Part shown: piece after piece, positions 1-64,000 of the stretch
Layout of the letters: each line of letters opens with the position of its first letter
Numbering within the stretch: the stretch's first letter is position 1
Assembly (NCBI GenBank): GCA_964187785.1
Contig: OZ076409.1
Span: forward strand, 50,594,001-50,658,000
Direction: 5' to 3'
Length of the DNA stretch: 64,000 nt
Source of the DNA: Amphiscolops sp. MND2022
Lineage: Eukaryota
Translations under genes and position numbers: made by a program
The notes under the pieces: model-generated
Seen by the model: only the letters and a program-made list of their open reading frames with translations
Database searches by the model: none
Told to the model about the DNA's origin: nothing

Positions 1-3000
1 ATCGGTCGCAGTTTGCGACTCTCAGGTGGTCCTTGCCATTGGTGCAGAATACCCGATATAGCTACACCACTAGCATCTGTGTCGAGAACAAATTCGCCTT
101 CAGTGTCAGGTTGCGCCAGAGCAGTGGCTTCCATTAGTGCCACTTTGATGCTGTTGAAGGCTCGCTGCTGCTCCTCCCCCCATAAAAATGAAGAGGCTCC
201 TCCCGTTATCGCGTGTAAAGGAGCAACTAGTTTTGCATGCCACGGGATAAAATCTCGATAGTAGTTGGCAAAACCCAAGAAACTTTGCAATTCAGTCTTG
301 GTTCGCGGGATATCCCATTCTTTCAGCTTGATGACAGCTTTTGGATCTGGCTTGATACCATCTGCAGATACTACCCGGCCCAAATATTTGATCTCCGATT
401 TCATGAAGTCACACTTGGAGACTCTCATTTTGAACCCGGCCTCACGCAGGCATTGGAATACTTCGCGTAGTCTGTCCATGTGATCCTCGATGGTCTCGGT
501 AGCAATCACAATGTCATCGATGTAGGCCATAACCATACTTCCTTCACGGTTCACTATTCTTTGTAGCGCTCGCGCTATTGCCCGTTGAAATGTTGCTGAT
601 GCGTTACACATACCAAAAGGCATACGCCGCCACTCAAATAACCCAAGTTCACAAGCGAAGGCAGTCTTTTGACGATCGGCTTTTCGGACAGGAATTTGCC
701 AGAATGCCCACGCCAAGTCAATACTAGTATAGATTTTGGCTTTGCCCAATCTGGATAGACTTTCATCGATACGTGGCAAGGGATAAGCGTCTTTGATGGT
801 CACTTCATTAAGTGGTCGAAAGTCACAACAGAATCGCAACTCACCACTCTTCTTTTTGACCATGACAATTCCACTCGCCCAAGGGGATAGGGAAGGTTGT
901 ATCATTCCCAAAGCTAGCAGGTCACGGACTTCTTGGTTAGCACGTTCTGCCTTGTCAGGCGACATTCGTCTTGCACCTTCGCGGTGAGGTACAGCCCCTG
1001 GCTCTACTTCCACCGGGTGCTTAGCGATTTTACACTTGCCAATATCGGCTTTGAATTTCATAAACAAATCATCAAATTCATTCAAAAGTTTACTAAGCGT
1101 GTCGCTGGCGGTCGATCCCCACAAACCGCGCACTTCGTCGAGTTGTGCTTCCGGGCCCGGTATCGGAGCCATTAACGCCGGATCGGTTCGTTTTTTTACT
1201 TCGCGCTCGGACAAGCCTAGTTCTGACGGTTCGGTAGAGGACAAAAACTCAAATTCAGATGAAGAACTATATTCAGAAGAAGAATCAAGGTTCATCTGTT
1301 CGTAAACTTTACAAACATAATTTGCATTTGACTGCTGAGTTTCACTTGATTGTCCGGGGACAATCTGGGGGATGGCTTTATGAACCATTGTTACGGGTAC
1401 CGCGGTTCCTAAAAGGGTGCCCTTTTTAATCCGCTGCACGTTGCTGGTAAGATTTCCTAAACTGACGTAAAGGAAGCCAGTCTCCCCCACGGTCGCCACG
1501 GTGTCCTCTAAAAAGATGGCGTTTTTTAACATTCGGTTAGATGTTTGGAAATTGATTAGCACGGTTCGAAATATGAAAGGTTCTAAGTTGTCTACAAGCA
1601 ATTTAGCGCGTAGTATTGCGCGTTCAAAAGGTTGCAACACTACGTCCTGTGCAATCGCCACCGATGAATTGAGTGATTCGTTACTTACTTGTGTGTGGGC
1701 ATGGTACCACACTGGTTCAGACGGAGCTCGGACAATGACCTTCATCGCGGTTAAATCCACCAAGACTTGATAAGCTCTTAGGAAGTTTCTGCCCAGGAGG
1801 AAGTCTTCCACTCCCATGGCGTCATCGACTACCACGAAGTTAGTTTCCAGTTCGTAGCCTCCCAATTGGAACTTGACTTTCTCCGCTAGACCAAAAGTTT
1901 TGATCGTTTTCCCATTCGCGGCATACAAGTCAATACCATAAGGTCGTAGGAGTGTCCCAGTGCGCACAGCGACTCGATTGTAGGCTGAGAAGGTGAGGAT
2001 GGACACTCCTGATCCAGTGTCTATCAGACCACGTAATGGCACGGGAGCAGCATCGGGAACCACGAATGAAACTACGAGCGACGCACGCTCATCGATTCTC
2101 GCTTCACCAGTTGGTTCTTGAGCATCAATGTTATAGCAGCGCAGCTCCTGCGGTCCTAAGCAGATTCCAGGAGGAAATGCGTCAGTAATGATAGTGGCAC
2201 CAAAACGCATGTCAACACCATCTATGCAAACTTTGACTGGAATCGGAGAATAGGCATGATACGTCGAAGTGACACCTTTTACCTGCCATTCTTCCGGTTG
2301 GGGCAGGGTCAATTGTCGGCAATTCTCGTTTGCGGCTATCTCGTCTATCAGGGCGTCTATGGTGAGTTCTGGGCGGGTTTCCCTCTCAATCGCCAGTAGT
2401 AATCGGACAGACATGATAGTGCGTCCCGAGGGATCAAAAGTAGTTGGCTCCGGGTTCGTCTGGATTTGAATCTTGCCACATGTGACGGTAAGGGGCGTTG
2501 CCACGTGAGCGGCTTCAGCAGGACGAAGCATGAGTACCATTTCACTGTCACTCATTGTTTGAGAAGCAGGTGGCTGTTCAGCCCAGAGGCTGTAGGCCAA
2601 ATCCTCATGTACTGGAACATTTTGGCATTGTGATGCAGAGTGTTCAGTCATGCCACAATTGACACAGAATACGGGGCCAGAACATGCAGAGGCCACATTA
2701 TTCTCACATAAGTTCACTCGCTCTTCAGGTGCAGCACGAGCCGCTGGTTTCCTTGCTAGGTCTCGACTTGGGCATTCCCTTGCAAAATGACCTGGTAGTC
2801 CACAGTTGAAGCATGCTCCTTGGGGAATCACTCTTACTGGTTGCTGTTGTGCAGGAGCCTGTTTTACCGATGCAGGGCCTGGTGGAGCCATCTGGGGTTT
2901 TGCCTCTCGCTGTCCTTGGTTTCGAGGTAGCACGTTTTGCGGTAGGCCTGGTGCTGGATGAACCAATTTCCCTGGCACGAAAGGGTGAGGCCTCGATCTC

Positions 3001-3248
3001 ATTGCATACCTTGGGTCGTAGGGTTTTGACGTGTTTGGGCGATGCCGTTGCAATTGTCTCGTGGTGAACCTTAGGGATTCTACAGTTGGTGGCTCGGTCA
3101 GATATGCCTCTGCAGCGTATACCACGGCCAACTCTTGTCGCAGCGTCGGGTCATTGACGCCATCTATAAAACGTTGCAGGATCTCATAACGACGCGTAGT
3201 GATAGGCTCGTCTGGGAAACCTTGGGTGCGCAGACCTTCCAATGCGTC
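1..3248 (-). CDS. pol: Rest of the single gag-pol frame of element A: knuckles, protease, RT, start of RNase H
   Basis: Manual translation in the Gag frame: CFNCGLPGHFAREC (2772-2813), CVNCGMTEHSASQC (2625-2666), LIDTGSG (DTG 2013-2021), DAYPLPRIDE, MPFGMCNA, YIDD (513-524), DTDASG near 60-85. Probably missing from the ORF track because no stop falls inside the window. Confidence 0.9.
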
Positions 3249-5303
3249 TTAGAATTGCATCCAATCCTCTTTCTCCTGTTGGACACGAGACATGAAGGTT
3301 TGCCTGACGTGCATGCGATTTCCACCGGTTCCAAATCTGCTGGCCAAGAGAGAGAATACCTTGTCGGGCTCGTCTCGTTCAGGTTCAGATTTGTTGATAA
3401 TATAATTTCTCGCCTCTCCTTCCAGGTGGTCGATGATAGCCCAGGCTCTGTCGATTTTTGGGGATTTTGCATGCACCCTTTCTAGAAATCGCTTCATCAC
3501 TGGGAGCCATCCATCGACAGAACCATCTTTAGTGCCTTTGTATACCGTAGGGCGCACCCTAGTTTGGTCTCGATTAGCAATCAGCGGTGCTAGTTCCTTG
3601 GACATGGCTTTAGATATTGCCTCGGTAAACCTGAGTTGCTCTGGTGATATAGGCGCTTCTTCGCTGATAGCTGGTGGCGGGATGCTGCTGCCTCGCGTTG
3701 AGTTGACAGAGTCATCGGTGTTCTCGGGGAGAGTCACTTCTCGGCGTCGAGTGCTGCTAGCGCATGGGTTGTCCAAGGGTAGTTCGTCGTTCGCGGTTTG
3801 GAATTCTGCAGCGGATTCTCCCAAAGTTGCATTTGCTGTTTGGAAGGTGCTAGTGACTTCGGTTAGCATGTTTGTGCGTGTGGGCTCTCGCAGGTCGCTG
3901 ATACCCATGCTTGAAGTGTCGATAGTTATCACCTCGCATGTTGGTTCTTTCTTGTGAGTTTTGGTTGTGGGTGGAATATTTTTTGTTGATACCGCAGATG
4001 GGATAAATTTCGTCGATGTTGACGCAGCTTCTCCATTTGAGACCAGAGTTTGTGGCAAGGGCGCGTACCTGGCTAAGTGTTGTTTAGAGCCAGATGGGTT
4101 TGTTGAAATCGTCACACTCTCTTTTGGCTTGAGGGAGACGCTCTTCATGGGTTTTGGCAGTGACATATCAGTGTCTTGCAGCAATTCTTTGATAGTGTTG
4201 CTTACTGGTGCGGGTTGAGGTTGGATGTTTTTCAACATAGTGCCCATTGCTTGTATTTGTGAACATACCTCTTGCAGTTGAGCTTCCATGCGCACCTCTC
4301 TTTCGGTCACCATGTCCTTTATTTCGGCCATTCGATAACCCATGGCATCCATTCGGGCTGCCTGAATTTCATGTCCTTGCGCTTGTCGCTCAGTCGATGT
4401 TCGCAGTTCAGTTTGTACGGCTTCTATCTCCTCCATTATTGACTGATGCTCTCTGTCGCACCTTGCTTTACGCTCAGATAGTTGTGAAGCAGCTTGCTTC
4501 ACGCCTATTTGGGCATCCAACAGAGCTTTGCGCGCTTTCGCTGCTTCATGTACGGCTCGATATGCTGAGGATCGGGCAGATGCGGCTTTTGATGAAGGTG
4601 AGGATGAGCGCGAGTCGCCATGAGGTCCTGTAGTGCCAGTCTGTGCCAGTAAGGCTGGAGGCCGTACTTGCTTACCTTTCCCAGATGCTCGGGGGGCCGT
4701 AGCTTCTTGAAGACGTGCCCTGGCATAATTCATACCCCCGACATAAGACATTTGTTGCAATATCTCTGCCGTGTTCGCAGTGCTCTCGCTGGCCACGCTG
4801 GGAGCTTTGGGTTGTCCAGTGGCATTCAAGCAACTCATTTCAGTTTCGTCCTCAGCGTTTGTCCTGTTGGAGTTGGGCCATGTTCCTGCTTCGTCAGTAC
4901 CGAAAGGTGTGATGGCTACTTTGGTGAGTTCTTGTAACCATTTGGACGTGTGCGCCTGACTTCCTGTTTCGTCTGCTGAACCTCCGATATCATCGGTAGT
5001 CTTGGCAACCGGCTTGGCTTGATATTCCTCCGATGCGTCGTCTGACATAGGGTCTGAAAAATCGGGTTCCATAACGAAACTGTCATCAGTTGGCCAATCT
5101 TCCTGCTTGGGGTCTGAGGTCAAGTCTGATATTGCACTGAGGTTTGTCTCGCACCCCGTTGGGTCTGGTGTTTTTGATGCTTCAGTGCATCGCGAGGTGT
5201 CCTTCCTCCCCCCTTTTGAATGATTAGAGCGTCGCTGGGTGTTTGCGCGGCCTAATGTTCTCGTTATGGAAATCCAAAGGTTACGCAAACTGCTGGGTTT
5301 CAT
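3249..5303 (-). CDS. gag: Gag of element A: long low-complexity/coiled-coil N-terminus plus capsid region, ending at an in-frame TAA
   Basis: 684-aa ORF. C-terminal RPTVYKGTKDGSVDGWL...AIIDHLEGEARNY...FGTGG is retrotransposon Gag-like. The same frame resumes after the TAA (DALEGLRTQGFP...). Confidence 0.85.
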   Translation of the reverse strand: MKPSSLRNLWISITRTLGRANTQRRSNHSKGGRKDTSRCTEASKTPDPTGCETNLSAISDLTSDPKQEDWPTDDSFVMEPDFSDPMSDDASEEYQAKPVAKTTDDIGGSADETGSQAHTSKWLQELTKVAITPFGTDEAGTWPNSNRTNAEDETEMSCLNATGQPKAPSVASESTANTAEILQQMSYVGGMNYARARLQEATAPRASGKGKQVRPPALLAQTGTTGPHGDSRSSSPSSKAASARSSAYRAVHEAAKARKALLDAQIGVKQAASQLSERKARCDREHQSIMEEIEAVQTELRTSTERQAQGHEIQAARMDAMGYRMAEIKDMVTEREVRMEAQLQEVCSQIQAMGTMLKNIQPQPAPVSNTIKELLQDTDMSLPKPMKSVSLKPKESVTISTNPSGSKQHLARYAPLPQTLVSNGEAASTSTKFIPSAVSTKNIPPTTKTHKKEPTCEVITIDTSSMGISDLREPTRTNMLTEVTSTFQTANATLGESAAEFQTANDELPLDNPCASSTRRREVTLPENTDDSVNSTRGSSIPPPAISEEAPISPEQLRFTEAISKAMSKELAPLIANRDQTRVRPTVYKGTKDGSVDGWLPVMKRFLERVHAKSPKIDRAWAIIDHLEGEARNYIINKSEPERDEPDKVFSLLASRFGTGGNRMHVRQTFMSRVQQEKEDWMQF

Positions 5304-7657
5304 GACTTCGCACGTCTCGAAAAAGTCAAAATTCGATCTAGGGGTCGTACCGGCGTGAAACTTACACAGCGCGTTGATACCGTGATGTGGGGCCGGAAAC
5401 CGTGCGTTTGGGGCTTACGGAATAGCTGACTCGCAAACAATTGGGTTTTTAGAAAATTTTTGAGTTTTTTAAATTTCTTTATAAATGATTAAGATGCCTC
5501 GAGCGCAACGTCTAATCGTCGGAAACACTTGAAAATTGGCCACCTGACCTTGTGGTAGGTATACTATACGATAGCAAAATCAAATCTAAGCTAAGGTTTT
5601 TATTTCAAGATTCAGGCTGATCCGGACGTTCGGTACCCTTAGTCATCAAACTACATCAATTTTATGCTTATTTCAAGATTGTGCTCTACTGAAAAAAGCT
5701 AGCGGGCTCAAGATTTGCAAAACAACGTAATATCTGGTACAAATGATAGAAATGAACTGCAATTCAACCTCGTTTTTCAATTAAGGTATTCGGATCACTC
5801 GGGAAAAATTTGAAAAATTACCCTCTATGCCCAACTTTTTGAGTGGTACGTTTTCTCTATTTTCTCATCAAATACCGGTTGGATTGACACAAAATTTTGT
5901 AGCTACAGTCAATGAGTGTGTACAATGCCGGTGAAACCATCAAAAGAAAGCGCGGACGCTTATTTGAGGTTTCGACCTTACTTGGACAACACTCCTAAAG
6001 AAAAACAATTTTGGACTACTTTTTTCACAAATTGGCTAAGAGGGTCACCTCAAAAAGCGGTAGGGCTGAAAAAATGGGATCTAGGTGTTGCCCCACTACT
6101 CGTAACACTAGGATAAACCCTCGATTAGATGTGCCCGTTAAGTATGAGGCACCGACAGTCCTTCAGTTTTGGATTATTTCGGTAGTTTTACAGTCCTCTA
6201 AAGTGGAAACGTTAGAGAACTTTTCTCGATTTTGGCGAAAGTTACGTTCACCAAATTTTCGACACTAGCGTTATTTTTAGTGGTGGTTATGGAAATACAA
6301 CCACTTTTTCGCTAAGGTCCAAGAATCAATGATCCGACCTTAGCTCAGAGACAGTCCGGATTTTAGGAAAATGGAGGTTTTTCAGTGTATTTTACTACTT
6401 TTCTCAGCACTGAAAAGGAATTTCGGGATGCGGTCTTCACTGCGGATTGTTAAATTTACTGAATAAACTGAAAATGATAGCCCGGGGGCTATTCTAAGCG
6501 TAGAAGTGTTCGTCAATGGTCAAGTTGGGTTTCTTCTAAGAGTACTATAGAAAAACCTTAAAATCACAGTTTTTGTAACTTTTTTCAAGAAGTAGTGGTT
6601 ATAATTACCAAAATGAGTATTGTTGGGTACCGGCAGGTGTACCCCAACCTAATTGCAACCATACGGGGATGTTTAAAAGCTTCCATACAAATTCCCCCAC
6701 AAGTTCAAAATGCTAAAATGTTCAATCTTTCAAAAACGGGTTTTCTTCCTCACAAAACTTATACTAAGTGCCTTTTTGGGCAACTTTGAGTACTTCGTCG
6801 CGTTTTTTGCGAACTCGTTAGAGTCCTGAGCTACTTTTATTTAATTTCTGCAGGTGTGTGGCTAGCACCAAGAGCGCTCGCGCTCATGTAGGTGTTTCGC
6901 CTCAAAATGGCCAAATTTGGCACTTTTCGCCGAAAATACATGAAGAAACGCACTTTTTTCGCACAAAACAGGTGCAAAAGCACACACTTAGCTACAGAAG
7001 GCTCGTAAAAACATTGGCAAATGGTCGTACACAAAATTCTGAACAACCCAAAAAATTTTTTCAACCTGACTCAAAAATATCATACAACCCGGACTGACGA
7101 GTCGTGTCTTCTCGTTCTTTTTGCTCATCACCCAGAACAGCCAGAGACAAACGGGTTGCACCATTAGACACGTCAGCATTTGTAGTACGTCTCCACCAAA
7201 TTTCATTTCTCTAGGTTGCCTGTACGGGAAATGGGATCGGTGAGTCGTATAACTCGTTTCGGCAGATTGTAAGATTCCTCTGAGTAAGGATCATCCTCTT
7301 CTCAACACTCACTTCATTGGTCATAAAATGCTGAAAAAGGCTAGAAAACACCTGTTAACACTTCTAGCAGCCTCCCAGCGGCTTGCTAGACCAATATTAT
7401 GAGTGACCCGTTAAGAGGGTAGACTATTTCAATCGTTACCTGCCAACTACTAAAAAAGCATGAAAATCACAACATACAGCGCTTTTTTACAAGATTTACC
7501 TTTATCCACCGGGGTTGAAGTCTTCAATGACACACACAGGGTAAAAACGTGGAAAAACTCTGCTTCTCTCTTCTTTCCATCAGAGTCGGGTCGTACTTGG
7601 CGTCAATCACCAGAGGGTCGGCTATTTTAAAACCATTAAGGGAAGCACTTCGAAGCG

Positions 7658-7675
7658 ATCCCTCTGTGGTCGCCA
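7658..7675 (-). promoter_or_regulatory. Primer-binding site of element A, tRNA-Arg-like
   Basis: Minus strand reads TGGCGACCACAGAGGGAT, complementary to a tRNA 3' end ...CCCTCTGTGGTCGCCA, which resembles metazoan tRNA-Arg(TCG). It lies next to the LTR. Confidence 0.75.
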
Positions 7676-7680
7676 AAAAA

Positions 7681-7986
7681 TGATGTCTCTATGTAACGAC
7701 AAGCTCTCACCATTGTCGCCGTAACCATAAGAGTTAGAGGAACACATGATATGGGTATTTGCCCGGGACAGGCGCCCATGACCATGAGCTCATTTTGCCT
7801 CTTTCGGGTAAAAACTGTCCCGTCAGAGGAGGATTCCGCTTCTTGTGAAGTGCTCGCCGGCCTGATCCAGTCTGTAATTGCTATCAGTAGTGCGCATTAC
7901 GCTTTTTCTTCGAAATCAACACTTAGATAGCCTTTAAAAAAATGCAAGTGGTGGAAAGGGAAAAATCAAGTTCCTTCGAAGTTACA
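7681..7986 (-). repeat. 5' LTR of element A (inner boundary 7681 or 7692)
   Basis: TGTAAC (7692)...GTTACA (7986) inverted ends adjacent to the PBS; similar to the sequence at 9676-10103. Confidence 0.6.
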
Positions 7987-9675
7987 CAGGAGATTGAAAT
8001 AAGTAGCTCACGAGCTGTTACAACAAGAAAATACGAAAATTACCACATAATTAGCACTTTTGAGGCAGCAATTAGCCGGGGACACAAGCACGGATGCTTG
8101 GTCAAGCTAATTGACTCATTTTTGGTAATCACAGCGTCTTGTAACGCTTCGCTGAAGAAAGCACTGGTTAGAACAAAGTTCAGTCCGTTTTGGCAGAAAT
8201 TTGAGTCTTTTTCTGACAGTGGCCGTGTTTTTCTGCAATCTTCTCGTTCGGTTGGGGTCTCTCTCGAGTCTCTTGCTCAAATCCTCTTCAATTCCGTGGA
8301 CAGGTACTTGAATAAAGACACGCTACCGTCTGGCGGAATATGACTCTTTAGTAGAGGAGATATAGTCCCTTGAACGAAATTTTCATCGAAATTTTCGAAA
8401 TCGTACACTCGATAGGTAATCGCTACAAAATGTGTAGCAATCCGATTAGTGACAGCAGTTCCGAACAATAGACATATTGTCTAAATGCTCTCCGAAAATA
8501 TTGGATATTCGAAAAAATTGCCTTCCTCACAACTTATGGCTGTTTCAACGTGCAAGCTTCAACGATCCAATTTGCAGGAGTTTGTAGAAACCATATACAT
8601 ATTAATAAAATTGAAGTTCGATCTGATAACAAAACTTCAAGTGCTAAAATCAACTCTAACCTTTTGCAATCAAAGAACTGTCTTCAAACCAAATAACTAC
8701 TAGTCTCAATTAAAAATATAACACCCTCATCTTGCCTGCGTTTGAAGTAAACACCAACAATTTGCAAAAGAAGAGCTTCATACTCAATTTTCATACATGT
8801 GAAAATAACTACATTATTGTCATCGAGAATGTTGAATTTCTTTTCGTGTTGTAATGATTAGGAATCTTAAAATTCTAGAGGGTGATAATTGGGTGAAAAA
8901 TAATTTGACAGAGGATTAAATGGGAATTTTTAAGCAGGTTTAAGTTTTGAAAGAGATGAATATCTGCTCCTTGGGCAAAAATTTATGCTAATACATGTAG
9001 CTATGCTGATCTCATTTTTGCTCAATTTTGGTTGTAGCATTTTCAACTGAATAAAACGTTCTGTTTTTAACCTTTACCAATTTTAAGAGTTTATTCCTCG
9101 TAATGCTTTCATTCGAAGCACTTTCCTTGATGAAGAGTGTAAAATAAATAGGCTAATGAAACGCCAGTTCGAAACGAGTGTTGAATGCAACAATCGTTCA
9201 CCAACCCAACTCTGCTATCACATCCTGAATTTCAACACTTAGTGTGTTTCATCAGACTTCAAAGAATAAGAGTGTAGCTGGTGATAGCTATCAAACTAGT
9301 TCGAACAAACGTAGGTTGCTTGTAAAGGTATTTGGTTCTGGAGACTCTTGATACGATTCGTAACAAGAGTCTGGGTATCAAATTGCAGAGGCTCGCTGGT
9401 GCAAGAACAAACGCGTCATTTTCAAGAGGTTTTTCTAAAAGTTTTTCATTCAGTGAAAACGTTTCACCAAACAAATCTTTTCTTTCATTTGCTATCCTAT
9501 GGCCTACATGGCACTTTAATGCAACATCAGTTCATTTGACCTGGTTCATGGTTTCCAGGATTTTTTGAGCACAAAATAGAACTAAGGGATGTATTGTAAA
9601 ATCAGAATATCGGAAAGATTGTTTCCAACACGATATTCAAAGTTCATCCAACTAACGAACATTGTTAATAATGAA

Positions 9676-10103
9676 TGTAACGGCAAGCGCTAAGCGTTTG
9701 TTACGTAACGATAGAGTGGAGGAACTGATATCATGGGTATGGTCCGGACAAACCACCATGACACCAGCTCATTTTACCTCCTAGGGGTTGCCGGTCCCGA
9801 GGAGGAGGCACCATCTTAGTGGAGGCTCTCTAGCCTGATACCAGTCTGTTACTGCTAGAAATTACGGGAATTGCACTGGGATTTGAGCATGTTTTTGACA
9901 AAGTACCTACCAGAAAAAGAGTAGAGAAAAGCTCAAAGAAGCCGCCTCGCGATACGACCGAGAAAACCGAGAGAACTACCAGACGGTATACAGTAGCCAA
10001 AACGTGCAAATCCATGGTGTTGGATTCATAGTTCGGAATCATCATTCGATGTTTTCATTTGTTTAAAAAATGCAACTTTCTTGATCAGGGAACTTGTATA
10101 ACA
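9676..10103. repeat. Solo LTR of a family related to element A
   Basis: Starts TGTAACG and ends ...TAACA. Shares blocks with 7692-7986 (ATGGGTAT, CCATGAC, AGCTCATTTT, GAGGAGG, CCAGTCTGT, AAAAAATGCAA). Flanks ATGAA/ATAGA are only an imperfect TSD. Confidence 0.55.
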
Positions 10104-13100
10104 ATAGATCAGCCAATCAATAAATTTGAATTAGTTGTTTCATGCGCAAATATTTGAAAAAGGTTTGAAATTTATAGGTTAATTGTTTCGTATTTTTAAC
10201 ACCCAAAAGAATTGTTTCACAATTTTGACACAAAAAATCTTTTGAGCTTGGAAGTTTTCCTATGATCAAAAACTCCAATTAGTAGTCACAGAACCATTCC
10301 AATAAGTGATCGAATGGAGAATGTTCTTTACTGATGACAGTTATGCTTTCACATTAATTAAAGCTTCATGTTCCAATATCATTTCCAGCTAAACTTCCTT
10401 CACAATTTTTGTCGAATTGGTGGTTGAAAATCCGAGAAAAAAGATTTTATCTACGACCGTTAAGAGGAAGATTTTAAACAGTTCCTGGCAACTCTCGCCT
10501 TCGATGCACCTCCTTCCAAATTCGATTTTTCCAAGTCAAGTGTATAGATAGAGCCTCTTGCTATCAATATTTTACAATAGCCATGTTGTGAATGCTAACG
10601 ATTCCCCCAAAAAATCGATGCCGATGAGAGTTTGTGAAATTTACTGGCGATTACAGAAACTTGACAGACAGAAAAATCGATCTTTGCTTTCTTCCGAAAA
10701 TCATACTACAGAGTATCTCGCGACTGATTGGATGGATGGCCAACAGTATATGGTGCTAGTAGTCTCTTGAGTGATCTTCTAATTTAGTCAAAGAAAAACA
10801 TGTCGTCGCAACTTAGAACGAAAAACCGATTGCTGACAGCAACTGCCATTTGTCTCTGAAAAATATCTTTTTCAACAGCATTATAATATCGTGCTGGCTG
10901 CTAAATGGCTTCCAGAATTTTAACAACGAAGCTTTCACGTACTTGAATAATATCACATGGACTTGATCCACTATTGAGCATACGTGCAGTTTTTACCCGG
11001 TTTGACAACCCTGGGCAACCCATCGGTAGCAACTCGGTTTCAAATCACGTAGCCACAGGTAGCTACCACAAAAGCCATGGCATATTTTTTGATGGCCATG
11101 GATGGACCACCAGTGACTGTCAACGGAAAGATTCACCATTTTATTCAAACCGAAAAACCATGCATATATCGAAACTATCTGCGCTTTGACTTTTTTGCTT
11201 TGACTGATTCTTACTTGCTGGTCATATCTCATATTTCATAGCTATTTTAAGGCACGCGATGACGTGTATCCTGAATGGGAACATTCGCAGTGGACAACCA
11301 GTATGCGTTCTATCTATCTAACAATCGATAAAAATTGCAACTACACTTGCAATGGACAGTAAAATTTGTTTTGAAAATTTGAAAATGGTAAAATACCAAC
11401 GCGAATGGGACCGACTCTATGCGAACGGGACAAAATAGCCGGTTTAAATTAAGAGACAAAAACGTCAATTTTGAGAATTGAACAAACAGCGAAGAGATTT
11501 ATGGAATACTTCAAAAAAGCCCATTGTCTCCTGAAACATCAAGTGCGTGCGTGCTATAATCGCAGCTAATTTACACGAACGAGAGAATCGCAGAAATGGA
11601 ATCACAGCCATGATGTTTTTCTTCAAATATAATTGAACAAAATACCATTTTTTAATATCGGATTATTTAAGTCTTCAGATAAATATAATCTAAAATGCGT
11701 CAACCTAATGATTACAAAATTGCTTCACCTAAAGGACAGCCTTAAAATTGAAAAAAAAAATGAAGGTCACATTTTCTTTTCAAATCGATTGTTTTGTTTT
11801 ACATTCAAAAACAGTTATTTTTGTCCCTATCTAGAAAACAACTTTTTGTCTAGTTCTGAAAAATGGCTTTTGTGTCTCGTCAGATTTCGGCTATTTTGTA
11901 CGTTTTCGGATATATTGAAAAAGGAAGTTTTTTGAGTTTTCAAATTGTGTATCATACAGAACCATGTTTTGTTATAAATGTTGTATTCCCACGAATAATA
12001 TATGCTCTAAAATTTTGGCTCAAGCTTTGTATTTAAAACGTAGAAGCAACAAACTCAAAATGATATAATAGATTTATATCTGAAGTTTTGGTTGTGAAGT
12101 TAGACAGGTAGTCTACGACCGAAATACGGTAGAGGTCATATTGATAGGATGAACCTTATGACATTTCCTCCTCTCTCTCTCTCTCTTTCGGGCTGTTTTC
12201 ATATTCAAAGTTCCTCGGATGGCGTCATGTCTCGTGGCATGATGCCTGCGGGCTTCTGGAGCTTCTCCGGTTGTGGGGTTCCTTTTGACCTGTAGCAATC
12301 TTACTAATTAGTCCTATCCAAAAAGTTTTTGTATGGGTATGCTACCGTATCTATTCGGTTTATTGGTGTTTCGGTCATAGCGTCTCATTTTTTCAAGTAA
12401 TTTTCTCACCCTGCGGAATTTCTCCATCCGTATTTATTTGGATGACGTCATTTTCCGGATCGGTTCGGATGCGGACATATTTCTCGTCGCTCTCGTGTGT
12501 GTCATAGCTCTTTCTGACATCTTCCGGCATTCTTCATCGGGTTCGTCATTGTCATCATCATCGTCTTTCGTATTTGAATTGGTCCTTTTCTTTTGGACTA
12601 TTCTCAGTTTCTCTCGGTAAGAACTAATGGAGCCGAAACTTATTTTTTCCGTGTCCTTTGTCACTTTGTCTTCGGTTCCTCTAATTGCGGTTTGTATTTT
12701 TTGAAATCTACCTTCTAAGGATTTTCGGTTAGAACTGTTTTCGACAAAGTTGAATGGATATCTTACCGAAACTTTCTTGTTAGAAGATTTTTGTTCCGAG
12801 GCTATCTGTTTCTCCTCATTTTGTTCTCGCCATAGTCATTTGGCATTTGGCTTGAGATTTTTTCCGTCCGCATCTCGGCCCCACATATATCGGTATATTC
12901 TGTCTACTTGGTGCTGAAACAGATAATTCTGACCAATCAGACAAATATGATTTACTGTCGGTTACAGTGTTCATAAGATCGGTTCTAGGATCCGTTCCGT
13001 GATGTAATTCGAATGGTATTTATTTAGTCCGGTTTGTGTTGTAAATCTCATCATTCTAACTTCCCATTTACTGCTTTCTGATAGGTTTCCCCGCTATTTA

Positions 13101-14045
13101 GATTTGCGGTAATTAAATTTTTCATTGTTAATTTTCCTCGTTCGACTGCCCCGTTTCCTGTTTGCACTCGAGGTGGACAGCATTCAATTTCAATGTTCCG
13201 GCTCTTGCAAAATATTTTGTATTCTTTCAATTTGAATACCCCCCTCATCAAAGTTAATTTTTTTGGGTATTCCGTATAAATTGAAGTTGTTTGTTATTGA
13301 ATTTATAACTTCGTTTGTTTCGGAAATATTCCATATTCTCTCTGTCGGTCATATGCAAAAACAATTTATTGTAATTAACATTTGCACATCTCCGTTCAAG
13401 TTTTTATCATGTGTCTTTCCGGTAAAATCTGTTTGTAGTTCTTGTCCCGGTTCGGTTAATGTTTTTAGTTAACTTTTTTTCGGAATTTGGTCTTTGAGTC
13501 TTACCTGTTGCAAGTCAGGCTGTACAATACCTAACCTTTTGTTCGAAGGCTTCCCGGAGTTCCGACCACCGAAACATTTTTGCTTCGGCAATCATCTTCG
13601 TAACTGCGGAATGGCTAAAGTCTAAAACGTCCAGTAATTTTCTTCGTAAATCATACGGAATGGCTATTTTGTCGTCTACCAATATTAGACCCCACCGAAT
13701 TGCAAGTTCTCGAAAATTGGTTCGTAACCTGCCGGAGCTGTGTCTCTATCTTCACGCCTCATGCTTGACCAGACTCTCGTCATTGCGGGAACGGTTGCTG
13801 TCTCCGATATCAATGTTTCAATGTCTGGCTTAAAATCGAATTCTCCCTTTTTCATCCGGTCTTCCGTAATTTTCTTGTTCCTTGTCAGCTGGTTTACAAT
13901 GTGTTTAATTTGTATGCTTCTTTCGCCTCCGTGTGGTACTTGCTTAGATCTACTATCGGCAGGTTGTCCCCATTATGACCCTGTATTCTTGGGTATCAAC
14001 GGGTTTTGGTTCCTTGTCGATTTCTCTGTCTTCCAGAATTTCTGC

Positions 14046-14105
14046 TTCTTCTTCTTCCTCTTCTTCTTCTTCTTCGTCTTCTTCTTCTTCTTCTTCTCCT
14101 TCTTC
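14046..14105. repeat. (TTC)n microsatellite, poly-Glu in the element B pol frame
   Basis: Direct run of TTC/CTC triplets; EEGEEEEEEDEEEEEEEEEE in ORF 13953-14240. Confidence 0.9.
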
Positions 14106-15427
14106 GGGTACTACGTTCAATGGTTGGTATCCGCCCTGTAACCGTTTAGCTCTTTGCATTAGCTCCGAATCGACCTCCCCTTTTTCCTCGCGGCTTCTTT
14201 TGTACGGTCTCGATGGTTCGAATACCGTCTTCTGTGGCAATTGAGTATCAAAAGCATTTATTTCGGTTTCGCTAATGTCTCTCTTCTTTCAACCAGTCTT
14301 CTGGTTTCGAGGCTCTTTGATTTTTACCAGCAATCAGGTTAATTTTGCGCTGTATTGATGATTGCTCCAGTTTCCTTTATTCAGCGGTTCCAGTGCTTGG
14401 TGGTCTGTAGATAAGTGTACTTTTTTAACAAATAGGTAGAGTTTAAGTTGTTCTAATCCCCTTACCACCGTCGATGATTCTAGTTCACCGATTGAATAGT
14501 TTCTTTTTGTATCATTTAAATATCCACAACCGAATCTGGTTGGATTTTTTTCCCCGCTATCTTGTTTCTGTCACAATGTAACTCCAAGTCCGGTTTTACT
14601 CGCATCCGTTGTACACATAATCTCTTTATCTTTTGGGTAGTGTGCCAAGCATGGTTTTTTGGTTAGCATCAATTTAAGTTGATTGAAGTCTTTTTTGATC
14701 ATCGCCCCATTCCCATGGTTCATTCTTCGTCAACAGTTTTTTCTATCTGTTTTCGCCCATAATATCAGTAAAAATTTTGCTATTTATTGAATTGCTCCGA
14801 GGAAGGATTATAATTCTTTTGCAATGTTTGGTTTTTTCAAATTGAGTATTGCTCCAACTTTTTCTTCATTCGGTTTAATCCATGAATTTCATGGCCTAGC
14901 TTCTTTGTTTGTCTCAGAAAGAATTCGGATTTCTTTTTACTTGCCCAATATCGGGTTTTTTCGAGTACGTCGAATAGTATCTGTTCATTTTCGTGTTTGT
15001 TTCCGCCTGTTACCACTTTTATGTCGTCTATCCAAGCCTGTGTAAGGTAGGTCACCGTTTGGTCATTTTTTTCTTTGAATACTGTCGGTAAATCGGCCAA
15101 TCCGCGAAACCCTTTTTAAAATATGTAATCTCCGTTAAATTTTGCACCGGTGATTGCTTAATACGCATCGTCGGCTTGTTTCTTCGGAAAGCTTCATTTT
15201 TCCGTAGGCTTAACCTAAGTCAGCTTTTGAAATGAATAGCTGTACTGTTCGATCTCTTGTACTTTCCACCGATATTTGATTTAGCAGTTCCTCCAGCTTT
15301 GGCATATGGGGTTTCTTTTTATACAGTTATCGTTCATTTTCTGGGAATCTAGGGCAAAGTTCACCGATTCATCCTTCTCCACTGTTAAAACAACTATTGA
15401 TATGAAGCAGTCTTCATCCACGTTTTT

Positions 15428-16421
15428 TTAGTCAGCGCGTTTTCCTTTTAAGGAAAAATGCCCGTCTTTAGCAGTGACCTTTTTTTTCTTTTTTTCTTCA
15501 GACTACAATCCTCACACTGAAAGGTCCACTTTTCTTACAATTCTTACAATCTTAAAATCTTACAATTCTTACTTAGCAAATTTAAAATACTGGCGCAAAA
15601 GCTTGCGAAGTAGTATTTTTACATCATCTAAGAAACTCAAAGGGACCAAAGGGTACTGCCTTAGAGTATTTTCGGCGCTATGAGACTTTTTTTTCGAAAA
15701 AAAATTCCCCGAAGGGTCCCCCCTTCCAGTTTTTTTTGGCATTGTGAGACTTTTTTTCAAAAACAATTTTCACCAAAAGTGCTCCTCCTTCTATTTTTTT
15801 TTGGTTTGCGACAGAATGGATGGAAACTCTCAAAGTGTCCCCTCTGGTGCGCCAATTCAGTTCAACTTTTGGGTTTTTCCGGTACCGTAGAAAAGAATAC
15901 TTTGACACTTCGAAGTCCTTTTGCTGTTTTTGAGCATTAGATATGGCGCCGACTTGGGTCGTTCCCGGCTTGTTTTTTCTTCAGACTACAATCCTCACAC
16001 TGATCGGTCCACTTTTTAGAAACAATCCTGAAACCACCTGAGCAGCTGACGCCAAGTCGGACCAAGGGAGACTTAGTCCAAAAGGTCCCCCCTTTCATTT
16101 TTTCACTTTTTCAAGGAAATCTACAAAACCGGACGTGCCTAAAGGGTCCCCCCTTTGGGTTTTTGTCGGCACTGTGCGACTTTTTTTCGAAAAAATTTTA
16201 ATGTCTCAAAATGGTCCCCCCCTTCGAGTTTTTTTCATATTTTGCAACTGAGTGTATGTTAATAAATCCCAAAGGGTCCCCTCTTTTACATTTTTTGGCA
16301 GTATGCGACTTTTTTTCGAGGAAAAACTTTTTTTCAAAATTTACAAGTTTTTCCAAAAAAATGTTTTGCGCTTTTTGAGCCTTAGATATGGCGCCGACTT
16401 TAGACGTTCTCGTCTTGTTTT
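15428..16421 (+). mobile_element. Compound DINE-1/Helentron-like non-autonomous element inserted in element B
   Basis: 5' TT-AGTCAGCGC with an adjacent partial inverted repeat; internal AAAGGGTCCCCC/GAGACTTTTTT repeats; 3' subterminal GCGCCGACT followed by ...CTTGTTTT, occurring twice (~15973 and 16421). Confidence 0.7.
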
Positions 16422-17961
16422 ATTTTCTCCATATACCCGGCTTTGGTTAGCTTTTCTAATTCTTTTCCTATGGTTTCTTGTAAGTGTCAAGGTAGCGATC
16501 TGGCTTTCTGTTTGTCCGGATACTGTCCCGGTTTATGTAGTTTTTTTTTCTGCGTCTTTTGTAATTCTGTTGTTTTCTAATAGGTATGGGAACTTTCTAC
16601 AAACTTTCTCGTTTTCTGATCGGTCGTTTTCAACCAATTGTTTTCTTCCGATGCGTATTTTGATTTTTTTCATCCAGTCTTTTCCGAGTAGTGGTGTTAT
16701 GTCTGTTCGTTCGGATATCAGTATTTCCATCTTCTGTTGTTTTCATATTGGACCTTCATCGATTATTGTCCCGCGAAATTTTACCTCGTTCCTTTTCACA
16801 ACTTGGTATCGATTTCCTATTTTCTGAATTTCGGTTTCCCCCAATACTTGTTTATCTGGTGGCATTATTGTTACTCCTGATCCGGTATCTATTACAATGT
16901 CTTTTTTATCGCGTTTATTTGTACCACTGCTGTGTATTGTTTTCGTCTATTTTGAATTGCCTTTATTTCATCTAGATGGTTAATACTCTCATCCAACCCG
17001 CTCATTGTTTCTTTCGGGTTGTTCATTTCTCCGTCTTCGGTTAGTTTTCTTAATGTTCGGTTGCTATTCGTTCTCTGTTGGCATGCTCTTGCATAGTGGC
17101 CTCTTTTTCCGTTTTTGTTACAGTTTGATTCTAGTGCAGGACATTTATTAAAGGGGCTCCAACTTGATGCATTGCAAAACCTGCATGGTCATTTTCCGGT
17201 ATTTGCGTTATTTCCTATATATCTGTTTTTCGGTCTCGTTCCGAATTTTTCCCTTCTTTGTATTGGTTCTTCGTCTATTACTTGTTGTTCTTTTGTCGCG
17301 ATTAGCGCCTCCGGAAAAGTGTTTTTTTTTGTTTTTCTTTCCCGATGTTTTGTGTTTGTTCGATTGAATGATTTTCTTCAATTCTAGAGTTTTTTCCTTA
17401 ATCATTTTGTCCCGTACTTTTTTTCGGTGATATTGGTCATGCACTCGGATATCAATGATTTTTCTGCTGAAATTGTGTAGGAAGCACCTTCTTTTTTGAT
17501 CCCGATTAGTCCTCTCCAGTTTTTTTCCAGTGTTTTATCTTCGGTTCGTTTCGCTCAGAAGAAATCTCCTCGGTTATGGTAGGTGTTTTGTTTCGGCATA
17601 TAAAACATGGTGAATGACCGTATTGAATCCTTCATTTTTATACTTTCGACTTCCGTTTTATATTCGGCTCTGGTTATTTGGTAAAGTGCGTCGGGTCCCA
17701 TTCCCCAGAAGAAATCTTCTTGTATGGCCCTGTTTTTTTTCGGTCCAACCAGTATCTGTAAAACTTCCTCCTTTCAGCAATGGTGCGATATCCAACTAGT
17801 GTTCTCGTTTGCAAAACTGTCGGAATCTTTCCAGCCACTGTCTCGGTGTAAATACCAGGTTTCCGTCCGTTCTCTTTGCTTCGAGGCTCGGTATTATTTT
17901 TATTTCTTCTCTGCCATTATTGCATTTGTAATAAGAAGTCTACTGTGAGTTTGTTTAAAAA

Positions 17962-17977
17962 TTTGCTGATTGCGCCA
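17962..17977 (-). promoter_or_regulatory. Primer-binding site of element B, tRNA-Ser-like
   Basis: Minus strand TGGCGCAATCAGCAAA next to the right LTR; resembles the complement of invertebrate tRNA-Ser(AGA) 3' end ...TGCTGACTGCGCCA with one mismatch. Confidence 0.55.
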
Positions 17978-18565
17978 TGAATAAAATGGGTTCTAGAACT
18001 TTGAATTGAACTTTGCATCTAAAACGTAGTAGCAACAAACGCAAAAAGAAATAACAGTTTTTTATCTAGAGTTTTGTTTGTAAGTAAATGTAGACAGGTA
18101 GTCTACGACCCAAATACGGTAGAGGTCATACTGATCGGATCAAACGCATGACAAAAAACACTTAGGATTTTCAAGAAGCTCTGGAGGTTCTCACGGCAGT
18201 AGATGATTAGGTGCAAACCTTTTTGGTGTTCACAGCCTTGATCACAGGCTAAAAGTCAGGTGATTCAAATATTCACGGTTTTTTCGAGAAAAAAAATGAA
18301 ATTAAAGTTTCCTGGTTTTTCACGAATGCAAATTCCCGTTTTTGGGTTTATAACGGTACCTTGAAAAAAAGAAAATGACATCAATTTTTGTAGCTGAAAG
18401 GTAAACCTTAAGTTGGCAAGGAAAATTCTTGTTCCATCCAAAAATCGGGTGCTTCAACTTTAAACCGCAATATCTCCTGAACTATTTAAGTCCGAAAAAC
18501 GATTTATACAGCGTTCGAAAGAGGAGCATCAGGGCCTTCAAATCAATTTTTAAACTGCTGGACTG

Positions 18566-18664
18566 GGGGCCCGCTAGCGCGGGCCCCTTGCGCGCAAAGT
18601 TTTTTGCGCAAAGTCCTCCGCTTCGCCTCACTGGCTCCGGACTTTGCGCCAAAACTTTGCACGC
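18566..18664. repeat. GC-rich double hairpin, probably the end of a non-autonomous element
   Basis: GGGGCCCGC-TAGC-GCGGGCCCC (18566-18587), then ~26-bp inverted arms at 18590-18616 and 18639-18664. Confidence 0.7.
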
Positions 18665-20265
18665 GTCGTGTCTCTGCTTGCTTTTCATTATGTTTCAAAA
18701 CATTCTGAGGCCGCTTTGACCCAATGTTGACACCAGTGGGTTAAAAGGGTCAGAAACAAAAACTGGGAAAATGGAAAATCTGCAGTTATTTTTTTTTGAA
18801 TTTTTTTGTCTCATTTTCTGGATTTCGGAGACATCACGTCAATATTCCGTGAAAAGGCGCCGAATGCTATGCAATATTGTCTGAAAATCTTATTCAAGAG
18901 TTTGCTTTACCATACAATCAGCTGGTGCGTTTAGAATTTGCAGAAAATAAATGTGCCAAATTTGGCACATTGGCCAAGTTAAGGTTAAAGTTGCATGTAA
19001 TATAAAGGGAAATCACATTTATGTTTTGGAAAACAGTCAGTGTTTTTCGGTTTTTGAGGGTTTCTAAAAAACAATTTGTTGCCACTCCTTTGAGATATTT
19101 ACACTGTAACTTCAACGGAAGTTGTTAACGGCAACCGAGTCAAAAGTAGTAAAACTGACAAATTGAATTAGAATTTCGAAAATAAATTTGCATAATTTAC
19201 TACTTCAACTTATAAATTCATTACAAAATTTAATTAATGTAAAACAGAATTCAAGCAAAAAAATTATCTTCGATTTTCTGCCTCTTATTGGTCACTGTTG
19301 GTGCTAGTCATGTCAAACTTTTTGGGAGCTGAAATGAGTGGAAGGGTTCAAAATTGGTACAGTCTTTTCTTAGTCTACTTCTAACTTCCATGTTTCAAAT
19401 TTAATATGTGAATATGTGAATTTGATATGTGAATTAAAATTTGATTCTGTGAATAATTTAATACAGTCTTTTAAAACTGAATGCTTTCAATTCATCTTCT
19501 AAGTTCGCCAGGAGCTCACGAAACTTGAATACTACAATTCTGCGAAAATAATAGATACAAATCGAATCCCGGGAGACAAAGCAGCATTTGCTTTGTGAAC
19601 CTGTCAATTCTCATGTTTCATTAAAAAAGCGAAATTGTAATTCTTTCCAGAGCTCTGCTTAGTATTAGTTAAGACACCTTGTCACAAGTAATAAATTACA
19701 CTATGCTCTCTGTCATGAAATCGACTCTTGATTAGATCTCTTATAACTGAAGTATATAACTCTTGCTGTGAAATGTGGCGACACAAATTAAACACCCACA
19801 CAATTCCCAGTTCTATTAAAGACGTCAAGTTCTACTGGAGTGGATTAAACACGCTTAGAATATGCTGACAAGAAAAATCTGATAAAAAACTGCCCGTTTT
19901 TAAAGCAATCTGACATAACACGCACATTGAATGAATTATTTATAATCAGTGTTATTTGACATTTTTCGTTATAATACGTTTTTTTACATGTTCAGGAGTA
20001 GGAAAAATAAATGTCGGCGTTTTTTACCATTTTTGGTGCCGATTTGTGGCTGGTCCTTGCCATTTTCGGCCAATTTCACCATTTCTCAATTTCTAGAGGA
20101 AAACAAAGAGTTACAAACTTTTATTGAACTTGATAAACAACAATTTTAACAATGTTTCATCAAGGATGTGCGGACGATCCGTGATAAAAGAACTTGAGAT
20201 TGAGGAAAGCCGCTCCACATCAACAGAAGTACATCTTACAAAACTATAAATTCCAACTTAAGAAG

Positions 20266-20549
20266 TGTAACGTCAAGCTAACAGCTACATTCTAGAACCG
20301 GGACAATGCCCAGGTTGCCTTAACAAGAGTCCAGTGTCTTATAACAACCTAAACATCAGTTTTTGGTCCCAAAAGGTCTCAGTAGGGACTTTTCCAAGAC
20401 GTCGTGGAGACTCCTCATTTTAGAGCTCCGTGGCAACGTTCCGGCACACTCAAAGTCCGGACACGTCCCACAAGCACGTAAAAACGTATCCTAAGGTTCC
20501 TGCGTGTACCTACATACCTCCGAGGTCCAAAACAGGGGTTTCAGCTACA
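20266..20549. repeat. Possible solo LTR
   Basis: TGTAAC...GCTACA ends enclosing a GC-richer island in AT-rich DNA. No TSD and no partner copy seen. Confidence 0.3.
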
Positions 20550-21852
20550 GTACATTAATTTGCAGAATCATTTAAATAACAGGTATAAAGTGGATCTAGT
20601 AGATCCAGCACCATCATTAATCTGCAAATTTCCAATAATAACAAACAGGAAATAAACAAGAAATTGCATACTTGGCTTATTCATCTAGTTTTTCAGGTTT
20701 CTAGGATAAGCCATCGATGGGTTCTTTGCCTTTTTCTTGTCTTCAGAGGCATTGTTCTCGGTGAGACGACACAAACCGCTACTTTCGGTCCTCTGAAAGT
20801 CCTTCTGGTACTTTATTCTTCGCTGTCGGGGATCTGTGTGTCTTTTTTGTGTGTCCTTTTTTGTCTCTCTTTGCAATTTCAAAGACCTGCAAGGTCGGCC
20901 ATATTGACTCGCACACTTTCTGCTTCTTGAACGAAATTTTGCAACGTTTGCTGGACGTTACAAAGGTTCAGAAAGACTCTCACCACGACCCAGGGCAGCG
21001 ACCACATTCAAACCAGAGTTTTTCTCGATCTCTTTAGTTTATTTTTCGACTGCAGATTTTGGTCTCACTCATTTCAATTAAATTTTCGAACATCAAAGCG
21101 ACATGTTTTAGTGCTTTTATAGCTGTGTAATCTGCGGCTTCTTTGTAACAACCTGGCGAATAAAACGTAAAGCGTTGACAAAGGCCATCTCGATGACAAC
21201 TAGAGCAGATTTCATTTCATCGATGATTTTTTCAGCTTCAGTCTGATCGTAATTTTGGTCAACTGAACTTGCAAAATATCGAATGTGAAAAACATAAGGA
21301 TGATGAGTTCAGTACCAATTTAGAGATATGGAGGTTTGTAAAAATACTTAGTACGTTTGAAGTGCAGTTCAAATTTGTTCAGTTGAAATTTTAAGAAACA
21401 AAAAATTGATTCAAAATCTGTCCGATTTTTGGCATTCAGTTAATCATTTTCGGCATTTCGACATTTTTCGGCAATGCCGAAAAACAACTTTCCTATTCAG
21501 AAGTCATCAATACAAGCAAGTATTAAAAGTTTTGATCATTCTATTTGACGAAACCAACAGAAAAACAATTTACCTTCGAGCAAACTGAACAAAAAATACA
21601 AAATGTCAAAAATGGGAAGAGCATCCGTAGAAAGTGCTAATCAAAATGCATATAGTTGTACCTTGTTGATAAATAAATTTCGTCATTTATAGAAAAAAGT
21701 TGAAAGTTAATTTTGTTGGGTGTACAGTGTACATGAAACAATTAATTCTGAAATAATATATAACATCCAATACGGTCCCAGAAGGAGCATAAGTGCTTTT
21801 TGAAAATGCGTCCTACCAATGACGCAAAAAGTTGTTGGGCCAAGGTTCCGTA

Positions 21853-22580
21853 TAAAAAGCCGGGAACGGTCCACGTTGGCGCCCCGCTCAAAGTTCAAAC
21901 AGAGTAAAGTGTTATAACTATGCTAAAAGACTTTATTGTGAATGCTTTCATCAAACTTACAGTTCGAAAAAATGCCTGAAGGGATATACCTGAAATACCC
22001 ATAAGACTCAAAAACCCGTTTTTCAAGTTTGCAAAGCGACCTTTTCACTAAAACAGATCTGTTCCGACAAAAAGTCACACAGTGCCAAAAAAACACCCTA
22101 GGTCTTCTCGACAGTTATTGAGAAAAGTCTCAGCAGTTTCACAGGCCTAAAAAATATTCAGCGGTCAAACGATTTTCCTCAACCAAAAACCTTTCAAAAA
22201 TTGTGGAAAAAATTTTCAGGAAATTTTTTGAATTTATTTAAAGATTTTTTTTCTGAAAATTCTTGGACAAGTCGCATAGTACCGAAAAACTTGAGTCAAG
22301 TGGCCCTCTATGCTCGCAAAAACTTACGGAGGCTTTGGTAAAAAATTATCAAGAAAAACAAGTTGGATAGAGCCGAAAAATACCAGCCGGTCAATCCTTC
22401 ACCTTTGCAAGCTAAAAAATTTGGTTAAGTACGTGACTCGAGTCCACGGTCTCCTGCTTTTCCGGACACTTCGCCAGGACTAAACATATGCTGTAACCGC
22501 TAAGCCAAACGATAGACCAAATACAAAACATAAAGTCAGCGACGCTTCACACACCCGAAAAAAACTACCACTGTAAGATT
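21853..22580 (-). mobile_element. Degraded DINE-1/Helentron-like element
   Basis: Reverse 3' end AAAGCCGGGAACGG...TTGGCGCC; internal AAAAGTCNCA(T/C)AGT(G/A)CC units; AAAAAACTACCACTGTAAGA near the other end. Confidence 0.5.
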
Positions 22581-22644
22581 TTTGCGAACCTTGCCGTTTT
22601 CACTTGCAAACCGCCCCACTTAAAACGCTCCGTTAACTTTGCAA

Positions 22645-23057
22645 TCCCGGATAAAAAACTATGATTCAAATGAGCTAATTTTATAAATTTCATTGGCATC
22701 TGATTCACATCCTTGTCGAGAAAAAAACGCGATTCTTGGAAGGAACTTGCAAGAATACTACAAGGAAATGCAATTTTCAGTAATGCATTAGTAATATATT
22801 AATTAGCCTTGGAACGTTTGTAAAAATCTGGCAAAATCTTTGGTTTTAATGAACTTTTTTTCAATATCCTTGCAAAATCTAAAAAGGAAAGAGTTTATTG
22901 GGAAGATTTTGCAAGGATATTGAAAAAGTTCATTAAAACCAAAATTTTGCCAGATTTTTTCAAAAGCTCCAAGGCTAATTAATGCATTACTAATGCTAAT
23001 TAATGAATAAAGATCTTGAAAGATTCTTCCTACCTTTAAAAAACGTTTTTACCCAGG
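22645..23057. mobile_element. Foldback/MITE-like element with a long internal palindrome
   Basis: Arms 22785-22880 and 22904-22996 are near-perfect reverse complements with a 23-nt spacer. Outer short inverted ends CCCGGATAAAAA / TTTTTACCCAGG. Confidence 0.7.
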
Positions 23058-23920
23058 TTTTTTGCAGCATCGTGGTCAAAAAAGAAAGTAAATAAAAAAG
23101 CCGCAAAAAGACTCCAAATGGGAAAACTTTCTGGTTTGATGTACCTTTGCAAATATAAAAATGTTTAGTCCATGCAACGAAGGATTTCTGTCACACCAGA
23201 CACTTGCAGTAACCTATAGATCCAGCGGAAAGTCTTTTTTAAATATGCCAGTACTACAGCAGTAAGCAGCGGATTCCACGATTTCGAGCTGATCAATGCA
23301 GCGGATTCCGCGATTTTGCCTTACCGTCAACTGAAATCGCGAGAAATTATACACTGCGGTATTAGTCCCTGAATTCCACGCGGCGAATTTCGCTCTTTGC
23401 GGTTAGTATGTTTTAAAGCTTGGCCCAGGATTCCACTGCTCAAGCAGCTCAACTTTGAGCTGCACAAAAAGTGTAGGGTTATGCGTCGTAATGTAGTTCC
23501 AGACGGAATGTGTTGGAAAAATTATCATTAAAAACGACCCAAACAATTCAAAAATGGAACATTTTGACACAGCAGTTTTGTTGAGAAAATTTGCATTGAA
23601 GAAGCAAAACAAAACTAATTTCTACATTTTTGTCTCTTTTAAATTTGAAGGTTTTTCAGAAAACTTCAATTTTCTAAAAAAAACTTGACATGAATAATTA
23701 TGCGGCGAGACCTTTTTTTAGTATAAAACCGAAGTACGATAAAATTTGTGAGCAGAACGCCAGCTGAGAGATTAATTTTCTTTTCCCATATAGGACCCTT
23801 CAAAAATTTTAAATTATAATGAAAGATCAAATTCGGAAATATTAAACAAGCCTGCTACATTCTTTCATTGTTCCTTGAAAGTGAAGAAACACAAACTAGA
23901 GGCAAAGTGACACTATTATA

Positions 23921-24495
23921 AACAAGCCGGGGAACGGCATAAGTAGGCGCCATATCTAAGGCTCAAACATAGCAAAAGTACTGGGAAATTTTTTAGAGTA
24001 CCCAAAAACCCAAAAATTGGACCGAATTGGCGCGCTAAAAGACAGACCCTTTGGGATTTTTCAACATTTCTGTCGCAAAACATCAAAAAAATGAAGGGAA
24101 CCCTTTGGAGTCATTAAAAATTTTTCGCCAAAAAGTCTCACAATGCCGAAAAAACTGAAAGGGGGGACCATTTGGGATTTTTCAACATCCATTCTGTCAC
24201 AAAACATCAACAAAAGTGAAGGGGGACCCTTTGGGGACGTTTTTGTTTCGAAAAAAAAGTCTCATAATGCCGAAAATAACTGAAAGGGTCCCTTTGGTCT
24301 CGCCCCGTATTGTATGATACACGGAAAAAAGAAACAACTTCTATATTTCAGTTCCTTGTGCCAAAGTTCTGACTAATTTGGCAATTTGTAAAATTGCCAT
24401 AATTTTGGCATTCGACATGAAATGGCCAGTTCGTGTGGATTGAAAAAAAGTCACTATAATAGTCGCGTTTCACTTCATGAAGCGCCGACTAAAAA
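23921..24495 (-). mobile_element. DINE-1/Helentron-like non-autonomous element
   Basis: AACAAGCCGGGGAAC...AGTAGGCGCCATATCTAAGG at the left; AGTCGCG...GAAGCGCCGACTAAAAA at the right; internal GGGGGACCCTTTGG repeats. Confidence 0.75.
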
Positions 24496-26167
24496 TGTAA
24501 ATGGTGGAAAAGAGCTTTTAGAGTATTGACCAACTGACACCTCACACTGCTTCACGAGGATGGGGCAACATGCGCTTTTATAATAGTTAAAACATACAAA
24601 TGAAGAAAATAAACACATTCTCTCGAACAGAAAAGGATTTGAACTTGTTTTCAAAACTGCTGTCTGTTGATACAAATATTTTTCGCCAGAACTGAATAGC
24701 TTTCAAGAAGAAAACTAATGAAACAATTTTCTAGCCGTTGCAAAAAGGCTTTCATTTTCGACCAGTGAAGTTCTCTCGGCAACAAGAAAATGAAATATGA
24801 GTTGTAAAAAAAGTACTTTCGGTCGAAATTCAAGGGAGAATTTCGCCCTCCAATCAATCGTAGTCTAAGTTATAACCCGTCTCAAATCACCCTAACAATG
24901 ACAGTATATTTATTAGTTATAACTAGTAAATATTCTGTCATTTTCAAGGCGATGTCGGACGACATTTGTATTGAAATTATTATGTGGAAAAAATCTTCAG
25001 AATGCTTGAAAGAAAACAGGTGGCAATTCTGTTCCACTAATGATCAAAATTGTCCGAGGAAAAGATTTATGGCTGAAATGATTCCTCGTTGGCGGTTCTC
25101 ATTGCTAGGTATATTGCAAAAAACACAAAACAGTCCATAAACCCGCCAAATGTCTATAAAGAACATAGCGACAACTGAAATTTATGATAAACAGAAGTGA
25201 GAGAAAAAATCAAAGTTACATAACTGCTCAAAATTAAAAATTGATAACGAATATCGTTGGTACTGAATAACCGTCAGCGAAAGCAATTAGTCGTGCAGCT
25301 GGGTAAAGACTCTTTTTCTGGTGTCAGAAATTGAATGCAGTGTTAGTTTCTAGATAGCATTAATCAATTATGACATAATTCAGTTCAAAAAAGTTCTGGT
25401 TCCTTCATAACGGAGCAAAACACCGTAGATAAACGCCTAACTGAAAAAAATAGGTGATACTCCTTGCAATCCATGCATACCACAATTAAGTTTGTTCGCA
25501 TGCAGTATATGATACGGTATGAGATTGGATTCGACCAACTGCTTTCAACATGGAAAAGCGTGGCAACGCATGCGAACAAATGCATGAAAAGAAATAAAAT
25601 ATCAGTCGAATTGACTATGATGATGCAGAGAGCAAAACAGCCCTTTTCTTAAGAGAGTTACAAACTTTGTACCCGAGGGTTCTTTGTTGCCTGATACTAC
25701 TGAATTTCTGACAATATTAATCATTGTCGGATTGTGGGTTAGAATACCGCTCAAAATTAACTTTTTTAGTGAACAAATGTCATCCCAGCATGATGGAAAT
25801 ATAATCTACTAAATACCTGTAATGTAAATATTATGTCTTATGTACTTAGATATGGGCAATATGGAGTCATATAATAAGAGCCATGGTTGTGAGCAACCCT
25901 ACGTTACTTGTACCTTAATCCCTTCCCCCCTTGAGTGTGAGTTATATATATTTACTTAATACTGAGCGCTCTAGTTCCGGTGTCCGCATAACTGATCTTG
26001 CCTTAAATGGCCTTAAATGTGCTATATTTCATGAATATTGGTTAGTCACGACAAGGGAGAGAAGTGTTCCGGTCAAGCTGGACCGAGAGATGTAGAAACG
26101 ATGAAAGCTGTAACTTCTACTAGCTCCCCGCCTCAGAGTTTGTAGTTGTGACAAATTCCACTAAATT

Positions 26168-27052
26168 CATCACAAATTCATCGTCGAATTTGGTGACGAT
26201 GCTGACCTGATTTGAAATTTCAGTTGGATCCATCGGCGGATTTAACGGTGCTTTTAACCAAAGTTCATCGCAATCCCATCCTCAAAAATTGCGAGTGAAC
26301 AAAGCATGTGACTGTATACTCAGATTTCATCATAAATCCATCAGCGGATTTAATGGGATTTATTTTAGTAAAACTCATCTTTAATTCATCGCGATATCTC
26401 ATTTAGAAACTCCTGAATGTGCTTCTCATTTCTAAAGAACAGTAACTCATCCTTTATTCATCGTATTCACTAGTATAGAAGGGAAATGAGAAAGTACATC
26501 CTTAATCCATCCTAAAAAAGAGTGAAAGTGCTGGTTATCTGATTTGCTTAGTAAACCCATCCTTAATTCATCTTGATTTCGTTCGTGCTGAAAATTAACC
26601 ATTTTAGTGGATGAGTTCATCCTAAACTCATCGCTAAATTGAATTGCCTTAGTATTTGGTGTTTTAACTGGTGAGTTCATCCTAAACTCATCGCCAATTT
26701 GTATTGCTTTGGTATTTGCTGTTTTAACTGACAAGTTCATCTTAAACCCATCGCCAAAAATTCACTTGTGCTAGAATTAGCGTTTATCGACTGAATTCAT
26801 CCCGAATTCATCGTCATTTTAATCTGTGCTGGAAATTGGCAAATTATACGTGGAGTTCATCCTTTTATCATCGTCAGTTTAATTTGTGTTGATTTTCGAG
26901 CGAGAAAGACCACCATTCATCGCATTTTCATCCAGAGCTAAACTAGACTTGAAAATCAGCAAATATTCTTACGAGTTCATCGCATTTCCATCTTCAATTT
27001 TTAAATCATTGGTTTTGGCGCTAGAATCAGCGGAAAACATCGTTTTCCCATC
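26168..27052 (+). repeat. Array of 15 CATC-N7-CATC dyads in the 5' LTR (mirrored at ~43244-44130 in the 3' LTR)
   Basis: Dyads start at 26168, 26266, 26328, 26376, 26448, 26497, 26558, 26618, 26678, 26738, 26798, 26858, 26918, 26978, 27038. Confidence 0.9.
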
Positions 27053-27119
27053 CCGAATTGTGCTTTACCTTAAAATGACTTGAAATTAGTGCGTTATTGA
27101 ATGATTTGAGCTCATTTTA

Positions 27120-27362
27120 GTTGCTATAGAAACCATGATGCTACGTGCAGGCAATTGCGACATTGTAAATTGATGACTAAACACCATTAACATTAGTAGA
27201 TGTACCATGATGCGTGGCCACTTTGCGGCAGTTCACAACACCGGTCACGTGACTTACCATTTTAACACCAGCTGGTAACAGCCAATGAGAGAAGGTTGGT
27301 AAGAGATTTAGCGTTTCACCAACCGAAAAGACACGTGAACTGCTGTAATTTGGACCGCCATT
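27120..27362 (+). promoter_or_regulatory. Putative LTR promoter motif cluster
   Basis: GTTGCTATAGAAAC (RFX X-box-like, 27120-27133), palindromic GTCACGTGAC E-box (~27244), CCAAT (~27282), CACGTG (~27332), CCGCCAT (~27355). All retained in the 3' LTR. Confidence 0.45.
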
Positions 27363-27711
27363 AGCGATTACTGAGACCGAATTGCGACAAGCTACCATCC
27401 AGTTGGATAGTTCACGCCGAAAATCTACTTGAAAACATATCTCTATTTCATCTTCAGAAACTATAGAACTGAAACTGAGTAATTTCCTTGGTGCATCTAC
27501 GACTGCGATGAAAATTGGATGAACTTTCCTAACTACCTTGCTAATTTCCTTCTTCTCACCTAACGACTTACTTACTTGTACGACTTCATCTCAAACATCT
27601 CAGTTCAGATCAGTGAATTTGAGATCGAATAGCCATTTAAATAAAAAAAATACATCGAAACAGCATCTCAGATAATCCAGTCTTCACTCATAATTCTTTT
27701 CTCTCGGCTAC

Positions 27712-29217
27712 ATGAACCCAGATCAAGGTACCGAACTTAGAAGCGGTAGAGTCATAAATTCTTCGTCAGAAACATCTTCTCCAACAGATCCAGACATGGC
27801 TCCGGCGTCCGCCAATGACTCTGACAGCAACGAAACTTCAGATATCTCGTCCCAGTTGTCTGAAAGAAGAGAGAACTATGAAAGGAAGATAAATGAGTTA
27901 CAAAGCAAGTTTAGCCAACTGAAGAACTTATTAATGGCAGTTATTAGTAAAACCAATGAAAAAAACCGGCCATCGACATCGCAAAGTTCTTCAAAGCCGG
28001 TCCACACAGTGGGGCTCGACATGGTGACAGGAGCTATAGAAACCCGCTCCACCCGCCCGCCACCCAGCTTCACAAACTTCAGGAGATACCAAGAAGACGA
28101 CCCGGACGAAGAAGGCGAATCAACTCCTAGAAGCAATGAGGAACGACTACTCAATGCAATCGAGACGATCCCCCAACGGATCAAAAGCACCACCACCAAC
28201 ACGAAACTACTACAGACACACGTCCCAAATTTCAGAGGCCAAAAAGACAAATTCGTGGAATTTGAGCACCTTCTCCTCAACCACCTTAGCCCGCTCGCCA
28301 ACAAAATCACTGAGGAGAACAAACTCCACTTCTTTCAAAGCCTTTTGAGAGATGATGCAATAGAGTACTGGCAATCCATCCAGATAACGCCACTAACAAC
28401 GCTGAAAGATGTGCTCGACCTCTTCAGGAAAGAATTCGCGAAAGAGGATCTTAAAGAAGTGGCTCGCTACAAGTGGGATCAAGCCCGTTACGATCCCACA
28501 ACAGAGACATTCAGCGACTTCCTCAAAAACTTGAAAAAGACTGCGAAACAAGCCTTTGGGGATGAAGCGGATAAAATCATCAAAATGTTCTTGTTCGGCA
28601 AACTCCCAGTCGAAATACAACAAGAACTTACGATGGCCAATAAGGAGGAGAGCTCACCGGAAGAAATCAAGACATACTTGATGAGAAAGTACCAATACCA
28701 ACAGTATGCAGCGCCGCCCACGACAATTCAACCATTCAACGCAGTCACCTCCTCGGCCCCAACGACCAACACAACTACTAAACCAGCAACAACGACGACA
28801 ACGCAACCGACAGAACGAAAACAATTTGAGGGGCAATGTTTCTACTGCGGAAAGACAGGACACCGCAAAACGGATTGTCGCGCCCGACAACGAGACGAAG
28901 CAAACGGCATAAAGAAAGAGGACGCAATCCCAATGAAGAAAGTAGCTGACCCCGACAAACCAAAATACAATCCAAAGTTGGTCTGTCAGATTTGCGGTTA
29001 CACAGGCCACTCCGCAACGGATTGCAGACGACGCGTCCCCAAGGAAAGCAGCTCTGCATATGGAAAGATTCCATACACAACAAATTCACAGGACGACAAC
29101 AAGGCTAGACGACAAGATTTAAAACGACAGCAACAGCCGATGAATCCAATGCAAGCAATTACTGAAGACGACGAACAAATAAGCTACTCTGATGAAGACA
29201 TAAATCAGGGTTTTTGA
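27712..29217 (+). CDS. gag: Gag of element C (501 aa), starting inside the LTR
   Basis: Intact ORF with capsid-like VPNFRGQKDKFVEFEHL...KLHFFQSLLRDDAIEYW and two knuckles, CFYCGKTGHRKTDC and CQICGYTGHSATDC. Confidence 0.93.
   Translation: MNPDQGTELRSGRVINSSSETSSPTDPDMAPASANDSDSNETSDISSQLSERRENYERKINELQSKFSQLKNLLMAVISKTNEKNRPSTSQSSSKPVHTVGLDMVTGAIETRSTRPPPSFTNFRRYQEDDPDEEGESTPRSNEERLLNAIETIPQRIKSTTTNTKLLQTHVPNFRGQKDKFVEFEHLLLNHLSPLANKITEENKLHFFQSLLRDDAIEYWQSIQITPLTTLKDVLDLFRKEFAKEDLKEVARYKWDQARYDPTTETFSDFLKNLKKTAKQAFGDEADKIIKMFLFGKLPVEIQQELTMANKEESSPEEIKTYLMRKYQYQQYAAPPTTIQPFNAVTSSAPTTNTTTKPATTTTTQPTERKQFEGQCFYCGKTGHRKTDCRARQRDEANGIKKEDAIPMKKVADPDKPKYNPKLVCQICGYTGHSATDCRRRVPKESSSAYGKIPYTTNSQDDNKARRQDLKRQQQPMNPMQAITEDDEQISYSDEDINQGF
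28022..28033 (+). promoter_or_regulatory. Primer-binding site of element C (tRNA-Leu-like), inside the gag ORF
   Basis: TGGTGACAGGAG directly after the LTR-terminal CA; one mismatch from the tRNA-Leu PBS TGGTGTCAGGAG. LTR-LTR identity stops exactly here. Confidence 0.7.
29208..29214 (+). promoter_or_regulatory. Putative -1 ribosomal frameshift heptamer G_GGT_TTT
   Basis: XXXYYYZ heptamer immediately before the gag TGA; the pol ORF at 29214 is in the -1 frame. Confidence 0.7.
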
Positions 29218-32200
29218 TTCAGCCACGCTTTCTGCCCGCTACGAATGACACGCGCGACAAACGACTTAAGACTCAACAAACAACTCACAACCGTCCAATG
29301 AAGAAATGGCAGCCTTCAGCGTACAAACGACCAAAAGCTGATGACGTCTATCAGCGAAGACTTTCCAACGATGAAAAAGCGATGGGAAATGCACGTCAAC
29401 GCAACGGCAGCCGCTTTTCTCCACTCGCTGAAATCAACGATGAACAAACGATGAACTGGCAACAAAACACCATGAGGCAGGTGGACGATGCCAAAGAGAT
29501 GGACACCAACCATCTAGACGACGACTCGACTTCACACACAACAATCGACAAACGGCTTAGTATTAAAAAACATGCAAAACAAAGTAGTATTAACATTTCA
29601 AAAGCTAACAAACATGCAACTAAAACAGAAATTCACGTTCTTAGTCCCACTTTACATTTAAACAAGAAAGATAAAATGCTGTACGTTCCTCTTCAGTTTG
29701 ATAAATACGAAATCAACGCACTGTTAGACACAGGCGCAATTCAAAGCGCAATGTCTGAAGCAGAATTGCGAAAAAAAACAACGGCTCATCCAGAAGCCAT
29801 CCTTGAAGAACTCCCCCTTCCGAATTTCAAAATTCAAATAGCAAACGGGAACTTAGTCCCAGTGCGTAAGCAAGTCTTACTTAGATTTTACGTTGCTGGA
29901 AAAGTCTTTGAAGAAAAGTTCCTAATCCTTCCAACAAGGGGCACAATTTTAATTGGAATGTCATTCTTTGAAAAGTACTCAGTCAACTTGGACATAAAAA
30001 ATCACCTTGTCCACTTCCCCAATCACTTGATGTCCATGCAAGTTAGACAACAAAAGAACAACAGATTCAAAACTGGTTTAATTGATTTGTGTTCCAGTAC
30101 TAGAACAGTGATCCCTCCTCTCCATCAAGTGATGATACAGGTCCACAGTGACGCGGACATCTCACTTACAACTGGTAGAGTTGAGGGCTCACCTTGGATT
30201 CATGCGAAAGACGTCTGCTTGTTTCCCCAGCTTTGGTTGACCTAGATGAGGGCAAGACGACAATCCAGGTCACCAACCCGAACAACCACACGTTCACACT
30301 TGATGCCAACACCACTCTGGCACACTTTCGCATACCGACACCACATCAGGCGGCAAACATCACACCCATGCCAGTCGAACACTTGAACTTGATCACCAAG
30401 TACCCAGATGAGGCGGAAGCGGTGATCAACCAACTGTTCGTGAACCCTGACATGAAGTCAACTAAGTGGTACCCAACTCCCGAGACGTGCAGTGAGCCAG
30501 ACAAACTCACTGCAATTGAGCGACGAATCTATGATGAGATTCTGGCACTGCGAGAGCTCGAGAAGCTTGACCCGTCCCAATCCGATGAACAACGGATGAA
30601 CTTCCTGAAGAACTTCAACTGGGACGACTCGCTTCTTACTCCGTCTCAACGGTTACAGGTAGAGGAGTTGCTGGTAAAGTACAACTCCATTTTTGCTAGA
30701 CATCGTTTTGATATTGGCATGAACACTGATTTTAAAGTTAAGTTAACACCCCAACATGAAGAACCTGTTTATTCACAAAGTCTCCCTGCTCCGACAAATT
30801 TGAAGGACGATTTGCTCGTGGAGTTAGCCTTAATGCAAGAGTACGGGATTATAACTACCTTGCCTCATAGCAAATACTCATCTCCGATATTTGCTCAACG
30901 TAAACCTAATGGTAAATTGAGGATTTTAGTTGACTTGAGAAGAATAAACCACTTGATCAAAAACGATTACGGTGAACACAACCATCCCGTAACCACAATT
31001 GCTGACGCTGCCCAACACATGGCCGGGAAAAAGTACTTCTGTAAACTTGATTGTTCCCAGGCCTACCATTGCATTCCAATGGCCGATGAGCAGTCTGTCC
31101 AACTGTTATCGTTTAATTTTGGTTCTAGAACGTTTGCCTTTTTACGTCTAGCACAGGGTCTCGTAATCGTTCTTTGTCAGCATTTACAAGTGTAGTCCGT
31201 GAGAATTTGGACCCCTTGGTCAAAGCAGACCGGTGTGCTCAATATGTTGATGACATTGGAATTGCAGCACACACCCCTGACGAACTGATTCATATCCTTG
31301 AACTTGTTTTTCAGCAATTGAACAAAGCAGGTCTTAAACTTAGCATGAGTGAATGTGAATTCGGACAAAAGCAAATTGAGTACTTGGGCAAAACCATTTC
31401 TAGCACCGGTATTGCTCCCATTGAAAAACGAATAACTGATTTTCTGACCAAGTTGAAACCCCCCAATTCAGTGAAAGCGTTGCAACGTTATCTTGGTTTT
31501 GTAAACTTTTACAGGTCTTATATTCCCCGCCTAGCTGATAAAACTTGTTGTGTACAGTAATTGATCAAGAAGGACGTCCCTTTCAAGCTGAGCCAACAAC
31601 ATAAAGATGCCATTTTTGAAATCAATGAAAGTTTGTTAAAAGCAACAAAAGTGTCTCTGAAATTACCATTACTTGATAAACAATTGGTAATCATGTGTGA
31701 CGCCAGCGAACACGCTGCTGGCTATGTTTTGTTAATTGAGGATTATGCTGACCCGTCAGTCAAACAAACATACGCCCCCGTTGCATTTGGCTCTAAGAAA
31801 TTTCAGGGCGGCCAGATGTCTCTAACAATGTATGCCAAAGAGTTTTTAGCTATGCACTTTGCCTTCGATGAATTTGGCCACATTTTGTGGGGTGCGAAAA
31901 AACCCATCATTGTTATGACTGACAATAAGGCCTTGACTAGATTTTTTTCAGGCGAAGCATATCCCGCCTTCACTTTGGAATTTTTGCGATCAAACCCTTC
32001 AGTTCAATTTTTTATTAGCACATGTACCAGGAGTTGAAAATCCCGCAGCGGATTACTTATCTCGTCTTGAGATTAGACCTGAAGACCGTGTACACTTAAA
32101 ATTGACTGATACTATTCCAATTCACAGAATCGAGATCGACATCGCCTCCCGAACACCAAAACAGGAGGAAGACGAGCCTGATTACTTTCCCAAGAGCGAA

Positions 32201-34307
32201 CCACTCAAATGCAAGCGGCAGAAGGTTGTCAAAGAGATGAACTGGCACCTGGCACTGACGTGGCTCATGACGATGGGAAAGGGATGAAGTTCACCAACTG
32301 TGAGAGAACAGCGGCCTCAGATGACTTCGCGACTGACAACCAACTGACGTACCGCCTCACAGACGTGGACAAGCCGATTCAACTCTCGCAATTAATCCGT
32401 AAAGTATCATTATCACACCCGGTAATGAGTTAGGTTAGCCCCGCTGAGGGGATCGATCTAATTCAGGTCCAGAAAACTAACTGGGTTAATCAAAAAATGA
32501 TTAGATTTTTAGAAGGTACTGAAATTTTGCAACACCCAGTTAGTATGCAAGATCAGTTTTTTCAAAAGTTGCACAAAAATCGAAAACGCCTACAAGTTGT
32601 AAACGGTGTCTTGTACAGACAGTTTTTTGATCACACGGGATTGGAGTCTCACAAGCAGTTAGTTGTTCCTGAAGACTGTATTTTGAAAATAATTAGGACT
32701 CTACATAACAGCCCGGTACAAGGCCACCCTGGTTTAAAAAAATGTTGTACGAACTTCGTAAAAGATATTACTCTCCTAACTTAGCCTGTAAAGTTCAAAA
32801 AGTCCTTGACGGATGTGAAAACTGCATGAAATCTAAAAGTGTAAAAGAAACGCAACTACGTCCACCGTTACAAAAAATCTACGACCCGTGCGACGGACCA
32901 GAAAAACTGTTGGAAATAGACATCGTTGGTCCACTCCCGGCGTCGAACGGTTTTACACACATTCTGACGGCTGTTGACGTTTTTTCACGCTACCTGTTCG
33001 CCGTTCCGCTGAAGAGACCTGAAACACATTCCGTAGTCAGAAGATTACTGTCGATCTTCACGAAACACGCGTATGTGCCCAAGCACATTCTGACGGACAA
33101 GGGCACGGCGTTTACGGCTGAACTTCTGTCTGAAATCGCGAAAGCGGCTGATATTCACATCTCCCATGCCACGGTAAAGCACGCACAGACAATAGGCATG
33201 GTGGAGAGAACGCACGCGAAACTGAAAAAGATCCTTAAAATTAGTGTAAACGCAGACAGACCACAATGGGACCGCTATGTCGACATAGCAATCATGGCCC
33301 ATAACACAACGTATCATGATTCACTGAAATGTTCACCAACTGAAATTTTCCACGGCAGAACACCATACAACCCACTAGATCTGCAATTCCGAAACGCAAA
33401 CAAGCCGGCTGAAACAAAGTGCAAGGACGTGAACGAAATTCTAGACAAAATGAACTTAATCTTCAGAGACAATCTAGATAACATCATTTCCGCCTATCAC
33501 AAGTACAAAATGTACTATGATAGAAAATCACGAGCACAACCACTGAAGGTGAATGAATTTGTGTACCTACTAGATCCTAAGTACGACTCTCAGAGAAGCA
33601 AAGAAGAGTTTAAAACTTTCCATTGGAAAGGACCGTACAAGGTGATAAAAGTGCTATCCGATAGCAACTACATCATCCGCAAAGTAGGCACACACCAAAC
33701 TCAGTGCGTACATCGCATGCGACTGAGATTGTTTAAACCGGAGTTTCCGATTGATGACATCAACGTGTCTAAGCATCTTTACCCAGACACTGAAAGGGTT
33801 GAAGACACGGACATATTCGATTCGAATATTCCAACAACCGACGACGCTGATCAGAATGAGAACGAACACCTAGATCAAGACTTAGTCGAAGATGAGCCTT
33901 CAGACGAAATAGTTCCACCAGGACAAGAGCGAAACCATCCACCAGAAATTTCACCAGAAATAACCACTAGAATCGACAATCAGCAAGTAGAAACTGACCA
34001 CAATGACTTTAGACCACCTACAGTTAGATTTGGAACAGAAGACGAAATTATTCTACCGCCCCCCCGCGATGAAAGTAGAATAAGATTACCTCTGAGAGAC
34101 GAACAACACGAAAATCAGCCTCAACAGACAAACACACAAACTGAGGATGAGGAAAGGATGAGTTCTAGACCTTCTAGAAACAATCAAAGTAGGTACAGGT
34201 TACGCGAAAACCCTACACCGAAAACATACCCTGACTTCCTTATTCATGAGATTACATCAGCCAGAAACTCTCTGAGAAAGACCAACAAAGTAGACGTAAC
34301 GATTTAG
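29214..34307 (+). pseudogene. pol: Pol of element C (protease, RT, RNase H, integrase), broken by several frameshifts and stops
   Basis: ALLDTGA protease; KLDCSQAYH and YVDD (31243-31254) RT; MCDASEHAAG RNase H; HHCC-type zinc-binding region, EIDIVGP, TDKGTAF, GMVERTH, WKGPY integrase. Breaks near 30195, 31165, 31558, 31945, 32210, 32431, 32740. Confidence 0.93.
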
Positions 34308-34335
34308 CCACGAAAAACCACATTTCTAAACACAC

Positions 34336-34870
34336 GATGTGTTACGGATGAAAATTCACAAAAACGAGTCAATTACATGCAATTTCAACTTAAAACGAAC
34401 ATGAAGATGTAAAATAGATGAACAATCACTTAAAATTACATGAAATACGCAAAAAAACGAAACACGATGTAAAACGGATGAAAAACGACCAAAAAACCAG
34501 AAAAAACAACACATAAAAATTTTGAGATGAAAAAAGGATGAAATCACATGAAAATTTATCTCAGACACACGAGAGATGAAAAAGTGATAAACTTAGTCAA
34601 AAATTCGACCAATCAACATGCAATATTTACTAGCGATGCATTTGAGATGGAAAATGCCATCAGAATGCGAACGCACTCACGTTCATGCTATCATAATACT
34701 CTAGCTCGGCTAGAGGATGAAATAGCGATGAACTCGATTCAATTATTCAGAACTTACATGAAAACAATTAACGAGATGAATTTGTGATGGAAACTACCAT
34801 CAAATCGTGACCGAATTTATCGTTAGCCTGACACGATACTCTAGCTTCGCTGGAGGATGTCAAAACGACG
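34336..34870 (-). repeat. Internal cluster 1 of the dyad (GATG-N7-GATG on plus)
   Basis: Exact copies at 34336, 34406, 34466, 34526, 34635, 34716, 34775; one-mismatch copies at 34575 and 34856. Confidence 0.85.
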
Positions 34871-35145
34871 AATTTAGTCTAATTGGAAATTCGAAAATAT
34901 TAAATGACTTACGAAAACCTCCTTGTGATGGGAAACACCATCCACATAACATCACAATAAATCAGCTAATTCTCAAACAACATGTAACTCCACGAAACGA
35001 TAAAAAACCGCCGACTTTATTTCGAATCACGCAAAAATGAAATGATCAATACATGTAAGGTTCAAAGACCTGCCAAATCAATGACGTCACGAAAGAAATT
35101 GACAACTCCAAACTACATGCAATACAAATGAGCAATACACGGAAA

Positions 35146-35414
35146 TATACATGTACCGTTTAAAAAATGAACGAGATAATAGATGCAATTCACACCAAAA
35201 CAATACAAACCTAGACGAATAAAAATGAAACAAACAATCGAAAATACATGAAGCCTACTAATTTAGTTGCACGGTTTAAAAAATATAATAGTACATATAC
35301 ATGTATTGTTTAAAAAATGAACGAGATAATAGATGCAATTCACACCAAAACAATACAAACCTAGACGAATAAAAATGAAACAAACAATCGAAAATACATG
35401 AAGCCTACTAATTT
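35146..35414 (+). repeat. Tandem duplication, ~120 bp with ~150-bp period
   Basis: TATACATGTA...TTTAAAAAATGAACGAGATAATAGATGC...GAAGCCTACTAATTTA occurs twice. Confidence 0.9.
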
Positions 35415-36244
35415 ACATGCAAAATATAAGAATTGACGAAACAACCACAAAACGAATAAAGGAGTGAGCCCCCCCGGTAAACATCAGTTCATAACAAGTA
35501 AAATACCCCTATCGAAAAGCCAAAAACATTCCTTCGTGCTGGCTGGCATTTCTCTGAAAAGAGTGCTTGTTAGTTGAGGCGGGGAGCTCACAACCATATT
35601 CGGATGAAGCTTGCTGCGTTGGTTATCCAGCGGCTAGTGGATTCTCAGTTAGTTTTGTAGGGGGCTTTGTGACGACAAAGCCCTGTCCAAGTCAAGGAAC
35701 AAAAAATTTTAATAGAACATGTCAATAATGGGGCAACCCATTCAAAGGAAAACATTAAGAAAACACGCGCACATGAAACCACACGATATCACAAAACTTA
35801 ATAATTCGAAACATGCAAAGCCGTAGATGTCAATCACCCTGATTGATCAGATTAAACGTCAAATGGACAAACCCATCTCGACGTTTGATGACAAACAACC
35901 AAGCGTAAAAAATAACATGAAGACTATATATAGCTCAAAACTGAGAGATTTCATTCATCTGATAGGAGCGGAGCAGCTCCACTCACCCAGCTCTGAATTG
36001 GTACCCCATGTACCTTGCACAACGCAACGAAAATGATTAAGACACATGTACACTAAAATTCATGCAATCTCGACAACCCGACAAACGATCAACACCATAT
36101 AACACTAAAATACATGAAGAAAACACTCCGAAAACACCGCAAAATTGATAAAATACCCTCATCCACCATGAAAAACGCAATTCCCGATTAAGTTATAGCA
36201 AAATAAACACAAAAACACGCAAAATAAATATTTTCCAAAATTAC

Positions 36245-36628
36245 GATGAAAAAAAGATGAACTATGCAGCAAAATGAGCAAAAATTCGACAAGTCAAAAC
36301 TTTGAACTACAGCAAAAACAATGAACTACAGCAAATAACTCGCCAAAATGATAAAATGAAAACGCAAGATGAAAAAACGATGATCTATGTAGAAAAACCA
36401 CATAACAACACGCACTGATTCACATATAACGAACGATGTAAAAAAGATGAGAAAACAGTTTTCGCGACGTCGCTCGGCCGACTGAGGAAAACGTGATGAA
36501 AATGAGATGAAAAATCAAAACGAAGCACTGATTATCTAACTACACTTACACGAGATGTAATAACGATGAACAACATGACAAAAGTCTCCTACAAATTCTA
36601 TCAACTGAAAAGTGATGTGAAAGCGATG
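36245..36628 (-). repeat. Internal cluster 2 of the dyad
   Basis: GATG-N7-GATG at 36245, 36368, 36435, 36495, 36554, 36614. Confidence 0.85.
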
Positions 36629-39600
36629 ACCAATGAAAAACAGAGCCGCCGATTGACGCAACCTACCAAATGAACTTAACCAGTGTGAACCTAACTGAAC
36701 TCTACCTGCATTCCCACTCACTATTAACTCAAGAGAAAAACAATTTCGGGTGCCAAATGTTTAACTTGTACATAGTACACTGCCGATTTTTCCGACGCAG
36801 CGCATTTCTTCTTCTCCTCTCATGTCACTTAATGCGACATATAAAATTGGTCACCCATTTGCTAGATACAATACTATAACATACAGTAAAATAAAATAAC
36901 ATGAAAAATACAACAGTTTCAAATGAATGTGGACAAAGTACAGGCGTTAAACACCACTTTCTGGACTAGCAGCCCGCTCCCCGTTTATGCTGTACCCCAA
37001 GTTTGAATATAAGCGCAGTCTATAATCTTCGCCAGCCACAATCCCAATGTCGTCCCACAACATACTTTCGGTCAACTCGTTGAGATCGACTAAGCGCCGG
37101 TGTGACTCTGCAACTTCGTCTAGAAGAGGACCACTCACATTTTCATAGCTCCGAATACTGCTGGCAGAAAGATAGCTCACGATAATGGCACATACACCAC
37201 TCGTTACGTCGCTGCTTAAATGGCCGACTCCGTCACACAACAAAGTATTGTTACTCTGAATGCCTCCGTCCAAGCAAAATATACTTCGCAATAAATTCTG
37301 GGCACCTCGATTAGTACAATAGCACAGGGGGTCCAACACCGACAGATTCATCGCACTTCCGGTCGCCCCAGACCCACGTCGATAGCTACTGATGAATTCC
37401 AGGAAGCCACGTTCCATGTGTCCTTGCTCTGCATACGAGATTCGGCCTAACTCAACGAGAAGATCCGTAAATACCCGGATTTCGGCCAACAGAACATCTT
37501 CAGGAACAATATTGAGACTTGGCAGACTGAACACACTCCGAACAAAGGACAGATCATCCCGGACTCCTGGCAATGCGCTGACATTTTTCACTACAGTCAA
37601 AATGAAGACTGGCACTCGAGACATATCTTCATCATAAAGACATCCGCCCGCATCCACTTCGTTATTGGCACGAAAACTGTCAATCAGGACTTGCTGTTTA
37701 ACCTCGGAGATGGCATAACTCTCCACGTCCACGAACAACCAGGAACGCGTATCCTAGGCTGCTGGCAATCGGTCATCATCAACCAGAGTCGAAATCAGTT
37801 CTCTTATGAAACTGGCACTTTCCACCGCCCAGTAACAACTGCGTACTGAAGAAGCACCAAAACTCTTCTCGTAGGAATTCACCACTGAAACATTAAGGTA
37901 CAATAAATTCCACATGAAACTTGACTTGTATGACCACCCCCCCCTCACGCAAACGAAAATACCAACCTCACTAGAGCCCATCTAGAAGTGACCCGACAAG
38001 ACTTCACCAGGAATATAACAATTACTAACGAGCACGGTAAACTAGACTGAGCGCCTGAAGCCTGATTGGAATCCCAATCTCTGCACGCAAGGTCAGGTCA
38101 AGTGTGTCCAATGGTCCATCTCCACTGGCAAATCGCAACAGACACACAATGTCAGCCCAGTTACTCCTCAATTCCTCGCACACATCAGCGAGCGTCCACA
38201 CAAATACCTCACCAGTAAGAATCGCCTAAATTGTAAATAACATCATATTAATTAACTGCAACCACTGTGAAGTTCACTACAAATCGCCCCCTCAACACTC
38301 CGTTCACACATTTCTACACATAGATACCATCACATCATGAAATCATACGTACTTGCAGCAAATGCGGACACGCCAACAGCAAAGGATCCTTCACGAATCC
38401 TTTCAAGCGCTTCTGAAGATGGTTAAGAACCACATGGATATCAGTCCCACCAAGCACTTGACCAGCCACATCCACGATCGTCCGACTGACATCCGATAAC
38501 GTGAAGGATTTCACGTCCACGAGGCCAAGCCCAGCGGTGCTTCGGAACAGTCCACCCAGCTGTGGCAACGCATCACAGCACAGTCCAAGTGGAACAGGCT
38601 CTCCGAGCATGCAACACCACATGTTAACCAGCCAAGTGATCACTCGACCCTCCCAGTCACGAGCCAGATTGAAACAGAAGACAGTGTAGTGACTGACTCC
38701 GTCCATGCCACACACTGCGACCGTACCAGTCACTAGCCCTCCAGTCACTGTCAGATGGAAACTGCTGTACTCACTATTGCTCCAGATGGTAATCAGTCTC
38801 CGCATTACGTACGGCCACAAGCCAAGCAGAACAACGCTCTAAAATCAACATAAGGTCTTTCGAAACCATACATCATAATATTATACCGCCCCCCAACCCT
38901 CCGTTTCAATAGTAAACAATAGAAAATCCATACTCAGTCGAACGTAACAGAAAACGCAAAAATCAAATTTCCCACCATCACGTCGGACAACGCGCAAGTT
39001 GCCCCAAACAAGACCGCATGTTGGGGATCCGACGACACCAGCACTTCCCACAAATTAGCAACTCCACTAAAGTGACAATCGCGGTACAGAGCGTCGACCA
39101 CGAAGCACACAAATAAGCGCACAGTCTTTTCTGGCCAGTCTTCCCCCTCTTCGTCTTCCCCCCACACAGGCTGCCCAGCCCCCTCCAGTTCAAATACTTC
39201 CAAAACACTGAGTGACGGACAGGTCTCAATGAAGGGCACAGTCACCCCACCTAAGATTGCACGACACTCGGCGCTCTCTTCATTCGTCATGAGCGTTCCA
39301 TCGCGTCGCCGCAACGAAGCCCACGGTGTAAACGGATCACACAATCCTGACGGTGATGACGCAGTCCTCGGCAATGTTCCATAAAGGTGGTAATGCCTCG
39401 GCTGCCCACCTTAACGTCTCTCTTGCACATTAGGCATCGCACATACGACATGCGCGACTCGTGATTGCGTGCATATCCTAGCGCCAGCCCGCAGTATGGA
39501 TGATCAAACCATCCGGATTTGATCACCTTCTTTCCTGATAATCACAAAAAAAACAAAATGACATCATTACAAATCATCATACACAACGACTAAAATCATC

Positions 39601-39668
39601 TGTTACACATCCGCAAAATCGAAAAATGCAAAAGTAAAACGTAAACATCAAAAACGTTCACCCGGAGT

Positions 39669-40096
39669 GATGAAAACATGATGTAAAATAATATTTTCAT
39701 TGGAAATATAAGCGAAAACGAAGAAAAAACGAAAAGATGAAAAAGAGATGTGTTTGCAAGCCACCAGAACAGGAAATTGAAACTTTAAAAGACGAAAGCC
39801 TCGAAGGATGAAAAAGAGATGTATAGAACGACTTTGAACCAAAATTGAGATATTTTAGAGCGAAAATAACTTAACGATGAAAAAGAGATGTAAACCGAGT
39901 AAAACGACGATAATAGCTGAAAACGAACGAGAAAAATTCAAGGATGTAAAAGAGATGGAAAGTTCTAGAAAATGACCAGAAAAGTGAAAAGGAAGAAAAA
40001 CGCCATATTTAATACTTTTAACGATGAGAAAGTGATGGAAAATGAAAACTGCAGAAAACCATATAGTGAAAACAGAAAAACGATGGAAAATAGATG
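39669..40096 (-). repeat. Internal cluster 3 of the dyad, inside intron 4 of the cargo gene
   Basis: GATG-N7-GATG at 39669, 39736, 39807, 39876, 39943, 40023, 40082. Confidence 0.85.
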
Positions 40097-40612
40097 GACA
40101 AGAAGAAAAACGTTAAACCACGCTAGTGAAAGTGAAAACGAAAAGAGAAATGAACAAAAGTTACCGATCAGATACTTCACAGGGTTAAAGCTGTTTAGGT
40201 AACCTGGTAAACGAGACGCAATGGGCTCGTCGTCGGAGTCCACCAGACTGGGTCCCATTGGAGACGTCTCAGCAGTCGCAGGAACCAGACCGGGAACAGC
40301 ACCCTCCAGAGCAGGCTCAACGGACAGAGAATCACCAGCAGGGACATCCTCGACTGCCTCAAGAAGGGTCTCAGCGCTGTCAGTTGATGGCACGTCAGAC
40401 TGCTCAACGTCAGCCTCCACAACTTCAGGGACGCTAGCAGCTGGCGAAGAGGGAGCAGCCGAAAGAGTTTCCACAGGAGGATCGTAATCTGTGGAAGTCT
40501 CGCCAGTTTCCACAACGGCCTGAATGGACTGGTCAACAACAGCCACGCAGGCATCGACTGCCACATCCACAGGAGTGACGACGGCACTGACTCCTGCGTC
40601 TACAGTGACACG

Positions 40613-40652
40613 AGGAGGAGGAGGAGGAGGAGGAGGAGGAGGAGGAGGAGGA
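40613..40652. repeat. (GGA)n microsatellite encoding poly-Pro in cargo exon 4
   Basis: Direct GGA run; PPPPPPPPPPPPP in ORF 39965-40774. Confidence 0.9.
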
Positions 40653-42185
40653 CTTCGAATTGCTGACTCGTGGTCCAGGAATCGCTGGAAGTTCGGCGAA
40701 AGCACCGACACTGGGGCACGTGCCACTGGGGAGCTAACCGCGCCCAGGGACAAGTCCTGGAGGAACGAGGACATCTCTAGTGGGGGAGGCCCTCCTTGAG
40801 TGACAGAGTCAGCCTGCGGCGCACCAAAGTCACTCGTTTTATACCCACAGAGTAAGTGATAGGGAGAGGCCTTGGGGCGTGGATGGGAGTCCGGCCTGAA
40901 AGAAGAAAACAGAAATCAGACGACGACGAATGATGAAGAAAGTGCGCGTACACCGCGCGAAGAAAGAAAACAGGAAAAAAAGTCATCAAAAATTCATCCT
41001 CAAAAATGGAATTCGCAGCGGATCAGCCACGAAGGACTGTGAATGTCCATGACACATCCCAAATTCATCTTAAAAAATGAATTTTATAGGTAATCGACCG
41101 CGAAGGGCACTACATGCAGATGAGATGTTTATATCGGAATTACATCGGAGTGTCCGGACGATGCCTTAGTACAGACGGAAAGTGAAAAGGAGTCAACTCA
41201 CTATACTGCTGGATGCTATCTCGTAGCATGTCCCGCATGTGGCGATCATACCACCCGAAGGTGATGCTACCGAGGGAAGCATACCAAGGATAGTGATCTA
41301 AACATCAAACGGAAAGAGTCAACATCTGAAGGGACCGGAGATGAGAAATGAAGAGATTGTAGACTGAATTGAAGATCTGGAAGGACAGAACTTACACTGC
41401 GAAAGGTACGGGACGTTAGGAGACTGACCAAGCGGTTGATCAGGTTGAAACTGGGGTACGGGAGCTGCTGCTTGAACTTCAGGAGTCTCTTGAGGCGGCA
41501 CGGTCTGCAAGGTAGTCAGCTCAGAAATGACGCCGACAGAGTGAACTGAGTCCGCTAAAACCAAGACGCGTCTTCAGTACCTAATTGTTTCCTGACCCGT
41601 TTGTGAAAAAAAAGAAAAATAGTGCACTTACTTTCTGTAGCTTCAGTCTCTGGAAGAGAATAAACAGAGTGGATGTCGGACATCGCTGTAGGTTTGCAAA
41701 ACAATCTGAAAAGGAACGGAAGAGAGTGAAGAAAGGAACGAAATCGAAGAATCTGAGGACAAGAATTTGATCAGTAATTAAATGGCCTGATCAACCACGA
41801 TTGCGAGATACAAATTCACGGAAAATTTCAAAGAGCGCGAATGCGGTTTGAGTGCCAGGACAAACCAAGTACTTGAAATTCAGAAGATGAAAAATCGATG
41901 AAAACTCTCCGATTTCAATGACTGCCTACACTTTTCTTCACAGTTCAACCAACTTGACAATTTTCTCTGAAAATGAATCGCCCCCCAGAATTTGACTACA
42001 AAAGCTTCAAGTATTTGGTTTTGATGACAGCTGCCAGTCTCAGATCAATACCGACGAAGTTGAGCGGAAACGCGCAAAGGAAATCGTGGCGATTTTCAAA
42101 CCGACTTGACGGAAGATGATTCAAGGATGAGAATGTTTGTTGACAACCAGTTGGATTTCCTTCAGTTCAGAAAATTCAGTTTCAC

Positions 42186-42430
42186 CCAATCAGAATAAAG
42201 CAAGTGGTTGCTATGGCGACGATTTCATCTCTTTCTCATCGCCGAGAAATTCAGACAGCGGAAGCGACAGCTACGGTTGCTATGACAACAATTCATCTCT
42301 TTCCTATCGCGGAAATTGACAGAGCGGCGGCGCCAGCAGTCTGTTAATTCAACATCGATGTCTCGCTGAGTAAACAATTCATCGTTCATTCATCTCAAGA
42401 AAACTTCGGCAGACAAGAAATGGCGCCGAT
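42186..42430 (-). promoter_or_regulatory. Putative promoter region of the antisense cargo gene
   Basis: Two X-box-like palindromes, GTTGCTATGGCGAC (42207-42220) and GTTGCTATGACAAC (42276-42289); CCAAT at 42186; AAATGGCG near 42418. Lies 0.5-0.7 kb upstream of the predicted ATG. Confidence 0.4.
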
Positions 42431-42857
42431 TCATCGCCAAATTGTCAATGAAGCTACCAGAATGTTTACTTAGCCTAGGCGGCCTGGGGAAATCTTTTCA
42501 CCAGGAAATCGAGATTTTCACCGAAAACAATCGACAGACCGAGCTCCCATCAAAAGCATGACAACCAATAAAATGCAGATCTGCGGACATTCGATGGGCC
42601 AAGAATTAGAGTTGCCGCGTCGAAATTCTTTAACCGAAATCACCCAGGATGAAGCCAGACATGACGAGTGCCGAAAGTCCTCTTCTCAGAGAAGGTTTAC
42701 ACAGGGCAGAACAAACGAAGGAAATGCCAATTCAGAACAAACGAAGAATCAATTTTCTCCCTAACCAAACGAAGGAAACAGTCGAAGCCAACGCCGAGAC
42801 AACCATCATCTGCACATTTGGCCCCTGCACTCTCAGTCCAAATCCCGCCTCGGGGAG

Positions 42858-45088
42858 TGTCATGCCAGCATGATGGAAATATAATCTACTAAATACCTGT
42901 AATGTAAATATTATGTCTTATGTACTTAGATATGGGCAATATGGAGTCATATAATAAGAGCCATGGTTGTGAGCAACCCTACGTTACTTGTACCTTAATC
43001 CCTTCCCCCCTTGAGTGTGAGTTATATATATTTACTTAATTTTGAGCGCTCTAGTTCCGGTGTTCGTATAACTGATCTTGCCAATGGCCTTAAATGTGCT
43101 ATATTTCATGAATATTGGTTAGTCACGACAAGGGAGAGAAGTGTTCCGGTCAAGCTGGACCGAGAGATGTAGAAACGATGAAAGCTGTAACTTCTACTAG
43201 CTCCCCGCCTCAGAGTTTATAGTTGTGACAAATTCCACTAAATTCATCACAAATTCATTGTCGAATTTGGTGACGATGCTGACCTGATTTGAAATTTCAC
43301 TTGGATCCATCGGCGGATTTAACGGTGCTTTTAACCAAAGTTCATCGCAATCCCATCCTCAAAAATTGCGAGTGAACAAAGCATGTGACTGTATACTCAG
43401 ATTTCATCATAAATCCATCAGCGGATGTTATGGGATTTATTTTAGTAAAACTCATCTTTAATTCATCGCGATATCTCATTTAGAAACTCCTGAATGTGCT
43501 TCTCATTTCTAAAGAACAGTAACTCATCCTTAATTCATCGTATTCACTAGCATAGAAGGGATATGAGAAAGTACATCCTTAATCCATCCTAAAAAAGAGT
43601 GAAAGTGCTCGTTATCTGATTTGCTTAGTAAACCCATCCTTAATTCATCTTGATTTCGTTCGTGCTGAAAATTAACCATTTTAGTGGATGAGTTCATCCT
43701 AAACTCATCGCTAAATTGAATTGCCTTAGTATTTGGTCTTTTGACTGGTGAGTTCATCCTAAACTCATCGCCAATTTGTATTGCTTTGGTATTTGCTGTT
43801 TTAACTGACAAGTTCATCTTAAACCCATCGCCAAAAATTCACTTGTGCTAGAATTAGCGTTTATCGACTGAATTCATCCCGAATTCATCGTCATTTTAAT
43901 CTGTGCTGGAAATTGGCAAATTATACGTGGAGTTCATCCTTTTATCATCGTCAATTTAATTTGTGTTGATTTTCGAGCGAGAAAGACCACCATTCATCGC
44001 ATTTTCATCCAGAGCTAAACTAGAGTTGAAAATCAGCAAATATTCTTACAAGTTCAACGCATTTCCATCTTCAATTTTTAAATCATTGGTTTTGGCGCTA
44101 GAATCAGCGGAAAACATCGTTTTCCCATCCCGAATTGTGCTTTACCTTAAATTGACTTGAAATTAGTGCGTTATTGAACGATTTGAGCTCATTTTTTAGT
44201 TGCTATAGAAACCATGATGCTACGTGCAGGCAATTGCGACATTGTAAATTGATGACTAAACACCATTTACATATGTAGATGTACCATGATACGTGGCCAC
44301 TTTGCGGCAGTTCACAACACCGGTCACGTGACTTACCATTTTAACACCAGCTGGTAACAGCCAATGAGAGAAGGTTGGTAAGAGATTTAGCGTCTCACCA
44401 ACCGGAAAGACACGTGAACTGCTGTAATTCGGACCGCCATTAGCGATTACTGAGACCGAATTGCGACAAGCTACCATCCAGCTGAAAATCTACTTGAAAA
44501 CATATCTCTATTTCATCTTCAGAAACTATAGATCTGAAACTGAGTAATTTCCTTGATGCATCTACGACCGCGATGAAAAATGGAGGAACTTTCCTAACTA
44601 CCTTGCTAATTTCCTTCTTCTCACCTAACGACTTACTTACTTGTACGACTTCATCTCTAAAACATCTCAGTTCAGATCAGTGAATTTGAGATCGAATAGC
44701 CATTTAAATCAGTAAAATACATCGAAACAGCATCTCAGATAATCCAGTCTTCACTCATAATTCTTTTCTCTCGGCTACATGAACCCAGATCAAGGTACCG
44801 AACTTAGAAGCGGTAGAGTCATAAATTCTTCGTCAGAAACATCTTCTCCAACAGATCCAGACATGGCTCAGGCGTCCGCCAATGACTCTGACAGCAACGA
44901 AACTTCAGATATCTCGTCCCAGTTGTCTGAAATAAGAGAGAACTATGAAAGGAAGATAAATGAGTTACAAAGCGAGTTTAGCCAACTGAAGAACTTATTA
45001 ATGGCAGTTATTAGTAAAACCGATGAAAATAACCGGCCATCGACATCGCAAAGTTCTCCAAAGCCGGCCCACACAGTGGGGCTCGACA
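42858..45088 (+). repeat. 3' LTR of element C (2231 bp)
   Basis: Near-identical to 25778-28021; preceded by a short purine run GGGGAG (candidate PPT). Confidence 0.95.
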
Positions 45089-45120
45089 ACAATACTACAA
45101 ATTTAACGTATTTTACATAA
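44779..45120 (+). CDS. LTR-encoded copy of the Gag N-terminus (103 aa) plus 10 flank-derived codons
   Basis: Almost identical to the start of ORF 27712-29217 up to HTVGLD; diverges at the LTR end. Confidence 0.6.
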   Translation: MNPDQGTELRSGRVINSSSETSSPTDPDMAQASANDSDSNETSDISSQLSEIRENYERKINELQSEFSQLKNLLMAVISKTDENNRPSTSQSSPKPAHTVGLDNNTTNLTYFT

Positions 45121-45429
45121 AAATGCACTTTTTGATTTTTCGGTATCCGAAGCATTTGAGATTTTGTCAGGAAGGAGGGATCGAATCTAATTGATTTTTA
45201 GATTTTATATCTTTTGAAATTGAATGGAAATAGAAACTTTTTCTGATTGAAGTATAGCTAGAGGAAAAACTCCAGACCTTATTATATTTTTGTTAATAAA
45301 GAGTCTGAAGTACCTGCTACTATATTATTATGTTCATATTGTACACACTACTCAGTAGAGAAAGGTAGATTGTGAAAAGTTTTGTACAACAATTCCTTTT
45401 GGCATCAAGAGAATATAACATGGCGCACT

Positions 45430-46072
45430 CAGGCTAACTTCCAGCCTTGAAAAATACGACAGCTCCAGTGCAAACCTGTCGTGGCGGAAATTTATCCAAT
45501 ATATAAAAATACAAATGCGAGCACTTGTTTTCGAACCTCCGCCGCCTCCTCCTTAGTGAAACGGAATATACTTCGGAAATAACGTCAAAAATTCGGATAT
45601 AGCGCTTTACTCCGGATATTACGTTCAATTTTCGGATGGTATTGAAAAAAAATTGGTGGATATGTATTGAAAAAACCTGATGTCAGATGAAACATGACAA
45701 TTTTGAACAGTCTCATAGTGCCAAAAAATCTGAAAGGGGGACCATTTGGGATTTTCAAACATCTATTATGTTCCAAAAAATCAAAAAAATGAAGGGGAAC
45801 CCTTTGGTACAAGCGAAAAATTTTCGAAAAAAAGTCTCATATTGCCGAAAAAAACTCCAAGTTAAAAACACGCAGATAGCCAACGTGGGAATCCTTAGTT
45901 GTTTTCAAATTTTTGGACGTCGGTTTCATAATTTTGGAAGAGGTTCTAAGGTTTGCAGTATGTTTTGGTCAAACTGAACAAATGAACAAAAAAGTGGACC
46001 TTACGCTAGTAAAAAAACTACCCACTGTAAGAGTCGGGCACTTTTTCTACTAAAATGCGCCGACTAAAAAAA
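45430..46072 (-). mobile_element. DINE-1/Helentron-like non-autonomous element
   Basis: Right end AGTCGGGC-ACTTTTTCTACTAAAAT-GCGCCGACT-AAAAAA; internal GGGGGACCATTTGGG / AAAAGTCTCAT units. Left boundary approximate. Confidence 0.65.
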
Positions 46073-46199
46073 ACATTCCTCTGTGCAGTTGGGCAAAGTG
46101 CACTCACAGAAATGACCAAATCGGTAAAGGAACGAGAACCAAGCGCGCTACCGTTAAACAAACTGTGCACCTTGTTACGACTACACTACACTTTTCCGA

Positions 46200-48562
46200 T
46201 CTAAAACAAAGAAGGAAATAGCAAGACACCGGCAGAAAAAAACCCTGGAGTTCGAGAAAAACTGCAAAATAAAAGCTATTACAGGAGCAGAACTTCTGGC
46301 CTCGATTTTCTTATCACTAGAAACTAGAAAAATCTACAGGAGACTATGAGTTGAATGATAAAATGCGCACGCACAAATGACACGTCGGTTGAAGCAATAG
46401 CGGAAGCAATACATGAATACATGAATGAAAATTTAAACGAGAAAGAGATGAGATGAAATGAGTTGAAATCCGGCAACTGGAGGAGAGAAAATTAAAGTAC
46501 ACCAAAGAACAAAACGAAAGAATCCCGAAATCCAGAATATTTGACTCCAACAGATGTGGAGCACCCTATTGGACCGAAGAGCATGAATATCCGGCAAGTG
46601 GAATGAAATGGGCGGATTGCGGCACACAAGGGACATTCTGCCAAATGCTGCCGTTCCAAACGGAGAATTAACCACATAGCAGAAGAACTAAACACCGCGC
46701 ACGGAGACGCATGGAAACCGCACAGAATACATTCAATACAACAGAAGATCCACTCAATGAGAACGAAGAACAAGAACGGACCACCGTTCTATACTATAAC
46801 GCTATCGGTCATTATCCGACCAATAAAACTCATAGTTGATACAGGCTCACCGGTAAAGCTCACCCCGAAGGTAAAATTCAACAACATAAGAGCAAGAAAA
46901 CCAGTTACCGTAGACTATTGAGACGTAAACGATAATAGAATAAACTTCGAGGGTGAAACGACTGCCAACATAGAAATAGACGGCACAATTAAACAACTGG
47001 AGTTACTTATAACAACCAGGAAAACACATCCATTACTCGGATTAGATTGTATGGGAAAGCAATACATCACCCTAGAAACAGACAAACGCAGCCCAAAAAT
47101 CAATCACATATACAAACCGGAGAAGACACTGAACCGAGAAATAACAACACTAAAACGTAAGCTTCATGAATTTTTCACGAAACGTCACACGGTATTTTGT
47201 GGAAGTGAAGATCTAACTAAAAGAAGGGGCAAAATTGATGATCAAAAAGTAGACCGATACCAATTCACCAACTCTCGCAGTTGAAAAAGAAATCGAAGAA
47301 CTGGGAAAAAGTCAAGGACACGTTCAAATGGCCAAAACTATTGACCAGAACTGTTTTGTGAGCCCCGCGGTAATCATCATACAGTAACAAAGTCAGTAAA
47401 AAGTACCCTCGACGCACAGAAACTAAATGATTTTAAAGTTTAAAAAATGCGCAAAAGCCTAATATTCAAGAAATATTATCCTCAATTACCAGAACAATAG
47501 CGGACGTACCGGCCGACAAAATCTGGATATCAAAATGTGATCTGGATTACGTATGCAGCCAATTACAACCCTCGAAAACAGGAATGAACTTATGCATTTT
47601 TGCCTTCACCGGAGGAAAATTCACACGTTACTACCGATTTTCAAAAGGCTTTTTTCGGTGAGCATCCAACCAAATTCCAAGAAAAAATTGATCAAACGCT
47701 AGACAATAGGCCCCTATCTTGGTTAGACGACAGTATAGTAGTACCAGAAGGCTCTAAACAGAAACACATGGACGAATTAAAAGACGTATTGACAAAATTG
47801 GAAAACGCCGTATACAAATTGTGAAAAATCAAATCCCAAACATTCAAAACCGAAACAGAAAGGATTGACCACACGATTGTCAAGAACGGTACCAGCGTGT
47901 TCAAGACAAAGTACTAGCCAAAACAGAATTGGAAATGAAAAAGAACTTACGTAATTCCGGGGGACAGATATTCTAATGCAATTGTTCAAGAAATATAACG
48001 AATGGAACTGGACGGAAGAAGATACGAATGCTTTCGAAACATGAAACACACAACCACGGAGATACCGTGTCTGGCAAACTGCTACTCAAAGTACATGAAT
48101 ATAAAACAACGTACGCCAGTACAAAACCTCTGGGAGTCACGCTAAAGCAAGAACAACCCGGCGGTAATATAAAACCGATCAGATCGCCAATCGCTTTCTT
48201 TTCGACACGGAAAAGAAATACGCCATCATTGAATTAGAACTGCTGGCGCTGATATTGTGACTGGAACGTTTCAGTGTATACATTTACGTAATTAAAACGT
48301 AACTAAAAGGAAATACATAGTTCTCAAATAACGAAAGCCATATTACCGGCAAGCAGTTAGCACTCACGGATTATTTCAGCAGAAATCCGTCCGTTTCTCC
48401 TCAAGTCGATGACACACACAACGAAGAAGACGTAATCAAGAACATCATACGGCAATACAATTTCATAACCACATATGGTTACCTTAGCAACCATTTCAAC
48501 CAATCACAGCACGATGTAGTGAACGCAACGCCACTCAAACCAAAGAACGAACCGAAGCAATC
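46200..48562 (+). pseudogene. Decayed Gypsy gag-pol fragment (element D), similar in style to element B
   Basis: VDTGSP (~46835), HPLLGLD (~47030), SWLDD (~47720), AST-K-LGVTLKQ and ELELLAL RNase H remnants (48115-48260); many frameshifts. Confidence 0.75.
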
Positions 48563-51500
48563 CACGTATCAAATGCGCGCTTTATTCCGAGCTAATTCGC
48601 ACAAATGGGGGACCCCTGATCACAAAATTACCAAAGCAATGAAAAAAGTGTCTAAGGTATTTTGGTGTACCTGATTTTAGTCTAAGGTTTAATTAATTAA
48701 ATATATTTCAAAACGCATCAATCAGGTTACTAAAATTTGTTTCTGTTCAACGAAGGTTGTGGTTGTTGAAAAACAACAATGATGAAGACTACTTACGGCA
48801 TTTTCATTTTTTATCTCGCTGTTTTTTCCTTTATTCAAAATCGGCTATTTTGTCCCGAGCTGACAAAATAGGTCGTCAAGCACTTTTAGCTCAGCAGTTT
48901 GTTAGAAATTTTTGAACATGCTATTTTTATAGAGACTTACGTAGTTCCTGGGCGCAATTCTGTGTTTGTTCAAATACAATGAAAATCAATCTTTCAATCT
49001 TTCAGCCCAGACAGATATTGTAATGCAATTGTTCAAGAAATATAACGAATGGAACTGGACGGAAGAACATACGAATGCTTTAGAAAATTTGAAACACAAA
49101 ATCACGGAGATACCGTGTCTGGCAAACTGAAACTCAAAGTACGTGAATATAATAACAACGGACGCCAGTACAAAACGTCTAGGAGTCACGCTAAAGCAAG
49201 AACAACCCGTTGCTAATATAAAACCGATCAGATCGCCAATCGCTTTCTTTTCGACACGGAAAAGAAATACGCCATCATTGAATTAGAACTGCTGGCGCTG
49301 ATATTGTGACTGGAACGTTTCAGTGTATACATTTACGTAATTAAAACGTAACTAAAAGGAAATACATAGTTCTCAAATAACGAAAGCCATATTACCGGCA
49401 AGCAGTTAGCACTCACGGATTATTTCAGCAGAAATCCGTCCGTTTCTCCTCAAGTCGATGACACACACAACGAAGAAGACGTAATCAAGAACATCATACG
49501 GCAATACAATTTCATAACCACATATGGTTACCTTAGCAACCATTTCAACCAATCACAGCACGATGTAGTGAACGCAACGCCACTCAAACCAAAGAACGAA
49601 CCGAAGCAATCCAAAACGCGTGAACAAACCGTCATTGATTGCTCTAACGAAACGCTAGAAAGTCGCGCAATTTTTGCAACAGCAAAAAACAAATTGGTAT
49701 TGGACAATTGAAAACTTAGATATCGCTGACTCCTATAGGATATAAGTTATTACAAGGAATATTATAAGGATTCGTATCTAATGCACTATTTAATGTTTCG
49801 GTATCCGAAACATTGCAGATTTTGCCAGGAAAGAGGGATTGAGTCTAATTGATTTTGAGATTCCAAATCTTTTGAAAATGAATGGAAATAAAAACGTTTT
49901 CTGATTGGAGTATAGCTAGAGGACAAACTCCAGACACTATTATGTTATTGTCATTAATTAGTCTGAAGGACCTGCTACTGTAATATTATGTTGATATTGT
50001 AAACACTACTCAGTATTAAATGAAACAACGTGAAAAACATTTCTTTTTTGGAATAATAGAATACAACATTGATATTGGGTAAATAACAACAAAAAGCGCT
50101 ACATCCAAATCAATGACGTTATTTGCAAATTGTTCAAAACAAGTTTGACCAGGTTTTGTTTGGCGCAACTAGTTGGATTTAATACACTTCTTGGAACGTT
50201 TTTAGGAAATATAAACCTTCGAAAGTGTTCTGCGATGGAATGTATTTGTCTTTCTCAATATTTCAAAGGAACATTATTTGTCCCAGAAAAGTTTGTTAAG
50301 TTATGACACCACAATCCGACCAAAAAAGCGTCAAATTTCCAGAACTCAACGACTCAACGAACAAAGCAAACCTAGAAGCAAACCCTTCGTAGGAAATCTT
50401 GTTTCAAAGCGCTTCGAGCGACGTGTGAACCACGGGACAACGAGTGGTTCACTGGGCAAGAAAAACAATCAGCGTTGTAAAGTCAGAACACAAAGTGGAA
50501 ATTGCAAACAAAAGTGGGTTAAGTTTTGATATGTTATCGACTTAGAAACAGAACTTCACATGTCCAAGCTCAATAGTTATTACAAACTCAGTTACACGCC
50601 ATGTTACCACAGGTTCATTTCTTCAGAGATGTTTCAACGGTGTGACGATCAGCCCTTCACTTTTCGGGCATTTTAAGGAGAGCACAGGGAACAGAAACAG
50701 TTGTTGTTGCAAAACCACAGCGCAAAGTACAACTTCAAGCATCTAGGTGAACGAAAATAATTTATCGAGTGAAAAAAAAATGTTTCCGTTTGACGGGGAG
50801 CGGAACAAAAACGTTCTGAAAGGAGGCAAAATAGCCGATTTGGTAATAAAGACAAAAAGGCCTATTTGTAAAACGGGACAAAACAGTCAAATTTCAAAAG
50901 AGAACAAAATAACCGGTTGTTTCTTCACGTATCAAATGCGCGCATTATTCCAAGCTAATTAGCACAAATGGGAGACCCCTGATCACAAAATTACCAAAGC
51001 AATGAAAAAAGTGTCTAAGGTATTTTGATGTACCTGATTTTAGTCTAAGGTTTAATTAATTAAATATATTTCAAACGCATCAATCAGGTTACTAAAATTT
51101 GTTTCTGTTCAACGGAGGTTGTGGTTGTTGAAAAACAACAATGATGAAGACTACTTACGGCATTTTCATTTTTTATCTCGCTGTTTTTTCCTTTATTCAA
51201 AATCGGCTATTTTGTCCCGAGCTGACAAAATAGGTCGTCAAGCACTTTTAGCTCAGCAGTTTGTTAGAAATTTTTGAACATGCTATTTTAATAGAGACTT
51301 ACGTAGTTCCTGGGCGCAATTCTGTGTTTGTTCAAATACAATGAAAATCAATCTTTCAATCTTTCAGCCCAGACAGATATTGTAATGCAATTGTTCAAGA
51401 AATATAACGAATGGAACTGGACGGAAGAACATACGAATGCTTTCGAAATTTTGAAACACAAAATCACGGAGATACCGTGTCTGGCAAACTGAAACTCAAA

Positions 51501-53640
51501 GTACGTGAATATAATAACAACGGACGCCAGTACAAAATGTCTAGGAGTCACGCTAAAGCAAGAACAACCCGGCGGTAATATAAAACCGATCAGATCACCA
51601 ATCGCTTTCTTTTTGACACGGAAAAGAAAAACGCCATCATTGAATTAGAACTGCTGGCGGTGATATAGTGACTGAAACGTTTCAGTGTATACATTTACGT
51701 AATTAAAACGTAACTAAAAGGAAATACATAGTTCTCAAATAACGAAAGCCATATTACCGGCAAGCAGTTAGCACTCACGGATTATTTCAGCAGAAATCCG
51801 TCCGTTTTTCCTCAAGTGGATGACACACACAACGAAGAATACGTAATCAAGAACATCATACGGCAATACAATTTCGTAACCACATAAGGTTACCTTAGCA
51901 ACCATTTCAACCAATCACAGCACGATGTAGCGAACGCAACGCCACTCAAACCAAAGAACGCCCCGACGTAATCCAAAACGCGTGAACAAACCGTCATTGA
52001 TTGCTCTAACGAAACGCTAGAACGTCGCGCAAACTTTGCAACAGCAAAAAAAAACAAATTGGTATTGGACCATTGAAAACTTAGATATCGCTGACTCCTA
52101 TACGATATAAGATATTACAAGGATTATTATAAGGATTCGTATCTAATGCACTATTCAATTTTTCGGTATCCGAAACATTGCAGATTTTGCCAGGAATGAG
52201 GGATTGAATCTAATTGATTTTGAGATTCCAAATCTTTTGAAATTGAATGGAAATAAAAACGTTTTCTGATTGGAGTATAGCTAGAGGACAAACTCCAGAC
52301 ACTATTATGTTATTGTCATTAATTAGTCTGAAGGACCTGCTACTGTAATATTATGTTGATAATGTAAACACTACTCAGTAGCAAATGAAACAACGTGAAA
52401 AACATTTCTTTTTTGTATTAATAGAATACAACATTGATATTGGGTAAATAACAACAAAAAGCGCTACATCCAAATCAATGACGTTATTTGCAAACTGTTG
52501 AAAACAAGTTTGACCAGGTTTTGTTTGACGCAACTAGTTGGATTTAATACACTTCTTGGAACGTTTTTAGGAAATATAAACCTTCGAAAGTGATTTTCGA
52601 TGGAATGTAATTGTCTTTCTCAATATTTCAAAGGAATATAATTTGTCCCAGAAAAGTTTGTTAAGTTATGACACCACAATCCGACCAAAAAGCGTCAAAA
52701 GCGTCCAACCAAAAAGCTAGTAGCAAACCCTTCGTAGGAAATCTTGTTTCAAAGCGCTTCGGGCGACGTGTGAACCACGGGACAACGAGTGGTTCACTGG
52801 GCAAGAAAAACAACCAGCGTTGTAAAGTCAGATCACAAAGTGGAAATTGCAAACAAAAGTGGAAGAAGTTTTGATATGTTGTCGACTTAGAAACAGAACT
52901 TCACATGTCCAAGCTCAATAGTTATTGCAAACTCAGTTACACGCCATGTTACCACAGGTTCATTTCTTCAGAGGTTTTTCAACGGTGTGACGATCAGCCC
53001 TTCACTTTTCGGGCATTTTAAGGAGAGCACAGGGAACAGAAACAGTTGTTGTTGCAAAACCACAGCGCAAAGTACAACTTCAAGCATCTAGGTGAACGAA
53101 AATATTTTATCAAGTGAAGTAAAATGTTTTCGTTTGACGGGGAGCGGAACAAAAAAAACGTTCTGAAAGGAGGCAAAATACCGATTTGGTAAAAAAAGAC
53201 AAAAAGGCCTATTTGTAAAACGGGACAAAAGAGTCAACTTGCAAAAGAGAACAAACTAACCGGTTGTTTCTTTACGTATCAAATGCGCGCTTTATTCCAA
53301 GCTAATTAACACAAATGGGAGACCCCTGATCACAAAATTACCAAAGCAATGAAAAGAGTGTCTTAGTTATTCTGGTGTACCTGATTTTAGTCTAAGGTTC
53401 AATTAATTAAAATATTTCAAAACACATCAATCAGGTTACTAAAAATTTGTTTCTGTTCAACGAAGGTTGTGGTTGTTGAATAATAACAATGATGAAGACT
53501 ACTTACTGCATTTTCATTTTTTATCTCGCTGTTTTTTCCTTTATTCAAAATCGGCTATTTTGTCCCGAGCTGACAAAATAGGTCGTCAAGCACCTTTAGC
53601 TCAGCAGTTTGTTAGAAATTTTTGAACATGCTATTTTTAT
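47945..53640 (+). repeat. Tandem segmental duplication with a ~2.35-kb unit
   Basis: Units ~48936-51297 and ~51298-53640, plus an internally deleted unit ~47945-48935. Anchor ACGTATCAAATGCGCGC recurs at ~48564, ~50927, ~53275. Confidence 0.9.
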
Positions 53641-56600
53641 GCCGACACCTAGAATGCTCTTCAAATGTCAATGAAAGCCTTCGAAGGACCTTCGAAGGTC
53701 AATGCAATTGTTTTATTGATCACGATGGCCTTTGACGGAAAATGCGCCGAAATGGTGCCGACTTAGAAGAGCAGAACTGCTTATACGGTGTCCTGTCCGT
53801 CCACCCCGCAGAATTGGGGAAACAGTTTTTCTTTTTCAAAACAATGTCTTGAGTGTTTTGCTGAAAATTTTCTGTTAGTGTTGTTACACTAAGAAACACG
53901 TCAGTAACTAGACATTGGATTCTTTGTGTCTGGTTTTATTTTCTCAACTTTAGTGAAGTAAGTGTGTAGGGCATTTTTGCTGGAAAGATATGTTTAGGGT
54001 TTTTAGTAAAGATGTCAAAGATTCCTGACTTCTAAATGTATGACCATGTAAGGGGTGACCATTGGGGTCTAACGAGTTCACACGGGTTTTATGGGATTTC
54101 AGCATGGGTATTTGCAATAACTGCCGTTTTTGATCCTGTCGGTGTTGTTTTTTTTTAATGTTTAAGTTCTCTGTGAACAAAAAATCAGAGGTTCCAGCAA
54201 AAAATTTTACAACAATTTTGATTTTGACATTTTCTAATCGCGGAGCATGAGCCTGCAATCGTTTGCTCATTCCAGTTTCATTTTCAAAGACACCGATTCT
54301 ATCCCATATGAATACCAACTACAATTTTTCAACAAAATGTCTGTCTAAATTTTCATTTCCGTCTCCTTTTGCTTTTCTGATCAGTCATATCATAAGTGAA
54401 ATTACCTAAATCATGACTGATTGTTTTCAGCCACAAATCACGGTAATGATATTTGCAACAATAAATAATGTCAAAAATCCATCGCATTCATGTACATAAA
54501 GGCAATGGATTTTTGATACATTTGTTGCAAATATATTATGTACCACCCATCACGTGTATCGTCCGCTACGTGTGACATGTTTAGTGTGGAAATAATTCGA
54601 AAATATATTTGTGTCCTACCTACGATAGTTTTAACTTGTTAATTTCTCAAAAAGACTCAGTTATTTACATTTCAATTGCTTTTGGTTTTAAAACGCAGTT
54701 TCATAGTTATTACGTTGTTGAAACCACGTGCAGTTGCATTTTCTGTGCTATTACAGTATGTACTTTTGAATAGTACAAAGAAAAATAAAAAGCGTGACTC
54801 TGAAACTACATTAATGCTTTTCGATTTCCCGATGCTCGGAGTCAATTGTCATCAATTTTTTCATTTCCTTGTTTTGATCAACATCACTGAAAACAGAATG
54901 GCGCGTTTCTTCTCCTGATCATATTCTACTGAATACTGAATGTTGTACTTCAAGGGCAGGCACCAACAATTTCGTTGATTATTATTTTCCGCCCGGCCCC
55001 CTTTGTCGTGCCCCCTTTCCGCCCACATATAATTGGGGAGGAAAATCATAATCTGTGATGCGTTTTTTTCTTCAAATTCTGCCAAAACTCTACTTTATTA
55101 CTCTTTTTAGTAAAATCTCATCACCATGGCGCAGTTGGTAGCTCGAACCCGTGATGATGCGTTACATTTTTAGCATAAAATATCCCGGTGATTAGCGGGC
55201 GTCTTGTTTACCAAGAATGCCATTTATATTTTTGTTTATATATTTGTTATTTTTCAAAATTGACGTTCTGGTCATAATGTCTAGATTTGTGTTTAAAATA
55301 GTACTTGAGAGCAAAAATTGGAAAAAAAATTCGGCAATAGCTAAATGGTTGCAAAAAGTTCCGCCTACTTTTGCACGTTACATTGAAAAGATTCCGAAGC
55401 CCCCAAGCGTTAAATGGAAAATTCTGACAAATATGTTTTAATGTGAATTCACACTCAGCCGAACGTTAACCTTGGCTTTTATCTGAATTTGAAAAATTGC
55501 ATCGTGGAAGGTTCTTGTTTCACCATGGTGAAAGGTTCTTGTTCTCAAATTCACAATCATAAACAATTTCAGGGATACAGTTGTGATTTGCAATAACGAG
55601 TGTTGTAAGAGAATATAAATAAATATCATTTCAAGATGGCATGGTCCCCAACAATGTTTTTGACTAGGTAAACAAACTTTTCAAAAAGCTTTTGGCAAAA
55701 TTCTAAAAAAACGGAATTTTACCAACTTCTGTTGTTTCACTAAATTGCCGCTACAGATTTACTATCTATTTCATGCAAAAGGGTCCCCATCAGGGCAATT
55801 CGAAAAAAATCTCTTCTTGGTAACTACTTAATTCAAAAAGTCAATTTTTTTGTGAGAAAACAGTATCAGAATTGTTCCACTAGGAAACAAACTGAAGTTT
55901 ACATACTGATGAATTCATGAAACAAAAAATTCGGGAATTTTGGTTAATCCACATTTTGTCAAAATACGATTTTTCAGAAACATTTTCATGTTTAATTTGA
56001 AAAGGTACGAAAATCTGACAATGACTAGATACAATTTCCAGCCATCTCTACAAAAGATCTCATGAAGTTCAGTTACAACGTCAACTTTTCTGATATAGTA
56101 CTAAGTTTTACTGAAGTAAACACTATCCAAAAACGTTTATATCGAACCTCTGGTTTCATTTTTTTTGATAATAGAAGAACTCTGATTCTTTGTTGTCGTT
56201 TACCTTTGTAACCATGAAAAAAATTCCAGCGCGAAATTTCAAACCCCGTACTTCTGCTTGCCAGCTCCAGTCAGGGCAGACTTTCACGGCAACCCCGGTG
56301 AGTTTTTTCAAGATCTCTTGAAGTTTCAGGCAGAAAAGGTAGGTAACGAGCAGCAAAGAATGAAAATTACTGACCTAAAACATAAATGTCTAACTTTCAA
56401 TACGAAAAAAAATAATTGAAACGAAGATTTTATGTCTCCTCTTAACTGGAAACGTTTAAGAACTATACAATATAACCAATCAAGATACAGCTGATATTGC
56501 AAAACCTGAAGAGAAAGTCAACCTAAACATTAAAACATTCTTACCGAATGCGCTGTATCTTATTTTTACTGGTACGTTAAAACGGCATGCATTTTTCTCC

Positions 56601-56699
56601 GGACACGTTTCGAGAATTATTCTCAAAACCGATCGCGGTACAGCTAATTTAAATCGGACAAAACAAATGTCACATTCTTCAAAAATTTAAACCGAAAGA

Positions 56700-57780
56700 C
56701 AACGAGCAATTATTGGAATGATAAAGTTTACCAGACTTATGCCACATCAAAAAAATTGTGACGTTTTTGACTACGAAAAAACTTTGATCGTGTCGATCAC
56801 GGCTTGCTGTGGAAAAAGGTACAGTCAACTAAGTTAAAGGGAAAAGTGTTAGGGGTAATGAGAAACCAGTATAAAAGAACAACGAGGCGGGAACAACATA
56901 AGTCGACGCCATATCTGAGGCTCAAAAACACCAAAAGGACATTAAAGTAAAAAAAACTCAAAGTATCAAACTCACAAAAAGAGTATCAAACTCACGAAAA
57001 ACCCAAACGACCGAACTGGAGCGTCAGGTGCCCGATAGCGCGGGCCCCTGGCGGCCTAAAAGGGGGGACCCTTTCGCATTTTTTATCATCCATTGTTGCA
57101 AACATCAAAAATTGAAGGGGAACCCTTTGTGATTTTTCAACATCCATTCTGTCGCAAAACATCAAAAAATTGAAGGGGGGACTATTTGGGGACCTTTTTT
57201 TCGAAAAACAAGTCTCAAAATGCCGAAAAAACTGAAAGGGGGACCCTTTAGTCTCTCCCGGTACAGTATGTTACGAGGAAAAAGGAAAAACCTTTTTGGT
57301 TTAGTTCGCTAGGCCAAATAATTCAATTTGGTACCATAAAATTTAGTAGATTTTATTGGAACTATTTTGGTCAGTTCGTATGGATTAAAAAAAATTGAAA
57401 AAAGAGTCACTATAAAAGCCGCCTTTCACTTCATGAATCGCCGACTAAAAACATTCGCTAGAGTTAATGGAAAGGTGTCGGATGTCTTTAACTGCCAAAT
57501 AGACGTAGGACAATGGGACACGCTGTCGCCCCTTCTCTTTAAAGTTTACATTGAAGTTTTTGAAGACGCAACCAGCCGGAAGAATTCATGGATCATGGTA
57601 CAGTTTAGTACAAAGTTAAGACGGATCTCCTAGCTCGTGAGAGGGGTTTTAAAATTTTTGATGTTGTATTTGCAGATGATACTGTTGCTTTAGCAAAACT
57701 GCAGCCGATCTGCGGGAATCGCTTGGCGCAACGACTGAATACTGTAAAGAAAAAAACCTTTTTACTTAGGACCAACGAAA
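56700..57780 (+). pseudogene. Non-LTR retrotransposon (LINE) RT fragment, split by an insertion
   Basis: FDYEK-FDRVDHGLLWKK (~56765-56820); after the insert, ARVNGKVSDVF...VGQWDTLSPLLF (~57455-57540) and FADD (~57670). Confidence 0.75.
56878..57451 (-). mobile_element. DINE-1/Helentron-like element inserted in the LINE fragment
   Basis: Same termini and internal repeats as 23921-24495; sits in an A-run with no other TSD. Confidence 0.75.
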
Positions 57781-57849
57781 TGGCAGATTTTATAAGCTTT
57801 ATGAGCTGTTGCTTCTACCCACTGCAACTGCCTCACTAAACTTGTAACT

Positions 57850-58530
57850 TCTACTGCCACTTGGCAGAGAAGTTAATCAGGATTTTCTGGTCTGCGAAGG
57901 AGAAAGACGTGGGTTCAAGTCTCGCACTATATCAAAAAATGTTTTTGTGCAAGTTGTTTCTGCTCTGCACTTTCTTTGAAACCTTTTACCGTCTCCAAGT
58001 GGTCCCCTTCACTTTTTTTGCTATTTTGCATCAAATAGGAATTTCAAAAAGCCCAAAGACACTTCTTCAGAAATTTTGGCATTATGAGACATTTCCAATT
58101 TCCTCAGCGCGCTATAATCGAATTTTGTTTTTTTTTTAACACGGGTGTTTTTCCATGCTTCCTTTTTCTAATTTGTTTTTATCGAAAACCCTTCTCAATA
58201 TTAGCTAGAAACGAAACGTTTGGCGAGGATAGAGGACTCCTCAGGGTTTTTGGCAGTATGTGGTTTTCCAGAGACTTCATAAAATACTTTCCAAAAAAAT
58301 TCGGAAAACACTTTTCTTCAATTGTTTTGGGGGGTATCGTTGTCTCCTGTTGGAGAAAAAGTGGTTTCCGAGTCTTCTGCGTATCTTTGAGGCATATTCC
58401 GGCACTGTAAAGTTGATGAACTTTTAACAGGTGTGACGATGAGGTGTAATTTCGCAGATGTAAAAAACATACTTTTGCATATGCAGAAAACTTGAGCGGG
58501 TCGCCGACTTGGGTCTTTTTCGGCTTGTTA
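57850..58530 (+). mobile_element. Degraded DINE-1/Helentron-like element with a tRNA-like B-box segment
   Basis: 3' end GTCGCCGACTTGGGTCTTTTTCGGCTTGTT (~58500-58529); GGTCCCCTTC/TGAGAC units; GGTTCAAGTCT at 57912. Confidence 0.5.
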
Positions 58531-61500
58531 CTTTTTCAAGCGACCAGAAAAACATTGTGGATAAAGTCAAAAAAGCGTTACATGTAGTCTACTTGTGCAT
58601 CTGTCCGACACACCGATCAGGCCGTTTCCGCTGTATGTTTGGGAGGTGTTGGGATTTGAAATTGTTGTACAAAAAAGTTTCCATCGGAAGTTTCCAATCC
58701 AAGCACTACGAATGAGGAAAAGAACTCTCCAAGTACGGTAATTGTTCAACTAAGACAAACTGGACTGTAGTTTTCCATCTTGCAAAAGATAGCATTATAC
58801 TAGCAAAAAGTCAACAGGAACAATCGGAGTATCGCTGGTTTAATGTTCCAGTGGTTAAACCTAACCAAATATATTAAAAACTGGTTGTCAGGTTTCGAAA
58901 CTTCTCTGATAAATTGCCGAATGGCATTGATTGAGAACTTCGCTGACTTAGTAAATGACTTTGAGTTCATTTAATAAGTAAAGTGACTATGTGGAGATCT
59001 TGCTAACCAAAGTTGGCAAACAATAGCGAGCACAACGCATATGTGTGAATGCTATTGTAAATACAATAAACAGGTAGATCTAGAAACGTATTTTAGCAGA
59101 AAAAAAACTTGAAAGAACGGATGAAACTGATCCAATTCAGGTGTGCACCAACAATTCTACCCAATGTAACAGACAAAATCGTAGACTATAAGAAAGTAAT
59201 GTACGTTCTGCAGCGAGATATGTAATGCATATGATTACCAGCTGCTAGGAGTTTTCTAATACTTTGAGCATGACCGTGACAGACTTCTTCCGCAATTTGT
59301 TTGTAATTATCTGAATTTGATGAAAGGAGACCAGTTGATAAATACCGTAAAAGTTGACCCGTTAAATACCCTTTCTGCTTTATGCCGTATTATCTGCCAC
59401 GCGGGTGCTGCTATCAGACATGAAACTAGTATATAATATTGTAATTCGGGCATGAAATTAAATAAATAAATCTTCCATCAGTCACGTTATGTAGTAAAAC
59501 CGAATTAAAATTTATGAAGTTTGTTTTGGTACGTGCAAGGGTCGAATCCATAACGTCCTTTGTTACAGATCGTGTGAAAAAGCCCATCCGTTTTCACTCA
59601 TCTCGGAAGTTTAGAAAAGATACACTGTTATGTAAACATAACAATCAAGTTGACAGTCAAATATAGACGACAAAATCTCGTTGATTAGAAGAATTTTCAA
59701 TCTCTAGTGGATCCTCAGAAATGCCCATGAACAAAACATTCTGCAAGATTTTGGGATTGTAAAGGATTAACTTTTGGGCTCTTCGAAGCGATGTACAACA
59801 AAAAGTCAGAAAGATTTTTTTCGATTGAAAATTGGACGTTTTCAACATTTTCAGCACATTTTTGTCTCTAAAATTTTAAAAATCAGTTTTGACTTGTGAA
59901 GTTGACATATTTTTGAGTATAAGTAGTCACAACGAAAACTATTCGAGCTATAGTAATAAAAAACCGATTATGAGCACATAATCATCAAAACTTGAAGGCA
60001 AGTTCGTCACTTTTCAACTAGTTGATTTGTTGCTTTCAAATACTTTTGTGTAAGCGATCAAACTAGAAGGATTGCGCATTTCGTCAACCGTCGTCTGTGT
60101 ATTTCAAGGAAATGCTATAGTGCCACGAACGTTGTCAACGAAGATTCCAAAGTTTGTAGTTTCTTTTACTATCAAACAGCCTAAAGTAAGTTTCAGCAGA
60201 AACCTTGGTTCATGTTTCTGATTGAAGCAACCAAGGAAGTCTTCTTTGGAGCCTTGCGTTTCCAATATTTCTGATAGTTTAGACTATTGTAGAGCTTTTG
60301 GAGGCATATTATTGTGGCAATTATTTTTGATGCGCCTTCCTACCATGATTCGCTGTACTGTACATGTTCTGCATGCAAATGTTACAGATGAAGTAGTTAC
60401 AATAAATTTAATTTGACTTGAAATCGGCACACTCTGATTCAAAAGACTAAAGGCTGATCAAAACTTCATACAAGAAGTTTTGAGGTAGCGATTTGAAAAC
60501 AGTTGGAAAACAAGTACGATGTTCGAAAGAATACCTAATTTTTGAATTTCACAAATTGCTGAAGTTGCCTTCTCAATCTCCAATTCTTGGATCATTTGCC
60601 ATTCAGTCTAGGTAGAACAAGAAGTCGGTTCGAGAGCAGTTGCGCTGATATCATGATATAATCGTAACGACCCAACCTGAAGTAGAAAAACCGGAACTGA
60701 GAGCAAACAAGAATACCATTTCAGAAAAATACAACATGATTTATGTATCAAGTCTTTCGGCAAAAAAACACGTAAAATGCGTAAAAATTAACTCAGGACT
60801 TCAGAACTGAAACTGAATGTGATTCCAACATTTTGGTCATTCATATGAAGCGAATGTACTGAATTGAAAGAAAGTTGAGCCCAACATTAATGTATCGACA
60901 ATATTTCTTTTCATGAATGTAATTTTAGCTTTTGACTTTCTTCCAAAGAACCTAACAGAGCTTCAAGCCGAATTGTTGATTTATCAGGTGAAGTCCTGTG
61001 GGAACATTCAAACAAACGGCAATAGTAACTTCCACCCAGCAAGCTAGAGGCTCAGTTGTTTACTCGAATTATAAATACGATCAAAACTGTTATCGGCAGT
61101 ATTCAGTTCACAGGAAAGAGTTGGTCTCAAACGAATTTGGTTTACAACTGGTCAATTCGTTGTTAAAAGAATTAGTTCATGCTTCGTTGATTCATTTTGT
61201 TTGGGGCTAAATTGAATTAGATGTCACACATTTGAGCAAAAAGAAATCATTCGGATTGAGATTTAAATTAACAGAGGTTATTTTCTTTCATCTGGGAAAT
61301 GAAAGCAACCCTCTCAGCTTCTTTTTCCACAATTTCCATTCTCCGATTTTGTACGCAAATGATTAAAATTTGATCCAAAGAATTCGACGCCGCAACAATT
61401 AAGTTTGTAGGTCTTACATTTGTGGAGGCGTTGAACTTTATTGAAGTATTGAAAAGTGTCTAGAATGAATAGTGTTTCAAAAAGAGAAAAAAAAGATTAT

Positions 61501-61770
61501 TGATCGTTTTATACTATTTGATGCAAGTTTTATATGTGCCAGATGGAAATCTTATATTTAAAATCTCCAAGATCGAAGTCTATCCCAAATTATAGAAATG
61601 TGAATGATTGCGTTCACATGTCGATTGTGTCCTAATGCACATGCGAAGAGGGGGACGTGTCATTACTCAACCATTTGCAGGTTTTGACGAACCAGCTGCC
61701 TCGAAGAAGATGGGTCATTAAATCAATATTTCTTAAATATTGGCGGAAGAGATTCATAGGTAAGAGACGT

Positions 61771-62786
61771 ACACTATGGTATTAAAAAGATAGGTACATC
61801 AAGTTTTGAACAACTTTTCAGTTCAGCCTCAGTTTTCAAAACGGAAGTTCATATAGTCCAAACAGTTCAAAGCTTACAGTTCAAACGTTGTTTTTCTTCT
61901 CACGAAAATGCAAAAATGGCTTGACTCTATTTTGTTTGTCAAATTGATGCAATAAAAATGTTGGATTTTCTCACCGAGAGATACACGAGAAGCTCAAAAC
62001 TAAATCAAAATCTACAGTTTCAAAATGAGAAAAATGAGAGTACACTTTAACTCATTCTTGACCAAAGAATCCAGTTCGCGGCAGACAGTTCGAAAGATTT
62101 TAAGGAAATTTTAAGGAAACAGGGAATTAAAAGCCGGATTGCAGCTCAAAAGTTAAACCTAAAGCGCGAACACAAGATTAACCGTCAAAAAAGGTGTAAA
62201 TTGATGAAAAATAAGACTTTCAGTTACTGGCAGAATGTGGTCTTTACCGCCGAAACTCGTGTTAAACTAACTAGTAATGGGATCAGGAGAGTTTTAAGAA
62301 ACAATGGAATAAGGTACAATGTAGAAAACTTGGAAAAGGACAGCAGAGACAAACGATCGCTTACGTTTTGTGGAGAAATGCGATATTATGGCTGCAAATT
62401 GCTAATTAAATGCTCGAACACCATGAACAGTGATGAATATCTGAAAATTTTGCAGAAATACCAAGCAAATCTCCATTTTGATGCCTTAGTTTATCAGAAA
62501 GACAATGCCCCTATCCATAAAGCGAGGAAAATTATGGATTACGTTGCTGACAACATTTCGAAAACCTTGGATTGGCCCGCATATAGCCCTGAACCCTATT
62601 GAGATCTTATGGGCCAATTTAAAAGAACGATTGCGCAAACAGATGTTTTCTTGGAAAAATTTAGAAGAAAAATTACTAGAAATTTGGAACAATATTGATG
62701 AAGAAACTGTAGCAAATCTGTATGAATCTATGAAAAATAGAATCGGAAAGGTGTCCCAGGTGAGAGGCGCACCAATTGGATACTAA
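61771..62786 (+). pseudogene. Tc1/mariner (DD34E-type) transposase pseudogene
   Basis: WQNVVFTAE (first D mutated), QKDNAPIHKA, WPAYSP-LNPIE-LW with a frameshift near 62590. Upstream TA-CACT candidate left end; right TIR not found. Confidence 0.85.
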
Positions 62787-63089
62787 ACTGCTAATATAAA
62801 CGTATAAAATTAATGTTTTCTGTTGAAAATGTTTCTTTCTAAAAAATTCTCCATTGGAATCTAACTTTTCATAGCTTTGTGCAGGAAGTTTCATCTTGTG
62901 CGAGAAACTGACATATAAAAAATTTGATTGTTTTCTTGGATATGATTACAAAGAAAAACCTCAACAACAAAAAATTAAGGTGCTCAGTTCAACTTCAGCC
63001 TTTTCGATTTGATTGATGAACCTTGGATCTTAGAATTTGCCTTGACCTATTTCGGTCAAAATTACGTCTAAATTCTGCGCTTCATTTAC

Positions 63090-63606
63090 GGTTCAGAAAG
63101 CGCAAAGTTTTGAAAATTGTAAAAAGGGGGACCCTTCGGTTTGTAGCAAAATATCCTCCTAAACTTTAGGGAGATATTTGGAGACATTTAAAAAAATCAA
63201 AAAACTTTTTGAAAAAAAGTTCGAGAAAAAACGCAAAATAAGAATTTGAAACTTATAGTGCTAAGAAAGTTGAAGGGGAGACCCTTTGGGCTGTTTGAAA
63301 TTTCAGTTGGCTGCAAAAAGTCAAAAAGTTGAAGGGGGACCCTTTGGCGACAAAAAATTTGGAAAAATAAAGTCGAATAGTGCCAAACAAAGGTCGAAGG
63401 GGGCCCTAGAGTCTTGCCCGAATTTGTATCTTACGTTAAAAAGGGAGTAAATGAAAAAGAGGACCCTTTGCACTAACTTAGATGCGTTTGCGTAGTTTAA
63501 TAGTTCTGTAAAAAAAGTCTACTACGCATACATTTTGTTATCTGACGAAAAAAAAACTTGCGACTGTAGTAGTAGGGGTCTTTTTGTTAATTGCGCTGCC
63601 TAGTAA
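63090..63606 (-). mobile_element. Degraded DINE-1/Helentron-like element
   Basis: Repeated GAAGGGGGACCCTTTGG units; degenerate right end ACTGTAGTAGTAGGGGTC...GCGCTGCCTA. Confidence 0.5.
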
Positions 63607-64000
63607 AGACGATTTTTAAATTATATGAACGAAGACAGTTAGAAATAGCGTTTCTAGTTGTTGTTGGTCCTTCAAAAACAGTGGTTAACACGTCTGATAA
63701 AACTCCGTTCGTTTCAATTCGTTTCAATCCTGGAGTTGAAGCATCCTCGTTTCTGACAAATTTTTGACATTTTACACATTTTATTGTCAATCAATTGTCG
63801 ATCTTCCTAGAGATGTCTTCAATGTCTTGTTCTGACAAAAAACGACATCTGCTACTGAACTGGTGGTCTCTGGTTCATGCTGATTATCTGGGGGTCTTTC
63901 CTCAACTTCTTTTGCTGGGTCTTTTCAGGCATGACCTTAGGCGAAAAGTAGTGTTGCACCGAAATGATTCAATTAGTCCGCTGATATTACTCACCTCCAG

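Follow-up and report, generated by a model that had tools for sequence, protein, structure and literature searches.

The 64,000-nucleotide stretch of Amphiscolops sp. DNA that was analysed (the window) contains a 19.3-kb Gypsy-type element bounded by long terminal repeats (LTRs) at positions 25778..45088. The 5' LTR (25778..28021, + strand, 2,244 nt, TG...CA) holds 18 copies of the CATC-N7-CATC dyad described below as well as the start of the gag frame, and the 3' LTR (42858..45088, +, 2,231 nt) holds 16, with 14 of them in an array at 43166-44129. The two LTRs are 97% identical by blastn, with 45 substitutions in 2,227 aligned bases. Target-site copies were read at the element edges as ACAAA on the left (25773..25777, +) and ACAAT on the right (45089-45093), which agree at 4/5 bases, and a primer-binding-site-like TGG..., also read from the sequence, adjoins the 5' LTR (28022..28030, +). 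The gag frame (27694..29217, +) starts with its first ATG at 27712, within the LTR, and encodes two CCHC zinc knuckles; pol (29196..34307, +) encodes protease, reverse transcriptase (RT), one RNase H and integrase in several frames and contains 7 dyads. In the window copy the gag-pol coding sequence is broken into seven frames. With direct LTRs ending in TG...CA, 5-bp flanks that fall within the 4-6 bp range of the target-site duplication, a protease-RT-RNase H-integrase order with one RNase H, and no env, we class the element among the LTR retrotransposons of Ty3/Gypsy type (Metaviridae), and the gag-pol element of the initial annotation is confirmed. A second RNase H of the Odin type was looked for in its pol and not seen. 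Membership of Troyka, whose elements have CG ends and a 3 bp duplication (PMC12440569), was ruled out by the TG...CA ends and the 5-bp duplication length.

Between pol and the 3' LTR lies a cargo gene in antisense orientation, with eight exons, seven introns and about 1,060 codons, encoding a BED-like finger. The minus strand has exon 1 (41632..41683, its coding part beginning at the ATG), exon 2 (41396..41554), exon 3 (41202..41297), exon 6 (38353..38838) and exon 7 (38030..38225). Exon 4 (40204..40895, -) is acidic, proline-rich and of low complexity, exon 5 (38976..39534, -) carries the finger at about 39356-39511 followed by a helical region, and exon 8 (36947..37884, -) is helical. The window copy of the gene is broken by frame breaks in exon 4 and, after the finger, in exon 5, and by an in-frame stop in exon 8. 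Across related copies, after leaving out the degraded or rearranged L021, L022 and L024, all 14 splice sites are kept in 14-16 of 16 copies, whereas the 123 intronic GT/AG average 0.43, which bears out the spliced antisense zinc-finger gene first proposed. Among stop-free copies, to which the exon 5, 6 and 8 alignments were also limited, the median dN/dS was 0.08 for exon 5 (19/45 pairs not saturated), 0.21 for exon 6 (16/21) and 0.16 for exon 8 (23/45), with a maximum of 0.33 over the three. The cargo gene is under purifying selection. Within exon 5 the finger part is more conserved than the rest (pN 0.16 vs 0.28).

BED fingers have C-x2-C ... H-x3-5-H/C ligands and an aromatic residue upstream. 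The exon 5 finger reads C-x2-C-x16-H-x5-H; C33, C36, H59 and W8 are invariant in 10/10 group I exons and H53 is present in 8/10, and the first zinc histidine is altered in 2 of 9 group I copies. Searches of solved-structure HMMs with exons 5, 6 and 8 gave a weak match of the finger to the ZBED2 BED domain (E 0.083) and otherwise nothing. In Pfam, zf-BED was the top family for 7/10 and for 8/28 members, with a best E of about 0.0017-0.0018 and shown bit scores of 12-14, below the 20.6 cut-off. Judged by its sequence, the finger is weakly BED-like. The initial annotation had taken the module to be built from a captured transposase; a hAT-transposase origin of the whole protein was not supported by the tools, and the body beyond the finger was unmatched in the searches. 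The Pfam search of the cargo exons gave no match to the hAT C-terminal dimerisation domain (PF05699), and TRP28 (PF04195) was absent from the Pfam matches of exons 4, 5, 6 and 8. The strand-helix pattern of exon 6, judged by eye, presumably resembles an RNase H-like DDE core; profile searches with exon 6 gave no match to such a core, and at the positions where one would have its acidic residues none is invariant. AlphaFold models of exon 8 were of low confidence (mean pLDDT 55 and 54), had no Foldseek match at E 0.001, and gave best VIA Z values of 5.6 and 5.7 that correspond to common helical arrangements. Atlas searches with exon 8 of groups I and II likewise returned generic helical matches only, a search with exon 5 among longer proteins gave no match, and metagenome scans found no loci. 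Compared to a single host hAT transposase (P0135), for which no relatives were found to build a profile, the cargo scored E 0.21-0.45, and the best local alignment falls in the PF05699 region (E 0.36). A hAT element would have terminal inverted repeats and an 8-bp duplication around the gene; the repeat search, which covered repeats of at least 40 nt, showed none in the element.

The exact dyad CATC-N7-CATC occurs 70 times in the element and once in the remaining 44.7 kb of the window; the expectation is 0.34 from the CATC density outside the element and 2.2 from that of the element itself. In the same count, every other CATC spacing from 0 to 20 occurs at most twice per strand. The initial annotation had reported about 50 dyads clustered in non-coding parts; the clustering was found at the places it named, but the count was too low and 8 dyads are coding. 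The others comprise 34 in the LTRs and 28 in internal non-coding DNA, namely after integrase, after the cargo gene, in introns 3 and 4 and upstream of the cargo gene. Arrays are located in the 5' LTR (26089..27052, +, 16 dyads, mostly at 60 nt spacing), after integrase (34336..34789, -, 7 dyads), downstream of the cargo gene (36245..36628, -, 6 dyads) and in intron 4 (39669..40096, -, 7 dyads, with one extra on the + strand at 39597). Four more, with no single strand assigned, are scattered over the stretch that separates the start of the cargo gene from the 3' LTR (41886..42394), presumably the region of the antisense promoter. The spacers are AT-rich, and the distance from dyad to dyad is most often 60 nt (18 of the gaps below 200 nt).

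The motif cores are under purifying selection independently of their surroundings. In 15 copies, counted without L021, L022, L024 and L025, core bases were changed at 124 of 3,851 positions (3.2%), compared to 15.7% in the spacers and 21.4% in the flanks, and in LTRs that are only about 70% identical 118 of 139 dyads were intact, compared to an expected 7.9. From one array to another, the flanks, counted without L021, L022 and L024, had an identity of 0.29-0.34, the same as for shuffles, so the word alone is common to them. Flanks of dyads in the LTR array itself have a slight likeness (0.38 vs 0.29 shuffled), and TRF reported a 60-nt unit of 2.5 copies, which indicates that this array grew by duplication.

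The family is amplified and young, with 149 of 150 scored RT matches 99% identical and many open frames of 1,703 codons. The cargo gene gave 143 scored genomic matches, so that its presence in other copies, a test set beforehand, was verified. The dyad also stands far above the genome background, as had been anticipated: its density is 3.6 per kb at this locus versus 0.094 per kb genome-wide, and triple dyads number 8,745 versus 0 for the reversed control pattern. A control with N8 spacing was discarded as it was swamped by (CAT)n microsatellites. Across the assembly there are about 74,000 excess dyads, and among the first 100 triple matches 8 of 12 clusters lie within 7 kb of a cargo match, which places the excess dyads of these matches mostly in the cargo-bearing family. 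Divergence is far quicker in the 3' exons of the cargo gene than in RT, and deeply diverged cargo alleles occur on a near-identical backbone; L032, for example, has 95-99% identity in the flanks and LTR and 50-60% in exons 5-8. Old cargo alleles have thus been exchanged on one backbone. L034 was considered as a cargo-less derivative and rejected, as it shows one deletion, reaching from RNase H to exon 6, and still has exons 4-6.

The cargo gene was found in three deep lineages. In group I the dyad was the top gapped word in 19/19 stretches chosen by cargo match (8-45 per 10 kb), and the finger helix T-T-F-x-E was identical in 9/9, down to 56% exon identity. Group II is a distant sister lineage with 72% identity in RT and about 24% in the finger exon; exon 8 of the two groups is homologous (hhalign probability 88%, E 3e-6). 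In a sequence search the group II RT scored best against Pol chains which we take to be foamy-virus entries (E 3e-16) and next against Ty3 (E 6e-11). Its finger helix reads H-N-L-W-D in all three stretches, which contain 0, 1 and 0 CATC dyads and 8, 9 and 6 inverted sites AYGACTG-N7-CAGTCRT at up to two mismatches, although these three loci, in which it was first counted, are also the source of the word. These sites lie almost wholly in the LTR and at the end of integrase. The LTR counts were 5, 5 and 4 versus a shuffle mean of at most 0.03, exact sites number 1,432 genome-wide versus 7 for the control, and a search of the window element found none. Two of seven group-II-type finger matches on C1 had no exact site within 56 kb. 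The CATGCATGGA array in L028 (8970-9810) looked at first like a group II word and was rejected, because the LTR ends at 8278 and does not include it. The single group III stretch (L035) has a finger near that of group II and no group II sites; it has 7 loose AYG-N15-CRT matches versus 0-5 at other spacings. The co-variation of finger and motif that had been named as a test appears between groups I and II, which differ in both, and is less clear in group III, where the finger is without a clear word. The sequences suggest that word and finger change together between groups I and II, a comparison of two lineages only, in which related copies share labels.

The anatomy and copy number, the purifying selection that acts on the gene and on the motif cores, the difference of finger and word in the sister lineage and the exchange of cargo alleles are observed. 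From these we are somewhat inclined to think that the element codes for a sequence-specific DNA-binding factor of its own, by which it stays active, where binding, expression and the direction of the effect are predictions from sequence. The protein would be made from an antisense transcript, with an acidic low-complexity N terminus, a BED-like finger and a large helical body. As the gene is antisense, its seven introns would not be spliced from the genomic RNA and would survive rounds of reverse transcription, as expected from the mechanism of retrotransposition. The protein may bind CATC half-sites in pairs, 11 bp apart on one helix face, possibly as an oligomer, and load at five clusters along the element, most densely in the LTR promoter region. 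Bound protein would keep up transcription of the element and, in trans, of those relatives that carry the same word, either as a transactivator or as a chromatin anti-silencer. CpG o/e is about 1 in the element and outside, and CpG transitions are 1.3 times GpC transitions, which makes VANC-style removal of DNA methylation an unlikely mechanism. A fuller version is possible, and we put it forward only tentatively: a clade of LTR retrotransposons may have built self-recognition from a disarmed hAT transposase, with a finger-word pair in each lineage, an oligomer coat that shields from chromatin silencing without DNA demethylation, and effector alleles swapped as a cassette between the intron-4 and downstream arrays and kept by a host-element arms race.

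Other readings are less probable. Host transcription or chromatin factors that differ by lineage could bind the words while the cargo does another job, such as blocking a host small-RNA or restriction factor. Selection on the cores is silent on the identity of the binder, the cargo's 3' exons outpace RT as proteins in conflict with the host do, and group III has a finger without a clear word. We nevertheless think this unlikely, since the word, like the finger helix, does not vary across group I and both are altered in group II, clusters lie in an intron and on either side of the cargo gene, where an LTR enhancer is unexpected, and the excess dyads of the first 100 triple matches are mostly in the cargo-bearing family. 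The protein could also bind its words as a brake, be it an autorepressor, a control of copy number or superinfection, or a tool of subfamily competition. Anatomy and selection are equally compatible with this, and many old alleles on one backbone (L032) would fit discrimination of self from non-self among subfamilies. The strong amplification and youth of the family, however, make a brake rather improbable, as does the single word common to all group I alleles, because of which they cannot discriminate subfamilies by DNA; the acidic N terminus, moreover, resembles an activation region. A role on cDNA words, in end pairing, import of the pre-integration complex or target choice as in hAT elements, would suit a BED-like finger and sites in both LTRs in both lineages, and hAT subterminal repeats are similar short words near ends (PMC10368747). 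We regard it as quite improbable, given that the arrays begin 300 nt inward of the LTR end, 36 of the 70 dyads are internal and the transposase body has no support from any tool. That tandem duplication left the arrays behind as neutral remains, with the gene a passenger nested transposon, is very improbable and largely refuted by the dN/dS values, far below 1 with saturated dS, and by cores whose conservation exceeds that of their neighbours five- to sevenfold; the flank likeness and 60-nt unit of the LTR array would fit it, but flanks are unrelated between arrays and the gene occurs in three deep lineages.

As for known systems, the best reading by analogy is that the self-activating module we favour would function like plant VANC or foamy-virus Tas and is built like plant Retand antisense ORFs, as a member of none. 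For VANC of Arabidopsis VANDAL (MuDR), the motifs are situated in introns and non-coding DNA and vary from one related element to the next (PMC5735166). Shared with it are an element-encoded accessory gene, related elements with different proteins and words (PMC5735166, PMC13547354), and the accumulation of a short word in non-coding parts, introns among them, here in two lineages. VANDAL, however, is a plant DNA transposon, VANC has been traced to MAIN-like proteins (PMC5735166, PMC13547354) whereas the cargo has a BED-like finger, VANC removes DNA methylation whereas this genome region has little trace of CpG decay, and the words here, unlike those described for VANDAL, are spaced dyads with unrelated flanks. 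Retand, Grande and RIRE2 are Gypsy elements with a long region between pol and the 3' LTR and a conserved antisense gene, for which DNA binding is predicted and a regulatory role has been proposed (PMC11963269, PMC7264820), the position that the cargo gene occupies here; Retand often has tandem arrays in the same region (PMC11963269). Retand has a TRP28 domain, which the cargo lacks, the main text of the two papers does not use the word "intron" whereas the cargo has seven, and the arrays they report are family-specific tandem repeats, with no matched LTR word reported (PMC11963269, PMC7264820). Tas is active in dimeric form at response elements of its own LTR and of an internal promoter, is likewise a retroelement-encoded DNA-binding protein (binding being predicted here) and its gene adjoins the 3' LTR; it differs in being a sense gene after env in a retrovirus, whereas the cargo is antisense in an element without env, and in being another protein type than this zinc finger with few response elements, compared to tens of dyads (PMC6950176). 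The BED domain of the Hermes hAT transposase is of the C-x2-C...H-x-H/C type, reads a 4-bp word beside an AT-rich run and binds paired words cooperatively, with many word copies in the element (PMC10368747). The present element, in contrast, is an LTR retrotransposon with its own integrase, the rest of the protein has no significant hAT match, and its words are not confined to the ends. The statement of the initial annotation that no such module is known in LTR retrotransposons needs a qualifier, as Retand antisense ORFs and arrays come near it (PMC11963269); our searches of the open-access literature, with Repbase and subscription papers outside their scope, found no description of such a module.

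How retrotransposons escape silencing is largely open, and the one well-tested sequence-specific system is VANC, of plant DNA transposons. The function of Gypsy antisense ORFs is also still open (PMC11963269, PMC7264820). This family offers three things missing from those cases, a known type of DNA-binding finger, a candidate site that is sharply defined and selected for and, in its second lineage, a natural swap control, so that the hypothesis is testable by one binding assay. It is surprising by itself that a gene of eight exons should persist in a retrotransposon, with old alleles of it swapped on a backbone that is otherwise uniform, and with the tens of thousands of excess dyads across the assembly the protein could also act genome-wide.

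The window lies at G000:C1:50594001-50658000 in a eukaryotic assembly of 1.07 Gb in 1,929 contigs. The element at window 25778-45088 carried LTRs of 2,244 and 2,231 nt with TG...CA ends, flanked by ACAAA and ACAAT. The two LTRs were 97% identical by blastn, with 45 substitutions per 2,227 aligned bases. Pfam domains followed the Gypsy order (zinc knuckles, protease, RT, RNase H, integrase) and were spread over seven frames, indicating that the window copy is broken, and no env-like frame was found among the open frames 3' of its integrase. The gag frame begins about 300 nt inside the LTR and continues across the primer-binding site (27712-28021); such a start was common to three lineages, being found also in the sister lineage, group II (L028:7957-8278), and in group III (L035:3756-4088). 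Adjoining the 3' LTR, a unit of about 2.36 kb is present in three to four tandem copies (45019-53720), which contained no dyads and gave no tblastn match with the element proteins. Elsewhere in the window we observed a family of dispersed units, 54-124 nt long (GGGGGACCCTTT...), in both orientations (15641-16427, 24034-24495, 45705-45861, 57056-57451 and 63094-63476), present in L035 too, short palindromic, MITE-like inserts (22776-23007, 24878-24961 and 54444-54538), and a minus-strand frame of 721 codons (3249-5414) with no Pfam match, no dyads and a C-terminal end that looked gag-like by eye.

The initial annotation had described the dyad CATC-N7-CATC as concentrated in the non-coding parts of the element, and the counts bore this out. 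The element held 70 dyads and the remaining 44.7 kb of the window 1, compared to 0.34 expected from the outside density and 2.2 from the element's own density, and alternative CATC spacings of 0-20 gave at most two per strand in the window. Thirty-four of the 70 dyads were located in the LTRs, 28 at internal non-coding positions and eight in coding sequence (29370-29501, 29787, 30584, 32272, 34146 and 37630); three of the latter were grouped at the gag-pol junction, and the related copy L034 had dyads at corresponding positions. Dyad density was 3.6 per kb in the element and 0.094 per kb genome-wide, the spacers were AT-rich, and the most frequent dyad-to-dyad gap was 60 nt. Genome-wide, 100,399 dyads were found in comparison to 26,360 for a reversed-word control, and 8,745 triple dyads at steps of about 60 nt in comparison to none. 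The first 100 triple-dyad matches formed 12 clusters on contig C1, eight of them at most 7 kb from a cargo match; the other four, all single clusters, were taken for solo LTRs. In L034 (G000:C1:7629600-7638600) a single deletion extends from RNase H as far as cargo exon 6, and both LTR arrays are retained. At G000:C1:933442-948510, a 14.5-kb LTR pair with irregularly spaced dyads and a finger match at 944631 is probably a more distant lineage of the window type (group I).

Comparison with 15 related copies indicates that the dyad cores are under selection. Differing bases made up 124 of 3,851 core positions (3.2%), 532 of 3,380 in spacers (15.7%) and 3,922 of 18,345 in flanks (21.4%). Neither the definition of the dyads on the window copy nor a possible preference of the aligner for them is sufficient to produce the gap. 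In ten copies, 118 of 139 LTR dyads were intact, compared to 7.9 expected; the LTRs of these copies are 68-72% identical outside the cores. Flank identity between the four arrays was 0.29-0.34, the level of shuffled sequence, and the word itself is the sole thing they have in common. Within the LTR array it was 0.38 in comparison to 0.29 shuffled, a likeness that points to the remnant of an old duplication.

The cargo, an antisense spliced finger gene, runs on the minus strand from 41683 to 36947 in eight coding exons of about 1,060 codons. In the window copy the frame is broken in exons 4 and 5, and exon 8 contains a stop; all eight exons were open and in phase in 5 of 16 copies. All 14 splice sites were kept in 14-16 of the 16 copies; for 123 intronic GT/AG the mean was 0.43. 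The gene was also present in further copies: the last exon gave 143 scored matches of 868 candidates, the majority stop-free, in identity groups of about 95, 76, 71, 67, 60 and 42%. Median dN/dS between stop-free copies was 0.08 for exon 5, 0.21 for exon 6 and 0.16 for exon 8, with a maximum of 0.33 (usable pairs 19 of 45, 16 of 21 and 23 of 45, the others being saturated). Exons 1-4 encode an acidic, proline-rich stretch and exon 5 contains C-x2-C-x16-H-x5-H. For exon 5, zf-BED ranked first in Pfam with 7 of 10 and 8 of 28 members (best E 0.0017), and among solved structures the finger matched the BED domain of ZBED2 best (E 0.083), which is weak but consistent with a BED type. Outside the finger, no significant match was obtained from Pfam, solved-structure HMM searches, Atlas, two low-confidence folds or one host hAT (P0135). 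By eye, exons 5-8 presumably follow the hAT transposase order with decayed catalytic residues, which we regard as a lead and not a result. In L024 (27-1694 and 2501-5094), exons 5-8 are partly tandem-duplicated as two different alleles.

Old, deeply diverged cargo alleles sit on a young backbone. Of 150 scored RT matches, 149 were 99% identical to the window RT; among their elements are some with a last cargo exon of 42% or 60% identity (C7:25665909 with C7:25672153; C2:95386100 with C2:95392343). L032 was 94-99% identical to the window across exons 1-4, the LTR and most of the non-coding sequence, 90% in the two arrays adjoining the cassette and 50-60% in exons 5-8, and L018 and L030 gave the same pattern. 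This contrast suggests that exons 5-8 are swapped as a cassette, with the array in intron 4 and the one behind the gene as its borders. The dyad was the top word in all 19 group I stretches, which were chosen by cargo match (8-45 per 10 kb), and the helix residues T-T-F-x-E were identical in 9 of 9 group I fingers.

A profile search yielded 88 relatives, almost all of them short gene fragments without names. With one of these as query, a further family was recovered in the assembly, with 150 matches scored out of 3,894 candidates. Three group II stretches (L027-L029) have the same cargo exon order, antisense and 3' of the integrase, and their last cargo exons are homologous to those of group I; identity between the groups was 72% for RT, 58% for integrase and about 24% for the finger exon. 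They contain 0, 1 and 0 CATC dyads, and 8, 9 and 6 copies (at most two mismatches) of an inverted word, AYGACTG-N7-CAGTCRT, that was derived from these same loci. The sites lie in the LTR and at the end of the integrase, with one extra internal site in two of the three stretches; the LTR counts of 5, 5 and 4 compare to shuffle means of at most 0.03. At the same tolerance the word was absent from the window element, L011 and L018. Exact sites numbered 1,432 in the assembly in comparison to 7 for the control, and one element had the same site triplet in both LTRs, 14.1 kb apart. On C1, two of seven group II-type fingers had no exact site within 56 kb. Group III gave 91 scored matches and one stretch, L035, with helix S-S-L-W-D, no group II sites and 7 loose AYG-N15-CRT matches compared to 0-5 at other spacings. 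Two lineages are insufficient to establish co-evolution of finger and word. An array of a 32-nt unit on the palindrome TTCCATGCATGGAA was seen just outside a group II LTR (L028:8970-9810), and a smaller TTGCGGAA cluster at L027:8620-8880. The group II RT at L033:2880-3500 matched structure entries that we take to be foamy-virus Pol at E 3e-16, compared to E 6e-11 for Ty3. The group II finger helix is H-N-L-W-D, and its positions align by eye with the base-contact residues S66, N67 and R70 of Hermes, as given in excerpts of PMC10368747.

We consider it somewhat better than an even chance that the putative cargo protein binds the element's own words with a positive effect. According to the same excerpts, a BED domain recognises four bases adjoining an AT-rich stretch, and its binding to paired words is cooperative (PMC10368747). 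This would fit the two CATC half-sites of group I, separated by one helical turn, and the inverted pair of group II. The antisense orientation would allow the intron-bearing gene to survive reverse transcription. CpG observed/expected was 0.92-1.00 inside and outside the element, and transitions numbered 317 of 2,635 at CpG compared to 224 of 2,446 at GpC. This makes it unlikely that the protein acts by removing DNA methylation, and transactivation or shielding from histone-based silencing would be more likely. Among the rivals, binding of the words by host factors is improbable, though the least so. That the cargo protein binds its words as a brake is more doubtful, since the acidic N-terminus and the recent success of the family favour a positive effect, and its action on the cDNA is marginally less probable again. 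Neutrality is hardly credible given the conserved cores and the low dN/dS.

Binding of its own words by the cargo protein would resemble VANC of VANDAL and foamy-virus Tas (in part, PMC6950176) in the proposed way of working, and Retand antisense ORFs in layout (in part, PMC11963269; PMC7264820). VANC binding places in VANDAL, as far as described in sections of PMC5735166, match the cluster places here (LTR, after integrase, introns, behind the gene), and VANC has been traced to MAIN-like proteins (PMC13547354, in part). Judged by what defines each of them, the window element falls outside all three. Clusters of distant finger-exon relatives (P0051, P0052, P0063) were found on short contigs from ENA, JGI and Logan, and P0051 was at best about 45% identical to the assembly, which makes it probable that the gene family is present in other species. 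Searches confined to open-access papers turned up no LTR element that combines a spliced BED-finger gene with words to match.

Follow-up and report, generated by a model that had tools for sequence, protein, structure and literature searches.

Self-encoded, sequence-specific regulators are already established for plant DNA transposons (VANC and TnpA). Retroviral trans-activators such as foamy virus Tas and the HTLV antisense proteins are encoded by the element and act on its U3 and on an internal promoter. Here we describe a Ty3/gypsy retrotransposon that encodes a candidate protein and also contains its precisely delimited candidate target, the gapped motif CATC-N7-CATC (hereafter the dyad), so that the question of self-regulation is testable with a single binding assay. 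As with Tas and the HTLV proteins, the candidate accessory protein is proposed to act on U3 and an internal promoter. The proteins are unrelated, however, and the viral systems have few response elements whereas the present element carries at least 50 phased dyads.

VANC and TnpA each bind the transposon that encodes them, at clustered copies of a motif specific to the family that lie outside its coding sequence (PMC5735166; bioRxiv 10.64898/2026.08.24.746577). The likeness to VANC comprises a transposon-encoded accessory protein and a short family-specific motif in introns and other non-coding parts, which VANC binds and which the protein of the present element is a candidate for binding. According to the VANC paper, VANDAL motifs multiplied through tandem repeat formation, as in the LTR array described below, and related VANDAL families differ in their motif (PMC5735166). 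VANDAL is a plant Mutator-like DNA transposon, whereas the present carrier is an LTR retrotransposon. VANC is further described there as having DUF1985/DUF287 domains, recognising a contiguous motif of 8-9 bp and removing DNA methylation (PMC5735166); the present system, in contrast, has a gapped, helically phased dyad that also occurs in pol, a BED-like finger and undepleted CpG. With TnpA of Spm it shares a candidate transposase-derived regulator and dense family-specific motif clusters in cognate copies, and the text on TnpA presents the loss of catalytic residues as a route from transposase to regulator (bioRxiv 10.64898/2026.08.24.746577). The TnpA-type regulators treated in that text belong to plant CACTA and MuDR DNA transposons and derive from the element's own transposase, whereas the present gypsy would have taken its gene from another element class; the words 'retrotransposon', 'LTR' and 'BED' do not occur in the text as available. 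In its proposed way of working the system is like VANC and TnpA, and it is a member of neither.

Two further systems are comparable in part. The BED domain of Hermes binds a 4-bp motif cooperatively and with exact phasing, and needs the AT-rich stretch that follows it (PMC10368747). A 4-bp motif with an adjacent AT-rich stretch, paired sites and strict phasing recur here, with the finger as the candidate binder. The Hermes sites are AAGT motifs near terminal inverted repeats (TIRs) and serve cut-and-paste transposition (PMC10368747), whereas the present element has no TIRs, its sites are direct repeats and its candidate catalytic triad seems to be incomplete. Gypsy elements with antisense accessory genes in their 3' region have long been known, without a target assigned to these genes, and the same source also mentions HTLV antisense genes (PMC11963269). 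Like the present element, the plant gypsy elements Retand and Grande have a long stretch of sequence separating pol from the 3' LTR, contain antisense ORFs with predicted DNA binding, and carry tandem arrays particular to each family. They differ in their domain, TRP28 (PF04195), described in that text as restricted to flowering plants and having no known target motif, and in their arrays, which are ordinary tandem repeats as opposed to an element-wide phased dyad (PMC11963269). The accessible part of a review of giant transposons (PMC6431247) describes extra ORFs of animal gypsy elements, none of them a transposase-derived regulator. Our search of mainly open literature, by titles and abstract openings, found no BED- or transposase-derived accessory gene and no self-encoded anti-silencer in an LTR retrotransposon.

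The dyad-bearing gypsy element

The window (the whole 64-kb stretch of DNA analysed) contains a 19.3-kb plus-strand element (25778-45088) with two LTRs, gag, pol and an antisense gene. Its terminal repeats, zinc-knuckle gag and protease-RT-RNase H-integrase order in pol identify it as a Ty3/gypsy LTR retrotransposon. The 5' LTR (25778..28021, 2244 bp, TG...CA ends) contains the dyad array and a promoter-like cluster, and gag begins within it; it differs from the 3' LTR (42858..45088) by 45 substitutions in 2227 aligned bases. The element is flanked by ACAAA and ACAAT, which agree at four of five bases as a target-site duplication. A primer-binding-site-like TGG start (28022..28030, plus strand) lies immediately 3' of the 5' LTR, and a short polypurine tract (42852..42857, plus strand) precedes the 3' LTR. 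The promoter-like cluster (27120..27340, plus strand) consists of what we take to be an X-box-like site at 27120, GTCACGTGAC at 27244 and a presumed CCAAT motif at 27282.

The gag gene (27712..29217, plus strand, 501 aa) has its ATG within the LTR. Its frame opens about 300 bp inside the LTR and crosses the LTR end and the primer-binding-site-like sequence (27712-28030), so that the 3' LTR holds a 103-codon gag start. The pol gene (29196..34307, plus strand) occupies several frames in the present copy. By exact protein look-up in 90% clusters, gag belongs to a cluster of 182 entries and pol to one of 1482 entries including fragments, all from ENA. A 150-bp tandem duplication (97%), without a dyad, lies in the 3' region of the element (35145-35432). 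The CpG observed/expected ratio is 0.92-1.08 across the window, with no depletion anywhere.

The preliminary description reported 15 dyads at 26168-27052 and nine (26558 to 27038) exactly 60 bp apart; both statements are correct, and all 15 are on the plus strand, with an extra minus-strand dyad at 26089. Enrichment over background, on which that description had made its reading depend, was found in the window: its two strands carry 71 dyads against 1.52 +/- 1.22 expected from 100 dinucleotide shuffles of the window (maximum 5). All but one of the 71 fall within the gypsy element (70 dyads, 25700-44800). Seven is the sole enriched gap among gaps of 0-19, the others occurring 0-4 times per strand in the whole window. 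With one LTR counted the element has 54 dyads, 36 of them internal, and the dyad is its top gapped 4-mer repeat (54 versus one in 44.7 kb of flank). Paired CATC is enriched, whereas the half-site hardly is, being at about background level (lone CATC outside dyads, 3.1-5.0 per kb in the element versus 2.4-3.6 in the flanks). The half-sites and the 7-nt gap had been called invariant. This is true of CATC and of the length of the gap, which alone is fixed; the gap sequence varies, with a mean identity of 42%. An A/T core is present in the N7 of 43 of the 54 dyads, and T is preferred at positions -1/-2 of each half-site.

Dyads are found in the LTRs, in three internal non-coding arrays and in linkers of pol. 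Seven lie in the coding DNA of pol (29370, 29439, 29487, 29787, 30584, 32272 and 34146). Internal array 1 (34336..34953) has seven minus-strand dyads (gaps 70, 60, 60, 109, 81, 59) and one on the plus strand. Internal array 2 (36245..36628, minus strand), downstream of the antisense gene, has six (gaps 123, 67, 60, 59, 60). Internal array 3 (39597..40096), which sits within intron 1 of the antisense gene, has seven on the minus strand (gaps 67, 71, 69, 67, 80, 59) and one on the plus strand. The array was thus rightly placed in the LTR, but the motif extends well beyond it: the dyads are an element-wide, family-specific tag, of which the LTR array is one part. A second gypsy element in the window (45-5414, minus strand), unrelated and with a pol 24-29% identical to that of the dyad-bearing element, has no dyad and served as a control; it retains a long gag-like ORF (3249-5414) and remains of pol (45-2054).

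Origin, phasing and family restriction of the dyads

The 45-bp spacers of the LTR array (26168..27052), earlier regarded as mostly dissimilar, are in fact homologous. In the nine units at the exact 60-bp period, the 45-nt spacers have a mean identity of 40% versus 28% after shuffling (0 of 5000 shuffles reach 40%), one neighbouring pair is 80% identical, and TRF reports a period of 60 with 2.5 copies. The mean identity and the 80% pair indicate that the LTR units are old tandem copies. The earlier view that the array is not a plain minisatellite stands in so far as the dyads are under selection, and fails in so far as the units did arise by tandem duplication; with a minisatellite origin followed by selection, the two readings are compatible. 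All eight dyad columns are invariant across the nine units, with just one other invariant column, and none of 5000 runs of a simulation at the same divergence on a star tree (a simplification) yielded as many as eight invariant columns. These columns bear on the idea of a neutral, decaying minisatellite, or of DNA bending or nucleosome positioning that needs no reader. Such an idea would suit the homologous tandem copies and the A/T core recurring once per helical turn. It is barely credible, and already largely refuted, given eight invariant columns at 40% spacer identity, the identical dyad and gap in non-homologous arrays and coding linkers, and the fact that bending requires no invariant CATC.

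The second copy of the array, in the 3' LTR, has one substitution in each of two of its 15 dyads. Between the two LTRs the dyads have changed at 2 of 120 bases and the spacers at 12 of 765. Since the dyads have drifted as fast as the spacers after insertion, selection must have acted during replication; the inserted copy itself shows drift and no sign of ongoing selection on its dyads. As had been described, the array ends just before the promoter-like cluster, at a distance of 68 bp (cluster starting at 27120). The sequence GATGAGTT-CATCCTA-AACTCATC (26608-26632) forms a local palindrome in two adjacent LTR units and is the only spot in the array capable of a hairpin. A CRISPR-like repeat-spacer array was ruled out: only eight bases are invariant, the interior is 42% identical and the spacers are homologous.

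Spacer identity within each internal array is at shuffle level (482, 145 and 497 of 1000 shuffles reach the observed value). Array 1 is slightly similar to the LTR units (35% vs 31% shuffled) and the other two arrays are not. Despite the non-homologous spacers, six gaps of 59-60 bp occur across these arrays. Outside the 59-62 class there are 17 gaps below 130 bp (48, 48, 49, 67-72, 80, 81, 98, 109, 123). They share the phase of 60 if the helical period is set at 10.0-10.5 bp, a range picked after the gaps had been seen (p values of 0.001-0.003), and this phasing holds when each gap value is counted once. The fixed gap, the conservation, the helical phasing and the lack of an RNA fold are features expected of sites on double-stranded DNA. 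The preliminary description had suggested selection for phased protein binding; such selection, on double-stranded DNA, is supported at the sequence level by the invariant dyads, the phased gaps, the background-level half-sites and the unfolded RNA, while the interpretation was incomplete in missing the tandem origin, the spread of the tag over the element and the candidate reader that the element encodes. An action in RNA, through UCAU-type sites of host proteins or LTR-internal CAUC/GAUG pairing, seems very improbable by comparison with a site on DNA. CATC does mostly read along with whatever is transcribed locally: it stands on the plus strand in the LTR and on the minus strand within the antisense unit, intron included. 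Nevertheless, the rigid 11-bp period of the half-sites and the helically phased gaps are properties of the double helix, six pol dyads lie on the non-transcribed sense, the A/T cores of plus and minus arrays are not complementary, and a folding test found no RNA structure in the array (z -0.89).

In coding DNA the dyad leaves a shadow in the protein. Translated in frame, a minus-strand dyad gives D-[ADEGV]-x-x-M, and all five such peptides found by script in pol of the present copy are perfect dyads in the DNA; a sixth dyad, at 32272, straddles a frame break. The gag peptide DAIPM matches the pattern, yet the DNA there has no dyad. The pol of an intact relative contains the peptide six times versus 0.7 expected. 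With proteins standing in for DNA and cluster members being non-independent, the rates per 1000 aa are 3.4 and 6.7 in the two own pol clusters (14 members listed each). The P0272 clade, with 15 members at 70-89% identity, has a rate of 3.6. Four clades whose RT is 73-77% identical have rates of 0, 0.7, 0 and 0.8, and a set of 112 pols that are further removed has 0.38. In the P0272 clade D and M still stand 16 residues apart while the rest of the linker has diverged, and additional sites peculiar to this clade occur elsewhere in pol. Judged from these proteins, the shadow marks the element's own pol family and the nearest clade, and not more distant gypsy clades. In conjunction with the data above, the tag is real, selected, element-wide and family-specific. 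In a sister pol clade (P0275, P0276, P0389) the linkers are rich in D-[ADEGV]-x-x-x-M and D-[ADEGV]-x4-M (counts of 36 and 14, 25 and 20); one site of this type is a conserved RT motif. These peptides may reflect a dyad whose gap has a different length.

Family restriction is central to the main rival of a self-encoded reader. In that explanation the dyads are sites of a host transcription or chromatin factor, dimeric or with two fingers, the U3 array is a tandem-duplicated enhancer and the antisense gene serves another purpose. Multimerised host-factor sites in U3 are common among LTRs, the present array adjoins a promoter-like cluster, phasing and conservation would fit any dimeric binder, and a restriction to one family is also expected if one lineage gained the host-factor site. 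We nevertheless consider a host factor unlikely, if a serious contender. Only one dyad occurs in 44.7 kb of flank and none in the other gypsy of the window; the coding shadow is missing from sister clades whose RT is 73-77% identical; the sites reach beyond the promoter into pol linkers, introns and the 3' region, in the manner of VANC targets; and a candidate DNA-binding gene travels with the gypsy family. Even if a host factor were responsible, a phased dyad preserved in coding linkers would be an unusual cis-code.

The antisense gene and its predicted protein

A minus-strand gene of five exons occupies part of the 8.5 kb that separates pol from the 3' LTR. Its four introns are GT-AG with compatible phases, and gene calls in relatives share the same exon borders at the start and end. 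Exon 1 (40165..40774) encodes a Pro-rich, acidic and likely disordered segment. Exon 2 (38976..39534) encodes a BED-like C-x2-C-x16-H-x5-H zinc finger and a helical segment, and has a frameshift near 39.3 kb in the present copy. Exon 3 (38353..38838) corresponds to a likely RNase H/DDE-transposase-like segment and is followed by exon 4 (38030..38225). Exon 5 (36947..37884) encodes a helical C-terminal part; it has an in-frame stop near 37755 in the present copy and one dyad at 37630. The other 28 of the 29 dyads of the 3' region are outside the antisense exons (p 1.6e-4), eight of them in intron 1 and six, on both strands, in the likely promoter region of the gene (40984..42394). This region also has two sites at 42207 and 42276 that we assume to be X-box-like; the four matches to this motif in the window are all at places of LTR-promoter or antisense-promoter type.

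Relatives of the gene form 13 clusters by word search and 86 representatives by profile search. The gene stays open in many diverged subfamilies, which differ down to 21-40% identity. An alignment of 28 sequences, reaching down to 21% identity, shows the four finger ligands conserved in 27, 28, 27 and 23. The R and the G of a pair that precedes the predicted helix are conserved in 27 and 26; W or Y is present upstream of the finger in all 22 sequences reaching that position. The best Pfam match of the finger is zf-BED (PF02892; E-value = 0.002, 18.5 bits versus a gathering score of 20.6), found in four of 28 members at E-values up to 1, and a profile match to the ZBED2 finger (2djr) has an E-value of 0.49. 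Atlas features, at scores of 0.86-0.87 that are below 0.9 and so leads only, connect exon 2 to zf-BED and the Spin-doc/GTF2IRD2 fingers, and exon 3 to a single DDE clan in ten of ten family matches (MULE, ISL3, Mutator). Exon 3 has no Pfam, NCBIfam or PDB sequence match. PDB sequence searches gave nothing significant, and NCBIfam and Rfam gave no match. AlphaFold models of the finger exon (mean pLDDT 56, below 50 over the finger) and of the last exon (mean pLDDT 54) are poor, and a structure search with them gave no clear fold match.

The exon order fits the hAT transposase layout as we assume it to be, judged by eye. Against the same assumed layout, again by eye, the second catalytic Asp (end of the fourth strand) is present in 12 of 12 cluster members, and the Asp of the first strand is absent in all nine that reach it. 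The hAT C-terminal dimerisation domain (PF05699) is matched by none of 22 relatives. The antisense protein is likely a dead DNA transposase. No exon or relative matches Pfam DUF1985/DUF287 of VANC or TnpA, and TRP28 (PF04195) has no match in the antisense gene.

The accessory gene is carried by the gypsy family, as VANC/TnpA-type systems require. Clusters of the finger exon and of the last exon pair by subfamily, with 5, 5, 3 and 9 contigs in common. Of the listed contigs with the family's own gag/pol, 10 of 56 also carry the gene, whereas those with other gypsy clades do so in 4 of 162 cases (Fisher p = 2.7e-4; both sets are similar in mean length). Contigs were matched with their length as the label, up to 15 members were listed per cluster, and multi-contig proteins were represented by their longest contig alone. 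The count omits the contig of the window itself as well as P0276, P0303, P0380 and P0390, and any contig also present in the own list was taken out of the control set. Contigs with a pol more than 90% identical to that of the window bear accessory exons just 39-59% identical (clusters P0162, P0170, P0175). This mismatch may mean that the accessory gene evolves faster or has been exchanged, or that pol and accessory exons belong to separate elements lying close together.

The linkage also bears on the notion that a nested hAT/MULE-like DNA transposon left behind the antisense gene and, from its subterminal repeats, the internal arrays, and that neither does anything for the retroelement today. 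A transposase-like gene between dyad arrays of opposite orientation (34775 minus, 40984/41055 plus) would agree with it. We hold such a relic to be highly improbable, however, because the dyads are also in both LTRs and in the pol linkers of two clades, the gene is open in many diverged subfamilies and shares contigs with the own gag/pol, and no terminal inverted repeats paired with a target duplication of 8 or 9 bp flank the gene. A nested DNA transposon with TIRs was rejected for want of any TIR-TSD candidate there.

A search with the finger alignment found no related loci in metagenome or viral contigs, and a more diverse alignment offered no stretch of sufficient conservation for a scan. 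A scan for three dyads returned 43 viral and at least 121 metagenome stretches; none of 160 loci from it matched the element's proteins, and 20 of the 160 have divergent spacers. Seven were inspected, and the sole regular array among them, L127 (143-2270), was rejected as a relative: it is of CRISPR type, with a 26-nt repeat that contains CATC-N7-CATC by coincidence. The others are simple or coding repeats. A metagenome locus (L072, 2381-2502, reverse strand) without protein match to the gypsy element has three tandem units of TTCATC-N5-TTCATC at 60-61 bp, with a spacer identity of 47%.

Proposed function of the dyads

The explanation that we favour, and to which we assign an even chance, is that the dyads are a family-specific self-tag bound by the element's own antisense finger protein, which would regulate the copies of the family in the manner of VANC and TnpA. 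Two BED-like fingers would each read one half-site of 4-6 bp, (T)(T)CATC, and both half-sites, which are offset by 11 bp and enclose an A/T core, would be bound jointly on one face of the helix. Such joint binding would explain why single half-sites are not enriched. Dyads separated by whole turns (about 49, 60, 70 and 80 bp) would seat several dimers on one face, and the DNA carrying them would be bent or wrapped. The reader would be a captured DNA transposase that lost catalysis and kept DNA binding, and we propose that its antisense orientation lets the introns survive the RNA stage. The dense U3 array would act on the LTR promoter just downstream, and the dyads at 41-42 kb on the promoter of the antisense gene itself, so that the family regulates its own copies in trans. 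New dyads would arise through tandem duplication and through point changes in linkers; they would be kept, we propose, because dyad-bearing copies replicate more. By analogy with the known systems, the protein more likely keeps copies active than represses them. Since CpG is not depleted, a VANC-type route through DNA demethylation is unlikely.

The same protein, Gag or integrase might instead bind the dyads for a step of replication unrelated to transcription, such as assembling or protecting cDNA, pairing its ends or steering integration to existing copies. Sites throughout the element and a 60-bp phasing suited to a large assembly speak for such a step, and hAT BED domains form phased nucleoprotein assemblies on subterminal repeats, according to the Hermes report (PMC10368747). 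The densest array, however, lies 0.4-1.3 kb inside the LTR, directly upstream of the promoter-like cluster, more sites flank the antisense promoter-like region, and there are none at the LTR tips where integrase acts. This makes a replication step quite unlikely in our estimation.

Beyond regulation by a self-encoded finger protein, a broader scenario is possible but doubtful. A gypsy lineage may have captured and disarmed a cut-and-paste transposase, made its BED finger a private transcription or anti-silencing factor, and placed phased sites for it even in Pol linkers; finger and motif would then diversify per family, giving many matched protein-site pairs. If true, self-regulation of transposons would also exist in a retrotransposon outside plants, and in a genome that shows no visible CpG depletion, and a transposase would have passed between transposon classes for regulatory use. 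It would also help to account for the high copy number (182 gag and 1482 pol entries, including fragments).

Other repeats of the window lie outside the element. A block of about 2.36 kb is present in tandem triplicate at 47963-53720 (95-97% identical), with a shorter match at 45122-45421; it has no dyads and looks like a decayed retroelement fragment. A dispersed repeat occurs in both orientations at 15641-16313, 23920-24495, 45706-45861, 57106-57451 and 63255-63476, its copies being 70-85% identical with an internal periodicity of 54-124 bp. A Tc1/mariner-like transposase fragment (DDE_3, E-value = 1e-5) is located at 62051-62602.

Follow-up and report, generated by a model that had tools for sequence, protein, structure and literature searches.

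Since the preliminary description of this locus placed an intron-containing gene antisense inside an LTR retrotransposon, the question arises whether such a gene belongs to the element at all and, if so, what it could do for it. How LTR retrotransposons counter host silencing, and which roles their antisense accessory ORFs have, are open questions in the literature available to us (PMC7264820; PMC11963269). From our point of view, with a probability of about one half, a Ty3/gypsy family carries here a seven-intron antisense gene whose product, likely a dead hAT-type transposase with a BED-like finger, is predicted to bind the paired motifs of its own element and probably keeps the element transcribed.

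The host element

The window (the whole stretch of 64,000 nucleotides that was analysed) contains a Ty3/gypsy element of 19.3 kb that, judged from its sequence, hosts on its opposite strand a gene with eight exons separated by seven GT-AG introns. The features of Ty3/gypsy membership are all present, namely TG...CA LTRs, a primer-binding site, a short target-site duplication (TSD) and gag followed by PR-RT-RH-IN. The 5' LTR (25778..28021, plus strand; TG...CA, 2.24 kb), in which CATC-N7-CATC sites are phased, is 97.1% identical to the 3' LTR (42858..45088, plus strand). On the same strand follow the primer-binding site TGGTGACAGGAG (28022..28033), gag (27712..29217) with zinc knuckles and its first ATG within the LTR, and pol (29196..34307), whose Pfam domain order is that of Ty3/gypsy; pol is split over several frames in the window copy and forms a 1703-aa open frame in young paralogues. 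The spacer between pol and the stop of the antisense gene (34308..36946) holds paired CATC clusters with a pitch of about 60 bp.

The two copies of the duplication, ACAAA at 25773..25777 and ACAAT at 45089..45093 (both plus strand), differ by one base. Across the family, 5-bp TSDs flank whole elements and are exact in 37 of 42 copies; they are ordinary 5-bp integrase products with no sequence in common. With hundreds of copies and LTR pairs that reach 100% identity, the family is recently active and very successful.

Exon-intron structure of the antisense gene

All features of the gene lie on the minus strand. The coding part of exon 1 (41632..41683) starts with the ATG at 41683 and is followed by exon 2 (41396..41554, 159 nt) and exon 3 (41202..41297, 96 nt), the latter with a conserved W/F-rich motif that is present in the sister X families too. 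Exon 4 (40204..40895) encodes a Pro/Ser/acidic low-complexity region, and exon 5 (38976..39534), which measures 560 nt in most paralogues, precedes exon 6 (38353..38838, 486 nt), exon 7 (38030..38225, 196 nt) and the C-terminal exon 8 (36947..37884, 938 nt).

The preliminary description had joined these exons through six introns and suspected a seventh. All six begin with GT and end with AG in the window, and paralogues back introns 1 (41555..41631), 2 (41298..41395), 3 (40896..41201, with two paired sites), 5 (38839..38975, phase 0) and 6 (38226..38352, phase 0). The donor proposed for intron 4, at 40164, is wrong: GT occurs there in 26 of 31 aligned copies and at 40203 in all 31, and in several lineages the 39 nt before 40164 are interrupted by in-frame stops or by indels of 1 nt. 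With the donor moved to 40203, intron 4 spans 39535..40203 and contains eight paired CATC sites. The suspected seventh intron near 37885-37962 exists with a longer span, 37885..38029 (GTTAGT...TTTCAG, phase 1; GT in 30 and AG in 31 of 31 copies), since a GT at 37962 is found in the window copy only (1/31). Given this correction, exons 7 and 8 are in frame, so that the small indel postulated for each exon other than 2, 3 and 6 is not needed there; exons 4 and 5 are indeed out of frame in the window copy, which is decayed and also has an internal stop in exon 8.

In the 31 aligned copies, the donor GT of introns 1 to 7 is kept in 30, 29, 31, 31, 31, 30 and 30 and the acceptor AG in 31, 30, 30, 31, 30, 31 and 31. 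Of the 91 donors in thirteen more divergent copies 90 are retained, as are all 91 acceptors, with introns that vary in sequence and length. Introns 5-7 have the same position and phase, between open exons, in one copy each of J, K, X and Y1, and intron positions and phases are retained down to about 25% protein identity. Upstream of the ATG, at a distance of 22 nt, a conserved polypyrimidine tract with an AG (41706..41760, minus strand) is likely the acceptor of a 5'-UTR intron; neither a donor for this putative intron nor a poly(A) signal common to the copies was found when sought. The antisense promoter would likely be provided by the 3' LTR.

A fixed part of the element under selection

The antisense position inside an LTR retrotransposon recurs in every one of the 70 copies that were picked by means of the gene itself, which lie at the same place, antisense to gag-pol pieces; pol pieces are upstream on the opposite strand in 60/60 copies of the window family and 10/10 of the sister families X. 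When elements of families Y1-Y3 were instead picked by their integrase, an antisense homologue of exon 6 was detected in 10 of 10 (E 4e-8 to 5e-14) and of exon 5 in 9 of 10. A conserved antisense ORF between pol and 3' LTR, by which the aORF-3R class is defined, is thus found in 70/70 gene-picked and 10/10 integrase-picked elements.

The tests on paralogues that the preliminary description had proposed point to selection on the protein. The dN/dS values are purifying (median 0.11-0.26 per exon group, 15 copies), and a natural open frame of 1046-1063 aa is found in 10 of the 44 copies modelled. By a rough count in 54 copies, exons 5, 6 and 8 carry 0.149 lesions per 100 codons vs 0.144 for pol. 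One could argue from the window copy, broken in three places, that the locus represents a recent nested hAT insertion or a neutral passenger with chance splice signals. This is extremely improbable, as the gene is present in 80 of 80 elements whose families have integrases of about 60% identity, dN/dS is far below 1, and splice sites and phases are kept while the introns diverge. Moreover, a comparison of 34300-36900 with 41700-42860 yielded no exact 11-nt inverted pair and no candidate with an 8-bp direct repeat, which argues against an independent hAT insertion with terminal inverted repeats (TIRs). The fixed antisense place, the 5-bp TSDs around whole elements, the lack of TIRs with an 8-bp TSD and the purifying selection together tie the gene to the element, as had been supposed.

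Introns that are antisense to the genomic RNA survive reverse transcription. The earlier proposal that the orientation explains the persistence of the introns draws on this established principle and fits the finding that no modelled copy shows a precise intron loss. Among the scored exon-6 matches there was no intronless (processed) copy, the longest open frames being 260, 219, 248 and 284 aa in four sets of about 150 each. Since the gene reads backwards, it can pass through reverse transcription indefinitely with its seven introns.

Nature of the encoded protein

Exon 5 encodes a BED-like zinc finger (39356..39436, minus strand; CxxC...H...H, helix GITTFMEH), a pattern that is retained in every family. 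Pfam zf-BED matched 3 of 9 rows (best E 0.0016), and the finger of the window scored 14.7 bits vs a curated cut-off of 20.6. Against 862 frames of hAT/BED loci, the top matches of the exon-5 profile were BED-finger regions (best E 0.002).

For exon 6, the structure model consists of a helix, three strands and a helix, and its weak Foldseek matches are mostly what we take to be RNase-H-like folds. It aligned to Hermes residues 154-247 with Z 5.0, the top value among the DDE enzymes listed, and in a wide structure search Hermes ranked 15 (Z 4.4), both structure models being of low confidence (pLDDT 52). The ESM Atlas pointed to MULE/IS256-type DDE clusters, below its threshold of 0.9. If the numbering of the Hermes aspartates that we assumed for placing the catalytic positions is right, conserved acidic residues are lacking at both positions that a weak structural alignment assigns to its first two aspartates; strand 1 has no conserved acid, and the D of 'CCD' is replaced by E, S, R or T in other types. 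A CxxH motif is likewise absent from its expected place, a position that depends on this alignment and numbering as well. Since the conserved catalytic acids are missing from the predicted RNase-H-like core, the protein probably represents a hAT-type transposase that has lost catalysis, an assignment for which the homology is weakly supported.

Exon 8 is mostly helical; its fold search returned common helical arrangements with no clear match, nor did the Atlas yield a lead that could be used. By eye, exon 8 of the Y families may resemble the hAT dimerisation domain in some motifs. Pfam gave no hAT match for exons 6-8 and none to the dimerisation domain PF05699 (hhalign E 0.26), and hhalign scores against hAT frames of the same genome did not exceed those of shuffles. 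PF14291 gave no match, and its control likewise matched nothing. In the search for a source transposon in the same genome, the profiles of exons 5, 6 and 8 matched 0 of 25 PF05699 loci, and after 30 zf-BED loci were added, the finger alone matched.

Among the exons scanned, Pfam found no VANC domain (DUF1985) and no TnpA domain, and no exon scanned matched TRP28 or the PMD domain. Sequence searches of the PDB were empty or gave chance matches, and matches to IcmR, LTP_2 and LeuA were at chance level. In the protein databases, the 268-aa open frame of exon 8 in the window matched none of the longer proteins. The exon-5 profile retrieved six Y-type gene calls only, of which the three inspected read through intron sequence, and the exon-6 profile 42 exon-sized relatives with no named or full-length protein among them. 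As no Pfam match exceeded the curated cut-off and no spliced product appeared in the database searches, annotation pipelines would miss this gene.

Motif arrays, finger helices and exon modules

The motif arrays on which the preliminary description had built part of its argument exist far above chance. The 7.1 kb of non-coding element contain 44 CATC-N7-CATC pairs, as against a mean of 2.1 and a maximum of 7 in 500 re-placements; CATC pairs at other spacings (2 to 16) number 0-1 each, and the 44.7 kb of flank hold one. In total, 70 of the 71 pairs in the window lie within the element, where they are dense in the LTRs and occur also in introns 3 and 4, in the spacer and inside gag-pol. Across LTR lineages, the cores of the pairs are 95-97% conserved vs 63-88% for adjacent bases.

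The motif changes with the finger helix, so that a table of motif by family is diagonal. Families with the helix I(T/S)T(F/Y)(M/L/F)EH have 32-48 CATC pairs per element downstream of pol, those with LSSLW(E/D)H have 0-1 CATC pairs and 15-23 ATGTRG-N12-CR dyads, and the family with LQNLWGH has 15-16 AC-N10-AGTCGT dyads. This correspondence comprises three independent types only; related families have inherited finger and motif together. The patterns of the Y motifs were derived from the very copies in which they were counted, and the array is weaker in one Y2 copy; in an unbiased dyad scan, the motif of each family came out at or near the top. As far as the letters can tell, the protein is predicted to bind the paired motifs in the LTRs, spacer and introns of its own element.

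Exons 5-8 form very old types that were reshuffled by recombination onto young, nearly uniform pol backbones, with intron 4 as one border of the exchanged module. At least nine types (37-90% identity) share one finger helix and one motif, which stay constant within the family at saturated dS.

Relation to known systems

Like the plant Tat/Retand gypsy elements (Grande gene23, RIRE2, Retand TRP28/PF04195) and the fungal Boty, the element has, in nearly all copies, a conserved antisense coding region between pol and 3' LTR beside repeat arrays, for which a role as DNA-binding regulator has been proposed in those elements (PMC7264820; PMC11963269). It differs from the plant cases in its host, which is recognisable as an animal by its Wnt genes, and in its seven coding introns, BED-like finger and predicted RNase-H-like core. 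According to the account available to us, the plant antisense ORFs have no similarity to other transposable elements, and spliced antisense transcripts are still to be sought (PMC7264820). PMD genes in gypsy elements are a further parallel, as a chromatin-related accessory domain common to gypsy and DNA transposons (PMC5418596), but they concern another domain and plants only, and the parts of that report at hand do not describe motif arrays. Bdelloid ORF3s and planarian Burro show that gypsy-like elements of animals capture accessory genes (PMC5408684; PMC6431247); as far as those sources were accessible, these are env-like or enzymatic ORFs or polyprotein domains and not a multi-intron antisense transposase derivative. 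In the mostly open-access papers that our search covered, we found no LTR element of an animal for which a gene derived from a transposase, antisense and spliced, has been described.

With VANC of the Arabidopsis VANDAL elements (Mutator) and TnpA of En/Spm, the element shares a gene for a putative factor together with short motifs, particular to each family, that have multiplied in its introns and other non-coding parts; VANC is described to bind such motifs, which in its case lie in introns and in tandem repeats that are non-coding (PMC5735166). Transposases are presented as sequence-specific regulators that lose catalysis upon co-option, and TnpA as a descendant of a transposase (bioRxiv 10.64898/2026.08.24.746577). 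In contrast to these plant DNA transposons, whose factors act by DNA demethylation, we deal with an LTR retrotransposon without a CpG methylation footprint and with a Pfam-unrelated protein, and self-regulation is predicted only. CpG transitions between LTR pairs are not enriched (0.0045 vs 0.0042 per site, counted with TpG sites in the denominator), CpG o/e is 0.92-1.04, and there would likely be no CpG methylation to remove. Without CpG decay in LTR pairs or flanks, a VANC-like demethylation step is unsupported.

SLEEPER and ZBED are hAT derivatives that were domesticated by the host. The present protein resembles hAT transposases such as Hermes and their domesticated derivatives in its putative N-terminal BED-like finger, predicted RNase-H-like strand order and long helical region, and in having short repeated DNA words as likely targets; the BED domain of Hermes binds 4-bp subterminal repeats cooperatively (PMC10368747). 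Unlike Hermes, it has no conserved catalytic acids, and TIRs and an 8-bp TSD are lacking; it is a retrotransposon, and not the host, that maintains the gene, and sequence homology is below detection. The gene likely descends from a DNA-transposon enzyme.

Proposed mechanism and alternatives

The best reading of these comparisons is a self-regulator of the VANC/TnpA kind. An ancestor of these LTR families would have acquired, in reverse orientation, a transposase gene with introns; these introns, not being spliced from the genomic RNA, would have been copied along. Transcribed from the side of the 3' LTR and then spliced, the gene would yield a protein that may bind two half-sites as a dimer or oligomer. 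Binding could activate the element or shield it from silencing in trans, as with VANC and TnpA, by a route other than CpG demethylation.

The same protein and binding sites could also serve to repress the element, as negative feedback on copy number or by silencing competing copies in trans. The binding evidence fits this equally, dense sites in LTRs and introns would suit a coating repressor just as well, and antisense transcription itself may silence via dsRNA (PMC7264820). We regard repression as unlikely, however, because the family is so successful and recently active and because selfish copies could easily lose a trans repressor, yet all families examined retain the gene. It appears similarly unlikely that host factors occupy the arrays and that the protein acts elsewhere, e.g. 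against hAT transposases of the host or one of its silencing proteins, as a decoy or in a dominant-negative way. hAT and BED sequences abound in the genome, and the divergence of exons 5-8 down to 37% identity, with finger helix and motif unchanged within a family, does suggest pressure on surfaces other than the DNA-reading one, so that the old types could reflect such a conflict; host factors, on the other hand, would not be expected to track the finger, whereas the three dyad motifs shift with the three finger helices. Unlikely to much the same degree, in our view, is an action on the cDNA, in which the protein would bind the arrays like subterminal repeats and pair the LTR ends or escort the pre-integration complex to the nucleus or its targets. 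Transposases of the hAT group oligomerise and attach to subterminal repeats by way of their BED domains (PMC10368747), nuclear-import roles have been proposed for plant antisense ORFs (PMC7264820), and the arrays are dense in the LTRs, but they also lie deep inside the element, far from its ends, and the TSDs are of the ordinary integrase type.

Sequence-specific self-regulators with co-evolving motifs have been described for plant DNA transposons. If the self-regulator reading is true, the family would be a rare case of a retrotransposon that carries its own sequence-specific regulator. Three finger-motif pairs in one animal retrotransposon clade make the question of self-regulation directly testable.

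One could speculate further, tentatively, that an animal LTR clade domesticated an intron-bearing transposase as an antisense, sequence-specific anti-silencing or activating factor, that finger and dyad co-evolve in each family as they do in plant VANC, and that, within a family, the exon 5-8 modules are ancient, interchangeable effectors which frequency-dependent selection maintains and template switching in the arrays exchanges, which would amount to an allele system inside a retrotransposon population. The self-regulator model itself leaves the coexistence of at least nine exon 5-8 types unexplained. One element family can, in any case, hold many ancient gene variants on a near-uniform pol backbone.

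Results

The antisense gene (36947-41683, minus strand) lies within a Ty3/gypsy LTR retrotransposon of 19.3 kb, the LTRs of which (25778-28021 and 42858-45088) are 97.1% identical to each other and have TG...CA ends. A primer-binding site (from 28022) is followed by gag and then by pol in the order PR-RT-RH-IN; the 5-bp target duplication has one mismatch. This copy of the element is old and decayed, and its pol is broken over several frames. In the host genome, which is that of an animal (1.07 Gb, Wnt genes present), exact 5-bp duplications flank whole elements in 37 of 42 cases, and LTR pairs of paralogues reach 99.9-100% identity, which indicates that several types of the gene have been mobile in recent time. 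The gag frame opens within the LTR (27712-28021, matching the end of the 3' LTR) and continues across the primer-binding site, so that about 100 gag codons are duplicated in both LTRs; in elements of the related family Y1, it likewise starts ahead of the LTR end.

The observation of an intron-containing antisense gene in an LTR retrotransposon is real, and most of its structure as first drawn up holds. Of the six introns in the preliminary description, each is bounded by GT and AG as proposed and five were confirmed by alignment with 30 paralogues, whereas the donor of intron 4 had been misplaced: GT is present at 40164 in 26 of 31 copies but at 40203 (minus strand) in all 31, and in several lineages indels or stops interrupt the 39 nt between the two positions. 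The suspected seventh intron near 37885-37962 does exist, but a donor at 37962 is unique to the window copy, and the alignment gives its extent as 38029-37885 (minus strand). The resulting eight exons have commonest sizes of 52, 159, 96, about 650-700, 560, 486, 196 and 938 nt.

Among 13 more distant copies, donors are kept in 90 of 91 instances and acceptors in all, while intron lengths and sequences drift, and introns 5-7 are conserved in position and phase in J, K, X and Y1, as seen in a single copy of each type. Precise intron loss was not found in the modelled copies, nor an intronless copy among the scored exon-6 matches. On this comparative evidence, the antisense gene would be spliced. 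The search for an intact reading frame in paralogues was successful, as 10 of 44 fully modelled copies can be read through to a stop in a single frame (1046-1063 aa), with GT and AG bounding all seven introns, and another three are short of just one splice site or stop; in the window copy, exons 4 and 5 are out of frame and a stop lies inside exon 8. A conserved pyrimidine tract and AG immediately 5' of the ATG suggests an additional intron in the 5' UTR, for which a donor was sought and not found. In one paralogous copy (L057-L058) the gene is naturally open, and the 10 kb fetched upstream hold an integrase piece and no gag-pol frame; this copy is possibly a deleted, non-autonomous one.

Searches with exon 6 returned 680-1235 first-look candidates each, 150 of which were scored each time. 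In all 60 copies fetched over the range of identities, pol pieces lie upstream on the opposite strand, a few of them deleted or rearranged. Terminal inverted repeats with an 8-bp duplication, named in the preliminary description as the mark of an independent hAT insertion, were looked for around the gene and not found, so that there is no sign of such an insertion; an active hAT element was rejected as the identity of the gene. In X, a sister group with an integrase identity of about 60-75%, 10 of 10 copies carry the gene. Reciprocally, ten elements of the families Y1-Y3, chosen by an integrase 64% identical to that of the window element, all have an antisense homologue of exon 6, and nine have one of exon 5. 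For some database relatives the host assembly holds no close counterpart (best 38% and about 30%), and the family therefore likely extends to other assemblies.

The dN/dS values, which had been proposed as a check, point to constraint: medians between lineages are 0.13 (exons 1-3), 0.26 (exon 4) and 0.11-0.22 (exons 5-8), with 0.07 for pol, in a set of 15 copies picked for near-open pol and restricted to unsaturated pairs, which are not independent of one another. By a rough count over 54 copies, exons 5, 6 and 8 carry 0.149 disabling lesions per 100 codons versus 0.144 for pol. In exons 5-8, 89 of the 96 pairs compared between lineages have reached saturation at synonymous sites, the median synonymous difference in pol being 14%. 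Copies that are 93-100% identical over pol drop to 51-69% over exons 5-8, and identity recovers in the motif array of intron 4. Pol, exon 4, and exons 6 and 8 yield conflicting trees, and a topology that keeps together three groups defined by their exon 5-8 cassette is rejected for RT as well as for IN in quick trees (p-AU 4e-7 to 0.002). The gene thus consists of reassorting modules (exons 1-3, exon 4, exons 5-8) that predate the pol backbone by far; their exchange would most simply come about by template switching in reverse transcription.

The two half-sites of the motif CATC-N7-CATC are separated by one turn of the helix. In the 7.1 kb of non-coding element the motif is found 44 times, versus once in 44.7 kb of flank, and no other spacing from 2 to 16 is seen more than once. 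The pairs recur at a pitch of about 60 bp in the LTRs, the spacer and introns 3 and 4, with 70 of the 71 in the window inside the element, and across diverged LTR lineages their cores are 95-97% conserved versus 63-88% for adjacent bases. The X families have this motif and a similar finger helix in common with the window family. The Y families have inverted dyads in its place, namely 15-23 ATGTRG-N12-CR sites with the finger helix LSSLW(E/D)H in Y1 and Y2, and 15-16 AC-N10-AGTCGT sites with LQNLWGH in Y3. The table of motif by finger is thus diagonal, although it comprises three independent types only, the Y patterns were read from the very copies in which they are counted, and relatives share both by descent. 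CATC-N7-CATC pairs are also present in gag-pol (28022-34307 in the window), with 6-9 in the window and X families and none in the Y families.

In the protein, about 320 low-complexity residues are followed by a finger of the pattern CxxC...H...H, which all families retain. Pfam zf-BED matches this finger weakly (best E 0.0016, 3 of 9 rows), and among hAT-type loci of the host genome an exon-5 profile picks out the BED-finger regions. Exon 6 is predicted at low confidence (pLDDT 52) to fold as a helix, three strands and a helix. Foldseek gave no match to this model at E < 0.001, its weak rows being mostly RNase-H-like folds; in structural alignments scored by Z, Hermes residues 154-247 rank fourth in one search (Z 5.0, rmsd 3.5, 81 residues) and fifteenth in another (Z 4.4), and the Atlas gives a lead, below threshold, to MULE and IS256 DDE clusters. 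Exon 8 is predicted to be helical, and a clear structural match for it was not found; in the Y families (e.g., L209:2197-3564, minus strand) it is extended by about 130 aa of a basic, Ser/Arg-rich tail with an acidic patch at its end, and this tail is absent from the window family. No conserved acidic residue is present at the sites expected for the first two catalytic aspartates, which were placed by the Hermes numbering, and the profile comparison with hAT frames of the host genome was not significant. From its architecture rather than from statistics, we consider it quite likely that the protein descends from a hAT-type transposase. It may also resemble a group of animal hAT transposases.

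Discussion

By its position, the gene is an antisense accessory gene. In the model we propose, an ancestral element would have acquired a transposase gene in reverse orientation. Since introns antisense to the genomic RNA escape splicing and so get copied along with the element, this orientation would have left those of the gene unspliced and transmissible. Catalysis would then have been lost and DNA binding retained while target sites multiplied within the element, and the protein would bind the dyads of its own family and favor transcription of the element. That it binds the motif arrays is a reasonably probable prediction, and the whole model of a dead transposase-derived self-regulator has, in our estimate, about an even chance (roughly 0.5).

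Neither CpG depletion nor CpG-biased decay is visible in elements or flanks (whole window, 44 LTR pairs), which suggests that repeats in this host are free of CpG methylation and makes DNA demethylation an unlikely route. The same protein may instead repress the element, act at the cDNA stage or represent a decoy. Our model also does not account for the number of ancient exon 5-8 types that the window family holds alongside a single finger helix and a single motif. A bold reading of this diversity is frequency-dependent escape from small RNAs or a host protein; a plain one is that pol sweeps through a recombining population.

Several known systems resemble the proposed self-regulator. The motifs bound by VANC are family-specific and lie in introns and tandem repeats (PMC5735166), similar to those that the element's own factor is predicted to bind here; TnpA and further regulators are, as in our model, derived from transposases (bioRxiv 10.64898/2026.08.24.746577), and Hermes BED domains cooperatively read 4-bp repeats (PMC10368747). 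On this reading the gene would work like VANC or TnpA, although its protein lies outside those protein families. Plant Tat/Retand and fungal Boty elements share the antisense position between pol and 3' LTR, with ORFs of unknown function (PMC7264820, PMC11963269). The antisense RNAs that Arabidopsis Copia elements produce from the 3' LTR have several exons and are non-coding (bioRxiv 10.1101/2024.04.02.587720), plant gypsy elements carry PMD and AlkB domains (PMC5418596, PMC9289625), and the extra ORFs of rotifer and planarian elements (PMC5408684, PMC6431247) differ in kind from the present gene. Among freely accessible main texts, and outside Repbase entries, literature searches brought up no account of the combination seen here.

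Other features of the window

A low-complexity open frame of 721 aa (3249-5414, minus strand) has no Pfam match, and its C-terminal part is presumably gag-like. Tandem repeats with a 2.36-kb period (about 47900-53700, 96-99% identical) are apparently a fragment of another retroelement. Repeats dispersed over the window in either orientation (15600-16400, 24000-24300, 45700-45900, 57000-57300 and 63100-63350) share a GGGGGACCCTTTGG-like core and likely represent a small non-autonomous element, and one paralogous LTR element is inserted into such a motif.

Follow-up and report, generated by a model that had tools for sequence, protein, structure and literature searches.

Host-domesticated hAT proteins, such as those of the ZBED family and DAYSLEEPER, combine a BED finger with a hAT body, often without catalysis, and are fixed host genes. 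In LTR retrotransposons of plants and fungi, extra open reading frames lie antisense to the element between pol and the 3′ LTR, as in maize Grande gene23, rice RIRE2, Retand TRP28 and Botrytis Boty; a DNA-binding regulatory role has been proposed for their products, their origin is described as mostly unknown, with no similarity to other transposable elements that would back a nested-transposon origin (PMC7264820; PMC11963269). The LTR elements of bdelloids and planarians carry other cargo (PMC5408684, PMC6431247). Among DNA transposons, VANC of the VANDAL (MULE) elements binds short motifs that have accumulated in the non-coding regions and introns of its own elements (PMC5735166). TnpA of Spm is reported to be transposase-derived, and the DDE residues to have been lost repeatedly in such regulators; the words 'retrotransposon' and 'LTR' are absent from the main text of that report (bioRxiv 10.64898/2026.08.24.746577). 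In the literature searched, whose coverage was partial and excluded supplements and Repbase, we came across no description of an LTR element with a gene derived from hAT. Here we analyse a window of 64,000 nucleotides (nt) from Amphiscolops sp. MND2022 (contig OZ076409.1, positions 50,594,001 to 50,658,000), in which a Ty3/Gypsy retrotransposon carries a predicted spliced gene on its antisense strand (hereafter referred to as the cargo gene) together with arrays of a short motif. The cargo gene has the position and orientation of the plant and fungal antisense frames (the aORF-3R placement, antisense between pol and the 3′ LTR) but, unlike them, shows a near full-length candidate ancestor among the DNA transposases as well as candidate target motifs.

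The element occupies positions 25778-45088 of the window (19,311 bp) and is decayed. Its 5′ LTR (25778..28021, plus strand) and 3′ LTR (42858..45088, plus strand) are 97.1% identical, with 2.0% mismatches. The assignment to Ty3/Gypsy follows from the TG..CA ends of the LTRs, a PBS-like TGGTGAC.. sequence directly after the 5′ LTR with the primer-site start TGG, a PPT-like GGGGAG just before the 3′ LTR, a 5-bp TSD with one mismatch (flanks ACAAA and ACAAT), and the order of protease, RT, RNase H and integrase in a broken pol (29196..34307, plus strand), which is spread over several frames and matches the Pfam families gag-asp_proteas, RVT_1, RT_RNaseH, Integrase_H2C2 and rve. A gag-like open reading frame (27694..29217, plus strand; 507 codons from stop to stop), called on its position and on CCHC-type knuckles seen by eye, begins within the 5′ LTR. 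Pol is separated from the 3′ LTR by 8.5 kb, in which the cargo gene lies on the minus strand beyond a spacer (34308..36946). An Rfam search gave no match, and no second cargo copy was found within the window. The analysed copy is disrupted in pol as well as in the cargo gene.

The cargo gene, read on the minus strand, opens with possible small 5′ exons 1-3 (41252..41683), with an ATG at 41683 and uncertain boundaries, the splice sites having been inspected by eye. Predicted exon 4 (40165..40895) encodes about 243 residues of Pro-rich, acidic, low-complexity sequence (16% Pro, 14% Asp+Glu and 3% Lys+Arg). Intron 4 (39535..40164) is followed by predicted exon 5 (38976..39534), which encodes a BED-type zinc finger (39356-39511) and a pre-catalytic helical segment, by exon 6 (38353..38838), an RNase H-like segment, by predicted exon 7 (38030..38225), in which an insertion domain begins, and by exon 8 (36947..37884), which runs through this helical domain as far as the catalytic Glu site and then into a family-specific tail ending G-x-R-x-x-S-P-E. 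The predicted introns (40164-39535, 38975-38839, 38352-38226 and 38029-37885) are all GT..AG and phase-consistent, and their GC content is 0.32-0.42 against 0.48-0.58 for the exons. Exons 4-8 together give about 970 residues, with an X at each of the two breaks of the analysed copy: the frame shifts near 39320 and meets an in-frame stop at 37754-56. An apparent further frameshift in exon 7 was dismissed, as the donor site at 38029 accounts for it. The BED finger is intact, with the pattern CLMCK..H..H (Cys codons 39434-36 and 39425-27; His codons 39374-76 and 39356-58).

A first-pass annotation had placed the coding region at 36947..39534, limits that coincide with the stop codon and the start of exon 5. 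The peptides it quoted all fall on the minus strand in the order it gave, among them RLFVCFVVDALYRDCHFSG at ~39075, LGLCCDA with its Asp at 38572-74, and LLRSIFCL at ~37274. Its W-x-C motif was misread, as the Trp (39509-11) precedes the first Cys by 25 codons.

The same annotation had described the protein as a highly diverged hAT transposase, and profile comparisons bear this out by way of an intermediate family. The string SMDGPNVN, which we took to be a motif of a transposase family resembling the cargo peptides, was run as a DNA pattern and returned 126 loci, most of them (by eye) from one family; the 32 longest frames were aligned (alignment A6). This hAT-type donor family, drawn from metagenomes and represented by loci L002, L011, L024, L029, L038 and L056, has a BED-type finger and the motifs FDES, SMDG (SMDGPNVN), CGLH, RW and VERGFS. 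Neither the hAT models of Pfam nor the PDB gave a match to it, and its hAT status thus rests on its motifs and on a match to canonical hAT transposases that spans 300 columns (E=1e-4) and keeps both Asp residues, CxxH and RW in register. The canonical set consisted of six frames retrieved with a second motif, and itself matches Hermes at E=4e-43. Because Pfam hardly detects the donor family, the cargo protein would also be expected to be blank in Pfam. No terminal repeats were found in 21 donor loci.

The last exon of the cargo gene matches the donor family in hhalign at E=7.2e-5 over 198 columns, and its trimmed version at E=1.3e-5, a score reached by 0 of 25 column shuffles; the alignment ends on the donor ERGFS motif without gaps. 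The BED finger matches the donor profile at E=0.006 in one run and E=1.4e-4 in another (0/60 shuffles; z 5.1-5.9). The whole region is colinear with the donor family, the opening residues of exon 5 corresponding to the donor N terminus (0/40 local shuffles). In an anchored global profile alignment made with an in-house script, in which we picked the endpoints and the column shuffles disrupt helical periodicity and so inflate z, the whole region scored z=7.5 (0/60 shuffles), the pre-catalytic segment plus the beginning of exon 6 z=4.2 and the RNase H core z=2.8 (1/300 shuffles), and the score of the helical insertion domain was reached by 0 of 150 shuffles. The assignment of the RNase H core is weakly supported: in local hhalign it is no better than shuffles (z=-0.2; E=0.33), with an alignment out of register with the motif-based one. 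Exon 7 alone is also no better than shuffles, its Trp aligning with the Trp of the RW motif. Single-sequence hhalign of exon 5 (3′ part) or exon 7 gave no match, and when hhalign was run in global mode the region as a whole gave no signal. Past the Glu position, the stretch named as a dimerisation tail at first pass is unmatched against the donor tail (z=1.6), and Dimer_Tnp_hAT (PF05699) was detected by Pfam neither in 27 + 21 cargo homologues nor in the donor family (0/32).

Direct comparison of the cargo protein with canonical hAT gave no match (E 0.31-0.46), and hhalign probabilities for the hAT matches are 40-81%. Pfam searches of window pieces and homologues returned sub-threshold cargo matches only, including zf-BED on the finger at E=0.032. 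Sequence and profile searches of the PDB with the cargo protein gave nothing relevant. The AlphaFold model of exon 6 has the order helix-strand-strand-strand-helix expected of an RNase H fold (pLDDT 48), and that of the insertion domain is all-helical (pLDDT 59); Foldseek and a wide VIA search with these poor models, which exclude nothing, yielded no clear match (best Z 3.7 and 5.9), and Hermes, the suggested structural counterpart, was not listed. The ESM Atlas gave no usable match for exon 8.

In the same order as the donor family, the cargo protein has a BED-type finger, GL-x-PY, the second Asp, a Trp that aligns with that of RW and the insertion domain up to the Glu position. It departs from the donor family in the absence of the first Asp, of CxxH, of the Arg in RW and of the Glu, and in having a Pro/acidic N-terminal extension, a different C-terminal tail, introns and an antisense location in an LTR element. 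With Hermes and canonical hAT transposases (the Ac group) it shares the block order, linked through the donor family, and differs from them in having no direct sequence, profile or fold match, no Dimer_Tnp_hAT match and no visible terminal repeats. On these profile comparisons, the cargo protein very probably descends from a hAT-type transposase.

Residues on which hAT catalysis depends appear to have been lost for the most part. In Muta1 and Hermes, the Asp, the His of CxxH, the Trp and the Glu are each required (PMC5225508). In the cargo protein, strand 1 (38743-60) has no acidic residue, nor does it in any of 67 exon-6 homologues covering it, a count taken at 67-94% identity with the strand placed by eye and by predicted secondary structure. 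The second Asp (38572-74), in an inferred column, is kept in 83 of the 83 homologues covering it. CxxH is replaced (~38503) and is present at the equivalent place in 0/30 rows; its column and that of the first Asp were assigned on an alignment made by eye. The Trp at the RW position is retained (38196-98) without its Arg. An Asn (37247-49) occupies the position of the Glu in ERxFS, where a single row among 37, the most divergent of them, is acidic, with an acidic residue at most one column away in 6/37. The absence of the first Asp and of the ERxFS Glu, proposed from the single copy, holds across these homologues. Because the first Asp, CxxH and Glu are absent, the cargo protein is, to judge from its residues, outside the active hAT transposases. 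Terminal inverted repeats with an 8-bp duplication were sought around the gene; the interval 34300-42900 has 109 inverted repeats, of which the 25 longest include no enclosing pair, and its long-range pairs are motif-to-motif matches.

Homologues of the last exon form 28 clusters at 36-98% identity (337 member sequences, summed over clusters), and those of exon 6 form 21 clusters with 114 members at 67-94% identity; these counts cover exons 6 and 8, and almost no homologues were retrieved for exon 7. Scanning 1.84 billion representatives in full with a profile gave 82 matches, the longest of 367 residues, which extend to 17-26% identity in several deep clades and, despite this divergence, keep open exon-length frames across clades. 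Similarity starts where the acceptor is predicted. The homologues P0205 and P0236, in which the exon 7/8 intron is missing, align colinearly over that junction with no gap there. Because of the homologue clusters, the start at the acceptor and these junction-spanning relatives, the cargo sequence is best read as an old, multi-copy gene family maintained as protein, and as more than a chance frame. The homologue records whose source is shown are all unnamed ENA contig proteins. A weak search for a longer homologue (470-2000 aa) found none, and no related locus was found in metagenome, genome and viral contigs or phages. We infer that a gene unable to move itself, with hundreds of conserved copies, is most simply carried by the retrotransposon, which takes the placement of the other copies in LTR elements, and their motif content, as an assumption, the homologues being protein records without DNA.

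The non-coding parts of the element are rich in a second kind of candidate component. The hexamer GATGAA reaches 6-11 per kb in non-coding DNA of the element, compared with about 1 per kb in the flanks, and the underlying unit is a direct dyad, GATG-N7-GATG. Pairs of GATG at a spacing of 11 number 44 in 7,134 bp of non-coding sequence from the element, with none at a spacing of 10 or 12, against 1 in 44,689 bp of flank outside the element. The window holds 71 dyads, where 1.72 would be expected, and 70 of them lie within the element (52 if one LTR is counted). They are densest in the two LTRs, with 18 sites in the 5′ LTR and 16 in the 3′ LTR, one run of the latter at exactly 60-bp spacing, and they are absent from the very LTR tips; 7 sites lie in gag-pol. 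Arrays with a period near 60 bp occur on the minus strand in the LTR and on the plus strand in two stretches of the spacer (34336-34789 and 36245-36628) and in intron 4, which has 8 sites, 7 of them on the plus strand at 59-80-bp spacing. The sequence around the sites is 0.28-0.38 identical within arrays, which is near background, and the dyad and its ~60-bp period have thus persisted while their surroundings drifted. The N7 spacers are A/T-rich, and neither complementary to one another nor conserved. Between the LTRs, mismatches are equally frequent in motif columns (3/152) and other columns (42/2075), as expected after insertion. The motif is not enriched in the donor loci (15 in 233 kb), and of the 59 loci returned by a triple-motif scan of viral contigs none is similar to cargo or pol. 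Half-sites separated by one helical turn and present in either orientation are what a dimer binding double-stranded DNA would suit. The link between the motif and the cargo protein is their residence in the same element, and a host factor could be the binder.

We therefore propose, at a probability of roughly one in two, that the cargo protein is a hAT-derived transposase turned into a self-targeting, DNA-binding regulator of its own retrotransposon. According to this proposal, an ancestral Gypsy element would have received a hAT element in reverse orientation, and the hAT element would then have lost its ends; the first Asp, CxxH and Glu would have decayed, whereas the BED finger and the helical scaffold were kept, and the introns would survive because they run opposite to the genomic RNA. 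Like hAT transposases, the protein would form oligomers, placing two BED fingers on two GATG half-sites 11 bp apart, and would coat the LTRs, the spacer and its own intron. Its acidic, Pro-rich N terminus may recruit transcription or chromatin factors, so that the element is activated or shielded from silencing, an effect comparable to that of VANC and TnpA on plant DNA transposons.

The accumulation of the motif in the element's non-coding parts is as expected of a VANC/TnpA-like regulator. VANC and TnpA elements share with the cargo element an accessory protein and short motifs in non-coding regions, introns and tandem arrays (PMC5735166). VANC and TnpA act within Arabidopsis DNA transposons and their binding was established by ChIP and EMSA, whereas the cargo gene would have passed from a DNA transposon to a retrotransposon, and the binding of its product is a prediction. 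It differs likewise from ZBED and DAYSLEEPER in being multi-copy and on a mobile element. A wider and more tentative reading, which we hold somewhat short of even odds, is that a whole Gypsy lineage domesticated a hAT transposase as an anti-silencing or trans-activating factor whose BED finger co-evolves in each subfamily with a private dyad, here GATG-N7-GATG, repeated along its LTRs and introns; this would amount to a VANC-like system across transposon classes and outside plants.

The alternative that survives best, although unlikely, keeps the same origin and the same dead site and has the protein act on the element's cDNA and not on transcription, coating the arrays to help the cDNA enter the nucleus, to pair its ends or to tether the integration complex to particular chromatin. 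The concentration of motifs in both LTRs speaks for it, and so does the way in which hAT transposases join the ends of their elements, through binding of the BED domain to subterminal repeats. Nuclear roles have been proposed for the plant antisense frames (PMC7264820). However, the arrays also lie deep inside the element, in the spacer, in intron 4 and at the 7 gag-pol sites, and leave the very LTR tips free, and the long acidic N terminus would better suit a role in transcription.

It is somewhat less likely still that the gene is a nested hAT relic or passenger without a role, with the arrays either bound by a host protein or paired as RNA, CAUC..CAUC of the LTR with internal GAUG..GAUG. 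Nested insertions are common and the analysed copy is broken, and the opposite orientation of the LTR and internal arrays makes them complementary on the genomic RNA. A relic would not, however, be expected to keep open, exon-length, conserved frames at ~20% identity between clades once the catalytic residues are gone. The lack of visible terminal repeats around the gene and the non-complementary, unconserved N7 spacers also weigh against this account.

That nuclease activity was kept or regained, through the second Asp and other invariant acidic residues, is improbable. Catalysis by the RNase H fold requires the strand-1 Asp, which leaves little room for activity in a family whose 67 homologues have no acidic residue there, whose CxxH is gone and whose Glu column is variable, even though E62 and D132 of exon 6 are as invariant as the second Asp and one clade has a Glu adjoining the expected column. 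An ancestor among other DDE transposases (MULE/Mutator or ISL3-like), or a likeness partly due to chance, is just as doubtful: every named neighbour of exon 6 in the ESM Atlas belongs to a DDE transposase family of the RNase H clan (MULE, mostly, with Transposase_mut, ISL3 and ZSWIM RNase H-like clusters), canonical hAT is not matched directly and the hhalign probabilities are modest, but the Atlas scores of 0.81-0.84 are below 0.9, a level of low recognition that offers leads, and the BED finger and insertion domain both match one hAT-type family, correctly ordered and spaced.

The origin and function of the antisense extra genes of LTR retrotransposons are described as open (PMC7264820, PMC11963269). 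In the element analysed here the ancestor can be identified as a DNA transposase and a motif stands out as the candidate target, which makes the question directly testable. If the proposed reading as a self-targeting regulator is true, one class of transposon would have domesticated the enzyme of another, element-encoded and sequence-specific self-activation, known from plant DNA transposons, would occur in retrotransposons as well, and the many diverged subfamilies would constitute a natural series of finger-motif pairs.

The gag frame of the Ty3/Gypsy element starts about 300 bp within the LTR (27694–28021; 3′ LTR counterpart, 44761–45088), and the N-terminal gag coding stretch is therefore present again in the 3′ LTR. 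The gag-pol coding DNA contains seven sites of the dyad motif GATG-N7-GATG (29370–29501, 29787, 30584, 32272 and 34146), several of which lie in linker-like stretches, and the pol–cargo spacer carries a 150-bp direct duplication (35145–35432). The dyad motif is absent from a 721-codon ORF on the minus strand (3249–5414), which has a gag-like end by eye and belongs to another retroelement.

Elsewhere in the window, pol-like fragments (46922–47284) adjoin a unit of about 2.36 kb, present in two to three copies at 95–97% identity (47963–53640), and a Tc1/mariner-like transposase fragment was recognized by eye on the plus strand (62051–62602). A dispersed repeat family with subunits of about 60/120 bp, containing GAAGGGGGACCCTTT, occurs in both orientations (15649–16409, 23920–24495, 45705–45861, 57056–57451 and 63094–63351), and a 232-bp imperfect palindrome lies outside the Ty3/Gypsy element (22776–23007).

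The donor family of hAT-type transposases (L002:494–2584 and loci L007–L126) is widespread and has almost no Pfam coverage, with none of 32 members giving a hAT domain match in Pfam. The L002 gene comes from a bacterial metagenome-assembled genome, in which the short contig that carries it is probably eukaryotic contamination; canonical hAT genes (L133, L138 and L143) are likewise found in prokaryote assemblies.

The distant cargo homologues P0205 and P0236 lack the exon 7/8 intron, indicating intron gain or loss within the cargo family. The C-terminal tail of the cargo protein (36950–37000) shares the pattern W..VG.V....YR......G....G.R..SPE with its homologues in alignment A5, where it is among the best-kept parts between clades at about 20% identity. 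This tail, which gives no match to the donor transposases, may represent a new interaction or phosphorylation site.
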